A stretch of 64,000 bases of DNA, from assembly GCF_026571515.1 (NCBI RefSeq), contig NW_026861872.1, forward strand, positions 248,001-312,000, written 5' to 3'. The notes beneath the pieces are model-generated. The model was given only the letters and a program-made list of their open reading frames with translations, was not told where the DNA came from and made no database searches. The stretch is from Ruditapes philippinarum (lineage: Eukaryota). Position numbers and translations under genes: made by a program. This document shows, one piece after another, positions 1 to 64,000 of this stretch (positions within the stretch are counted from its first letter, which is position 1; every line of letters starts with the position of its first letter).

Positions 1-3000
1 TAGAATAAAATCCCAAAAAATTACAATGTCTGTTTATAAAATACGTTCGTCGCAAATAAATTGAAATAATACGAATACATTTCTTAAGTTATATCAAGAT
101 ACACGCAACAACCTTAAAAGAACAAACAAAAAAAGCTAAAAAGTTAAATTTCGAAATTATATTTTGGATGCCAAATAACGCCAAACTTATAATGCTTGAT
201 ATTTTGTTCCGTGTAAAATTGGTGTTCAATCGCAAAGAAATCACAGGGCACCGACAGAAGAAATTCAGTACATGGACAGCTACAGTCCGAGGGAAGTGAA
301 CCTAAAAGAGTTATATGTGAGTATTGAGGTACGTAAGGTGGTAAGGCAAAAAATTAAATCTATGAAAATTAAAATGGCAGAATGGACTGCGACATCTCAA
401 TAGCAGCTGTACATAGCTCATGACATTCTTGTATTGTCTCGTATAACCTACTGTATATTTTAGACTCAAAGAACAGTTTTTCTTTGGCTTATTATCTGAT
501 AATTGTAGAGATATTTTCTTACCACTTTATGCTTCAAAATTAACCCTTTAAGGAGATATTTGGTGGCATTGTCCGTGCTAATCACTAAGCTTTATGCTTT
601 ATACTCTGCCAGATAGGGCGGCTGGACCCTGATTTACCTTAAATAAATATTGATAACGATTTCTCGAGGGAGAAAACAAACAACGAAAAGTAACGATGGC
701 AGTCGATTGTAATGAATTTGCACAAGAATAACAAAATTACAGTATCAAACGAACGCTTGATTTCAATGTAAACCTCACCTGAATACAGAAGGCTATAGAA
801 AATAGACACATTAGTGATCAAACATAGAGACTTGAATGTAGCTTTCTCAACAATAGTTCACACTGGTTTGATGACAGAGAGAAGGAAATTAAAATAATGA
901 AGGTATTCACAAGCGTTATTTTACTCCTCGTGGGAACGAGAAAATGTTCAGCGAATCAAATCGATTGGAGATTTACCTTTGGCGGGCTCCTAATCACCGT
1001 CTCTACTTCTTTTATTGTTATTGAATAATGGGTGTTTTACTTTAATATCTGTTTCAGTTACAAATATTGACTCTTTAAATTTATATTTGTTCTTGTCACA
1101 TAAAAAAAGAAAAATGTTGTATACATATAAGTTGGCAGACGTCAAACAGTGAACTAACAGTCTACGTACATACAGTGGTGCATATCTACTCCGGTATTTC
1201 GCACCTTTGTCGGTAGTTAAAACAGAAATCAATAGAATTAAAATGTTCAATATCCCGGACAATATATACCGTCAGATATGTTTACTTAATCAAATTATTT
1301 AAATGGAAAATTAATCATATATTCCCTTGCCATGTCAAATGTCGAAAATAAACCAGCAATTAGCTGGCGTATAATTTTATATATCTGTTGATATAGACGG
1401 GAGACAAACGAGTTATATCTTTTTGAAGGAAAATGATAATATACTTTGAAGTCATAAATTATTTTAGAAAGTGACATGTTCAACGAGAAAGCACTCTCAA
1501 CTGCCTTAGTTTGAATCAATAAAAGGTTTTTGTGGTGATTTTCAAGTATTACAGCTTTCATTTATTACATGGTAGCAAGTTGGATTTTTTCTTCAGTAGA
1601 TAAGCAAATGCATATTAAACGCAACTTAATTACAGGTTACATGGTCGTTACATTAATAACCCTTATTGTGGGTATACTGGTGTCTATAAAATCTAGTATT
1701 CTCATACTGAAATTCCTTATGATAAAAACAAAACAGTCCCGAATTTAAAGACGGAAGACTGTAACATGAATAAGAGAAGTCAATCATGTGAACTTAAAAA
1801 TCATATGACTAACCGATATGGAAAACAAACTAAACTGTAAAATTCTGAAATATAAGCGCCGAAATTTCTTTTGGAACACTAGAAGACAACTAATTATTTT
1901 CAAATTATTACCTCTGATAAAAAAATTCTGTCCTCTGTATCGTAAGATTGTTAGCAAGTTTAGGGGTATTGCAGAACTTATCATAGAACAAATTATCGTA
2001 GATTCAATCTATAAGCATTTTAATACCTTAATTACTTTTAAAACTTACTTTACTAAAAGCTTTTATGCTAATACCTAGAATCTATAACCTTGGTAGTTCA
2101 GACACGTAATTAACGTTGAATTTTATTTTACACTGACAACTTGTTTAATGTATTGCTAACACAAGGTTAAGTTTTTCTGTCAAAGAATAGCATTACCGGT
2201 ATCGCAGTATCATATTTGAAAGCTTAATATATTTAATGGGTTTAATAATATTCTATTAAAAATTGCGGTTACCACAATCGATTTTCAATAGTTCTTTTGT
2301 TGTATGAGATTTTAAAACATTATTATGTTGGCACTTAACATTGAAATCCGGGCATTGAATATTAAAACATTAGGTTAACTTTTTTAGTAAAATCGTGTTC
2401 ACAACACGGCTCAAACCTTTAGTTTAAGCCCATTTTGTACAGCTCAACCGTCCCCTGGTTGAAACGGAGACAGACGCCTTAACAACCAAGTAACCGTTCA
2501 CGTTTGGTTTCTAAATTCCAAAGCAGCAACGCTTTGAGTAATACTGTCTGTTAACTAGTCAATACTTCGGTGGGTAATAATTTGTATGACAACAGTTTTA
2601 ATGACATTCGTTCTTCACGTCTATCTAGATGTGAAGAAGTTGGCAATTACTTGAAGAAATAAAATGTTAGAAACGATACTGTCACAGAATGGCGTTGGTC
2701 GTTTAAATAACGTTTCGGTTGAAAAAAAATATTTGTGGTCAGATCCGAAACAGTATTTATTTTTTCTGTCCGAGTTATTAATTTTATATATATACAAAAA
2801 TGTGCATTCAATTATCTTCTCTTTTTTCAATTTAATTGTATTAATATGATTTCTTTGTCTTTTACGAGCATGTCACACGAGATAAAAAATAGTAATTGAC
2901 AGTTAATGCAAATAGATTATAAAAACAAGAGAAAATATTTATGAACTTACTTCGCATCCAAATTTAAACGTGGAACCGACATTTTCCGTTGCAAATAAAT

Positions 3001-3942
3001 CCAAATTTTTTTTTAATGTTTCCTTCAATTCAGAATGTTTTGTTTAGTACTGTGTATGGTATAAACGTAAATTAATCCTGATCGCAAATCACCTTATTAT
3101 GTTTTATTATTTAACTCCCGGTAAGAAAATCCATACGCGAGAGTTGGAAGCTATCTAGCTTTCACTAGGCTAGAGTGGCCTTTATTGGTTTAAAACGCGG
3201 TAGTTTGATCTATTGGCTATATTTATTTACAATTATCATTTTATTCGATGTATAGTGAAAGGATATAGGAGTCATAAACCAAGATACATAATCTATACTT
3301 ACGTGCGAAAGCGGGTGAAGTTTCATTAAAATTTGCCTCGCTGGCCAATGTCAAACTTTTTTTTTATTTTAGTGAGCTGTAGAAAGATACATCTTTACCG
3401 CCGTATGTACACAACTGCAGATGTTTCTAAATTCAAAAGTTTTCCATTTCATGTTTAAATGTTGAAATCTGCTTAAGCCGGTGCTATGGGGGCGTGTACG
3501 GTAGATTGCATTTGTCAGTACCGTCAATGAACAAGCTCAATCAAACTTAGTCTGCAACATTTTCAGTTTTGGGCTTTCTTTAGGGATTCTTATTTTATGC
3601 GGTGGTATTGGACCTACAGATCAGCCAAGGCATATAAATTTATAGAATCATTACAAGGTATCTATTTTAGCTTAGCTTCTAAAGGGATCAATGGCTGTTT
3701 AATAAAACCAAGTAAGAAAGGTTAATGGGAATATTTTTTTAACCCTTTTTGTTCCCTTAAAGGGACTAACCATATTTATATGTGCAAACTTCACAGAAGA
3801 ATAAAGATGCTAAAGATCAACATTAGATTTGGTGCATTTTCATTCTCTGTTACAGAACAAGTGAGATGTGGATCCATAAAAATACTCCAAAAAGTCATTT
3901 TAAGCATTTCTATTCATCTTTAGTTCAAGCAAGTAGCCTTTT

Positions 3943-4154
3943 GGTTTATACAGAATTTATTTTAGTTCGATTGTGTAGGAAGCTATAAGCTTATAGACAC
4001 ACTTTCGAATCCGTTCCTGGAACCAACCAGTACTGAGTGTAAAGTTTCTTGCTCAAGGAAACAACGACTTGTCCCTGACGGGGTTTGAACCCATGCGCCT
4101 AGCAATCATGAGATTACTAGTCCGACGCGTTAACCACTCGGCCATGCCGCCACT
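3943..4154 (-). mobile_element. tRNA-derived SINE with 13-bp target-site duplication (probably MetaSINE-like)
   Basis: Minus strand has A box TGGCCGAGTGG and B box GGTTCAAACCC, then body TACTGGTTGGTTCCAGGAACGGATTCG. Flanked by the direct repeat CAAGTAGCCTTTT (3930-3942 and 4155-4167). Family name is from memory. Confidence 0.85.
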
Positions 4155-6041
4155 CAAGTAGCCTTTTATAAGATGTCATCAAAATCTATTTGATCAAACT
4201 AAACAGAAACTATGAATGTATCTAAGGTTGTTACAGATTTTGTTTGATCGCGACTTTGTGATGTTCATGTAGTATTTTTTGTGATGAAAAGTAGAAGTTC
4301 AATTTCATTCATTCTGAGTTTTGATGATAGTCTTTCTTACTTGTTATGAATGTCCCAGTTGATGTATGTGAAAAATAATTTTTTATGATATAAGGCTTTT
4401 GGATGTCTGCTGAGTTCCTTTGTGTGGCGGCATTGAACTCACAGTTATGATGAACAATAAGTAACAATTTGAGAAGTAGAAGTTCAAGGTAAAGCAGAAA
4501 GCCTACAAATTTGTGAAAATAGGAAAAAAACATACAAGGATACAACAGTGCGAGCTTGATTATTATATTTGTATATTCATTTACATAAACAATAAAATGT
4601 TTTTTTGTTGTTTTTTTTAGTCTATCCAACGCCGCTATTAATCCATTCTTTGGGTTCATGACAAGAAAATGTGAAAATATTTTTTTTTCGAATATAGGCC
4701 AAGAGATAAACTAACCAAATCTTTTTTTCAGCAAATATTTAATTCGTTACAAGACACAGTATTATAGGAACCGGCGACTGTTTTTCTTTTTCTTTTTGTT
4801 AAAGATACATGGTGACAGACCCCACTATTTTATGGAATAACACGAAGGTGTTACATTGACATACCACGACAACTACAGTACTGAACTACCTACGACTACC
4901 TTTGCGGATGCTACACAATTCTTAAAGAAGCTTTAACTATAACCAACGCATAACAGTACAATCAAACCGAGCCTGTCACATCGTACTTGAGGACCTTCAG
5001 TTTTTATCGTTGTTGTTATTATTATTGACTATTTTGATGATTTCTATCCATTTGTTCATGGCAAATGTCATCCCAAGATACGTCTCCTCGCTCTTCCTAA
5101 AAAATAAGTCTTAGAACTAGATTATGCAAGAGTAGTGGGACTTGTCAATAAAATATTGATGCAGCACTGAATATCACGCCTGGCAGCTTTATCCCAGTTT
5201 GTACTGTCTTTTCAAATACATATTTTACTTTGTGTTACCATGGCAACATTTTTTAAATATTTTAAGTGCACTTGCTACCAACACACGCCGTTTGCGTCCC
5301 ATTTTTGTCTCTAGCGACATGTGAGCCTTAAGTTCACCAACAAGGATTAAAAGTAAAATTGAAATCCTTGGAACGTTTTGGATTTTGAACTTTACATTTC
5401 TATGCACAAAACTTAAACGTATGACGTAACGGTTGAGATTTGATACACAAACTTTATGAGTACAAGCCCGTCATCGTCATTGATTTATGTTAGTAAGTAG
5501 TTTTCCGGTCACTTAAGAAAAAGATGTTAACCAGTATATGTAGTTTCTCACTTTAAACCTCTTATTTTTGTCCAAAAACGCCACTGGTATTATGTTTGGC
5601 AACATTTATCGGATACATTTAAATGTTCAATGACCTTTTGTCGGTAATTGTCGGATCTCGAGGTAAATCATGCGCATTCTAGAGAATGGTACGACGGTAT
5701 ATGTATTTAACTTGTAAACTTGCCTTACTAACCTCAGTGACGTGTTAAGACTTTCAGTTTCAAAATGAAGGTTGTAAGTTCGATACGTCCAGTTTACCAG
5801 TTTTTGGGGTTGAGTTTTACGTCGCAACAACACACGCCCTTCCATGCTTTACTTGAATTTATTTCAGACACGAAAAGGCAGCTATTAGAATCACCGATGT
5901 TTCATAAGCTAGCTGGATAGCCTCTTCACATGTCCCTGCCGAGATTCAAAACCCACAGTGGATAGGGGCAAGTGTTGTAAAGTCAACGACCTTAACCAGG
6001 CTTAGTTTACCTTTTTTAAGTGAATCAGCGGAAAATGATGT

Positions 6042-6515
6042 TAACAAAGAGCTGTCCGGGTAGCAGCGCGCCCCACTTTTCTCAGGATAAAAAGTAGAAA
6101 TTGGGGCATAATTCTTCAAATATGCTTGCAAGAATGACCTGCCCTTGATAGTTAAAGTGAATAATCATTCGTGTTCTATAAGAAACTAAGGAAAATATAA
6201 AATGCCAGCGGTTGGCCAGGGCAAAAAGATAAGTCAAATAGGGGACATAACTCTTCAACATAATTTTCGAATTATCTGCACTTGTGATATAGCGTCACAT
6301 TTTGATGATCATGGAGAATACCAAAAGGTTTGAGTGAATATCTTTTGACAATTTCTGAGATAATGAAACTCGTCGCGACTCACATAGAGCTACAACTTCA
6401 CAAGCATTGCTGTAAATAACAGTAAATGAACATAAACGTAAACTTGATAAAATATTTACCAACACCAAGTGGGTCAGGAGAGTAACTCACCTGTTCTTCC
6501 GAAAGCGGAGCAAAG
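6042..6515 (+). mobile_element. Degraded HINE-like element
   Basis: 5' AACAAAGAGCTGTCCGGGTAGCAGCGCGC resembles the end of the 16518 element; one degenerate repeat unit and an eroded 3' end. Confidence 0.5.
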
Positions 6516-7689
6516 ATGGTACTGAAGTTGTTTCTTGCCATAATCATTGGTGGTCAAATATTTGTTTCGTGTTTAGTTCAGATCACATGAAGGTTTGTTT
6601 ATCATTATCTCTATTATTCACGTTGGCATATATACCTTAGTTTCTTATTGTTACCAAGTCCATGAATATCTATTTAATTATGTACATCTGGCACAATTTT
6701 GCTTCGCTACTAGGGTATGCATGGAAAGGCCCAAAAATGGACAATACCTTTTACTTTCTTTTCTTTTTCACTGTGTGCAGAAACAGAAAATACTTTTAAT
6801 AAATACATCAAGTACCTTTATGTATAAAGGGGAATAACTTATAACTTGATGCCTGCATTTGTAACCTGCAAGGATTGTGCCCCTTGTATTAAATAAGCAG
6901 CAGCCATGGCACTAATACCAAAAATATTGAACCATTCATATTTTCAATGGCTGGAAAAATGAATGCCACTATATAAAATGCCATTAACATGGATATGTAA
7001 ATAATTATGTCCATCCAAGTATAAATGTTGAAAGCACAGGTCAGTATCAAATAACATTTTGCCATAATTGTGTTCAATATGCAAAATCTATAAATATTGG
7101 CAACATTCATTTTTTGAAAAGTGTGGGGCAGTCTTTTTACGATTTAGTTAGTTTTTTTTTAAAGAGTGGGGCAGTCTTTTTATGATTTAGTTATATTTTA
7201 TATTGGTTATATTGGTCAATCACCATCATTAAAGTCAATCTCTTGAAATAAAATACTTGTTCAACCAAACAGTGGGAAAAAAATCATAATTTCACTTTAA
7301 AACATATACATGGGTGTAACTTTATATATAACCAACTTGTTCAAATAGACAAAGAGATTCCTATCAATAATGAATGCTAGGTGTGAAAATTACAAGCCTA
7401 TAATAGCACCAGCATATTAAAACTATTACCGGCTTCATGGACCACCAGCTGAAAATCTCCTTAAACAGTTCAAATCTAGGCATAGAAAATCATCATGTAA
7501 AGCTTATAATCAAGTTACTACACAGGGTTATCACGCCAAAACAAACATATAGTCCAATGAAGACTTTGTATAGTAAAATCAAGACTTGGTAATTTTTCTT
7601 TCAAGTGTATTTTATACAGATACTTTACATTAACTAGCATTCAATTAGCAATTGAGCAAAATAATAAAACAAAATGATTTTTTTTATAA

Positions 7690-9366
7690 TATGTAATGTT
7701 TATTTTTTTACATTATTTGCAAGTGACCATCAGCACTCCCGACGTAATGTGAAATCTTGACAAAAATACAAAAGCTTTACAAACAATCAAAACCCCTATA
7801 TGGGTCCTTTGGTTAACAGGTCAACAGGGCTACAATGAAAAAAACAAAACAAAAAAAAAAGAACTGGTTCCGTTATTTCTAACGATAAAAATGTTGGAAA
7901 TATAAATAATTTAGAAATAAAGGAACCAGTGTTTTTTTCTCTTCCCTTCAATTTACTTACAAAGTATGACAGGAAAAAAACAGACTTAGCTTTAGATACG
8001 GGGCAACTAAAGAGAATTCAATCACAGATTCAATTTTTTCTTCTAAGTACAGTAACCAAGATCAACTTGGGGTAGTTCAAGAAATATTTTTTTTTTCTAA
8101 TAAGTATTATTTGTAATATGGATACTTAAACTCATATTGCACCAAACTATTTTTTCTACTTCTTTTAGCTTTTTATGAAAAGAAAAAATGCATATAAAAA
8201 TTAAATTGTAGCTTTAAAAAGACCCTGTTTCTCGTGTCATAGTAAATCACCGTGTTAAACACATTCATATAGGTATATATCTATAGTTCTTTTCTTTTAC
8301 AAACATTACATAGATATAACATTTACAAAAAAAAAATAAACCAATCTTGCATCGAAATGCTGGAATAAAATGTTAGTTTATAAATTAATCAGGACTGCAA
8401 CAATCACAGACTTGGCTGCTATAAAAACCTTTCTTATCTCAAAACTAATCCACATTACAGCATATAAAAAAAACTTAAGTATCATTTAGCATCCTCGACC
8501 CTTACTACGAACAAAGATAAAACCTGTAGAGAAATCTTTAATGCAGGAAATACTGTTTAGTTTTTCAACAGTATATAATAAGAGACACAGTAACTTTATT
8601 CCCATCAACTCAAGAGATATAATATGGAATTTCTGTACAATTATATGTAACCAATGAAAAATTTAGATTCAGAACAAAAAATATATCGAAAAATAGTAAG
8701 TTTTCAGAATGGGAAAAAAAACAATTTATGGACATACATAGTTTTAGTCATAATCCTGTTTTAGTTAAAGCAGTATTTGTTTTATTTTAATAAAACCATA
8801 CAAATAAACAAAGTATATTAATCTATCTACACTGAAGTAATAATGAGCAATGTGGAAATAGATAAATGAATGAATGTCGGGGGAACAAACAACTGATGGC
8901 TTGCAGTGATGGATGCTGGAAATGGTTGATCTGAGAATGTACGAATACAGCATTAATAATCATACATTTATGATATGACATATTTATAAAAATGGACTTT
9001 CTTTTAAATGAAAATTTTCTGTACACTTTAGTAACTAAAATATAATTTTCTTTTATACATTTCTCACAGACTTTGTTGTAATGAACCTATACATACATAC
9101 ACTCTTATTAAAGACATATACACATTTTTTTGTTCAAGTCTGGGAACACAAAATGAAAACTGAAAAAAATCAATGGAAACAATCTCTATATATCTTACTT
9201 TTTACATTAGACAAACAAGAAATATCTATCAGTCTTAAATTATTCCACAAAAAAAAAATCACACACATTTCAACAGACTCTATGTCTGTTAATCCTTGAA
9301 CAACTAATTAAGTTAACACAGTTATATATATAGAATTAATTTATGCACACTCTAGTATCACTCCTG
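7690..9366 (-). other. Probable CBP 3' UTR (extent uncertain)
   Basis: AT-rich, repeat-poor sequence downstream of the stop, with minus-strand AATAAA candidates at ~8781, ~8595 and 7699-7704. Confidence 0.4.
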
Positions 9367-11232
9367 CTACAACGTATCCACAAACATTGATAACTGGTCT
9401 TGTGGAGCCAGCTGATTCACTTCAGTGTCCTGGGGTAAACTACGTCCTATATCAAGTCCTGTATTTTGCACTTGAGGCACACTATTATGAGATTGTAACT
9501 GGGGTAACATCACCTGATCCGAGTTTATTTGATTATAGTCTGTGGGTGCACCAGCACCCTGCATATTAGGGTGTGGTGACTGGTTCGGAGGTATGTGATG
9601 GGGTGACATTTGGGGTTGACGTGGCGACGGATTGAGCTGCTGGCGTGGTGATGGGGTGGGCTGTGGCGAACGAACAGTCTGATGTAATGTTGATGATGGG
9701 GGTGATCGGACCTGTTGCATTAAATTAGAGTTAACGTTTTGCTGGGACAGCATCTGCTGGGGACTAACAGGCTTGCCCCCTGCCACACCCACCATTTGTT
9801 GTTTTAATTGTGCCTGTTGTTGTTGAACCTGTTGCATCATTTGGTGGTTTGAGTTCTGATACTGCTGCATTGTGTCGTTTTGGAATCTCGGCTGCCCATA
9901 TGGCTGCATTTGACTTCGTTGTTGCACTTGGTTAAATGGAGCATTAAATTGGTTGCCACCCATTTGTTGATGCTGACCCATCTGTTGTTGTTGTTGTTGT
10001 TGCTGCTGCTGTTGCTGTTGTTGCCTCATACGTTGCTGCCACAGTAATTCCTGCTGCTGTGGAGTTATTGATTGGTTTTGGGGCATGTTTGGCATACCAA
10101 TTTGTTGACTTGGTGGCCGAGTTGGCATTTGATTACTGATCCCTCCAGCTTGTGGATTCCTCTGTTTCAGAAAAGCTGCCATCAACTGTGGATACGCCTT
10201 GAGAATAGAAATCACCTGCTGTTGTTGTTGAGGTGATGTTGGAGACTTTAATGTACGAAGAAGTTGCTCAAGGGCCTCGTTAGGTGCTCCTTGACCTTGG
10301 CCTTGTGGTCTTTGTAGCATTTGTCTATTGACATTCATTGCTGGATTCATATCTACACCAGGATTCATGTTCACCATACCTGGATTCTGTGGCATGCGCT
10401 GTATCTGTTGCATGGGTCTCATCTGAGCCATACCCGGTTGATTCTGCTGGAAATTTTGGGGTAAAGTAGATTGTGCCATGGTCTGTGGTATTGGAGGAGG
10501 TTGAGGCTTTTGTGGAGCCATCTGTTGACCTGGTTGTGACCACTGTTGAGTCATACTTGGTTGTGGCATAACACCTACACTTGTGACTTGTGGTTTGGCT
10601 TTAGGAGGAGGCATTGCACCAATTCCAGGTTTACCCATGCTTCCTGCTTGCCTCTGAGCTGCCTCCTGTGCTTCTAAAGCTGCAGCCATAGCTGCAGGTG
10701 GAGGACCGCCAGCTGATTTACCTCCACCTCCAGACATGGGTGGTGTTGGTGCAGCACTTGCCTGAGAGATGGCTGGTGTAGAATTCTGACCCATCTGCAT
10801 GGTAGCCATACGTCTTCGCATAAGCTGTGCCTGATGAAACCTATTTTGCAACTGTTGTTGTCGCAACTTTTGCTTTATTTGAAGACAGAATGGCACTTGA
10901 CACTTTTGTTCATTACAATGTTTGGCATGATAACAGCACAGAGCAATAAGTTGTTTACAAATCTGACAACCCGAGTTAGTCTTTTTGCGACATACTTTAG
11001 TATGTGCCACAACACGTTTCATCTTATGACAACTAGGCAGGCGACAGTTAGCGTCCCTACAACCACATGCATGAACCAATGATTGAATGCACCGCTGAAT
11101 AGATTGACGGCGATTTTCCTGAGGATCTTGTTTATCTCCGGATGATGTCCCATCATCGAGATCAAAACCGAGACGGTCCATTTTGTGATGATGACCATCT
11201 TTGTGGTAACATGTGTTGCACAAGTCAAAGTC
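9367..11232 (-). CDS. CREBBP: CBP exon 27: end of ZZ, TAZ2, Q/P-rich region, NCBD, polyQ, stop
   Basis: Acceptor ttacag|GAC; DFDLCNTCY...[16 protein letters not shown]...[39 protein letters not shown]; TAG at 9367-9369. Confidence 0.97.
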
Positions 11233-14200
11233 CTGTAATGTGAAAAGAATAATTATGGTCATTTCATTTGCATTTTTTTATTGCCTCAAGAATACACAAT
11301 TTATATTCACAGTCTAAAATGAGCAATTCTAGAAAAATACTAATTCTTTAATGACAAAACTGACTTTGCTATTAAAAATTATCTTGATCTGATGTCTTAA
11401 AGAAACAATACTAGTAAGATTTATTTATAATAATCCCGAAAGTACGCTAAAAATAGAAAAGATTTATTATACATTGTATGTCAAAAGAATAATATTGTTT
11501 ATTAAAAGGCATCCTTCTATCAAGATGTATTTACATGTACATTTATTAGCACAAACATTCTCCCTTTTATTCCAACAAATATTGATTTTCCTCACTGTTA
11601 TATTTACGACTCTAAGACAGAAATTCTGTATCAAATCAAAAGTTTAATTAAACTAAAAAATGAAACAAATGGTTTGCAGACAGTGTAAAAACTACATAAA
11701 GTCTCATAACATAGAAAATGACAAGAATATTGTTAAATCTTTGTGTACAAGTAATTTGTAGATGGTTCTTAGAAAGAATAGCAAAGCCTCTTATCTAAGT
11801 ATTGGCTGATCAAGAGTAATATATCACTATGAATAGGCAACCTATTTTAGAAGTCTCCTTTCTTGGTAATCAATTAATTTTAAGATAATAACCAGCAATA
11901 AAATAATTGTATTTTAAAGGCTAGGTAAATGGATACAAGCACTAATAATTTAAATGTATCTGATTAAAGAGAAAGAAAATTGAAATGAAGACATACCTGG
12001 CATACAGTACAATGCCACCTAGTTTCCACCTGGGCCTCGCAAGTGTTACATGTGTACACAAAACTCTCTTTTCCCTGATTATGCAGCTCGTACAGCAAAG
12101 CTATAGAGGAATATTTGGCTCGCCGTAAAGATGAGAATTCATAATGTTTGTCTCTAGCAAGTGTAAGCAGTGCATCACGACCGTCCATTAATTCACAGCT
12201 CATGTGAGGATCAGGATCATTGATTGGGGGCAGATGGTTAGCACTTTGTTGAGTGTGAAGACGAATAACAAAGAAAACCTGTTGAACAAAACAACAGAAT
12301 ACTTAGGAAAAGGTTCAAAAATATATAAATTTTCATAAGTTTACTGATGCAGTTAATCATTAGAAAAAGGTAAAATTAAAGCAATTGATTCCTCTAATCA
12401 AAGAAATGATTATTCTTCAATTTTCAAACTTCCAGTTTATATCAGAAAAATCAGTGATACAATACCTCTTTATGTTTCTCCATGGTAGAGTATAATTTGG
12501 CTGTGAGATCATTTCCACCGTGAGCAGGCTTCTTGCCGTTAGCCTTACGATTATTGTTCTTATTTTTGTTATTTTTCTTTTTCTGACTTTTGCCTTTCTT
12601 CTTGCCTTGGGCATCCTGCGAAGAATTCTACAATATTTACATACAGCTGAACATATATCTGTCAATTGAATTTGCACATACATGATTTTCATCTTGAAAC
12701 ATATATTACCTTTCTCAGTGTTCCAGAAGAGTGTTTTAGCAGTCCATTTAAATATAAGATGTTACAATCTAAACTTTTTTGATGTAATTAAATTATGAAT
12801 ATAATTTTTCCATTTAAGGTAAAAAAAAAATTGTAACGGTCCACTCACTTTTTTCATCACTAACATTACAAAAACTCAATAAGAAATATAAGAAAGCAAA
12901 TATTTCTAATTTACCACTGCAGTTGATTCTTCAATTTCATCAGCACCAACTGACCCTTCCGCTTCAGCCGCAGCAGCTTCTTCTTCTTCTCGTTTTTTCT
13001 TTTCTTCTTCCTCCTGTTCTTTAATGATATCCTCAAGAACATTCGGCCAGAAATCACCCTCAAAGTATGGCAGGTCAGTCACTTCACGTACACCATTTTC
13101 TGATGAGTCTTTATATATATCCTTTAAAGAACAACAATTAGCATGATGCATTTGTTATGCTAACAATGTAATGAAGTGCTTACTAAAATAATTCCCTTTT
13201 TTTACATCTTTATCTCGCCCAAAATTTCATTTGTTTTTTTTTGTCTGGTTTTTACATAAATTTCAATACATTTTAAGTTACATCTCTGCATACTTTCTAA
13301 CCGGTGTCCCTGGATAGCAGTAATCACCAATATCCCTTCAGTGATAGACTATTAATAACATATTTCTGAGGAATAAGTAAAATCTTAAAATAAATGGATT
13401 GTAACTTGAAACAAAGCTGAAATGAAGTTGATTTATAACAAAAAGCCAAGCAAATATACAGTAGTTAAAAACAAAATTTGGACACCATTGCAGCAAAAGG
13501 CTCAAAATAACTGAAGGTTAATTATTCATATGAATATCCTAAAGGTCAATTGTAACAAAAAAAATCTTTATGTATAAAATAACTAATGCATATATTTGCT
13601 ATAAAAAATTATTCAAAAAATTTACAACTGAAAATCTAACAAAGTAGAAAAAGCACATACCTTATAATCTATTACTATTCTTTCAATGAGTGCTTTATCT
13701 AACATTTTCTTATACCACTCTTGAAGTCGTTTGGGTTTTGGAATTTTCTGTTCTGGGGGATGGCAATGAAATATATAATCATCCCCTTCGCTTGGAGGAC
13801 ACGCCCAGATATGAGCCCAAACATAACCAAGGGATTTAACATATTCTAAGTAGCCGATAAGAATCTCATGATAAACTGCTGTACGAAGCTGCCGAGGTTG
13901 AAAGAAATGTACACTGTCTAGGTAAGAGATGTACACTCGTCTGAAATATAACATTTTTAAAACATATAAACCGTACAATTATTTGTTAAAGACAAAATCA
14001 TACATTATCCTTTTGAACTCTTCTTTACTAGAATAATCACAAAAATAAAGCTTTTTATTCCCCATAAAAAAAGCCATTTACAGAATAATTCTTTGTCATA
14101 TCCCTAGAAAATAAAGTTTTAACAAATGTGAAGCATACCTGGTATTTGGAAAAGGGCATTCTGAGCCATATTCCTGGACATGCATACCAAAGAAGCACAC

Positions 14201-17200
14201 ATCAGTCCCATCTATCTCTTCAAATACAAACATTGACTTTGCTTTGTATTGAAATTGTTCAGGGAAAGCTCCATTGTCAACAAATCTGTAATTCAGAAGA
14301 AAATGTTTAGTTTTATCTAAGGGGATTAGGGGCTGCAAAAGTACAAAATTTGGATCCAGGGGTTTTATTTTACCCCTGATGGAGGACCCTTGAAGCAAAT
14401 GGATTCAAGAATTTTCAAAACATTACAACAGCATCTCCTAACATTCACATTAAGAAAGCATCTAACATACACAAGTCTGATTATAAAACCTAACAAAACT
14501 GCTTGAAAACCAGAAACTTTGTGAGAAAAAAAATGTTTACAACTGTTTCTACTTTTGGTCAATTCATACCCAATTAAACATGTTTTTTTTTTTATTATTG
14601 TCCACTGTTACACAACTCATCACTTTTCATCAATATTTTGTTGATCATCATAGTACTATTATATAATAATCAGATTATTTAAAATTCTATGCAGATGTTA
14701 TTAGTTTTTTAATTTTTTTTTACTTCTTTTATTCTGCAACACTTTTTAAATATTTTCAGATGAAATCTAGCAAAAACAGAACAAGATCCTGCACAAAAGG
14801 AAATAACTTTTTACAATCACCCTGAATTTATCCTTTATTCAGAAATGACTCTTGGCCGGAATGAAATGTGAACATGCAGACTTAACATGTTATGATAACT
14901 TGTACATGCAAGTAAAAAAATAATATGAAAATATTTTGGTAACTTACTTAGTTTTCATGCCAGGTCTGACTTCAACTAATTTGTCTGAACTAGATAGCAC
15001 TTTTATAGACACCTCACCAGCACCTGCATCCTTCATTCTTAAGAATGTGTTGATGCGATTCTCTAAATAATTGCCTAACTTTGAACCGGGTAATCCTGGA
15101 ATAATCAATATACCAACTTTACTAACAAATTTCAGTTCTCATGTTTGTAAGAATATTTACTTTTCCCTATTCTTTCATATTCAAAAACTTCATTTTCAAG
15201 AAAAGGCACATTAGTAAGCATAAACAAGTATATGAACAATCGATAGCAGATATATTTATACATAATGCTGTGAAAACTAACAGTGAAGGTTTTGAGGAAT
15301 ACAGAATAAATCTGCAAACACTGGGTGAAAAAACCTTCCATTTAAGATATTAATGCTTTAATCATGAAAAAAAGTGTAATTACATTACATGTAAGCAGTA
15401 ACTCCTTTACATGATGTATCAGTTTATTTAAAGGATACTTCAAATACAAAATTTGAAGACTTATAAATACAACTGAAAATATAGCTACATTAAAATCCTT
15501 TTACAGCTTATCAGTCAAATCATTTACTCAAATTGAAAGCAAAACTTTCAAGAAACTAAAATATTCAATTTTCAAAGTAAAATATGTTTTACTTACTTTT
15601 TGCACAATACTTATTGTTCTCTTTTCTTTTCATTCCTTTAGATTTTAAACAATTCTCACATGTAAACCTAGAAAAATACAATAAAGTATTAATTACTGCA
15701 CAATACAATATCTCTTATAAGATACAAAAACAATGAAATCAAATTTGCTATAACATTTATACAAGTTCAATCATATAGTAACAGTCCAAGGCATTGGGTT
15801 TAAATTCTTAGGCGATATCTAATTCATTTATTTAGATGTACAAACAGAAGCAAATTTACCATTACATATAAACTTATAGATGACTGACAATTATTTCAAA
15901 TTCAATTATGCTTCTTTTCACTTACCCATTATTACAGATAGGTTCAAAATGTAGCACACAAATTTTATGAAGTTTTCTTCCACAATCATCACAATCAACA
16001 AACCTACAAAATATAATACATATACACTGTGAACAACATTTGTTAGTTGTTTTTTTTTTTGTTTTTTTCATTTACAAAATTAAATTATTGGAATACAGTA
16101 TTACAAGCAACCTAAGTTTGTATTTTCTGTATCTCTTTTTTTATACCACTAAGAGACAGGACAGTAAATTTAGTTACTTGTTCAAATACCAAAAATTAGA
16201 CAGGGTAATAGGTCATGAATGCCGGCCCTCCATTTTCCAATGCTTTATCAGTGATCAGACAGAAAGCAGACAGCAAAACATAGGCAAATCTATTTGACCC
16301 TTCAGCATGTGGGGGGCATCAATCTCATATGCTGAACAATACAGTGCAAGTTTTGTTAAGATAAATACATGTACAGACAAAAGACTGACAAATCAAGAGC
16401 TCTCATCCAAATGTATCAATAAATTACCCTCGAGTACCATGTAACTTAATATAAATAGTATTTTATCTATTCTATCTATTCCTGACTTCTAAATAATTGA
16501 AACAAAACAACATCCAAAACAAGAGCTGTCCGTAAGACAGCGCGCTCGACTTTTTTATTGCTTGCCAATAAAAAAAGTTTTTGCAGTAAAAGGCAATACA
16601 AGAATCTCTGTATTTTTAAAGTGAACAATGGCCATGAGCATTAAGATATTTAGTAAAGAATTATTTTACTGAATTGTGTGATACCCTTGAACACTGCAGC
16701 AAAGTTTGAAATGTTTAAGTCAAAAGAGGGCTGGTAAGAAAGAAAAAAAAACTGAGTTGAGCCTTAAATAAATTTAATAGTATTAATAGTGGACTGGTAC
16801 TAAAAACTTAACCAAGATTCTAAGTCGATAAAAGGCCTTAATTTTTAAAACAAATCCTTGACAGAGTTACCTTCTCTTGCGTACAGATGGGGGTAATGAT
16901 GTGAAATAGCATTAAAAGTTTCAAAGCAATATCTCAAAGGGTTAAGGCAATAAGTGGATTTTACCCATATTCAATGTATTTTCTAAGTCAAAAAGGGCAT
17001 TATTCTGTCAAAAACCTGAACAGAGTTATGTCCTCTTGTCTGTTGATGAAGGTCGTGATGGTAAACAAGTATGGTCCAGTTTCAAAGCAATACCTCCAAT
17101 GGTTTTGAAATAAAGTGAGGTGGTACAAAAAACTTAACCAAGCTCAATACACTTTCTAAGTCAAAAAGGGCCATAATTCTGTCAAAAACCTTGACAGAGT

Positions 17201-20200
17201 TATGTACTCTTGTCTGTAGATGGAGGTTATGATGGTGAACAAGTATGGTAAGTTTCAAAGCCATACTTGTAATACTTCTGAAATAAAGTGGGGTGGTACG
17301 AAAAACTTAACCAAGGTGTGACGCCAACGCCGACGCCGGGGCGAGTAGGATAGCTCCCCTTTTCATAGAAAAGTCGAGCTAAAAATCTACTTACGGTTCC
17401 ATTTCTAGCACATCATTTTTAAGTTTTGTGAACTGATCTTTTGGTACTTTCCTAAAAACATGAATACATTTCTGTTACATATATATCATCTGTTAATTAC
17501 AGGCATAACAAAATATTTAACTTCTTTCCTCTATACTCAACAAAATTCTTTCATATCTTATATAATCTATGTAAAGTTACAGGAGTATAAAATGTTTTAT
17601 TAAATATTACTGAAATAAGGTAGCTAATGCTTATGAATAAAATTACAACAAAACATGTAATTTATGTACTTGTATTTAATTTTTTTCAAAACAATTTACA
17701 AGATAAATCAATAATGTTCAATACTTGGATTTTTTTATTAACTTTCCATACTGACTGAAATTAGATTTTCTTCACTAAATGCCAGCTAGTGGATGCTGTT
17801 TATCACTACATTCAAAACATCATCACACACACTCATGTTTTGCCGCACTCAAATGTGCGTGCACACAAGCATGTTTACCCTTCTAATGGTAATATCCATA
17901 TTTTTTAAATTATGCTTAGTATCTGCAATGTGTACCCTTCTTGTAATTAACAGAGTCTGCTTTACAGAAAATATTCTGTACAATTTACCTGTACCTATCC
18001 CAATGTTTCCCCAAATGATACATTTTTATAGAAGGATAAAAACTACACTTACACAGTAGGCTGAGTTGGGTCATCAACAAGTTCAACTTGATCACCCTGT
18101 ATCTCTAGAAAGCACTTCTCGCAGTACGTGTATTTATCAGACAAAAGTTCCTTTTTCCTGTAAAGTCATGAGATAATGTGAACATAGCTTTCAATCTCTG
18201 AACAGTAACTTTTCTAATAATACTGACAAACCAGTTAAAATAATAGTTTGACATACAAATGCTTATGGTTAAATTTTTAAAGTATGGTTTTCATTCATAT
18301 GCTAATTTAAACAAGTTAAATTAAGATTTGTTCAGAAAAATAATATAACACATACCTCTAAAAAAAGAACCATTTGAAAGTTAACATATTTCAAACAATT
18401 TTAAGATAATATAGTTGTCACAGCATTTCTGCCAATACTACATAATCATGTGAGAAAAAAATAAACATGTCATAATTCTGTTAAGAACAATCAAATCACA
18501 AAATCCAGACAATGGCTGAATGCATGTGCCTCGGCGCTGTTACAATTAGCTGTGAAATTTGCTTGAAAGGGAAAAGAAACTCATGGAAGAAATTGTTTAT
18601 TCCCATCCTTGGTTTACAAAAGCTTAAAATATAAAGTTACTCACTCTAAAACGATCAAATATCATCTAAAATTAGTGACAAATACACAATACTAAATTTG
18701 ATGAAATCTTACTTGTTTTGATAACTGTAATATACTGCTTCTCTTGCAATAGTGCACAGTTGTTTACCATAGCAACAGAGCACCTGCGGACTAAATGACA
18801 GCTTAATACCACAACAGTAGCCCAGTGACACCATTACACTGTTGATCTCCTGCTCAAATACTTCTGATAACTGTCAAATCAAATGTTATAACTATTGATA
18901 TACTTTGCTCTTTTATCTTATGTATAACATGAAAATAAGAAACAAAGGGGGCTTACAAATTGTGACAAATATTAATTGGATAAACATTGGTATGTTTTCA
19001 GCTATAAATTCATTTAAAGCATCAATAATAAGATGACCACAACAGTAAATCATTGATTATATCTAGGAACATGAAACATTTGAAGGTCAATTAACAATAC
19101 ATGCAAACTTAATTGTTTCTTGCATTTGCCTTTGTTTAAAAATATCCTGGTTTATCCAAGGAGTTAGATTGATTTTTTCCCCCGAGTTATATGTTACAAC
19201 AACACAGTAGAGGTCATATGGGGACTTTCAAGTAAAGAGTAAAGAGGTGGAGGAAGTACTCAGGTGCCTTTCTGTGCCTTTTTTCAGGCACAAAAGTAGA
19301 ACCACCAACATTCTGCAAGCTTGCAGGATAGTTTGCTTAAATGTAAAAATCAAAAGTCCCTGACAGGATTCAAACCCACAGCTGTTTAGGGCAACTGGCT
19401 TCAAGGTCAACAACCTTATTCATGTGACCATCATCTACCATATTTTGTACATGTGATTATGATGTCAATGATGTAATCTTATATTTTCAATTATATTGAA
19501 GGTCTTTGTTAGACAGTAATCAGTAGAGCAAAATAAAAATTAAAATACTACTCTGGTATGGGCCATTTATTTTTAGGTTTTTTTTATTATTTAATTAGAT
19601 TAATTTAGAACTTGTCACAAAAGGAAAGTTTTTTCCAATAAGAAAAATGTTACAAACCTTAGTGCAATATTTATAAACTCGTGATGACTTTTTGTTGTAT
19701 ACCCATGCATTGTCAAACATTAGCCAGACATCATCTACGTACTCCCATGGATCCTTGTACTGTCCCGTATCCAGCTTACGTTTAATTGTAGATAGATCCA
19801 TTGGCTTTCTAACTATTTCATAGTAATCCTGAAATACACAACAATTTGGAATGCCATAAAATCTTGTGATCATAAGGTATTATGACCAATTAATTTCAAA
19901 TAAGGTCATACTTTATACTAGATATTTGAAGGTATAAATTCTCAAATTCTTAATATGCATTTCAATTGATAAAATGTAGAACTGTACAAACACCAAATGT
20001 TATCATTATCCGGAAAAAAAAACCTTCCTAAATAGGAAAGCAAAGAGAAATCAGAAAATATTTCAGATTATAACGAAAAATACAAGAAATCTGACAGAAG
20101 ACTACAACTACATGTATGTTCAAATTTGGAAATAATTAGATTGCTGATAAAAAAAATGTTTAAATATGTATGGCATATGTTGCTGCAGTAACTACATATT

Positions 20201-23200
20201 ATTTAAAGATAAACAATTATACATGAGGAGAGTGAAATACATAACTAGCTTGAAACTTTTACTGGAAACAAACATGCATTGTACTATAATAATGACACTA
20301 GCATTTTCCCTTAACTCTTATCTTTTAACATATACTCTCCATTATTAAAAACAATTTCAGCACCCATCATTTCTTTTGAAAAATACACTTTGACAGATCA
20401 TATATGGTGAGGAAAGACCATACATAACTTATTTTCAAAGGCAAAGGGCAATATTTAGAAATGGAAAAGGTATGTTAGTTAAACAGATGAAAGTGCAAGA
20501 GGAAATAGTCTGTATTGGTGCATGGCATGTTAGGATTTTATGGATAGGTACTACTTTCAAAACAAGATATGTTTGTAAAACATGTATGCCCCCTATCAGC
20601 AGCCAATAAGTCATGTTATAAGGTTATTATGCATGACTTCTGACCCAGTGATCAAACAATTAATAAGGGTTATCAAGTATCTACTGGTCATGACCTTAAC
20701 CTTTGACCCTTGACCCAAAACTCAATAGGGGTCATCTGCTGGTCACGACCAATCATCATACAAAGTTTGAAGTTCCTAGGCCTAAGCGTTTTTAGTTAAT
20801 TGATCAGAAACCGTTTTTACCTACAAGGTCAATGTGACCTTGACCTTTGACCACTTGACCCCCAAAATCAATAGGTCATCTGCTGGTCATGAACCAATCA
20901 CCATACCAAGTTTTGAAGTTCCTAGGCCTAAGGGTTCTTTAGTTATTGATTGGAAACCGTTTTTAACATACATCGTCAATGTGACCTTGAGGACCTTTGA
21001 CCCTAAAATCAATAGGGGTCATCTGCTGCTCATGACCAATCACCATACCAAGTTTGAAGTTCCTAGGCCGAAGCGTTCTTTAATTATTGATCAGAAATAG
21101 TTTTTACTTACAATGTCAATGTGACCTTGACCTTTGACCCCTTGATCTCAAAAATCCAATAGGGGTAATCTGCTGGTCATGACAAATCACCATGCCAAGT
21201 TTGAAGTTCTAGGCCCTAAGCGTTCTTAAGTTATTGATCAGAAACCGTTTTTACTTACAAGGTCAATGTGACCTTGATCTTTGACCCTTGACCCAAAACT
21301 CAATAGGGGTCATCTGCTGGTCACGAACAATCATTATACTAAAGTTGAAGTTCCTAGGCCTAAGCGTTTTTAGTTAATTGATCGGAAACCGTTTTTACCT
21401 ACAAGGTCAATGTGACCTTGACCTTTGACCCCTTGACCCCAAAATCAAAAGGTCATCTGCAGGTCATGACCAATCACCATACCAACTTTGAAGTTACTAG
21501 GCCTAAAAGTTCTTTAGTTATTGATCGGAAACCGTTTTCGCTTACAAGGTCAATGTGACCTTGACCTTTGACCCCTTAACCCCAATATCAATAGGGGTCA
21601 TCTGCTGGTCATGACCAATCACCATACCAAGTTTGAAGTTCCTAGGCCTTAGGGTTCTTTAGTTATTGATAGGAAACCGTTTTTACCTAAGAGGTCAATG
21701 TGACCTTGACCTTTGACCCCAAAATCAATAGGGGTCATCTACTGATCATGACCTATCACCATATCAAGTTTGAAGTCCCTAGGCCTAAGGGTTCTTTTGT
21801 TATTGATCGGAAACCGTTTTTACCCAAGAGGTCAATGTGACCTTGACCTTTGACCCCTTAACCCCAAAATCAATAGGGGTCATCTGCTGGTCATAACCAA
21901 TCTCCATACCAACTTTGAAGTTCCTAGGCCTAAAAGTTCTTTAGTTATTGATCGGAAACCGTTTTTCGCTTACAAGGTCAATGTGACCTTGACCTTCGAC
22001 CCCCTTGACCCCAAAATCAATAGGGGTCATCTACTGATCATGACCAATCACCATACCAAGTTTGAAGTTCCTAGGCCTTTAAAGTTCTTTAGTTATTGAT
22101 CGGAAACCGTTTTTTCCTTACAAGGTCAATGTGACCTTGACCTTTGACCCCTTGACCCCAAAATCAATAGGGGTCATCTACTGATCATGACCAATCACCA
22201 TACCAAGTTGAAGCTCCTAGGCCTAAAGGTTCTTTAGTTATTGATCGGAAACCGTTTTTCCTTACAAGGTCAATGTGACATTGACCTTTGACCCCTTGAC
22301 CCCAAAATCAATAGGGGTCATCTACTAATCATGACCAATCACCATACCAAGTTTGAAGTTCCTAGGCCTTCAGGTTCTTTAGTTATTGATCGGAAACCGT
22401 TTTACCTTACAAGGTCAATGTTGACCTTGACCTTTGACCCCTTGACCCCAAAATCAATAGGGGTCATCTACTGATCCATGACCAATCACCATACCAAGTT
22501 TGAAGTCCTCAGGCCTTAAGGTTCTTTAGTTATTGATCGGAAACCGTTTTTCCTTACAAGGTCAATGTGACCTTGACCTTTGACCCCTTGACCCCAAAAT
22601 CAATAGGGGTCATCTACTTGTCATGACCAATCACCATACCAAGTTTGAAGTTCCTAGGCCTAAGGGTTCTTTAGTTATCACTCGGAAACCATTTGGTCTA
22701 CGGACCGACGGACCGACAAGTGCAAAGCAATATACCCCCTTTTCTTCGAAATGGGGGCATAATAATAACAACAAAACATCAACATTAGAAACATCCCCAT
22801 CTCTTCAAAATATTTTGTACCCCGAGTCCTTAAACTCCGTTACGAAGGTGCTTATATATGACATATAGGACACCTTGAAAGTTATGACAATACATTCATG
22901 ACATATAAAAAAAAGGTCCGTGGACGCTCACCTGAATGACACTCGAAATCAATTTTCCCTTCTTCTGTAATCAATAAGACATTATAAAACTTATTTTTAT
23001 TGAGTACATAGGATTAGCCACCACAGACTTGTTAAATGGACAGTGGAGACCTTACATTCAAATTTATATTTACATCAATAATAACAAATAAATGCCAAAA
23101 AAATAAATCTGTTTTTTTCGCAAATGGACATAATCATGGTAACAATAGGTGAATAATGGAACTTGGCTACCAGCAAAATAACCAAAGCAACTGTTTGATG

Positions 23201-26200
23201 AACCTTATTTGGTCTTCTTTTTTTATCCCCACTGATGTTAATTTGTATTAAGAGAATACAACACTAAGGTAAAGAAAGGACTTTTAAACAACAGGCTCAA
23301 TATTACTATCTCTGAGAAAAAATGAAAGGAGATAAATGTTACAGCAGTCTGAACAATTTCTGACCCATTATTATACAATTTTAGAAACTCAGTCGATAAT
23401 GACATGTTAATACATATTTAGCTCTTGATCTAGAACCTGCAGAGAAAATTGGTTAAAAGTAATTCTAAGCCTAAGCAAAAGTGACCCTGAGGTAGGCCAT
23501 TTTACACAAGGAACTACATGTATATACTTTAGCAGTGACCTTTATGCTATTTCATGCTAAATATTTCAGGTCTTTAAGGGTATAACTGATAAGTTTTGTA
23601 AAGACCCAATGAACAAATCAACATACCAAATACTTATAGTCTTATACTTGAAATAAGATTTTTTGCCTAGTTTTTGCACCTATTCATGCATCAGACTTAC
23701 TATTTATCAAATTCTAAGGAGACCACCTACAGATCATGCCAGTGAAGTTTATTCAAAATCTCATGATTTGGGAGTAAATGTTGTTTAAAGAGATTGTAAA
23801 CAACAACAAACGACAGACATTTCACAATCACAATGCTAAGGTGAGTGAAAACTAAGAAATTAAAACTAGAACAACTATAAGCTGTGGCAAAATTGTTAAA
23901 GCCTGGTTAATCTCTACATGATATACAAGCAACAAAATATAAAACTATGTACTTATGTACGTGACTTACAGGTATATGTAAGGCAACAGGATCTACTGGT
24001 TGACGGAATGGCAATGACTCTGGATCTTGTTTGTATAACTTCTCTAATGTTGGCATCAAAGCCTGCCTCAACTCATCAGGTTTAAATACTGTAGAAATAA
24101 AACAATTTATAAAACATCTTATCACATAAATCGCGGCGAAGGAGTATAATAAAGCCATTTAATAAAAACAATATAACACTAGTGTAATAACACTTTGATG
24201 AGATGTCATTTGCACTATATATAAACATAGCCTTAAAGCGCGCTAATGTTAGCGTTACACTATAGGCCCATCAGTTAAAATGGCTATTTTTAACAGTTTA
24301 CTGTTCTTTTTTTTATATATCTGATAAATAGAATATTATATTCGTGTAGATTCAATACTAAATTTATTGAACTTTTGAATAAAACTATTATGCTCGCATA
24401 ATATGATTTTATTCAACTCGTTCAATAAATAAAGTATTAAACATACACTCATTCAATATCCTCTATTTATTATATCATAGTTGAATGAAGTTAAATGAGT
24501 TAGTTCAGTCAAAAACAGGACACTTAACTTTATAAAGATTAAATTCATTATAAAATATGCTTAGATATACTATAGTTCTTTAAACTAAGCATATTTAATT
24601 TTCAATTCAATGAAGAATGATATGCTCGTCTGGAAAGAATCAAACTGACATAAAACTATCATACTTTTTCTTGCTCTAGGTTTTTGAGGCGCAGGAGACT
24701 GGACTGGTGTTGTGCTAGTCTGACTTGTGTCCATCGGACTTGGTTTGACATCATCGTTCCCATCTGTTGGCTCTGCTTTAGGCGTTGTGACAGCTCCTGA
24801 ATCAACACTGGGAATCTCTTGTTTGATATCCATCATTCCAGGCTCCTGTTTTACCTACAACACACCAGACAATATAATAACACTTTGTTTAAAATGTTCA
24901 AAATATAGCAAGAAACCAATGGATTCCATATTTGTTCACCATCTAAAAAAATAGAAATTTTACAGAGGAAATAATAGCCTCTAATATCTCTTTCACACAC
25001 AATATACAGGTCCATTAAAAAATATTTGTGATATTACTCAAGATGAACATCTGACCAACTGTGACACTGACCTTGTGACAGCACAGCTTTGGCATAGGTT
25101 CTACATGTCGCCTCACTAATGTGAACATTTGAGCCAAGATTTAAGTGTTATAGAGAGGATATGGTAGAAACAGGCTGACTGACTTACGTCATAGCTATTG
25201 CTATTTGTGTCCACTTCTCTTGCCTTAAAATTGCTAATGCTACTTGAACTTAGATTTTTTTTCCCCGGAGAATTGTGACAACATACTGTTTTTCCAGAAC
25301 AGCAAAAACAACGACTGAATCTGTTTGCAGGTCATCCTGTGAAATCTTTTAACATTAAAGGTAAAACTTCCTTCATATTGTAACAAACAAAATATGGAAG
25401 TCTAAATAAATCAAAGCTTAAGGATATGGAGTCAATATCTCTAGAGATACTTTTGGACATTATTAAAAGCATTTTTCAACAAAGACAAAAAATCCCCAAG
25501 TCAAGCTTTTTTGTTTATAATCTTCCAAAAAGAGGCAAAGCCCTTACCTCTGTTTTTATTTCAGATTTTATTTCCGTTTTGATGTCCATGGCATTTGATG
25601 CTGTGCTTGTAATGGCACCAGAAGATGATAATGAAGTGACTACAGATGTTGTTGACATGGTAGGTCCCTGTTCCGAAGAAACTGGGTTAGGCGATGATAA
25701 CACCTCAGATAAGGTGTTTGGCTGGGTGGTTACATCCATTGTGCCTTCTAACTTGATCTTCTTATCCTGACCACTTAATGATGCCAATGGATCCTAATAA
25801 AACAAAACATTACTTTTCTGAATCAATAAAATTCATTACATACGAATTTGTAGAATCATTAAAGTTTTCCAATGAAAATTCAGTCACTATACTAATGAAA
25901 ATATGGTTATTTTCAACAATATTCCATATTAATATATATACATACATGATTTCCCAAAACAGCACACTTGTGTAATATTTCCTATTTATTCTAAAACATA
26001 CTTGCTTTATTCACATAAATCACACATCTTTGTTCAACTACATCAATTTTAACATTTGTACAGCATATCAATCATACTGAAGAGAGAAAACTCACCATGC
26101 CAATACTGGTTTGTATAGATGAAGATGTTGCCATTGATGACTGAACTGATGAGACAAGAGTGTCCGTAGATGAACGATTAGCCATTGATGCCAGGTTACT

Positions 26201-29200
26201 GCTGGCTGGAAGGGACTGCTGAATCTGGGACTGACTAGATCCCAACACCCCTTGTTGATGAACCTGAGGCGATGACATACCACGTGGTCCTTTGTTGGCC
26301 ATAAGGTTTGGGTTAGTGGCCTGATGTTGCTGCTGAAGATGAGGCTGTAACTGTTGTTGTGACTGTTGCTGGTTCATTACATGACCAGGCATACGTGTAT
26401 TAAGCTGGTCAAACTGATTAGTGTTCAAACCCATATTCATTTGGTTTGGATTTCCAGGCATATTCATCTATGAAAAACAAGAAATTGTTGCAGGACATGT
26501 CTTATAAAATTATACACATCATCATATACAATCAACACTGTATTGTTACTTGTCTGCTTAATACTTAGATAATTTCTAATTGTTATTAAATCAGTGGTTA
26601 ATTTCAAATTAGAATCAATATATCAAATATGACAAAACAGACGTGATATAATAAAGCACAAGCGTCCTCAAAGATGTGACAACATTTTTTATTGTTTTCT
26701 TTTTCAAGATTTATTTCGAGTTAAAAAGTCTGTTAAATTACTACATTTGATCTACACCATACATGAAGCATTCATCATTTAAATAGTAATGCCTTAGCAT
26801 GATTGTTTTAGTCATATGTCAATTAATAGTAATATTATAGAAGAATTACACATACCAAAGGAGGTGTGGACCTTGGATGTGGTGCAGCCATCCCTGGCAG
26901 TCTTGGGCCTACATTCGGAGTCACCAAATTTGGCTGATTTCCAAATGGGTCATTGCCAGACCCTTGTACACCAATAGTAGATAGAATATTTGACATAGGA
27001 CCATCTGTAAAATACAACAATTAAGAGTAAGTAATACTTATTACAAATGCATGTTAACCACAAAGTTAGACAAAGTATTTTTTAATGATTTAATAATAAA
27101 ACTGTTTATGTGTGTTTTAACAGTGCTAGGCAAGAGAAAATAAAAGGCACATATCAACAGTACATATGCCTTTCCTTAAAATTCATAGAGCTATGAAAGA
27201 TCAGAGTTAATCAGTAAAACTCTACATAATTCATATTTGAAAATACTGTTAATCCACAGCGAACAACTATATATAATTAACTGTCAAACTGTTCTGTAGT
27301 CAAACAAATCAGTAACAGATGCGTTATGAAAGATGAACAATATAGGACAGCATCAAAGTATTACACTTACTGGTTTGTGGTCTGATGCCAGCACCAGTTG
27401 CGTCGCCAGGTAACTGTTGTTTCTGTTGTTCTCGACGTTGAATTCTTTTTTCTTCAAGCTCTTTTTGGATTTTGTAAATTTTTTCTGCTAAAAAGTGGTA
27501 GTATTCCTCCTGCAAAAAAGATATTTAAAATGTATAATGAGAACTGATATGCTTAAGTTAGTAGGAATATTATTTGAGATGTAAGGTTGCATATAATTAA
27601 GAGACTGTTTTTCTTTTAATGCACTTGAAAACTACAACCTTTTACAAACTGTATGTACAACATTAACTAGATTAAATACATATTTAAGTCTTCCTTTATC
27701 TGTATTGCTATTGTTTATAAAATTATTTCTGTATTGAATACGATGTAAGAAATATTGGATTTGAATTAAAACACCCATCTCTTTAAGATTAATGTTAATA
27801 ACTTACCCTGCTATTAGCTGTTTCATACATATCCCCTTCTACTTTTCTTGCATATGCTACTAGATTATTCATCCTTCTATCTTTTAGAGCAGCTGGATCA
27901 GGAGTAGGAAAAATGGCTTGAACTCTACAAGTACAATAAACAATTTCATCAGATATGCAATTACATGTATGAAGGTATGTTAATTACATGTCTTATTTTT
28001 CACGTAACATTTCACACCAATGTGATACTGTAGTTATTTATTCTAATTTCACTTTACAAGCAACAGGACACTTGTGTAGGCCAAAGATGGCAATAACTGG
28101 TTAAACAAAACTTCCTTAAAACCAGCAAGTCTAAAAAAATGAGCTTTCTTAAGTTGTTTTTTATTTATTTTCTTTACATTTTGTAACTATATTTATTGAA
28201 AATCAATATATTCAATACATAAAAATAAATTCTATTTTTGTGAGAACATTTTTATACACATTTAAAGCAGAATATATTCTAAAATCAGCACCAATTCAAT
28301 GTCCTGTTAATACAAGAAGAAACCCTCGTAACTGACAATCAACTTTAATCAATATGACTGTCTTTTATTATCTATTAAATACTGTTGGTTAAAACTCCAC
28401 TTAGGTTTTTTGACATGAGCGGACTGAATTTTTTTTTTCAAAGTTGAATGTTTTCAAAGTTGAATGTTTCATTTAATGCAACTAAGACTTTTGTGCAAAA
28501 ATTCAGGTCATTCACTCACTCTGTTTTTCCAGAATAACTATTTTTAATGTGAAAATTGACCCAAAATTGAAAAGTGTTGCAAAGCTTTTCACTCAAATTG
28601 GGCTATCAATAGTATAAAAATCGATTTCCAATTTATTTCTGAGTAGATGTCTTAATTATCTTTTGCATATTTTTCTGCGTTATGTTGCCAAGTTGTTCTT
28701 CGCAAGAAATTTACATTTTAAATTTTTAGGCTGTTGGGACCTCAGTGGAGTATGCTTTATATGTACAAAATTTCAAAAGGATTATGTAAATTCCTAACTA
28801 AGATTATTTCTTTTTTTGATTGTTTACTTAAGTCTGCAATATTTTCTTTTGAAGTGTCATAATATTGTCAATTTTCATGCATGTTAATAAAACATCAAGG
28901 GAGGTAACAAAAGATACTTAGTCTATACATAACTTAAAATATCAGTATAGAAATCTTTCAGTTATTTATTATACTTACAGTTTATAAACAAGATGGTTTC
29001 TCAAATCTTGTGTTACACTCTGGTGCCATTCTTTAGTTCCTCTATTGGTCTGTGCTATTATTTGTAAGCCATCATTACCAGACAGAGCACTGCTTGTGTT
29101 TAATATAGAATTCATGGGGTTGTTCTGATTGCCCAGTAACTGACTTGCTGGGCTTTGGCCAGTAGTGTTAAGTCCTAAACTCACTATAAGTATATACATG

Positions 29201-32200
29201 AAAAAAATTGTCATATGCATGATAAATACAGTTTTCTAATAAAAGAAAATAGAAGAATGTGAACATTATAAAAATTTTAAATAAATGAAATAACAATATT
29301 TTAAATTATGTTTTAAATAATTAAGCATTTTTCAATTTTTGTTAATATTTTTAAACATAACTGCACATAATCCACAATGAAGTTGGGATGTCTTAATGCT
29401 TTAAGATTATATGGTTACCTTGACTGTTAACTGGAGCTCTGTTGGTATTGGCTTGAAGACTAGAGGCCTGTTTCCCATTATACGGGAGCCCAAGGGCAGC
29501 ATAAGCTTTCTGAAGCTGGGCATCATTCATTCCTGGAGGAACTGCTGGGGGTCCTACAGAGTTGACAGCACTTGGAGGCCCTGTGTTGGGTGTAGCATTT
29601 GTCTGTTGAGGACCTGCTGTAAGTAAGACTAAAATATTTACAACTGAAAAAGCAGCCATGTGAAATTGTTAAGTTTTGCTACTTTGGATTATTTAATAAT
29701 ATTGAAGATTATTTGAATCTAATGAAAATGTGAATACAGTCCAAAATATATTAAATTTGTCACTCTTTGCCTAAAATATCCCATCCCATATGCATGAATT
29801 ATCAATAAAAGATATGATGTTTCAATTCATGAATTTGAAATATAAATAAAATTTTCAAAGTTATATTGCAAAAACAGTGTTATGTCAACTTTTTGTATTT
29901 GCTTCAACTATTAGAAACAAAAAAGTGGACTTTTCCAACCTTACAACTATATTATTTTAGGCATTCTAAAAGATTTCTCAATTAACATAATGAAATTATA
30001 TATATATTTTAAAAAACAATTTCAAATGCAAACAAGAGGGCCACGATGGCCCTGAAGTCGCTCACCTGTATATAGGCCCCCGAAGCGGGGCCAGTTTGAA
30101 CCCCAGGGCTTTTATTTGAACAAACTTGGTAGACACCCATTAGAAGATGTTTCATGCTAAACATCTAAGGTCTAGGTCGTTGGGTTTTTTAAAAGAAGAT
30201 TTTTTAAGTTTTTTTCTAAACACATATAGTTAAAATCAATGTCCCCCGGGGCGGGGCCAATTTTGACCCCAGGGCTTTTATTTGAACAAACTTTGTAGAC
30301 ACTCACTAGAAGATGCTTCATGCTTAATATCTAAACTCTAGCTATTTGAGTTTTTTCAAAAAAGATTTTTTAAGTTTTTGCTATACACATACAAGGAAAA
30401 TCAATGACCCCCGGGCGGGGCCAATTTTGACCCCCAGGGATCTTATTTGAACAAACTTAGTAGACATCCATTAGAACATGTTTCATGCTAAATATCTTAG
30501 CTCTAGCTCTTTGGGTTTTTTAACAGAAGATTTTTAAGTTTTCACATTATGCACATAGAGAAAATCAATGACCCCCTGGGGCGGGGCCAATTTTGACCCC
30601 AGGGCTTTTATTTGAACAAACTTAATAGACACCCATAAGATGTTTCATGCTAAATATCTTAGCTCTAGCTCTTTGGGTTCTTTAAAATAAGACTTTTTAA
30701 GTTTTTACTATATGCATATAGGTAAAATCAATGACCCGCTGGGGCGGGGCCAATTTTTACCCCAGAGCTTTTATTTGAACAAACTTGGAAGATGTTTCAT
30801 GCCAAATATCTAAGCTCTAGCTCTTTGGGTTTTTTAGAAAAAGATATTTAAAGTTTTTTTCTTTTGGTTGCCATGGCAACCAGAGTTCGGCATGGAATTA
30901 AATTCTTTGAACAATTTTCAAAGGTGACCACCAAAGGAACATTCCTGTGAAGTTTGGATTAAATTGGCTTAGTGGTTTATGAGGAGATGTCATTTAAGGT
31001 AAAAGTTTACGGATGATGGACGGAAGCCGGACGAAAAGCGATCACAAAAGCTCACCCTGCCACAAAGTGACAGGTGAGCAAAAAATATACCAAAAATTGA
31101 ACAACACAAAGTAATAACAAGTACAACAGCCATCCTTATCTGTTCTTGACACTGAATGACCTAAATCATTTAAGTGTAGGTTTTTTAAGCCAGTGACACT
31201 TGAAATTCAGTGTGATGATGAACAAAAGTTCTACAAGTTAATGCCCTTGATGCCCCTGTAATTTTTTGCTACCATGATCCACTTATCTAACTTTAGCCAA
31301 TATCCTCATAAACATTCAACAGGGAACTATTATGAATTGTTTATACCTTCATTTGGAAACGCAATATTCAGCTTACCGCCTGGCTGTTTCTGCCTATCAG
31401 ATGCATGTTTCAATGGTAGACATACAGGACAATCCTGCCGTGTACAATTCTTCCAATGTGTAATGATCTGTCTAGATGATGCACAATGTGCAACTGAAGA
31501 AGCAAAATAACATACTTCATTATAATATGTTTGAATCAATTAACTTTTTATGAGTGCGGTGCCATATTTTTATTAATAAGCATCTTTCTAGATTCACTTA
31601 GCATTCATAAATTTTTTAAGCTTTTAACCTTTTACCACATTATGTTTTCTTTCTGTTAGTATGAAGTGTTAAGGATTTGCATTAAAAATAACTTTCAACA
31701 AGTAAGAAACTAACTCAAATCAATTTATAATACTGCATATTTGTAATGTTGCTTTTCATTACATTATCATGACATTTATACAGTTTTATATACGCAGCAG
31801 CTGTCAATTCATGAAGAAATCTCACCTTTTTCTCTAAAATAAGAAAGTTTGCAGTATCAAATTCATTATAAATATTCCTGACCGGTTATATGGCTGCATA
31901 TGAACAGTTGTTTGCAATATAACTACAGGTTAGCCGCTCAGGTTATATTTACAAACAACTGTTTATATAGGGCCATATAACCTGACAAAATCTTTATAAC
32001 TAATAATGTATATTTGTCTACCAATCAGGAAGTTACACAGGAACATAACTGCAGTTACTGAATCTGTTCTGTATAGTATTTTAATTTAGAAGAGAACTCA
32101 TACCTTGACAAGATTTTCCAGCATTACAAGTGGTCATGTGATTTAAAACATTCTTCATCGTTCTACAATGTGGCAGAGAGCAAGCTTCCCCATTATTCTG

Positions 32201-35200
32201 TTCTCGACGCTGACACTTATGGGCGTGCAGCAACAACACCAGTTGCTGTTGTATCAATTTGCGTTTCTCTGGGTCTGCAGACTGCGGTTGAGTGGCAGCA
32301 GCCGGAGCGCCTGGAGCACCCGGTACACCAGTATGGGGCACTGGTTGAGTTTGTGGAACCTGTTGCTATAAAAGAAAAAAAATAATGTCCAACTTTAGTC
32401 TAAGTAAAATATTCTTAAATATTGGTAAGTATTAGCGGATCTCTTTCTTTAATACAAATTGTTGTGCAATCAAGTATTGCAAAAGAAGTGAAATACACAT
32501 CTTTATTAATTAGACACAATGGGAACAATGAATTTGTCTGCTCAAATAGGATTGAATATTAGTATAAGATTATTTCACTTCAAGATTCCTATCTAATTCT
32601 GACATTTGAAACCGCATTGCAATTTTTTCATATGATGAAAAGTACAGTCATGACAAAACTTAACAAAATATTAAAACATACACTTATTTGTATAATTTAT
32701 GCATCTAGCTAAGAACAATGCTCAGGTTTTGGATTATTTGGAATTGACTAGAAATGTAATTCTTTTTTTAATTTCTGCCATTTTCCTACAGTGATGCACA
32801 TTTTTGAAATGCATGCATGTATAATTAGATTAGATTTTAATCTAATGCTTTAAAGGGAAGACTTTAAAGAGAAATCCATGTACATATATCATCGAATAAT
32901 GCAGATTCTTGCTCTCATATCTCTACTTATTATTAAAATGTCATTTGATTTTAGTTATAGCTTATTTGTCTGTGCTTGCCACACCATGTTATAAAGTGTA
33001 AAAACGTGTTGTAATAATCGTTTTCTCAATTTCAACTACACCATAATGCATCTTGAAATAAGAGCTGCCAGAGAGGACAGCAGGCTCAACTAATTTTGGA
33101 CACGGAAAAAAAATGGAAAAAAAAATCAATCATGACATATATTTCTTGAAAATAAAACTTTTCAAATGTTTAATTTTTATACCACAAACTTTTCAAATGT
33201 TTAATTTTTATACCACATTTAAGTATCAGAGTAAGTGATAAATAAAAAATTAACATCAATTTCTGTGTTGTTATTGAAAGACAATAACCTTAAGTTTGAG
33301 GTTATGTCCCTAAAGGAACAAAATAATGACAAAAGGTAACACTTTTTAAACAAAATTCTACATTTGAAGAGAAGACAACTCTTGAAATACAGCTGTTACT
33401 AGAGTTTTGAATCATGTCATACATGTTTCCTATGAGGGCTCGAATTTTAACAAATGCTGATGGAAAAATTGACCATAAAAATTTCATGAGATGGTCATGA
33501 CAATAGCTCTGCTTTTCCATCAAACTTACATAGCTAAATATGAGCCGCGTCATGACAAAACCAACATAATGGGTTTGCGACCAGCATGGATTTAGACCAG
33601 CCTGCGCGTCCGCGCAGTCTGATCAGGATCCATGCTGTTCGCTATCAGTTTGTCTACTTGTTATAGGGTCTGTAAGCGAACAGCATAGATCCTGATCAGA
33701 CTGCGCGAATGCGCAGGCTGGTCTGGATCCATGCTGGTCGCAAACCCATTAAGTTGGTTTTGTTGTGACGCGGCTCATATGTTGTCTCAGTCCAAAGTGA
33801 AGACAATACTTGAAATATAGGTGATTTAGAATTCAGATCCTTGTCCAGTTGTCATACACAATTGTGTGTGTAAATAAGGAACATATATATAAATTTTGAA
33901 GTATGAGAACAAAACCATTTTAGTAAAAGTAAACAAAAGCTGTTCAAATGGGGAAATAATTCTTGACATAAGGTTTGACATTAAATTCATAGAAAATAAT
34001 CTAGGTTAAGAAAAAAACATTTTAATACATTTAAACTTTAATCAGAAATCTGAATGCGGCTTTATGTAGAACTTAGAAGAGTACACAGACTCTTATACTT
34101 CATTATGTTCAGCGGACAATTAATTATACTATAGCATATATGGATTTAATATGTATGTTTATGAATACAGTTAGTTTTATAGCAAAAACAATACAGTTAG
34201 TTCAAAATGTGTTTAAACATGAAGTCAACAAAGCAAGAAAAAAGAATAGCAAATGTGATAAAATTACATCTCGAAAGAAAATTTAGGAATACAAATGAAC
34301 AAAAAAATATGTATAAATAAATTATCTACTGCATGCAAAACAAAAATAATTTAATAAGTGACAGGCAGTACAAATTATGATGCTGTGGCAACTAATTATC
34401 AGTCTGAAAAAACTGAAAAAAATTCATTATTTTTCCTAAATTATTCATCAAAATTTTTATTCATAAATTTATCTTTATTCTAAGAAGTTTTGTTTCCAGT
34501 ATACATTTAACCTTCATCTACTTGAGAGAAGAACATACAATTAAAGAAGAGCTTATAAAAAGCATAATTAACAGTTCGCAAACACTTAAAGATAAAGCAG
34601 TGCAAGGTGAGGGTGAGGCAAGCTAGTACTTACAGTGTTAGGGTTATGGGCAGGCATGCTGTGCGGTGGTGGAGAGGACATAGACGAGAGTACGGTAGAG
34701 GGATTGTTGTTGTTTGTGTTTGTATTGTAGTTAGACGTGGGCACTGGTAGCTGATGCCCTGTACCCTGTACCTGATTATAGCTGGGGAACCCGCCACCTC
34801 CACCCAGTGGTCCATTAGGCTGAAATAAGACACCATGGATATAGATGGAAAACAAAAACTACTACAATTAAAGGCTAAAACTTCAGCTTGCTAAACTTAA
34901 TATCACCCTATATATAAATCCTTACAGTTAATAACTTTCACTGCTTACAAAAAAAAATCTACAAAAATTGTTGTTTGCAAGTCTTTATGATAAATATTAT
35001 ATTTGGATAATTCCTGTCTTAATAATTCAGGTTTCACGAAATAACAGAATCATGTTTAATTATTTAAGTTTATAAAATAAGCATCACAATAAGTTGCACC
35101 CTTATTCAGAATATATTAAAGTTTTAAACTTTAAAATATGATCTTTCAAAGATTAAGTTGAGCAAGCTACCTAACACAATTATAGGTCTACAAATAAAAG

Positions 35201-38200
35201 TGCTGAAAGATTTCCTGAATATCTGAGTAGAGAGTAATAAATAAATTAAATGCCCTTCATTAGTCTTTACTCTGTCAAATGATCAGGTATTCAAGAAATC
35301 TTTCTTGTTAACAACTATATTACAAGAATCAAAATTTATCTACATTTTCTAAAGGCAAGGATCTAAATTAAGTTAGCTTAAAATAATTTTAAAATTAAAA
35401 GAATAAAGAAGATAAATACACTTAAATATAAAATATGTTGTCATAAATATTAATAACTTAAAAAATTTGGAAATATTTGATTTTATACCCCCCCCTCTTT
35501 GTCTAGAAATATCTTTTAATATTTATAAAAACTGGCATAGGCTCAAACATCTAAGAGCAGCATTGCTGTGGTATTCAATTTGCAAGAGTAACTTTAAAAT
35601 AAAAAGACAACATAGAATGGATTGTAATCTCTACCTCTAAAAGTAACAATCATGCAGCAATGATTATGAGAATCAAATATTAACTTTCACAGAAAGTCTA
35701 GGTACTATATAGTATACAAATGAATATAAGACCTAGATAAAAACCAACCCAAAATACAAGTCAAATGGGTGATAATTATATTGAACAGAAAGGCTTGTTT
35801 TTATCCTTTTAGAATGTTTACCTTCATCATTTGTTGTTGTGAACTTTGGATCATGCCAGCGTGATCCATAGGTTGCCGTGACATCTGGGTATTGCTTAAA
35901 GCCCCGATCATATTCTGCTGAGACATGCCCATATTGTTCATGCTTTGTGGCTGCATGCCTTGATTCTGCATCATCATTCCCCTCACTTGTGGCTGCCGTA
36001 CACCCCCACCTGCACCATTCATGGCATATTGGGGTCCATTTATCATTTGATTTGGTGGATGGGGAATATTGTTAACACTTAATTGCGAGATTGTGTTCAT
36101 ATTCATATTTCCCGGCATATTAGACATTGAACTAGGCATTGACATGGATGATGATGTTGAGTTGGCTAATGAGAATGATGCACTACTTGACACAAATGTA
36201 TTACTGTCTGATGGATAATGAGATGATGCGGGTGGTCCTGGCTTGTTTTGCACAAGTCCATGTGGAGGTGATTGTAAACTATTTGACAAGGGGCTTTTCA
36301 CTGCATTGTTTAAAGCATTGTTCATTCCTATGTTTGCACTATTAGCAATACTGCTATTTGCACTACTTGCTGGTGTTGACACATTAGACAAGAGCTGTGT
36401 AATATGTTGATGTCTTTGACTTGCACTTTCCTGATTTCCAACATGCTGTGTTGGATCAGTTCCATTCTGTGTAGAAACTGCAGATGAATTGTCACTGGTT
36501 GTCATCAGCTCATCTGGCAGGTCAGTAGCCATGTCCAGCAGGAAGTTAAATTCTACAAAGTACAAAATTATAAATCATTATTTTGCTTCAGTTCTATTTT
36601 TAATAAAAATAAAAGCTCTGTTGTGGAGCTTTCACTGATATTCTAGCTTTACTGGTCCAGTTTAAAGTCGTATCCTAGCTATACTAATGGAGGCAGTGAA
36701 TTGGGTTATACTTTACTTCATACTAAGAGAAAAATCATCTCCTGCACACAACAGAAATAAGCAAAATTAGGTTTCAGTTTAGATTTAAACATATTTATTC
36801 AAGCTTGAGAGCGAAACAAGTTCTTGCAACTTATAATAATCACTTTCGATTCTGCTTCCTGGAACTGACCAGTATGAATAAACATGGTCGTGACCCAATT
36901 AGGGCTCAAACCAATGATCCCTGGGTTGAGAGGAAGAGCCTTTAACCCATAAGCCACCGCTCCTCTTAAAGCACAATTAGAATCTTTATAAGTGTATGAA
37001 TCTTCCCTATATGCTTTCTGATGATTTTGTAATCTTACAGACAAGATAAAATTGATTGGACAATGTCTCAGATTTCTGTGTCCGACTATTCACTCATAAG
37101 AACATTACTACATGCAACAATCAAACCATTATCAATCACTTAGAAAGGTTATGATATTAATTATATCATATCGCAAATAGTCTTGTTCTAAACAAAAAGC
37201 GCATTGAAATTCACAATTCAAATCTCAAAATTATTGAGAAGAAACAAATTAGTATCACAAACAAAAAATATGCCACCAATATGCCGCCAGTCACAATGGG
37301 ACAGAGTAATGGTTCAAGCAAATTGAGATTAGTGTCGCATTAATTTCTTTTCCAAAAACATGCATGCGTCTTGTCAGCCGTTGTGAAAGATTTTTTCCAT
37401 AAATATTGGTGTTAATAACAAAGTTATGTGAGTGAACAAGCAGTAAGATTTTAAAAGTCCCATTCATATTTACATGGTCTTAACATGATGCAAATTTTGT
37501 AATATATTTTCTTGTACAATTTTAGCACAATGTCATACCAACATGAAACCACCTATCTGATTGTTTTATCTGTCCCTTAAAAGTTTTATTTTTTTCCCCA
37601 AGAAAATTCCCAGAACTTTAAAAATCGAGGGAGAGATAAAAACCAAATTTTTAACATGTAACACATAAAAAAATGATTCTCAAAACAAAAGGGTTATTGA
37701 ATGCTGATTGAAAAAAGAGGGGAAAGGGCAGAAATTTAAACCGAATCCCGTTAAAACCAATGATTTTTTGACGTGCCACAATTTCTGTTCACGTTTTAAG
37801 TAATAAGAGGTTACACATTAAAAGAAATCACATTCATTTAAATGAACAATGCCTTGACTTTCTTCTTACAGTTGTAAAAAATTGCTATAGACAAAATGAT
37901 TACTGACATTTTACACATTAAAAAAATCAAACATAATTTATGTCAAAAGTGAAACTGGAATAAAATAATGTTTATTGCATATCCCTTGATATTTTTGCTG
38001 AAAAATGAAAAAAAAACTGAAAAAAATTTTCTTTTAAATGCCCCTAATTTAATTTTAATGTAAGTATCAAATATTCTAAATAAAGGGATAAAAAATGAAA
38101 ATGAGGTTTGTTTCTGCAGGGTTAAAAAAAATCAAAAAAAACCCCATAAATTGCGCTCCAGCGACAACAAAAAAATTATTGCGAAATACAAAAAAAATAT

Positions 38201-38300
38201 AATTATGAAGATTGATCATAAAAACCTATTCATTTCCCTTTTTGGTGGGGGCGAGTTTTTTTTCTTGTTCGGAGGCCCATCTCCAGGTCGGATTTTTTTT
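9367..38300 (-). CDS. CREBBP: CREB-binding protein / p300 family histone acetyltransferase, 27 coding exons (whole-gene span; exon 1 garbled)
   Basis: Spliced translation gives TAZ1 ([22 protein letters not shown]), KIX ([32 protein letters not shown]), bromodomain ([26 protein letters not shown]), RING/PHD, HAT ([47 protein letters not shown]), ZZ, TAZ2 and NCBD. Exons 2-27 have GT-AG ends and compatible phases. Invertebrates have a single CBP/p300 orthologue. Confidence 0.98.
11997..12278 (-). CDS. CREBBP: CBP exon 26 (HAT end / ZZ start)
   Basis: VFFVIRLH...[30 protein letters not shown]...FVYTCNTC; cag|GTT to CAG|gtatgt. Confidence 0.95.
12466..12627 (-). CDS. CREBBP: CBP exon 25 (Lys-rich HAT autoinhibitory loop)
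   Basis: [54 protein letters not shown]; an alternative in-frame acceptor would start the exon at 12615. Confidence 0.9.
12915..13121 (-). CDS. CREBBP: CBP exon 24 (HAT)
   Basis: [10 protein letters not shown]...[19 protein letters not shown]; aag|GAT, GTG|gtaaat. Confidence 0.93.
13661..13940 (-). CDS. CREBBP: CBP exon 23 (HAT catalytic core)
   Basis: [30 protein letters not shown]...[39 protein letters not shown]; catalytic Trp and Tyr motifs intact. Confidence 0.96.
14139..14285 (-). CDS. CREBBP: CBP exon 22 (HAT)
   Basis: [48 protein letters not shown]. Confidence 0.95.
14948..15095 (-). CDS. CREBBP: CBP exon 21 (HAT start)
   Basis: [48 protein letters not shown]; not in the ORF track. 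Confidence 0.93.
15597..15667 (-). CDS. CREBBP: CBP exon 20 (PHD end)
   Basis: [23 protein letters not shown]; ctag|G, A|gtaagt. Confidence 0.92.
15926..16003 (-). CDS. CREBBP: CBP exon 19 (PHD)
   Basis: [26 protein letters not shown]. Confidence 0.92.
16518..17386 (+). mobile_element. HINE-like element with ~3 internal ~170-bp repeats
   Basis: AACAAGAGCTGTC...GACAGC hairpin, subTIR GCTCGACT / AGTCGAGC, repeats TCTAAGTCAAAAAGGG...GACAGAGTTA, GACGCC microsatellite. Confidence 0.8.
17395..17451 (-). CDS. CREBBP: CBP exon 18
   Basis: [19 protein letters not shown]; 57 bp, phase 2-2. Confidence 0.9.
18053..18157 (-). CDS. CREBBP: CBP exon 17 (RING)
   Basis: [34 protein letters not shown]. Confidence 0.92.
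18713..18870 (-). CDS. CREBBP: CBP exon 16 (bromodomain end / RING)
   Basis: [52 protein letters not shown]. Confidence 0.95.
19205..19435 (-). mobile_element. Degenerate SINE remnant (related fragment at ~5870-6000)
   Basis: CCCTGACAGGATTCAAACCCACAG...GTCAACAACCTT resembles CCCTGCCGAGATTCAAAACCCACAG...GTCAACGACCTTAACC at ~5935-5998; B-box-like on the minus strand. Confidence 0.5.
19658..19828 (-). CDS. CREBBP: CBP exon 15 (bromodomain)
   Basis: [57 protein letters not shown]. Confidence 0.96.
20570..22763 (+). mobile_element. Non-autonomous Helentron-associated (HINE/pearl-like) element with ~14 internal ~146-bp tandem repeats
   Basis: Starts AACAAGA; subterminal ATGCCCCC / GGGGGCAT inverted repeat; array of GTGACCTTGACCTTTGACCCC...GGAAACCG units; GACG/GACC microsatellite and 3' hairpin ATACCCCCT...GGGGGCATA. 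Confidence 0.85.
22910..23855 (+). mobile_element. Old degraded HINE-like element adjacent to the 20570 element
   Basis: CGCTCACCTG 5' motif, degenerate TTTCATGCTAAATAT units, 3' AACAAC/GACAGAC microsatellite and GGTGAG end. Confidence 0.45.
23970..24088 (-). CDS. CREBBP: CBP exon 14 (bromodomain start)
   Basis: [39 protein letters not shown]. Confidence 0.96.
24324..24470. mobile_element. Fold-back / MITE-like inverted repeat
   Basis: ATAAATAGAATATT...TTTATTGAAC..TTGAATAAAA..ATTATGC / GCATAAT..TTTTATTCAA..GTTCAATAAA...AATATCCTCTATTTAT. Confidence 0.6.
24665..24854 (-). CDS. CREBBP: CBP exon 13
   Basis: [15 protein letters not shown]...PQKPRARK; contains psi-K-x-E SUMO-type motifs as in the CRD1 region. 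Confidence 0.88.
25548..25793 (-). CDS. CREBBP: CBP exon 12
   Basis: [16 protein letters not shown]...[14 protein letters not shown]; tag|GAT, GAG|gtaagg. Confidence 0.85.
26096..26467 (-). CDS. CREBBP: CBP exon 11 (low complexity)
   Basis: [10 protein letters not shown]...TSIGM; phase 0-0. Confidence 0.85.
26856..27004 (-). CDS. CREBBP: CBP exon 10
   Basis: [11 protein letters not shown]...PRSTPPL; phase 1-0. Confidence 0.82.
27371..27509 (-). CDS. CREBBP: CBP exon 9 (KIX end)
   Basis: [22 protein letters not shown]. Confidence 0.95.
27807..27924 (-). CDS. CREBBP: CBP exon 8 (KIX)
   Basis: [39 protein letters not shown]; not in the ORF track. Confidence 0.96.
28979..29174 (-). CDS. CREBBP: CBP exon 7 (KIX start)
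   Basis: ...[22 protein letters not shown]; alternative in-frame start at 29183. Confidence 0.9.
29419..29616 (-). CDS. CREBBP: CBP exon 6
   Basis: ...[17 protein letters not shown], the conserved CBP motif; NAGNAG acceptor (29616 or 29613). Confidence 0.9.
30031..31085 (+). mobile_element. HINE-like element with ~5 internal ~165-bp repeats
   Basis: AACAAGAGGGCC...GGCCC hairpin, subTIR GCTCACCTG / CAGGTGAGC, repeats GGGGCCAATTTTGACCCCAGGG, GGACGG microsatellite near the 3' end. Confidence 0.85.
31377..31493 (-). CDS. CREBBP: CBP exon 5 (TAZ1 end)
   Basis: [30 protein letters not shown]. Confidence 0.96.
31880..31986. mobile_element. Fold-back / MITE-like inverted repeat
   Basis: GGTTATATGGC..ATATGAACAGTTGTTTGCAATATAAC / GTTATATTTACAAACAACTGTTTATAT..GCCATATAACC. 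Confidence 0.6.
32104..32365 (-). CDS. CREBBP: CBP exon 4 (TAZ1)
   Basis: [26 protein letters not shown]...[26 protein letters not shown]. Confidence 0.96.
33541..33777. mobile_element. Palindromic MITE (~237 bp), copy 1, nested in an older degraded HINE-like relic starting ~33058
   Basis: TGAGCCGCGTCATGACAAAACCAAC...GTTGGTTTTGTTGTGACGCGGCTCA with ~100-bp inverted arms; near-identical copy at 51546. Confidence 0.9.
34634..34819 (-). CDS. CREBBP: CBP exon 3
   Basis: [14 protein letters not shown]...AHNPNT; tttcag|CCT, ACT|gtaagt, phase 0-0. Confidence 0.82.
35822..36552 (-). CDS. CREBBP: CBP exon 2
   Basis: [16 protein letters not shown]...[10 protein letters not shown] matches the conserved CBP N-terminal motifs (DLPDEL; HxQLSxLL-like); phase 1 acceptor. 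Confidence 0.92.
36790..36965 (-). mobile_element. Degenerate tRNA-derived SINE sharing its central domain with the 3943-4154 element
   Basis: Head AGCGGTGGCTTATGGGTTAAAGG...GGTTTGAGCCC and central TACTGGTCAGTTCCAGGAAGCAGAATCG. Confidence 0.65.
38226..38300 (-). CDS. CREBBP: CBP exon 1 (garbled; ATG not intact in this sequence)
   Basis: Minus strand reads GAT GGG CCT CCG AAC AAG AAA = DGPPNKK...SP, the CBP/p300 N-terminal NLS motif, embedded in homopolymer-rich noisy sequence; boundaries approximate. Confidence 0.7.
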   Translation of the reverse strand, partial: KKNPTWRWASEQEKKLAPTKKGNE

Positions 38301-38658
38301 TTTTTGGTGGTTTAATCCTTTTTAAAAACACTTTATTCAATCCATCTTTAGAAATGCACAGATTTAATTTAGTGTTTAACCATTTTGAATCGATCTTAAG
38401 ATTTCAAACGACATAATATCCAAAAAAGTGAGTTCGGGATTTCCAAAATAATCGCACTCCTCTTCACGATACAAAGCCGGGGTTCTCGGTTGGAATTATC
38501 CTCACATCTCGATAAATATCCGTCCAAGATCGACTTTCTTCAAATTATACTGTTGATTAAAGTTTCATCGAACCACTGAGTGCCTCAAAAATGAACTCCC
38601 TTCCAAATTAATTCGTATTTTCAGCTTTAAAAATTAGAATTTCACGACCAAATCCTTC

Positions 38659-38900
38659 CAAGATGGCGGCTGTTGATGAAAACTTTTACGCTTGTCACAA
38701 AAAGGTCCGGAAATTACCGAATAGCAATACTTTTAACGGAAATTAATTATTCAGTTAAACGTCATACCATGTGACACCAAAAAGATATTCTATTGGTTGA
38801 ATGGCCGCAAAAATCAGATTCACGGTGTTTTACGGACATTATCGATGTAAAGCGGAAGTCAATCGACTTTTTACGCGAAACTTCGCAAATTGGCCGCATG
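38659..38900 (-). promoter_or_regulatory. CBP core promoter (YY1, ETS and CCAAT motifs)
   Basis: YY1 consensus CAAGATGGCGGC at 38659-38670; ETS-type CCGGAAAT ~38706 and GCGGAAGT ~38852; ATTGG boxes ~38793 and ~38889; local CpG enrichment just upstream of exon 1. Confidence 0.7.
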
Positions 38901-39969
38901 AGAATTTCTATCTATTTTACATATATTTAGGCAGAAAACATCAATGAGTTTTAACAGTTGTTATTTTTCTTGTGTACTCTTTGTCTCTGTTAAATCGAAA
39001 TCAACAACGGTGATATATATCAATATTTTTACTATCATATAGGTTTTATTAAGTCTGAACTCTTGTACGCGCACAACAACAGGAAAGTCCCTTGATAGAA
39101 GTTGGTATCCTTATTCTATTTAAAACACGATAACTTGTTATTTCTGAAAACTTTTTAAAGTTATAGGCATATCTATAGACGACTAAGTATACTGTACATC
39201 GGGATCCAAATGTGCCTAACCCAATATAAATGTGTTTTTTTCTCTCCTTTTATCAACATGCAATGCCCCAAGATTCTGCTGTTTGGCAACTAATATAGTT
39301 CTAGCGATTTTTTTTATGGAAGTCAAAATACCACTGTCATTATATTTTTCTATATCTTTTCTGATAATTTAAAATCACCGTATATCACTTATATTAATTA
39401 CGTTCGTGATATATAAGCAGCGATCTCATTTGTTTAATACATTATTAAACCGTTATCAAATAATGTTAAAATGGCATTTGCCTCTTCACAATAAAAACAA
39501 TTCCCTTAAAGAGTTTCATCTATTGCTAATAGGTGGATTAGCCGAGATCGAACATGCGAGCGCTGAATTATGATAGGCCAGCGCAAAACCATTGGACCAC
39601 AGATCGACTCATGTAGAAATTATAATTATGCAAGAGCAATTTAATTAATGGATTCTTGTTCTATATTTGTTAATTACAGTCATATGTTACGGTATCAAAC
39701 AGTTTACTGAATTACATGTCGTTTTACCCGTACGTGTCCGTCTATATTTTGATCGAATTACTTTAATTTTGCTAATGTTTAAAACGGTGCTAGGGATGCG
39801 TTACAGATTGCAGATGAAGTTATGTTATTAATATAAATCATTTATATAAATGTATCTCAAATCATTTTAATTATTTGATCAATAATATAGGACAATGTAC
39901 CGTTTCTCGTATTATGTAACTAATTAAACTACCGTACAAATACCAAAAACCAAATAATAAAAGCATATA

Positions 39970-42900
39970 ACTACATAAACACCAGAGTAATAACCTATCA
40001 TAACTACCACAATAACAAAGGTGATACCGTCAGATAACTGCCCCAACCCCCAAAAAACCACCCGTCATCATAACTACCATACTCACCAAAGAAATTAGCT
40101 CATCATAATCCCCAATCAACAAAGTGACTCCGTCATCAAAAAAGACCCTACATTTTTTTGATAAAATGCCAAAACACCCGAGTAACTAAGAAAAGTTCAC
40201 CAAAGGTCATCATAATCTGCCCCAATTACCCAAAATAACTATCGTCATAATAACTGCCACAATCACCAAAGTAGCGATTGTCTTCATAACTGGCACATTC
40301 ACCAAAGTGACTACCGTCATCATTTCTACCACAGTCACCAAAGTAACTACCGTCATCATAACTACCACAATCACCAAAGTCACTACCGTCATGATTACTG
40401 CCACAATTACCAAAGTGACTACCGTCATCATAACTACCACAATCAACCAAAGTGACTACCGTCATCATAACTGCCACAATCATCAAAGTAACTATTGTTC
40501 TCATAATTACCACATTCACCAAAGTGACTACCGTCATCATCACTGGCACATTCACCAAAGTAACTACCGTCATCATAACCACCACAATTACCAAAGTGAC
40601 TTCCGTCATTATAACTGCCACAATCACCAAAGTAACTACTGTCGACATAACTACCACAATCACCAAAGTGACTACCGACATGATTACTGCAACAATTACC
40701 AAAGTGACTACTGGCATTATAATGCCACAATCAACAAAGTGACTGCCGTCATCATAACCGCCACATTCACCAAAGCAATTACCGTCATCATAACTACCAC
40801 AATTACCAAAGTAACTACCGTCATCATAACTACCACAATCACCAAAGTAACTACCGTCATCATAACTACCACAATCGCCAAAGTGACTACCGTCATCATA
40901 TCTGCCACATTCACCAAAGTAACTACCGTCATCATAACTACCGCAATCACCAAAGTGACTACCATCATCATAACTGCCACATTCACCAAAGTAACTACCG
41001 CCATCATAACTACCGCAATCACCAAAGTGACTACCGACATGATTACTGCCACAATTACCAAAGTGACTACCGTCATCATAACTGCAACATTCAATAAAGT
41101 AACTACCGTTATCATAACTACCGCACTCACCAAAGTGACAACCGTCATCATATCTGCGACATTCACCAAAGTGACTACTGTCATCATAACTACCACAATC
41201 AACCAAAGTGACTACCGTTATCATAACTGCCACAATCACCAAAGGAACTATTGTTTTCATAATAATCGCATTCACCAAAGTGACTACCGCGATCATAACT
41301 AGCACAATCATCAAAGTAACTACCGTCATCATAACTACCACATTCACCAAAGTAACTATTGCTTACATAATAACCACATTCACCAAAGTAACTACAGTCA
41401 TCATAACCGCCAAAATTACCAAAGTAACTATTATTTTCTTAACTACCACATTCACCAAAGTCCGTCATCATAACTGCCACATTCCCCCAAGTAACAACCT
41501 TCATCATAACTACCACATTCACCAAAGTAACTGCCGTCATCATAACTACCACATTCACCAAAATAACTGCCGTCATCATAACTACCACATTCACCAAAGT
41601 AACTATTGTTTACATAATAACCACATTCACCAGAGAAACTACCGTCATCATAAATACCACATTCACTAAATTATAACCGTCATCATAACTAACACAATCA
41701 CAAAAGTAACTACCGTCATCATAACTGCCACAATCCCCAAAGTAATTACTGTCATCTTTTCTACCACAATAACAAAAGTAACTCCCGCCATCAAAACTGC
41801 CACAATTACCAAAGTAACTATTGTTTTCTTAACTGCCACAATCACCAAAGTGACTACCGTCATCATAACTACCACATTCACCAAAGTGACTACCGTCATC
41901 ATAACTGCCAAAAATCCCCAAAGTAATTACTTTCATCTTTTCTACAACAATAACAAAAGTAACTCCCGCCATCAAAACTGCCACAATTACCAAAGTAACT
42001 ATTGTTTTCTTAACTGCCACATTCACCAAAGTGACTACCGTCATCATAACTACCACATTCACCAAAGTGACTACCGTCATCATAACTACCTCATTCACCA
42101 AAGTGACTACCGTCATCATAACTGCCAAAATCCCCAAAGTAATTACTGTCATCTTTTCTACCACAATAACAAAAGTAACTCCCGCCATCAAAACTGCCAC
42201 AATTACCAAAGTAACTATTGTTTTCTTAACTGCCACATTCACCAAAGTGACTACCGTCATCATAACTACCACATTCACCAAAGTGACTACCGTCATCATA
42301 ACTACCACATTCACCAAAGTGACTACCGTCATCATAAGTACCTCATACACCAAAGTACCTACCTTATGATAATGCCCAAAATCACTAAAGTGACTGCCGT
42401 CATCATAACTGCCAAAATCACCAAAATAACTACCGTCATCAATTTTACCACAATCACCAAAGTAACTACCGTCATCATAACTGCCAGAATCATCAAAGTA
42501 CCTACCGTCATCATAACTATCACAATCACCAAAGTAACTTTCGTCATCATGACTTTCACAATTACCAAAGTAATTACTGTCATCATTACTACCACAATCA
42601 AAAAAGTAACTACCGTCATCATAACCATCTCAATCACCAAAGTAACTACCGTCATCATAACTGCCAGAATCATCAAAGTAACTACCGTCATCATAACATT
42701 CACAATAACCAAAGTAACTACCGTCATCATTACTATCACACTATCAAAAATACTAACGTCATGATAACTACCACAATCAAATAAGTAACTACCGTCATCA
42801 TAACTACCACAATTACCAAAGTGACTACCGTCATCATAACTTTAGCAATTACCAAAGGTAATTACTGTCATCATAACTGCCACATTCACCAAAGTAACTA

Positions 42901-45900
42901 CCGTCGTCATAACAAGCACAATCAACAAAGTGACTACGTCATTATAACTGCCCGATTCACCAAAGTGACTACCGTCATCATAACTACCACAATCAACAAA
43001 GTGACTACCGTCATCATAACTGCCACATTCACCAAAGTAACTACCGTCATCAAAACTACCGCAATCACCAAAGTGACTACCGTTATCATAACTGCCACAT
43101 TCACCAAAGTAACTACCGTCATCATAACTACCACAATCAACAAAGTGACTACCGTCATCATACTGCCACATTCACCAAAGTAACTACCGCCATCAAAACT
43201 GTCACAATTACCAAAGTTACTATTGCTTTCTTAACTACCACATTTACCAAAGTGACTACCGTCATCATAACTACTGTCATCATAACTACCACAATAACCA
43301 AAGTGACTACCGACATCATAACTACAAAAATCAACAAAGTAATTACCGTCATCATAACTACCACATTTACCAAAGTACCTACCGTCATGATAATGCCCAA
43401 ATCACCTAAGTGAGTGCCGTCATCATAACTGCCAAAATCACCAAGGTAATTACCGTCATCATTACTACCACAATCACCAAAATTAACTTCCGTAATCATT
43501 ACTGCCTTATTCACCAAAGTGTCTACCGTCATCATAACTACCACAATCACCAAAGTAACTACCGTCATCATACTGCAATAATCACCAAAGTAATTACCGT
43601 CATCATTTCTACCACAATCACCAAAGAAACTTCCGTAATCATTACTTCCTTATTCACCAAAGTGACTACCGTCATCATAACTGCCAAAATCAACAAAGTG
43701 TCTACCGTCATCATTTCTACCACAATCATCAAAGTAACTACCGTCATCATACTGCAATAATCACCAAAGTAATGACAGTCATCATTTCTACCACAATCAC
43801 CAAAGTAACTACCGCCATCAAAACTGCAACAATGTCCAAAGTAACTATTGTTTTCTTAACTTTCACATTCACCAAAGTGACCACCGTCATCATAACTACC
43901 AAATTCATCAAAGTATCTACCGTCATGATTATGCCCAAATCACCTAAGTGACTGCCGTCATCATAACTGCCAAAATCACCAAGGTAATTACCGTCATCAT
44001 TTCTACCACAATCACCAAAGTGATTGCCGTCATCATAACTACCACAATCACCAACGTAACTTCCGTAATCATTACTGCCTTATTCACCAAAGTGACTACC
44101 GTCATCATTACTGCCACAATCACCAAAGTAACTGCCGTCATCATAACTTACACAATTACCAAAGTAATTGCTGTCATCATTACTACCACAATCATCAAAG
44201 TAACTACCGTCATCATAACTTTCGCAATTACCAAAGTAATTACTGTACTGTCATCATTTCTGCCTCAATTACCAAAGTAGCTACCGTCATCATAACTACC
44301 ATAATCACCAAAGTAACTACCGTCATCATAACTTTCGCAATTACCAAAGTAATTACTGTCATCAATTCTGCACATTCTACAAAGCAACTACCATCACCAT
44401 TCACCAAAGTACTACCTTCATGATAACTGCCACAATCACCAAAGTAACTATCGTCTTCATAACTAGTACAATCACCAAAGTGACTACCGTCATCATAACT
44501 GCCACAATTCACCAAAGTGACTACCGTCACCATAACTACCTCAGTCACCAAACTACTATTTTCATGATAACTGTCACAATCACCAGAGTAACTACTGTCA
44601 TCATAACTACCGCAATCACCAAAGTGACTACCGTCATGATTACTGCCTCAATTACCAAAGTGACTACCGTCATCATAACTACCACAATCAACCAAAGTGA
44701 CTACCGTCATCATAACTACCACAATCAATCAAAGTGACTACCGTCATCATAACTGCCACAATCATCAAAGTAACTATTGTTTTCATAATTACCACATTCA
44801 CCAAAGTGACTACCGTCATTATCACTGGCACATTCACCAAAGTAACTACCGTCATCATAATAACAACAATTACCAAAGTGACTTTCGTCATTATAACTAC
44901 ACCAGTCACCAAAGTACTTCAGTCATGATAACTGCCATAATCACCAAAGTAACTACTGTCAACATAACTACCACAATCAACCTAAGTGACTCTTATCATC
45001 ATAACTGCCACAATCACCAAAGTAACGATTGTCTTCATAACTGCCACACTCACCAAAATAACAACCGTCATCATAACTTTCGCAATTACCAAAGTAATTA
45101 CTGTCATCATTTCTGCCTCAATTACCAAAGTAACTACCGTCATCATAACTACCATAATCACCAAAGTAACTACCGTTATCATAACTACAACAATTACCAA
45201 AGTAAATACAGTCGTCATTATAACTGCTACAATCACAAAAGTAACTACCGTTATCATAACTACCACATTCACCACAGTAATTACTGTCATCATAACTGCC
45301 ACAATCACCAAAGTAACTACCGTCATCATAACTACCACAATCACCAAAGTAACTACCGTCATCATAACTAGCACAATCAACAAAGTAACTACCGTCATCA
45401 AAACTACCCCAGTCACCAAAGTACTACCTTCATGATAACTGCCATATCACCAAAGTAACTACTGTCATCATAACTACCACAATCAACCTAAGTGACTCAT
45501 CATAACTGCAACAATCACCAAAGTGACTTAAGTCATCATAACTGCCACAATGACCAAAGTGACTTCCGTCATCATTTCTGCCCCAATCACTTTAGTGACT
45601 ACCGTCATGATAACTTCCACATTCACCAAAGTGACTACCGTCATGATAACTACCACAATTACTAAAGTGACTTCCGTCATCATTTCTGCCCCAATCACCA
45701 AAGTAACTACTGTCATTTTAACTGCCACAATCACCAAAGTAACTACCGTCATCATAACTGCCACAATGACCAAAGTGACTTCCGTCATCATTTCTGCCCT
45801 AATCACAATAGTGACTACCGTCATGATAACTACCACATTCACCAAAGTGACTCTTATCATCATAACTACCACAATCATCAAAGTAACTTCCGTCATCATA

Positions 45901-46095
45901 TCTGCCACATTCACCAAAGTGACTACCGTCATCATAACTACCACAATTACCAAAGTAACTTCCGTCATCATAACTACCACACTTACCAAAGTGACTACCG
46001 TCAACATAACTACCACAATCACCAAAGTAATTACCGTCACAATATCTGCAATACACATCACAGTAACTGCCACACTCATCACAGTTACTACCATC
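39970..46095. repeat. 36-bp minisatellite array, roughly 170 units
   Basis: Consensus ACCAAAGT(A/G)ACTACCGTCATCATAACT(A/G)CCACA(A/T)TC; explains the many overlapping 12-aa-period ORFs. Confidence 0.97.
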
Positions 46096-46319
46096 ATTAC
46101 ACTTAACCAATAAATACATTACTATATTCAACAAGGGATAACATTACCTATCACCATTACAATCATTTCCATTATTATCAATATCATCATTAACCGTCAC
46201 CATCAGTATTATGCATCACAACCCAACATAAGTACATATCAATATAATCAGTAATATAACCAATCCCCCCCACCATTATAGTCAATCGTATTATTCACAA
46301 ATCGTCCCAATTATAGGTC

Positions 46320-46905
46320 AATATCATCATTATTATTATCATCATCAATATCATCATCAACATCACACATCATCATCATCATCATCATCATCACTTCGTC
46401 ATAACCACCCCCAGCATCACCACATTCATCATTATCATCATCATCACCTAGCATCATCATCATTATCATCAATCACCATCACCACCATTCATCATCATCA
46501 TAATAGTCATCATCATCACCCTGCCGCCTCCATCATTAATATCGTCGTCCTAATCTTCCCCCTCTTCTTCCTTCTTTCTTCTTCTTTCATCAATCATCAT
46601 CATCATCATCACCATCAATCATCATCATCACCCACTGTCTTCAATAACCACCACTACTGGCATCAATCATCATCATCATCACTGTCTTCATAAACCACCA
46701 CTACTGGCATCATCATCATCATCACCACCACCACTGTCTTCATAACCACCACTACTGGCATCATCATCATCATCACCACCACTGTCTTCATAACCACCAC
46801 TACTGGCATCATCATCATCATCATCATCATCACTGTCGTCATAACCACAACCACCACCACCAGCAGCAGCTCCATCGCCATCATTATAATCAGCAGCAGC
46901 AGTAG
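46320..46905. repeat. (CAT)n/(CAC)n compound microsatellite with a ~50-bp higher-order unit
   Basis: Runs of CATCATCAT; repeated CACTGTCTTCATAACCACCACTACTGGCATC at ~46633-46810. Confidence 0.9.
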
Positions 46906-49856
46906 CACATGCCATCTTTACAATAATTATCTCTTGCATTAACTAAACCTTTATCCATCCCCAGAGTTTCTACCCTCAATTTGGGGGTCCCACCCAATGC
47001 ACAAAATAATTTTTTATTTAGTTGATTTTTCTGAACTCGATTGCCCTTTAAAGGGTATCCATGTTTTCCTTTAAAGTTTTTTCTAAGGGGGCTGAAAAGG
47101 GATTTAACATTACCAAACACGGGAATTTTTATAAAAAAAGACATATATAATTTTAGCAAAAAAAAAATAATTTTGCCAAAATCTAATCAGTTTTTTTTTA
47201 AAACATTGCATGATGGGGTTCCATCCGCCCGTAAAACGTGAAGGCACAAAAAGAGCTTTCCTCTCCCCGGGGTTAATCGGGGCATCAGAAGGGCCCCCCC
47301 TAGGTCTTTTATTTTAGCCGTCTCCCAAATTTCTTCAAATCTTCTGCTAAAGCCCATCTTTTCTCCCAAAAGAACGTCCAAAAGGGGAAAAAAGGGGAAT
47401 AACTTATTTGTTTCATTGAGGGTTTTAAAACTTTTTTATCTTAAATTGTAAAAACCCGCTCCCAAAGCACACCCCAGCAAATTTTTTTGCTGAGATTAAA
47501 CATCAGTGTCAAAAAAATAAAATAACGGGAAATAGAATTTTTTTTTCTGATGCTGCAAATGGGGCGGTTTTGTAAGATTGTTTGTGTGTGTAAAAAACCC
47601 ATATTACTTTTTGGAAAAAATGAAAAATAATATTTTTGGTAAATTTATCTTTTGTTCCAAAGAAAACCATTACTTTTTTTACTTCCCTATTAAAATGATC
47701 TAGTAAATAAATAACAAACTCCGTTTAACCATATATATATAGTACAATAAAGTAATAAAGCACATGTAAGTACTAACAATTTTAACGTAATTTTCCTGCT
47801 GATTTAATGTGCTCATACTATCCCTAATTCTAAAGGAGTCTATGAAAATAACTTACGAGCGTTTTATTTTTTATTCACCTATACGGTTACCAACAGATAA
47901 GACGCAGGAAATACAGCTGACAAAGGACTGATATAGATTTCAAATTAAAACATCATATTTATCGAATGCATGTTTTACAATTTCTTAAAACTTAAATTAT
48001 TCATATGACATAATCCATGATCGAAGTGTCGAAATGTCTGGCATCCAATAAAACCTACCGTCCATGATTATTATATTAGATATACATAAGCAGATACAAA
48101 GAATGATTCTCTGAATAACGAGGGATTGCGAATTATTTTGAATTCTTACTCTCTCAAAATATGTTCTAATGAGTTAAGGATCAAAACATACACGTATTCT
48201 AGTAGCAAGGTTTTCAGTTTTGAAAATATTTAATAATCAAATGATCTAATGATCTAAATTATCAGAAAATAGAACAACCTACATTGGATTTTTTATAAGC
48301 TTTATCACCGGAAGTAGCACATCTGACCAATAATGCTAAAGGTGTGCGTTGAGCAGGCCAAATATAAATCATCTAACTACTAATCTTTCTTATTCACGAT
48401 TTCTTATTTTTACTATTTCTCAGAAATATTTGCACATAAGAATTTGTAAAGGCGTATTATAAGAAACACTGATTATTGCATCAATAGTGAAACTACTTAA
48501 ATGCTAAATAAGAGTCACTTCTGCAGTTGTGTCACTTTAGTTATTATATTAAAATTGTCCCATGATTATTTTCATTTTTTTTCTAGAAAAACTGTAAACA
48601 TTCATGAAAGGTTTATTATCAGTGAAAAGTGAAACTTACAATCAATCTATGGCATTAAAAGAGATTCGTTTGCTGCAGCGTCAAACGACTTTTTTGCTTT
48701 TTCGATTTCTTAATATATCATAAAAAAGAAAATGAGTCTGAGAATATAATACACTTTTCATTAATTAAGGGGTGAAATTTGATTACAGTAAGTGTAATAT
48801 TGATCAAAATAAATGGCTAACAACAGCACATAGTACTTTCACCATGCCATGTTTAAAACTTACAATTGAACATTCGTTTTTAGTGTTGTTTTTTTCGAAA
48901 TTTTGACAGAAGGTTTTTTTTTACATTTTATGGCAATGTAAGTTTTATATCAAGAAGTTGCAATGTCATATATTTGAATATTTGAGTATATTTTGGTATC
49001 ATTGTAACGTCATGTGCCGGATTGAAAGAATTTGGTTGAGCACATTTAACACAAATTTATTTATAGAAATAATAATATAGATATAACAAACATAAACATT
49101 TTTCTTCTTATTAATTAAGTAAATCAGATACTAATTAAATAATTAAACAAAGAGTTTTTTTGTGATTTAAAATACATGTCAACATACGAATATTTAGCGA
49201 AACTTAATAAACTGACAGGGACTGCTGACAAAGTTTACTGTGCAAAAATTTGCTCATGCATTAACATATATAAGTTTTTATATGTTTTCTGTACTAGTAG
49301 TATAAAAGAAGGCATTTTATGACATTTCACAGTAATGTGTTTTTTCCCTCATGGGATTAGAAAATAGAGGCAGATTGAGTGTAATGTAATGGTAATTGAT
49401 ATGGGATGGAAACCTTTCTTTGATAAACACATTATTGGTGTCGATTCGCAAGTTTCTTTTTTTTCTTTTCAGTGATGTATAATAATTTTATCTAGTAAAT
49501 GATTTTACAGATGAAGAATCTGTGGCTTTACTATTCAAGTATTTTTCATGATACTTGTTTAAAATTAGAGAATATTGGTCAGGTGTCCATTACAAAGCAA
49601 TATTACTAGAAGTTTCTTCAAAACAAAATTAGCAATAGTTTCTTAATCTAATTGTAATATGTCAATAATTATGGTATGGGAAGAGAGGTTACTCTGCACT
49701 GCATATTGAAAATCCTTGCATTATGGACTTGGAGTTGCCTCCCTTCCACTGTCTTTTGTAGTTCAGAATGGCCGTATACAAACAACTTTTATTTTGTAAA
49801 TCTATGTAATTGAATTATTTCATACCTTAGGGTGAATTTTTATATTGAAATTGTAC

Positions 49857-49897
49857 TATCCTGATGAAGGCCATTGTTTGACAGAAACCGGTCGATA
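49857..49897 (+). ncRNA. Minimal type I hammerhead ribozyme motif (degenerate, Penelope-like-element type)
   Basis: TATC-CTGATGA-AGGCCATTGTTTGACA-GAAA-CCGG-TC-GATA followed by AATAAA: stem I TATC/GATA, both core boxes, palindromic CCGG stem III, GUC cleavage triplet; stem II has mismatches. Confidence 0.6.
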
Positions 49898-50612
49898 AAT
49901 AAAGTGTCTTAAAGATCCTGTATGTTTTAATTGAGGTTGTATACCACACTTTAGTGAATTTATATTATACATGTATGTATATAATTATGCTTATAATCAA
50001 TTTTCAAACATCGAATAATATGTAAAATATGCACTGCGAATATTTGTACATATTATACGTAATCATTTAAAGATATATGCATTCATTTCTTATGGAAAAA
50101 ATTGACTTGGACTTAATACAAAACAATTTTTTTTGTTACCTCCATTTCTTTACATGAAATGTTAAATTCGGTAATATCTTCATAAATAATGCTATTTGGA
50201 ACCTACAAAATTGATAAATCTTAATTTGAGCATCGTATTTATGATATAAAACCATAAAAAATTGTGTTACAGGATCTTTAAACATACTCCGGGGTTTTGA
50301 CGTGTTGTTCTACTTTCTTTTTTATATTTACTTGGTAGTTTGTGTGTTGTTATGTATGGATGAGACCCAAATAAAAATTATGATAATATAGTAGTTCTTA
50401 AAAGACCTTTTCTAATCTTATCAAAATTTTATCGGAAAAAACCAAAACATAGAAGTGTGTTTCTTTTCCGAATGACCTTGGTTCGATTCCCATTTAGCAC
50501 GTGTATTTATCACACAATCATGTTGATTAACTTTTTCCTCATACAGTTTCGAAATAATTCAAATTAGAGGGTTTTACTTAATAAAGAATTATAATCCTTG
50601 TTCCATAACTGT

Positions 50613-53600
50613 TCAGTAAAACATAGCATAACCTTTCTCCAAGACTTTACCATGTTTAAAAAGTCTAACGGCGGGCCAAACAATATACTCGTGCTGATGA
50701 CCGTGTTCCTGAAAGTTCCGGAAGAGGTATCTTAGTTCTTCCTCGTTATTCACTTCAAACTGGAACACCATTGGTGGATTTTGTACACACATGAACCACG
50801 AGATCTCTATGCACTTTGCGGTATAAACGTCAACATTTTCTTCATCGATTGGGACATTTTTATAAATTATGTTATGTCTTTTCAACAGGGTCTTCATATG
50901 TTTCTCGAAAAAATTCTGAAAAAAAAAAAGAATTCCTGAAGTAGTTCAAATGATTAACTTACTAATTAAAGGTTCGCTGACCGCAAGGTCAAAGATTACC
51001 ACAGATCGGACATAAATAGGTCATACATGTATAAATAAGAAAAAATAAATTGAACCAGAGGTTATTAACCTTTTCACCAGGCCATCCTACACAATTGTAC
51101 AGTCTGATTAGGCTCTATACGGTTGACAGTTCATATTTAGTATTTTGATATTGAAATGCATTAAAATGAAAATGGATTGTTCCAAATTAAAAATAGAGCA
51201 ACTAATAAGATTAAGTTTTGTCTAACGTGGCTAGGTATTTGTAGTATATAACTTTGAACACTAATAGGAAATCGTCCTAATTGCTCTACAGCACTTCACT
51301 TAATCTTTTCATTTATATAAGGAAGTTTTACAGTAAAAACAACCTATCAAAATAATTTAACTCGGATTATTACGTTAGCAATAATACAAAAGAATAAAAT
51401 AAAAATGATAAAAACAAAACAAACTATACCTGTTTCAAATATTTAAGAGATATACTTGCATACTGTCTTCTGAATTCTTGCAGAATTTCACTGTCTGGAA
51501 ACTCAGCGTTTACTTTCTGAAATATAAAAAATATGCACATACATTTGAGCCGTGTCACGACAAAACCAACATAATGGTTTTGCGACCAGCATGGATCCAG
51601 ACCAGCCTGCGCATCCGCGCAGTCTGATCAGGATCCATGCTGTTCGCTTACAAACCCTATAACAAGTGAGAAACTGATAGCGAACAGCATGGATCCTGAT
51701 CAGACTGCGCGCATGCGCAGGCTGGTCTGGATCCATGCTGGTCGCAAACCCATTATGTTGGTTTTGTCATGACACGGCTCATTTGTCAATAAAACTAAGT
51801 ACATCTTAAATACTAACTTTAGGTATTGTGTCAATCTCATAATGTAAAAGTATTTGCATTTGTTTACATCAAGAAATAAAGTTGCTTATGTACGTTTAAT
51901 TCTTCTCTTCGAGTTTGATATACATTTTTTCCTGCAAAATTCATATATTGATCCACAAATTTATGTATGCTTGATCCACTGGAAATATGGATTTATGCAC
52001 TTACATATGATCCAATCAATGTATTGATTTTTGCACCTATATTTGATCCACTCAATGTTTTTATTCATGCACCTATATTTGATACACAGAATGTATTCAA
52101 GTTTCAAGTTTCAAGTTTTATTAAATATATCTCAGTATGTAATATACATAGACATGAGAACAATTTCTAATAATACACGTAATCACAGAGGACAACTTTT
52201 ATTTAAGATCTTGAAGGAATTTATACGAAAGTGAAAAAAAAATCTATTCCGTAATTAATGATATTGATACCAGTCCATTCTAGTCATACTCATGGATTTT
52301 AATAATGCGCGACCCGGTCTGTAGATATTTTAATCAGGTTATTTGATTGGTCGATTGATTTACACACCGTGTAAACCCATTAATTATGTCATGTAGGTCA
52401 GTCAGGTTATGCAGAAATTGTGTCATTGTGTCAGGTTGAGGTTAATATCATGGAAAACGTATTAATTTATGCACTTACATTTGGTCCGGTCAATATAATG
52501 ATTCATATACCAACAAATGATCGATTTATGCCACTCAATGTATTGATTTATGCACCTACATTATTTTTGATCAACTCGAAATATTGATTTGTGCACTTAT
52601 ATCTAATCCACTCAACATAATGATTTATATACTTACATTTGATCCACTCACAATCTTCAAAGCTTCTCGTTGCATTAGAACTAATTGTGACTCGGCAATT
52701 GGCCAGCAAACCTGCTCATATGATACCTTAAAATGTACAAAATATTTAATTGACAAATGTCCTAACAGAAATATAATATTTATATTGAGATGCACGTGAT
52801 TTACATGAAATATGCTTTACAGCATTAAAAATGTTAACGACAACATAACAATAAACTGATTGAATAAATAGTCTCATTACATGTTACATCATTTTCTACA
52901 CAATTTTTATTGATAATCAAATTCATTAGATAGAAATCATGATTGCACATACTTGTAAGATACGTCTGAGGAAGCTGATGGTGTCGCCTTTATCATTAGA
53001 AATTCGACAATGCTCAAATGCTGCCCGCCAGTCTGTTTTAAAAACACTTGCTAACTCTTCGACAATCTCTTTTGGACTGCAAAACTCACGAAGCCTTGTC
53101 ATTTTCTCGTTTAATCTGAAATTTTAATTACCATTTTTACTACAAAGTGCTGACTTATGCCAAGTGATTTTATTGTTTTGGCATTATGATAACATGTTAA
53201 TCAAGTTTTAGAAATTAAAATTAAAAGATATGTCATCGTATGGAAATAATAATGAATCAACGAATTCGCAAAACGTTACAAGGAAAGTGGGATATTTCGC
53301 TAAATGACATAAGAATAATCGTATTGTTTATTGTTTAGTATTGCATTTATTTTTATCTTATTTCTACAATACTAACATAGTGTTCCGGTCAGTATAGGCT
53401 GACATATTGTCCATCGATGTTCTACTGCTATATTTCGAAGTTCCTCTGACGTCATTTGGTTTGCGTGACGTACTATGACCAGCGTCTTTAAACTTCTGGG
53501 GCTCCAATAATTTCACACCAAGCTGCTGAGACTGGTGGAAATTTAGTTTTGGAATCTTTGTCTCTGGTTTTGTATCTTGATTATTCTTGAACTAAAATAA

Positions 53601-54472
53601 AAATGTGACAACAATTAATGTTGTCCACTGGGAGCATATCTGTGCCAATGCGGGATGCATCTGCATCTTTCTTAGGTCTATATCTGGTAATATGGGGCTA
53701 GTCCGAGGTGTCTGGCTCTGGAATTTGTTTATAAAATGAAATGGTTTCTGATTTATAACCGAAATGAATGGTTTATCGCTTGGAAATAAGTAATGCTATC
53801 ATCTGAAGAGGTGTTGTGTAACGGATGAGTATACACCCACCTTCTTTATTAACGGTGTGATGTCTGAGTCCACTGCGTCCGGGGATATTTACTCAGAGGT
53901 CTAGGTGTAGAACGCTTTTATATCGTTTGTAAGCCCATGTTCCCAGCCAAGGCATTTTTTTAAAATGCATTTACATCTTTCTATGATGAACTATATATTT
54001 TTGTAGGACTAACAATATATGTGTAGTACGCTAACTAATGAAAATCAGCAACATATATAAATCTACATTATCTTATCTACCATTTTCTACATGCATACAC
54101 AATCGTTAATAAGAACATAAAATACCCAATACAAAATATGAAAACATATTTTGATGAAATATTGCTTACCAAAAAAGGCTTGATAATTGCTATAGAAACC
54201 AATTTTCTCAGTTTGTTGTATTGTGCCTCTGCTTCTATACCGACACGCTTTGTATAGTACCAACTTTTAGATTGCAAAGAATCTGCAGTTGCTTCTAAAA
54301 ACTTAGTTATTTTACTCTCATCAACGTATGTTTCGTGTTTTAATGGTTTAACGTACTTCCAAACATGCTGCCATTCACCAGAAGCTAGATAAACCAGATC
54401 CACAGTAATAAGATGGTATCTCTCGGTGAAAACATACAGAAATACCATATCCAACGCAGTCTTTTCCGCCAT
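50613..54472 (-). CDS. Mieap/SPATA18-type C-terminal-domain protein, paralogue A (~381 aa)
   Basis: Exons 54170-54472, 53377-53591, 52953-53115, 52652-52726, 51430-51516 and 50613-50915 join into an open frame (phases 0,2,0,0,0). Motifs: SPKEIVEELASVFKTDWRAAF, VSYEQVCWPIAESQL, YTAKCIEISWFMCVQNPPMVF, YIVWPAVRLFKHGKVLEKG. Confidence 0.8.
51546..51781. mobile_element. Palindromic MITE, copy 2 (opposite orientation), in an intron of paralogue A
   Basis: Same arms as copy 1; the central spacer is the reverse complement of that in copy 1. Confidence 0.9.
51945..52650. repeat. Degenerate ~33-36-bp intronic minisatellite in two blocks (~51945-52095 and ~52460-52650)
   Basis: Units like ATTTGATCCACTCAATGTATTGATTTATGCACCTAT. 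Confidence 0.7.
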
Positions 54473-56743
54473 TTTGAATTTATCAAAATAATTACTCGTT
54501 TACTTACGACAATTATTAGTAAACAAAAGTAAAATCAATCAATTTTTAAAAATCAATCGATTTGTTCATTACTTTAATTTTAACATGTAAGACTTGATAA
54601 GAGTGAAAATAGATCGGGCGACATACACTTAATACAAACGAAAGAAATACTTTCGACAAGGCTCATTTAACATTGTACATTGTATTAAGATATTTCTCAA
54701 CCATTTTCTTATTGATATAATGTTTAAGTCATTGTTCTGGTTATTGACAATTGTTAATTTTTAAAACGCCTCTTGTTACAGATTAGCAGCAGTACAGAAA
54801 ATGGTCAATTAATTTAAATGGACTTGCAGGCTTGCTTTGTGACATACATGTATTATAATATAATATGATATTACATAATATTACGAGGTTTGTCCGAGAT
54901 TTTCGGAGAGAGTCTGCTTTTTGAAATTGCTATCATCTCTTTAAAGATATATTTATAATCAATTAGTTTTGATAATATTGTGATAAATGTCATACAATAT
55001 GATCCGGTTATCAGAAAATAAGCGTTAACATAATCATAGCAACACGTTTCCAACCCGTTCACAATAAAAACAAAAACGTGCATATATCTACGTTTAACAC
55101 GGCTTATCGTTGATTTTCGTAGAAATACATTTAACATTTATAGATCTGCATACAAAGTACTAACATCACTGTCTGAAACCCGGTGCACAAAAACTGAACT
55201 TACGTCATTTATAAATGACGTCGCCTACGCACCTACTATGCGTAGTATCGGCCAGTGCGAACACACTTTCTGTTAAAGTGGCGTGCGACTCATTTGTTAC
55301 ATGTCTCAATATAAAAGTCTTTACCAAATGTAGACACGATCTTCTTTGTTTCCGACATCAACTCCCCCCCCACACTGCTGAGTTGAATGTCCCCCGCAAA
55401 CGGGACTTCATTTACGGGAACAAACCATGTGAATATCAAGTTTTGTAATGCCTTAGAAAAATCATCAACAGAAACGCTAAAATAACCAAACAAAGCAAAG
55501 CAAAAGGGGAGAAGGGAGAGAAACTGAAGGAAAAGTACTGATGGTCACATTAGAATTATAACAAAACTATTTAGACGACAATATTTTTAAATTAAAGTAG
55601 ACCATCCGCATAAAACGATCTTTTTGTAAACTTATATCTTATAAGTAAAAACTGCTTACTAAAATACACATTTGGTTTTAGTGTTTCAAAAATGCAATAA
55701 TGTAATTGAATAATTTGTTTCGTATATCAGGTCTTCGCTTAGAAAGTTCCGCAAAATCTCATGAATGACGAGATTAAAAGTTTTAAGAGGCGGCAAACAG
55801 TACTCGTATAATCACAAAATGAGTGAAATTTGGTATGATATAATGCACTAATTGGTAACAAGGCATGAAGATACTTGATTAATTTGTCGCTATTATGCAA
55901 TTCGTTTAAATTATATGCTGACGTGGAGGCCACTAGTGAATGTGTTGATTTGTAGTGATAGCAAAATGAGCAGGATTTTGTAACCGTTTACTCTTTTAAT
56001 GTTCTAATTTTTGAATTATATTAAGATGTTATTGCACTTGTTGACTATATAAACGAATAGTTCATAGAAAAGTATGAATTCAGTCTTCAAATTTCTGTGA
56101 GAACGCTCGTATTTCATATGAATCAAAGCAGTAATAATAGATGTGTAGGTTACTTGAAAAAATGGTAGATTATTACTTTGCTCAACGTTCTATATAACTC
56201 AAATGCCGATTTAATCAAATATAACTAGTGGCTAAACATGTCTTTGTGTATGTCTAAAAGTTAACCATCAATTTGTATAAGCTAAATGATTTCCTTTAAT
56301 ATAAACGATAACGTTGAAATAGTGCTAAAACATCTATTTACATGACATATGAGACGCTATTTTTCTCCGCTCCTGCACACTTTAGAGCATTGTACAGCGT
56401 TCAAGATATAACTGCATATTACACTATTATTAGACATAACAATTAAATTTTGTTAACTATGATTTCCGGCAATTTGACAATTCAAATGGTGACATGAAAC
56501 ACAGAAAGGGCATAACGTCATCTAATGAATATACAACTAATATGTGATGTCAGGAGCCATTTCCACTTCTTGACTTATAAAATACAATTTAAAATGTGAT
56601 AAGATAGTCATGTGCCTTTTTAGATATTTTAGTATTATAACAATGGTTTATAACTCACACTGGCGAGAACAGAAACATTACATAAAGTGTTCTACAAGAA
56701 CATAAGATTAAAACTTTCTGAAAACAAAAGCAGACGTTATATA

Positions 56744-56746
<3 letters not shown>

Positions 56747-56779
<33 letters not shown>
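56747..56779. repeat. (CAA)11 microsatellite
   Basis: Direct read; lies ~250 bp downstream of the paralogue B stop codon. Confidence 0.95.
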
Positions 56780-57031
56780 GCGACCAGAATACACTATCAG
56801 CAAAAAGCACAAATATTTAAATATCATTCTCCTCCGCCGTTCTCAAAAATGTTATATCTGTTCTATTTCAGTAAAATGTTATATAGATGGTTGTCCGTTC
56901 AATTTTAGTAAAATGTTATATTGATGTTTGTCAATTCCACTTGGAATCAACTATATATAAATTGTTATCTTACTTCAAATTTGTTATCAATTTAGTAAAA
57001 ACTGTGATTATAAGAGTTACTTCTATGGTCA

Positions 57032-60000
57032 CTATCTGAATTCGGCTATACCCTGTGCAACAACTGCATCATGTTTAGAACGCCTTATTGCAGGCCACAC
57101 AATATAGTGTATACAATGGCCTTCATTCTTGTATGGCTTAAATATTTCTAAAAGATCTTCAAGCAACATAGGTCTTGAATCATAGTCAAACACCATCGGT
57201 GGACTTCGCGTGAGCATGAACCACGACAGTTCCACACACTTGGCCGAGTATAGATTGACGACATTTTCATCGTCCATTCCATTATGGTACACAATGCTGT
57301 GTTCCTTCTGTAGCTCCTTTAGATGTCGTGACAAAAATTCCTAAAACATATACAGCATACATGAATTTTCTGTTATCATTTATTCAGTTTCGAAAATAAT
57401 CATTACTCTAAAATGAGAATCGTTTGTCAAGGTCCAGACGATTCTGTTTTTCAAAGTTCGATATGTATAAAATGAGTATAAAGAAATAATGGCATATAGT
57501 TTCATGTTAGAACAAGAAATTAACACTATAGAAGAACAAGAAATTAACACTATAGAAGTAGTTTACGAGCCATTCACATCAATTTACTGTAAAAGAAAAA
57601 AGTAAAACACTTTTTCTGTTGTGTAAATTATTCATAAAGTACTAAGTTTGGGTGAAGATTTTCTTCAGGAACGTGTACTAGAAATCATAATAATATTTTA
57701 CCGTCTTTAATTTCTGTAATTTCTCCTGAATTGATACTGTATCATCTGTTAAAGCTACCGTCGTCTCAATAGCTTTTCTCACATCACTTGCTGATATCTG
57801 TTTTACATACATGTATAGGCATAATTATTTTTAGAGCATTAATCACAATATTCATACTATTTTAAACATTTCTATTTCAGAGATACAAGAAACAACGAAT
57901 TATGATATATATTATGATACATCTGCCTGTGTTAGAGAAATAAAGTGAGATAAGTATTATAGACAAACCAACCATGATGACGACTGATTGAAGATATGTC
58001 TTTTTTATCACAAACTGGCAATTTAATTTGTAAATGAAATTATTGTTAATATAACTTTTCTATAGAAAGTTATTTGATATAACATGTTAGAAGAATGATA
58101 CAATTCTGCCAGTTTATCATTATTGAATACTAAGTAAAACTAATGATCTTCATGAATTGTGCAGAGTAATAAACATTTCCATCTATATTCATACTTTAAT
58201 GCTCAATATTATTAATAAATAAGTCTACCTTCAGAATTTCACCGAGGAAGTCAATGGTGTTTTTAATGCCATTAGAAGGTTTGCATCCAGTCAGTGCCGT
58301 GTAAGCATGATTCCAGTCTGTGTCATATACATGATTTAGCTCTGTTATTATTTCATCTTGTTTGCATTTGAAGCTTATACGAGTCATCTGCTCCCTTACT
58401 CTGAAATAGATTTTATTTTTATATTTCAATTCTACGCAAAATTCTGTTATGTTGATCAATTCTGGATAACATGTGTCTGCGGATTACAAGATCTTACGTG
58501 TTGTACATAGCTAAATGTGAAAAATGAATAAGGACCTACATGTTTCATCAGAACTTCAAATGCATAAATATGATTGACAGCTATTAAAGGTTTATAACTA
58601 AAAGCTGCTGAAATAATATTGACGAGTTAACAATGTCATGGAAAATGTGAACGATACTTACATCTTTGTAGATTCTATTGTGTAAGGCATGTCGTCTTCT
58701 CTATTGTCAGTTTTCTCTTTGCTTTTACTATCATTTTCCAATTTCACTCCTGTTGATGCATTAAGTTCTTGCGCATTGGTACTACCACTGTGTTTCTCTG
58801 AAATTTCGTTCGCGACGAAATCATTTTCATCTTTCTGTCCTTTAGTATCTTTACTTTCATTTGTTTCTTTGTCTGGTTCTGCCAATTTAAAGCCAGATTC
58901 GTCAGTATGACTAGCTGTATCTGCAGTCTTATCTTCTTGATTTATCTCTTTAAAAATATCATTATTGTCTGACGCACCTTTATTTTTATTTTCTTTTTGG
59001 AATTTACTGTCGCTACCATCGCCATCTTCTCTGTTAAAAATATTTCTATCTGATTTATTCAAAACTATATTTTCTTTGTCTTTTGCTTGACTATGCTCAG
59101 TGTTATCATCATTTTCTAAACTTTTAGGACAATCTGTTTCTGATGAGTCTGATTTATGATTCACAGACTTAGGTCCGCATCGACTGGAAGTTTCGTCTGA
59201 ATCATCTCTTTTACTTTTGTTATTTTTAACGTTCCCTTTGTCTTTTTTAGCCTCGATAGTTTTTCCATCGCCAGGTTTTGAATTCATATTTGCCGATTCC
59301 GTCTCATTGCTTTTAATTTTATTTGCGGTTGGCTTATCCTTTAATTCTTCTGCCTTCTCTTTCTTTAAAGCCGTTTTCTTTTCACTGTGCTCATTTTCAA
59401 CATGCCCTCCTGCATGATTAGTCAAAGGATTTTGTTTATTTATCTGTTTGTTTCGAAAGTTTTGTTTACGAATACCATTAGTGGTGGAAGCAGTAGCATG
59501 TTTTTTTTCTCGTTTTGTTGCCGAGCATTTGCCATGGTGTGCATCTTCTATGAATAGTGAAACCTGCAAATGATTTATATGTGATACTTTTTACCTCTTT
59601 ACAAGATTTGCAATCTATATATTACTCTGAGAATTATTTTGTTTTTGAGTTTCATTTCTATTTTATATTCTTTCAGCAAATGAATTTTCTCATTTAAATC
59701 CAAAATGCCTTCATCTAACATTAGTTATTTTTATACATGGGTTAGATGTATACAGTTTATAGCTAATAACTTACTTTAAAGTCATCAAGAAATGATGGTC
59801 GGATATAGCGCCTAATGTGTCTGTATTCATTATCAGCCTGCAAACAGATTCTGATCGCCGCACTCCAAGTACCATTTTCTAAACCGTCCTGAACTGCATC
59901 TAGGAAATTCGTAATTTTCTTTACATCCACACGTGCTAGATCCCGCAACTTTTTTACGAGATTCCATACATTGCGAAACTCATTTGACGCATTGAATAAT

Positions 60001-60077
60001 ATATCTTGGTTGATATTATTTGCATGATTGCTTTCTATACTATGAAATAAATATTCCATGCACGTTTCATTCTCCAT
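57032..60077 (-). CDS. Mieap/SPATA18-type C-terminal-domain protein, paralogue B (~593 aa, long K/E/N/D/S-rich linker)
   Basis: Exons 59775-60077, 58662-59563, 58229-58400, 57702-57797 and 57032-57340 join in frame. Motifs: ELNHVYDTDWNHAY, YSAKCVELSWFMLTRSPPMVF, YIVWPAIRRSKHDAVVAQGIA. One small phase-0 exon may be unrecognised. Confidence 0.8.
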
Positions 60078-61367
60078 GACTACAGCAATAATTTCAGTCT
60101 AAATTTTTTATGAAAAAATCTATTATTCAATCTACATTTCATAAAGAACTCTTGATTTTACCAAACGACCTAGATTGCATGCGTTTGATTCAACTAAAGT
60201 TATGTAGACTTTTTGCTTACTTGCAATTTAATCAGGTAATTAGATAGCTTATTTTGATATACTCTGACCTTTTAAATGGTTTAATAACAGACTTACTTCA
60301 CAGTTATTGCTAAAAGACAATGCCTTAGACTGCATTCTAGTCTTTAGTGGAGTCAAGTTACGTTTTTAAAAATACGAGTATTATGCGTACTCGTTTTGTC
60401 AAGTTAAGTCAAAGTAGATTTGATTGATTTTCAGACAGTTGATTTATAATAAGAAACTCTATATAACCAAGGTCATCGTCGTTTAACAAATGTCACATCG
60501 ACTCAGGTAAGATGTTTAAGGCACATTGTATAAGAATATATTGTATCTTTTCTACAACTCGTGCTCGTGAACTCAAAGAGGTGACTCTCTCTTTTATAAG
60601 ATGGACCCTGTCGATTTCTTGTTTATAAAACTGTGCCACTGTCGGATACAGTGTTCTTATAAAACCACCAAGTGACTGTATAACCAGCTGAAGTGCTATT
60701 TTGTTTTGGGTTAATCAGGGCCGGGTTATATATATTTTTTTCTCTTTCCATTGCCAATTATCAGCCTTTCTCTGTGTCTCAAACACTGGTTATGCCACCT
60801 TTTGATAACTTAGAAATGACCCAACTGTGGCAGCCTTAACAATAACTCAATGACAGACTTTAAGTATTGCTTCTTTTGACTTTAATCGAGTAAATTAAGT
60901 ATCTACCTATTACAAACATTTAAAGGTGTGAAGATGATGTATGACACTGACTTCTGATATGTAGGTACAGAAAATACCGATGATCTGAACATATCTATAA
61001 CTTTTATTTCGATTACGCATGTATAAATACAACAAATTAATTATGAAGAATGCTTGTTTAGAACGAAAAGATTGATAAAGTGGTATAACATATGCGTCTT
61101 GAAAATCGACGTTTTTTGCACAATTGTACTTAGTGACGAACACTTAGAAATATTCGCCATGCAATAATAGTCGTAATGTTACAAAGGTACAATTTGTCAA
61201 GATAGAATGGGTAAATTATATATGTATTTTTCCATAAAGTATAAAACAAATTCTTTTTCAGACTGTTACTAAGCATTTTCAATTAAGTTACAAAAATATA
61301 CGATTAATAAAATATCACATTTTCATTAAATGTTATAATACACTCGACATTCTCGTGACATATATCC

Positions 61368-64000
61368 TTATTCGCCTTGAGCGATTCCTTTGCATAAAAC
61401 AGGTCCATCCTTGTAAAGTCTCAACACTGGCCATATTAAGTACCTAATGAAACGTCCAGATTTGGAGAAAGGTTTATATAAACTATGGTCAAAGTCAATA
61501 TTAGTGGTAGGGTCAAAATTGTCAAAATGTAAAGGTGGATCTTGTATCGCCATTCTCCACGTGAAAACAACACACTGGCGACTGTAGTTGTCTACGTTGT
61601 CATCCTTTCTCACGCCGTACCGCCTGTGTATCACTGGTAACGTCTTTAATAGGAAGGTCTGAAAAAGGATAAAGATAAAATGACCACACATACAAACAGG
61701 CTTTTAATCTTTTATATCTCTCATGTATTTTAAACACAAACCACAATGAATGATTGTAATATGATAAGTTATTACATGAAACTTTTAAACATGGACCAAC
61801 TTTATTATCGCATTTCAATATTGTTTTACCAAATGGAGTTATAGCGAACAGTGATTGATAGATGTCTGTAATGTTGTTGGTTGAAATATGTGGTTTGATA
61901 ACGATATTTTAGTACTCACATCTTGTAACCGTTTTACTGACAGGTCAGATATTTCTTTTCGATACTGCAACATGTGTTTTCTGTTTCCAGTTTTGTTGAA
62001 AACATCTTTATCAAACTGTAAATTAATTATTAACGGATAATCTTCTACATGATAATCATGATCATCATGATTTTTCGTAACTTTCATCAATGAAAGACAT
62101 TAATCTTTTTTTTTAATATCGGTATAAAATTTTTATACATTACTTTTAAGAAAACAATGAAACAATATTTACATGTATATCGTTTTTAAATAAAATAAAA
62201 ACAATAAAAGACAAAGATTTTTATCCGCATGCACACGCTCGCCTAGAAATACACACTTAAATATTTATCCTTTTTGGTTCTACCTTAAAATATCAACGAA
62301 ATAAAGAATTGCTATCGTTTGCCTCAGTGAATAAAGGGGGATAATCTAATTGGAAAGACAGCAAAAATTCTACAATGGCTGTATAAATTATGAGTAAGTC
62401 AATTAAACCTTTGTGTATTTCCCATCTGAAACTATGTTGAGCACAGCATGTTCAAACTGTAATATTTGTCCTTCTGCCTCATCTAAACATTCTTTATAGG
62501 CTTCCTAAACAATAGAAATGAGCCACGCCATGACAAAACCCACATAACTGTATCATAAAATATTAAAGAGAAATGAAATTATTAGACGTAACGATACCGA
62601 TTTTTATATAACTATATGGTGAAAATTTAAAGAGAAATGAAATTATTAGACATAACGATAACGATGTTTATATAAATGTATGGTAAAAATAAAAAAGAGA
62701 AATGAAATTATTAGACATAACGATACCGATGTTTATATAACTGTATCATAAAATATTAAAGAGAAATGAAATTATTAGACATAGCGATACCGATGTTTAT
62801 ATAACTGCATGATAAAAATAAAAAAAAGAGAAATGAAATTATTATAAATTACTATACCACTAGAATGTAAAGTAAACATTCAATAGCCGTTTCTTCTATC
62901 ACAGCTGCACGTTTTATTGCCGTTAAGGCTTGCTGCCATTCATTATCGTACAAAGACTGATATGCCTCAACAATTCGTGAAGGTCGATTCGGATCAAATC
63001 TGTATGAATTAGCGTTGTTCTCATCACTATCATATTTCCTTTAAAATAATTGAATAAGAAAATAAATCTAAAAAGAGAATTAGACAATATAAAATATAAA
63101 AATGAGCATCTAACAAATATACTGCAATTTGGATTAAGAATCTTTTTTTAACCGCCTTTAAAATTCAATGTTAAGTATAAATTATGCCTACTCATATACT
63201 CATGTACTACATATTTGAATACTACATATCGTTTTCATATGTGATAATAATGTGATAGATTTCCGATCTAAATATCGGACGCATGTATAGTATAAATACT
63301 CCGGGAAAAGGAGTTAGATTATACGCTTATAAGTTTTGCAAATAAAAAGTTAAAACAACCTTATGTTTTTACCGTTCGGTTGCTGATTCAAGAGCTTCCT
63401 GTAGAGTTTTAGGTTTTTCATGAATCTGACTTGAATAGCTGCCTGGATATGCACTAGGATGCCGATTGGTAAGTGATTTATTGAGAAAAGTTGTCTTTTT
63501 GTCCGGGCCTTGCTCGTCGTCACCAGTTGTGTCTGATCTCCTTCCCACATGTCGCATTGAAATGGGCGATTGTAAAGTGTTTGACATTACGTTCTCTTTC
63601 AATATTGATACTTTTGAAGAGCCTGTCTCTGTTTTTCCTGCTTGGATATCCTGGTCTTGAAAAAGGTACCTATCTGGAGAACCTTCACTCCATGGCAGCG
63701 CAAGTTGACTACTTTCAATTACTTCTTTTTGTTTCCCATGTATTTGTGCATATCCTAATTTCTGTCAAGATATAAAAAAGACGTTACACAGTTTTTTGTG
63801 CCTCCTTTCAAACAAAGAATCATAGCTTTTTCTGAATGCAAATAAGAAATATATGAAAATATTATTGCAGTAAACATACATTATTATTCATTGATTTATT
63901 CATATGCATACCTGACTATGTCCTTGTAATTTCGTCCTGTTATTCATATATTCCTGGTATGCTTTCTGTGCACCATTTAGCTGATTTCTGGCCTGATGCC
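61368..64000 (-). CDS. Mieap/SPATA18-type C-terminal-domain protein, paralogue C (5' end beyond window)
   Basis: Exons 63912->64000, 63373-63761, 62858-63038, 62433(or 62409)-62504, 61920-62015 and 61368-61658. Typical family motifs DPNRPSRIVEAYQSLYDNEW, EAYKECLDEAEGQ, CVVFTWRMAIQDPPLHF, YLIWPVLRLYKDGPVLCKGIAQ. Confidence 0.85.
62545..62845. repeat. ~63-bp tandem repeat (~5 copies) preceded by a 30-bp MITE terminus
   Basis: AAAGAGAAATGAAATTATTAGACATAACGATACCGATGTTTATATAACTG repeated; TGAGCCACGCCATGACAAAACCCACATAA at 62519-62547. Confidence 0.85.

What the first reader, a model, noticed from the sequence alone, without database searches (positions are those of the whole stretch)
50613..64000. 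Tandem cluster of three highly diverged genes fusing an unrecognised N-terminal helical domain to a Mieap-type C-terminal domain
Seen: three head-to-tail minus-strand genes share one exon plan. It runs N-domain exon (phase 0), low-complexity linker exon (phase 0-2), helical [Y/F]xx[D/E]W exon (phase 2-0), one or two short helical exons, and a last exon with CxxxxWxMxxxxPP and Y[IL][VI]WPx[VIL]R...Vxx[KQ]G. Established: these last motifs are typical of the mitochondria-eating protein (Mieap/SPATA18) C-terminal domain. Inference: canonical Mieap has coiled coils upstream of this domain, not this N-domain, so this looks like a distinct modular family (N-domain / disordered spacer / Mieap domain). 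Tandem duplication with strong divergence but conserved gene structure is common in fast-evolving immunity, stress or germline families. Function is unknown.
Basis: partly seen in the sequence, partly recalled or inferred. Interest (0 to 1): 0.8.

Follow-up and report, generated by a model that had tools for sequence, protein, structure and literature searches.

The report
Clam Mieap-like genes, new helical head
Three neighbouring Manila-clam genes join a small four-helix "head", a floppy spacer and the "mitochondria-eating protein" (MIEAP) domain; they belong to a family already known to be hugely expanded in bivalves, at least two are expressed, and only the head domain is undescribed.

Summary
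The window is Ruditapes philippinarum contig DNA. Three head-to-tail minus-strand genes each end in an exon that passes Pfam MIEAP (PF16026) on its own (31.6-38.1 bits, cut-off 27).

- **Gene 2** is RefSeq "uncharacterized protein LOC132717189" (593 aa). All four introns, including N-exon to linker, are spliced out in transcript-like contigs of two studies.
- **N exon** (101 aa) has no Pfam family. AlphaFold2 gives a confident up-down four-helix bundle (pLDDT 91.6) with no specific structural relative.
- **Linker** is predicted disordered.
- **YxxDW exon** is the start of the MIEAP domain, not a separate module.
- **Distribution:** sequence relatives of the N-domain were found only in venerid and mactrid clams.
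- **Gene 3's head** is only a distant homologue.
- **Gene 1** is intact by sequence, but its expression is untested.

The MIEAP expansion in bivalves is published (PMC8382680). Earlier notes of this scan describe other MIEAP arrays in this genome, and one covers this same N-domain. This is a new architectural variant of a known family. Its function is inferred only.

The parts
59775..60077 (-). Gene 2 (LOC132717189), coding exon 1: 101-aa N-domain, ATG at 60077, GTAAGT donor, phase 0
   Evidence: Exact threading of P0009. Joint 59563|59775 in contigs of runs X1 and X3. AlphaFold2 four-helix bundle, pLDDT 91.6. No Pfam family.
58662..59563 (-). Gene 2, exon 2: 902-nt linker (aa 102-401), K/N/E/S/D-rich, phase 0 to 2
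   Evidence: Joints at both ends. 12.3% hydrophobic residues, 18% K+R, 20% D+E. pLDDT below 50 with no secondary structure.
58229..58400 (-). Gene 2, exon 3: YxxDW exon (VYDTDW), start of the MIEAP domain, phase 2 to 0
   Evidence: Joints. 43% identical to the gene-1 copy. It has no Pfam hit of its own. The homologous gene-3 exon matches MIEAP profile positions 1-42.
57702..57797 (-). Gene 2, exon 4: 96-nt helical exon, phase 0 to 0
   Evidence: Joints 57797|58229 and 57340|57702.
57032..57340 (-). Gene 2, last exon with stop: C-terminal part of the MIEAP domain
   Evidence: PF16026, 38.1 bits as an ORF, positions 117-193. The whole protein scores 36.2 bits, positions 104-193.
54170..54472 (-). 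Gene 1, exon 1: 101-aa N-domain, ATG at 54472, GTAAGC donor, phase 0
   Evidence: 29-30% identical to the gene-2 N-domain. 18 invariant columns in 7 sequences. No reads were laid.
53377..53591 (-). Gene 1, proposed exon 2: 215-nt linker, phase 0 to 2
   Evidence: Splice sites and phase only. Polar composition. Boundaries are not confirmed by RNA.
52953..53115 (-). Gene 1, proposed exon 3: YxxDW exon (VFKTDW), phase 2 to 0
   Evidence: Homology to gene-2 exon 3. Splice sites.
51430..51516 (-). Gene 1, proposed exon 4: 87-nt helical exon, phase 0 to 0
   Evidence: Splice sites and phase only. This is the weakest part of the model.
50613..50915 (-). Gene 1, last exon with stop: C-terminal part of the MIEAP domain
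   Evidence: PF16026, 31.6 bits. 44% identical to the gene-2 last exon. Acceptor at 50915.
63912..64000 (-). Gene 3, exon 1 (3' part). The exon continues past the window end to a proposed ATG at 64193 in continued coordinates (= G000:C10359:312193). 94-aa helical head, distant homologue of the N-domain
   Evidence: ORF on L003. Donor at 63912, phase 0. HMM negative. hhalign 70.6% probability, score 31.2, versus a shuffle maximum of 18.3. One paralogue at C5923:56018-56260.
63373..63761 (-). Gene 3, proposed exon 2: 389-nt linker, phase 0 to 2
   Evidence: Splice sites and phase. Not covered by the stretch laid with reads.
62858..63038 (-). Gene 3, exon 3: YxxDW exon (LYDNEW), start of the MIEAP domain
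   Evidence: PF16026 positions 1-42, E 1.4e-3. 3' end fixed by joint 62504|62858. The 5' end comes from splice site and phase only.
62409..62504 (-). Gene 3, exon 4: 96-nt helical exon
   Evidence: Joints on both sides in X1 and X3.
61920..62015 (-). Gene 3, exon 5: 96-nt helical exon (LQYRKEISDL)
   Evidence: Joints on both sides in X1 and X3.
61368..61658 (-). Gene 3, last exon with stop: C-terminal part of the MIEAP domain
   Evidence: PF16026, 35.1 bits. Joint 61658|61920.

Best explanation
**Shown**
- This is a group of three head-to-tail protein-coding genes of the bivalve-expanded MIEAP-domain family in the Manila clam.
- Genes 1 and 2 are old tandem duplicates. With their Mercenaria and Mactra relatives they form a small subfamily found so far only in the order Venerida.
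- Their plan is a 101-aa up-down four-helix bundle, then a 71- to 351-aa polar, charged, disordered linker, then a MIEAP domain spread over three or four exons.
- Gene 3 has the same plan, with a distantly related head. Its MIEAP part is closer to copies elsewhere in the genome.
- Genes 2 and 3 are transcribed and spliced as modelled.

**Inferred, by analogy with human Mieap**
- In human Mieap a hydrophilic disordered N-terminal half and a hydrophobic structured C-terminal half together build lipid-containing condensates. On that analogy these proteins would be bipartite scaffolds.
- The MIEAP domain would be the conserved working end, binding lipid or a partner.
- The linker would be a flexible spacer, possibly one that promotes condensates. 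Its length and composition are kept while its sequence drifts.
- The four-helix head would take the place of Mieap's coiled coils as the module that binds a partner or self-associates, and so decides where or with what the MIEAP end acts.
- The acidic N-terminus (MENETCMEY...) does not look like a mitochondrial presequence. That judgement rests on general knowledge of presequences and on no tool.
For: **Identity and splicing**
- Searches identify gene 2 with XP_060556594.1 and fix its five exons.
- all 4 of 4 gene-2 introns, and 3 gene-3 introns, are skipped with CT..AC ends in contigs of runs X1 and X3 (two studies). Depth is zero in the intron bins.
- Gene 2's N exon matches 2 places in the assembly and its last exon only the cluster's own copies and other paralogues, so no retrocopy was found.

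**MIEAP domain**
-.

**Head**
- AlphaFold2: pLDDT 91.6, pTM 0.85, helices at 6-15, 24-48, 52-68, 72-89 and 94-100.
- The same fold is predicted in the full-length protein.

**Linker**
- pLDDT below 50 with no secondary structure for residues 110-400.
- 12-19% hydrophobic residues, length 300-351 aa in three species, but only about 28% identity.

**Constraint on the folded parts**
- N-domain identity is 82% (Ruditapes-Mercenaria) and 54.5% (Ruditapes-Mactra). The MIEAP part is 74% and 50%.
- Of the read variants listed in gene 2, 8 non-synonymous and 3 synonymous fall in the linker. 1 non-synonymous and 3 synonymous fall in the two folded parts. The numbers are tiny and the listing incomplete.

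**Narrow range**
- The N-domain profile found 4 real relatives among 1,835,955,588 representatives.
- It matched only 4 places in this genome.

**Analogy**
- PMC10845071 (passages read) describes IDRs at aa 92-311, a hydrophilic N-terminal half, and a hydrophobic structured C-terminal half that mediates phospholipid interaction.
Against: - **No functional test.** No experiment exists for any bivalve MIEAP protein in the papers I read.
- **No usable MIEAP fold.** The MIEAP part of my model is of low confidence (pLDDT 36-67), so nothing can be said about lipid binding.
- **Partial Pfam coverage.** For the gene-2 type, Pfam covers only profile positions 79/104-193. Gene 2 also has one 32-aa helical exon where gene 3 has two. 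Its MIEAP domain may therefore be truncated or altered.
- **Linker composition differs from human Mieap.** The linker is K/E/D/N/S-rich, whereas the paper describes human IDRs as R/S-rich.
- **Weak raw-read support.** Runs X21 and X23 gave almost no support: 200 and 2 reads laid, mostly on an intronic repeat. Expression there is low or tissue-limited.
- **Run type is a guess.** X1 and X3 are labelled RNA only as a guess. Their RNA nature is inferred from the intron-less contigs.
- **Gene 1.** It was not tested with reads, and no annotated full-length protein carrying its N-domain was found.
Confidence: 0.5

Rival explanations
1. The architecture is ancestral, not new. On this view the 101-aa head is a strongly diverged version of the N-terminal, non-disordered ~91 residues of canonical Mieap/SPATA18. 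It would also match the short helical first exons seen in other clam MIEAP genes. The cluster would then be an ordinary set of family members with no new domain.
For: - PMC10845071 (passages read) places human Mieap's IDRs at aa 92-311 and 499-538. That leaves an N-terminal stretch of similar size that is not called disordered.
- In two other clusters of this genome, all 10 of the MIEAP genes I looked at begin with a short helical exon: 5 of 5 in C5923, 86-92 aa ending in a phase-0 donor, and 5 of 5 in C10372.
- Profile-profile scores of the N-domain against these exons exceed every column shuffle: 21.4 versus a maximum of 20.6, and 16.3 versus a maximum of 14.0, with 0 of 120 shuffles reaching each.
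Against: - hhalign probabilities are only 11% and 3%, and the C5923 alignment is not colinear.
- The N-domain profile found no SPATA18-like protein at E <= 0.001 among 1.84 billion representatives.
- No N-domain-like ORF lies among 544 ORFs of the 30 kb fetched around the canonical-looking MIEAP gene on C6225, which reaches about 20 kb upstream of it (best 5.4 bits, E 0.52).
- I had no SPATA18 sequence from any tool, so the direct comparison was not made.
Confidence: 0.2
2. The MIEAP domain is a co-chaperone module, a GrpE-like nucleotide-exchange factor for the HSPA12-type Hsp70s that are also expanded in bivalves. The head would then select clients or sites.
For: - It is an AI note and I did not check it.
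- PMC8382680 (passages read) lists Hsp70 (OG10, 1,096 genes) and MIEAP (OG24, 807 genes) among the largest bivalve expansions and discusses them together.
- My low-confidence model ends in long helices followed by a beta hairpin.
Against: - No Hsp70 gene is in this window. The neighbouring gene is CBP/p300.
- A profile of eight last exons found no GrpE or any other solved chain (best E 0.53, an NAD glycohydrolase).
- The MIEAP part of my model is too uncertain for a fold search, and I ran none on it.
Confidence: 0.12
3. This is a fast-evolving immune or stress recognition family. The head would be a variable recognition surface diversified by tandem duplication.
For: - The genes lie in tandem in a family with at least 143 copies.
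- The heads of the three neighbours are 20-30% identical.
- In the mussel transcriptome atlas PMC5549309 (passages read), MIEAP is among the Pfam domains over-represented in gill-specific genes.
Against: - Orthologous heads are well conserved: 82% across two venerid genera and 54.5% to Mactra.
- The Mactra protein groups with gene 2 (54.5% in the N-domain, against 30% to gene 1). The gene-1/gene-2 duplication is therefore older than the Veneridae-Mactridae split.
- Only 4 head-like exons are detectable in the genome, which is not a large diversified repertoire.
- No expression data under challenge were examined.
Confidence: 0.12
4. One or more of the three are dead or mis-modelled copies. Gene 1 in particular could be an unexpressed relic.
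For: - No reads were laid on gene 1.
- No annotated full-length protein with gene 1's N-domain is in the collections searched. Only the ORF-style fragments P0001 and P0004 were found, and both read through into the intron.
- Its exons 2 and 4 rest on splice sites and phase alone.
- A transposon-like inverted repeat sits in its third intron.
Against: - All five gene-1 exons are open, with AG/GT sites and fitting phases. They sum to 1,071 nt, or 356 codons plus stop.
- Its last exon passes the Pfam cut-off at 31.6 bits.
- Its head keeps all 18 columns that are invariant across 7 sequences.
- Genes 2 and 3 are excluded from this reading by the spliced transcripts.
Confidence: 0.06

Closest known systems
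Mieap / SPATA18 (human p53-inducible 'mitochondria-eating protein')
   Same: - The C-terminal Pfam MIEAP domain is shared.
- The overall layout also matches: a hydrophilic, largely disordered upstream part and a more hydrophobic structured C-terminal part. Hydrophobic residues are 12% in the linker and 35% in the C-part. The layout of human Mieap is taken from PMC10845071, passages read.
   Different: - There is no helix, and so no coiled coil, between residues 101 and 397. Human Mieap has two coiled coils there.
- A four-helix head is present instead.
- The linker is K/E/D/N/S-rich rather than R/S-rich.
- Pfam covers only the last 60% or less of the domain in the gene-2 type.
- A much better canonical-looking copy exists elsewhere in the genome (C6225, 90.9 bits, with a coiled-coil-like exon upstream). 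These three genes are therefore not the SPATA18 orthologue.
Bivalve-expanded MIEAP gene family (orthogroup OG24 of Regan et al. 2021, PMC8382680)
   Same: - These are tandemly arrayed, highly diverged MIEAP-domain genes in a bivalve.
- The paper reports 807 genes, a mean of 53.1 per bivalve against 0.6 in other taxa (table row and paragraph read).
- This genome has at least 143 matches.
   Different: - In the passages I read, the paper describes the family only by its Pfam/InterPro name and does not treat N-terminal architectures.
- Whether these three genes are in OG24 would be in its supplements, which I could not open.
- The gene-1/gene-2 pair is an outlier. Only 8 places in the genome match gene 2's last exon at E <= 1e-8, against 119 for gene 3's.
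Database entries XP_060556594.1 (R. philippinarum LOC132717189), M. mercenaria LOC123558968 (P0010) and KAL4229699.1 (Mactra antiquata)
   Same: - The first is gene 2 itself.
- The other two have the same head-linker-MIEAP plan at 593, 647 and 625 aa.
   Different: All three are named only 'uncharacterized' or 'hypothetical'. No domain is assigned to residues 1-101.
Up-down four-helix bundles (TLNRD1 / talin rod domains, cytochrome b562, PsbQ)
   Different: - Sequence identity is 4-6%.
- Foldseek found 0 of 43 matches at E <= 0.001.
- This is no evidence of kinship or of shared function.

Membership tests
Pfam MIEAP domain family (PF16026) | Match to the profile above the curated gathering score (27 bits) | tested here: met
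   - Last exons alone: gene 1 31.6 bits; gene 2 38.1 bits; gene 3 34.6 bits as an ORF and 35.1 bits as the exon.
- Whole gene-2 protein: 36.2 bits. Mercenaria: 34.8 bits. Mactra: 39.5 bits.
Pfam MIEAP domain family (PF16026) | Coverage of the whole 195-position domain | tested here: inconclusive
   - Gene-2 type proteins match positions 104-193, 79-193 and 118-193 only.
- Gene 3's YxxDW exon matches positions 1-42 at E 1.4e-3, below the cut-off on its own.
- 0 of 3 short helical exons tested match MIEAP. Exons were scanned one by one, which lowers sensitivity.
- Gene 2 has one 96-nt helical exon where gene 3 has two.
Pfam MIEAP domain family (PF16026) | Conserved C-terminal motifs (C-x4-W-x-M-x4-PP; [FY]-x-x-W-P; G near the end).
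   - Alignment of 8 last exons: W40, P47, W82, P83 and G97 are invariant.
- All three window genes carry the full motifs.
Canonical Mieap / SPATA18 orthologue | Two coiled-coil regions flanked by IDRs upstream of the structured C-terminal half (PMC10845071) | tested here: not met
   AlphaFold2 of the gene-2 protein shows no helix between residues 101 and 397. No dedicated coiled-coil predictor was run.
Canonical Mieap / SPATA18 orthologue | Being the best match to the MIEAP profile in the genome (a proxy for orthology) | tested here: not met
   - The best place is C6225:104566-104859 at 90.9 bits. Positions 2-56 match at C6225:108108-108284 on the same strand.
- The window's three score 28.6-35.9 bits in that genome-wide search.
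Canonical Mieap / SPATA18 orthologue | p53 induction, mitochondrial localisation, cardiolipin-containing condensates | not testable with these tools
   These need experiments.
Bivalve MIEAP expansion (OG24, PMC8382680) | Listed membership in the orthogroup | not testable with these tools
Species (R. philippinarum occurs in the paper's text) and domain are consistent with membership.
Venerida 'four-helix head + MIEAP' subfamily (defined here) | 101-aa N-terminal exon matching the N-domain profile, followed by linker and MIEAP domain in one transcript | tested here: met
   - Gene 2: all features met, with RNA support.
- Gene 1: profile met, transcript untested.
- Gene 3: single-profile HMM not met. 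It is met only by profile-profile comparison and after inclusion in the profile.
   - No confident MIEAP model was obtained.
- The sequence profile against solved chains was blank.

The most novel reading that the evidence does not exclude
Bivalve MIEAP proteins may form a combinatorial adaptor system. One conserved C-terminal MIEAP working end would be sent to different places or partners by interchangeable N-terminal heads.

The window's confident, clam-restricted four-helix bundle would be one such head, with no detectable relative outside these proteins. Short helical hairpins followed by coiled coils are another kind, seen on C10372. Earlier unchecked notes of this scan report membrane anchors and acylation motifs in other clusters of the same genome.

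The head would then be a truly new domain family that arose within heterodont clams. The disordered linker would tune condensate or tether length.
Probability: 0.2. Interest if true: 0.55.

Novelty: new variant of a known kind. Interest (0 to 1): 0.3.

Why it matters
The MIEAP family is one of the largest gene expansions in bivalves. PMC8382680 reports 807 genes in its biggest orthogroup. In the papers I found, no member has a tested function in a bivalve.

Showing that one old, conserved branch pairs the MIEAP domain with a compact, confidently folded head and a long disordered spacer gives a simple handle for experiments. The protein is only 593 aa, has three separable parts, and has orthologues in three clam genera. 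It could be tagged, truncated and tested for localisation, self-association, lipid binding and partners.

The practical gain is modest. This refines the annotation of "uncharacterized" RefSeq genes and adds a domain that is absent from Pfam. It does not reveal a new kind of system.

Tried and rejected
**Searches that led nowhere**
- **Protein atlas, head:** best score 0.77, below the level the tool treats as a lead.
- **Foldseek against PDB:** nothing at E <= 0.001.
- **Wide structural search:** only generic bundles, so I rejected any talin or vinculin kinship.
Not shown.
- **Single-profile HMM link from gene 3's head to the N-domain:** failed. It was kept only after the profile-profile test with shuffles.
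- **Extension to C5923 genes A-D and the C10372 first exons:** inconclusive.
- **Head-like exon upstream of the canonical-looking gene on C6225:** none found. I could not locate that gene's first exon.
- **Sequence search of solved structures with a last-exon profile:** blank.

**Structure and reads**
- The MIEAP part of the full-length model was too uncertain, so I ran no fold search on it.
- Raw-read RNA runs X21 and X23 added almost nothing.
- The 18 loose letters of an X3 contig at 60166 are not an upstream exon. Read, they are an 8-letter insertion followed by colinear sequence.

**Not done**
- dN/dS was not computed, because no orthologue coding DNA was available.

**Literature**
- 'mitochondria-eating protein' + 'bivalve': 4 papers.
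- 'PF16026': 0 papers.
- 'Mieap' + 'Ruditapes philippinarum': 1 paper.
- One search was badly framed (any 2 of 5 terms) and is useless for counting.
- In the passages I read, none describes N-terminal architectures of bivalve MIEAP proteins. The statement "not in print" rests on these searches of this library only.

Full report
**Where the window is from.** The window is G000:C10359:248001-312000 of a 1.41-Gb assembly. The protein of the middle gene is identical to XP_060556594.1, [quoted passage not shown]. That record sits on a contig of 339,506 bases, the same length as C10359. The window has no N and about 32% G+C.

**Checking the observation.**
- The three minus-strand terminal ORFs each hit Pfam MIEAP (PF16026) above its 27-bit cut-off, over profile positions about 117-193 of 195 (3 of 3).
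- The two N-exon ORFs, the two YxxDW ORFs and the linker ORF gave no family at a meaningful level.
- All-against-all BLAST of stop-to-stop ORFs shows the copies are true paralogues. Last exons are 44% (g1-g2) and 30-31% (g3). N exons are 30% over 103 aa. YxxDW exons are 43% over 60 aa.
- Both N exons run for exactly 101 codons, from ATG to a GTAAG donor in phase 0.

**Gene 2.** Threading the database protein on the DNA gives five coding exons: 60077-59775, 59563-58662, 58400-58229, 57797-57702 and 57340-57032. All introns are GT-AG.

**RNA evidence.** I laid four runs on 57010-63009.
- Runs X1 and X3 are Logan contigs from two studies and are labelled RNA only as a guess. Their contigs skip 59563|59775, 58400|58662, 57797|58229 and 57340|57702 with CT..AC ends. 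Depth is zero in the intron bins.
- A 997-letter and a 979-letter contig each span the N exon and the linker exon, so the N-domain exon is spliced to the rest.
- The assembly has no second copy of these exons that could be a retrocopy.
- The same runs skip 61658|61920, 62015|62409 and 62504|62858. This fixes three gene-3 introns and shows two 96-nt helical exons there, against one in gene 2.
- The two runs on record as RNA with raw reads (X21, X23) gave little: 200 and 2 reads, mostly on an intronic repeat at 62514-62547.

**Genes 1 and 3 by sequence.**
- Gene 1 gives an open five-exon model: 54472-54170, 53591-53377, 53115-52953, 51516-51430 and 50915-50613. That is 1,071 nt with fitting phases.
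- Gene 3 gives a six-exon model of 1,335 nt. Its first exon crosses the window end, with an ATG at 64193 in continued coordinates.
They were searched exon by exon.
- No annotated full-length protein with gene 1's head was found, and no reads were laid on gene 1. Its expression is open.

**What the modules are.**
- *Start of the MIEAP domain.* Gene 3's YxxDW exon matches MIEAP profile positions 1-42 (E 1.4e-3). That exon is therefore the start of the Pfam domain, and the domain spans three or four exons.
- *Partial coverage.* Whole proteins of the gene-2 type match only positions 79/104/118-193.
- *Head.* Folded with a 7-row alignment, it is a confident helical bundle (pLDDT 91.6, pTM 0.85).
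- *Whole protein.* The head stays confident, residues 110-400 are below pLDDT 50 without secondary structure, and the MIEAP part is uncertain at 36-67.
- *Linker.* It is 300-351 aa in three species, rich in K, N, E, S and D, with 12-19% hydrophobic residues.

**Range and age.**
- A profile of the two heads, searched against 1,835,955,588 cluster representatives, found 7 proteins at E <= 0.001.
- Four are real: two ORF-style fragments of genes 1 and 2, a 109-aa fragment of unknown source, and a 625-aa Mactra antiquata protein with the same plan.
- I set the other three aside. They are internally repetitive proteins that match short profile pieces 5-7 times.
- A word-based search with the MIEAP part of gene 2 found one protein among 342 candidates, a 647-aa Mercenaria mercenaria orthologue.
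- Ruditapes and Mercenaria are Veneridae and Mactra is Mactridae. The lineages of Ruditapes and Mactra place both families in Venerida. Mercenaria's family is from my own knowledge; I did not look it up.
- Between orthologues the head is 82% and 54.5% identical, the MIEAP part 74% and 50%, and the linker about 28%.
- The Mactra head is 54.5% identical to gene 2's and 30% to gene 1's. The gene-1/gene-2 duplication is therefore older than the split of those clam families. This assumes roughly even rates.

**Gene 3 is different.**
- An HMM of five heads does not find its first exon (6.4 bits, E 0.71).
- Profile-profile comparison aligns 73 columns colinearly (70.6% probability, score 31.2). None of 200 column shuffles exceeded 18.3. 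I take it as a distant homologue.
- Its one detectable paralogue heads a MIEAP gene on contig C5923.
- Gene 3's last exon has 119 matches at E <= 1e-8 in the genome, many at 41-48% identity. Genes 1 and 2 are only 36% and 35% identical to it.
- Gene 2's last exon has 8 such matches, the best being gene 1 at 45%.
- The three neighbours are therefore an old outlying pair plus a mainstream family member.

**Family context.**
- The genome has at least 143 MIEAP matches: 150 of 202 candidates were scored, so this is a lower bound. Three are on this contig.
- No further copy lies in the window or in the next 20 kb.
- Regan et al. 2021 (PMC8382680, table row and paragraph read) report the MIEAP orthogroup OG24 with 807 genes, a mean of 53.1 per bivalve against 0.6 in other taxa.
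- In cluster C5923, 5 of 5 genes begin with an 86-92-aa helical exon.
- In C10372, 5 of 5 begin with a shorter helical exon. At least four of these are followed by exons that look like coiled coils to my eye.
- Links from these exons to the head are inconclusive.
- Earlier notes of this scan describe six other MIEAP arrays in this genome, and one covers this same head. They are unchecked AI notes and I used them as leads only.

**How it may work.**
- Nothing here tests function.
- The paper on human Mieap (PMC10845071, passages read) describes a hydrophilic, IDR-rich N-terminal half with two coiled coils and a hydrophobic structured C-terminal half. The C-terminal half mediates phospholipid interaction, and the two halves together build multi-phase condensates.
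- The clam proteins keep the two-part hydropathy. They replace the coiled coils with a folded head plus a long polyampholyte spacer.
- My best reading is a scaffold in which the MIEAP end acts, the spacer tethers or promotes condensation, and the head binds a partner or itself. I give this about even odds.
- The rivals are an ancestral head, a GrpE-like co-chaperone role, a recognition family, and a dead gene 1. They are listed with their tests.

**Verdict.** This is a new architectural variant, with an undescribed N-terminal domain, inside a known and published gene expansion. One of the three genes is already in RefSeq as "uncharacterized". Interest is modest.

Noticed in passing
window 40206-46039 (and 46323-46883): A 36-bp unit is repeated about 162 times (5.8 kb, 78% matches). 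It has extreme strand bias (GC skew about -0.54 over 40-46 kb) and is followed by ATC/CAT-rich repeats. On the minus strand it reads as GSYDDGSHFGDC-like units, but the frame keeps shifting and no ORF exceeds 374 aa. It looks like a minisatellite rather than an intact repetitive gene.
   Followed up: partly
window ~9367-36565, minus strand: These are exons of a CBP/p300-type acetyltransferase gene. Pfam gives Creb_binding (70.3 bits), zf-TAZ (43.3 bits) and HAT_KAT11 (118.3 bits). Q-rich exons lie further up. This gene lies on the 3' side of the MIEAP trio, on the same strand.
   Followed up: partly
window 51427-51885 (gene 1, intron 3) and 33305-33851: An inverted-repeat, transposon-like element has a second copy in the window. 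The same '[12 protein letters not shown]...' ORF signature recurs on contigs C5923 and C6225, so it is a common dispersed repeat of this genome.
   Followed up: no
window 62514-62858 (gene 3 intron next to the YxxDW exon): A 64-bp tandem repeat (4.9 copies) abuts the exon's donor site. A short piece at 62514-62547 has very high depth in all four runs (up to 585 in contigs) with many loose ends. It is a fragment of an abundant, transcribed repeat.
   Followed up: no
G000:C6225:104566-109229, minus strand (L015): This is the best MIEAP match of the genome (90.9 bits for positions 97-195, and positions 2-56 about 3.5 kb upstream). An exon just upstream looks like a coiled coil to my eye. It is probably the canonical Mieap/SPATA18 orthologue. 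I could not find its first exon.
   Followed up: partly
G000:C10372:30665-62906 (L010-L014) and G000:C5923:17462-63446 (L004-L008): Two other plus-strand MIEAP arrays have different N-terminal plans. C10372 has a short helical first exon followed by exons that look like coiled coils to my eye. C5923 has an 86-92-aa helical first exon. C5923 also holds a retrotransposon pol-like run of ORFs at 51877-54327, recognised by eye and not scanned.
   Followed up: partly
window 58914-60041 and 61404-61596: Transcript contigs of other individuals differ from the assembly at many exon positions. Among the variants listed, gene 2 has 9 non-synonymous and 6 synonymous, 8 of the 9 in the linker. Gene 3's last exon has 7 and 7. 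The listing was cut (30 more not shown), so this is only a hint of high polymorphism.
   Followed up: partly
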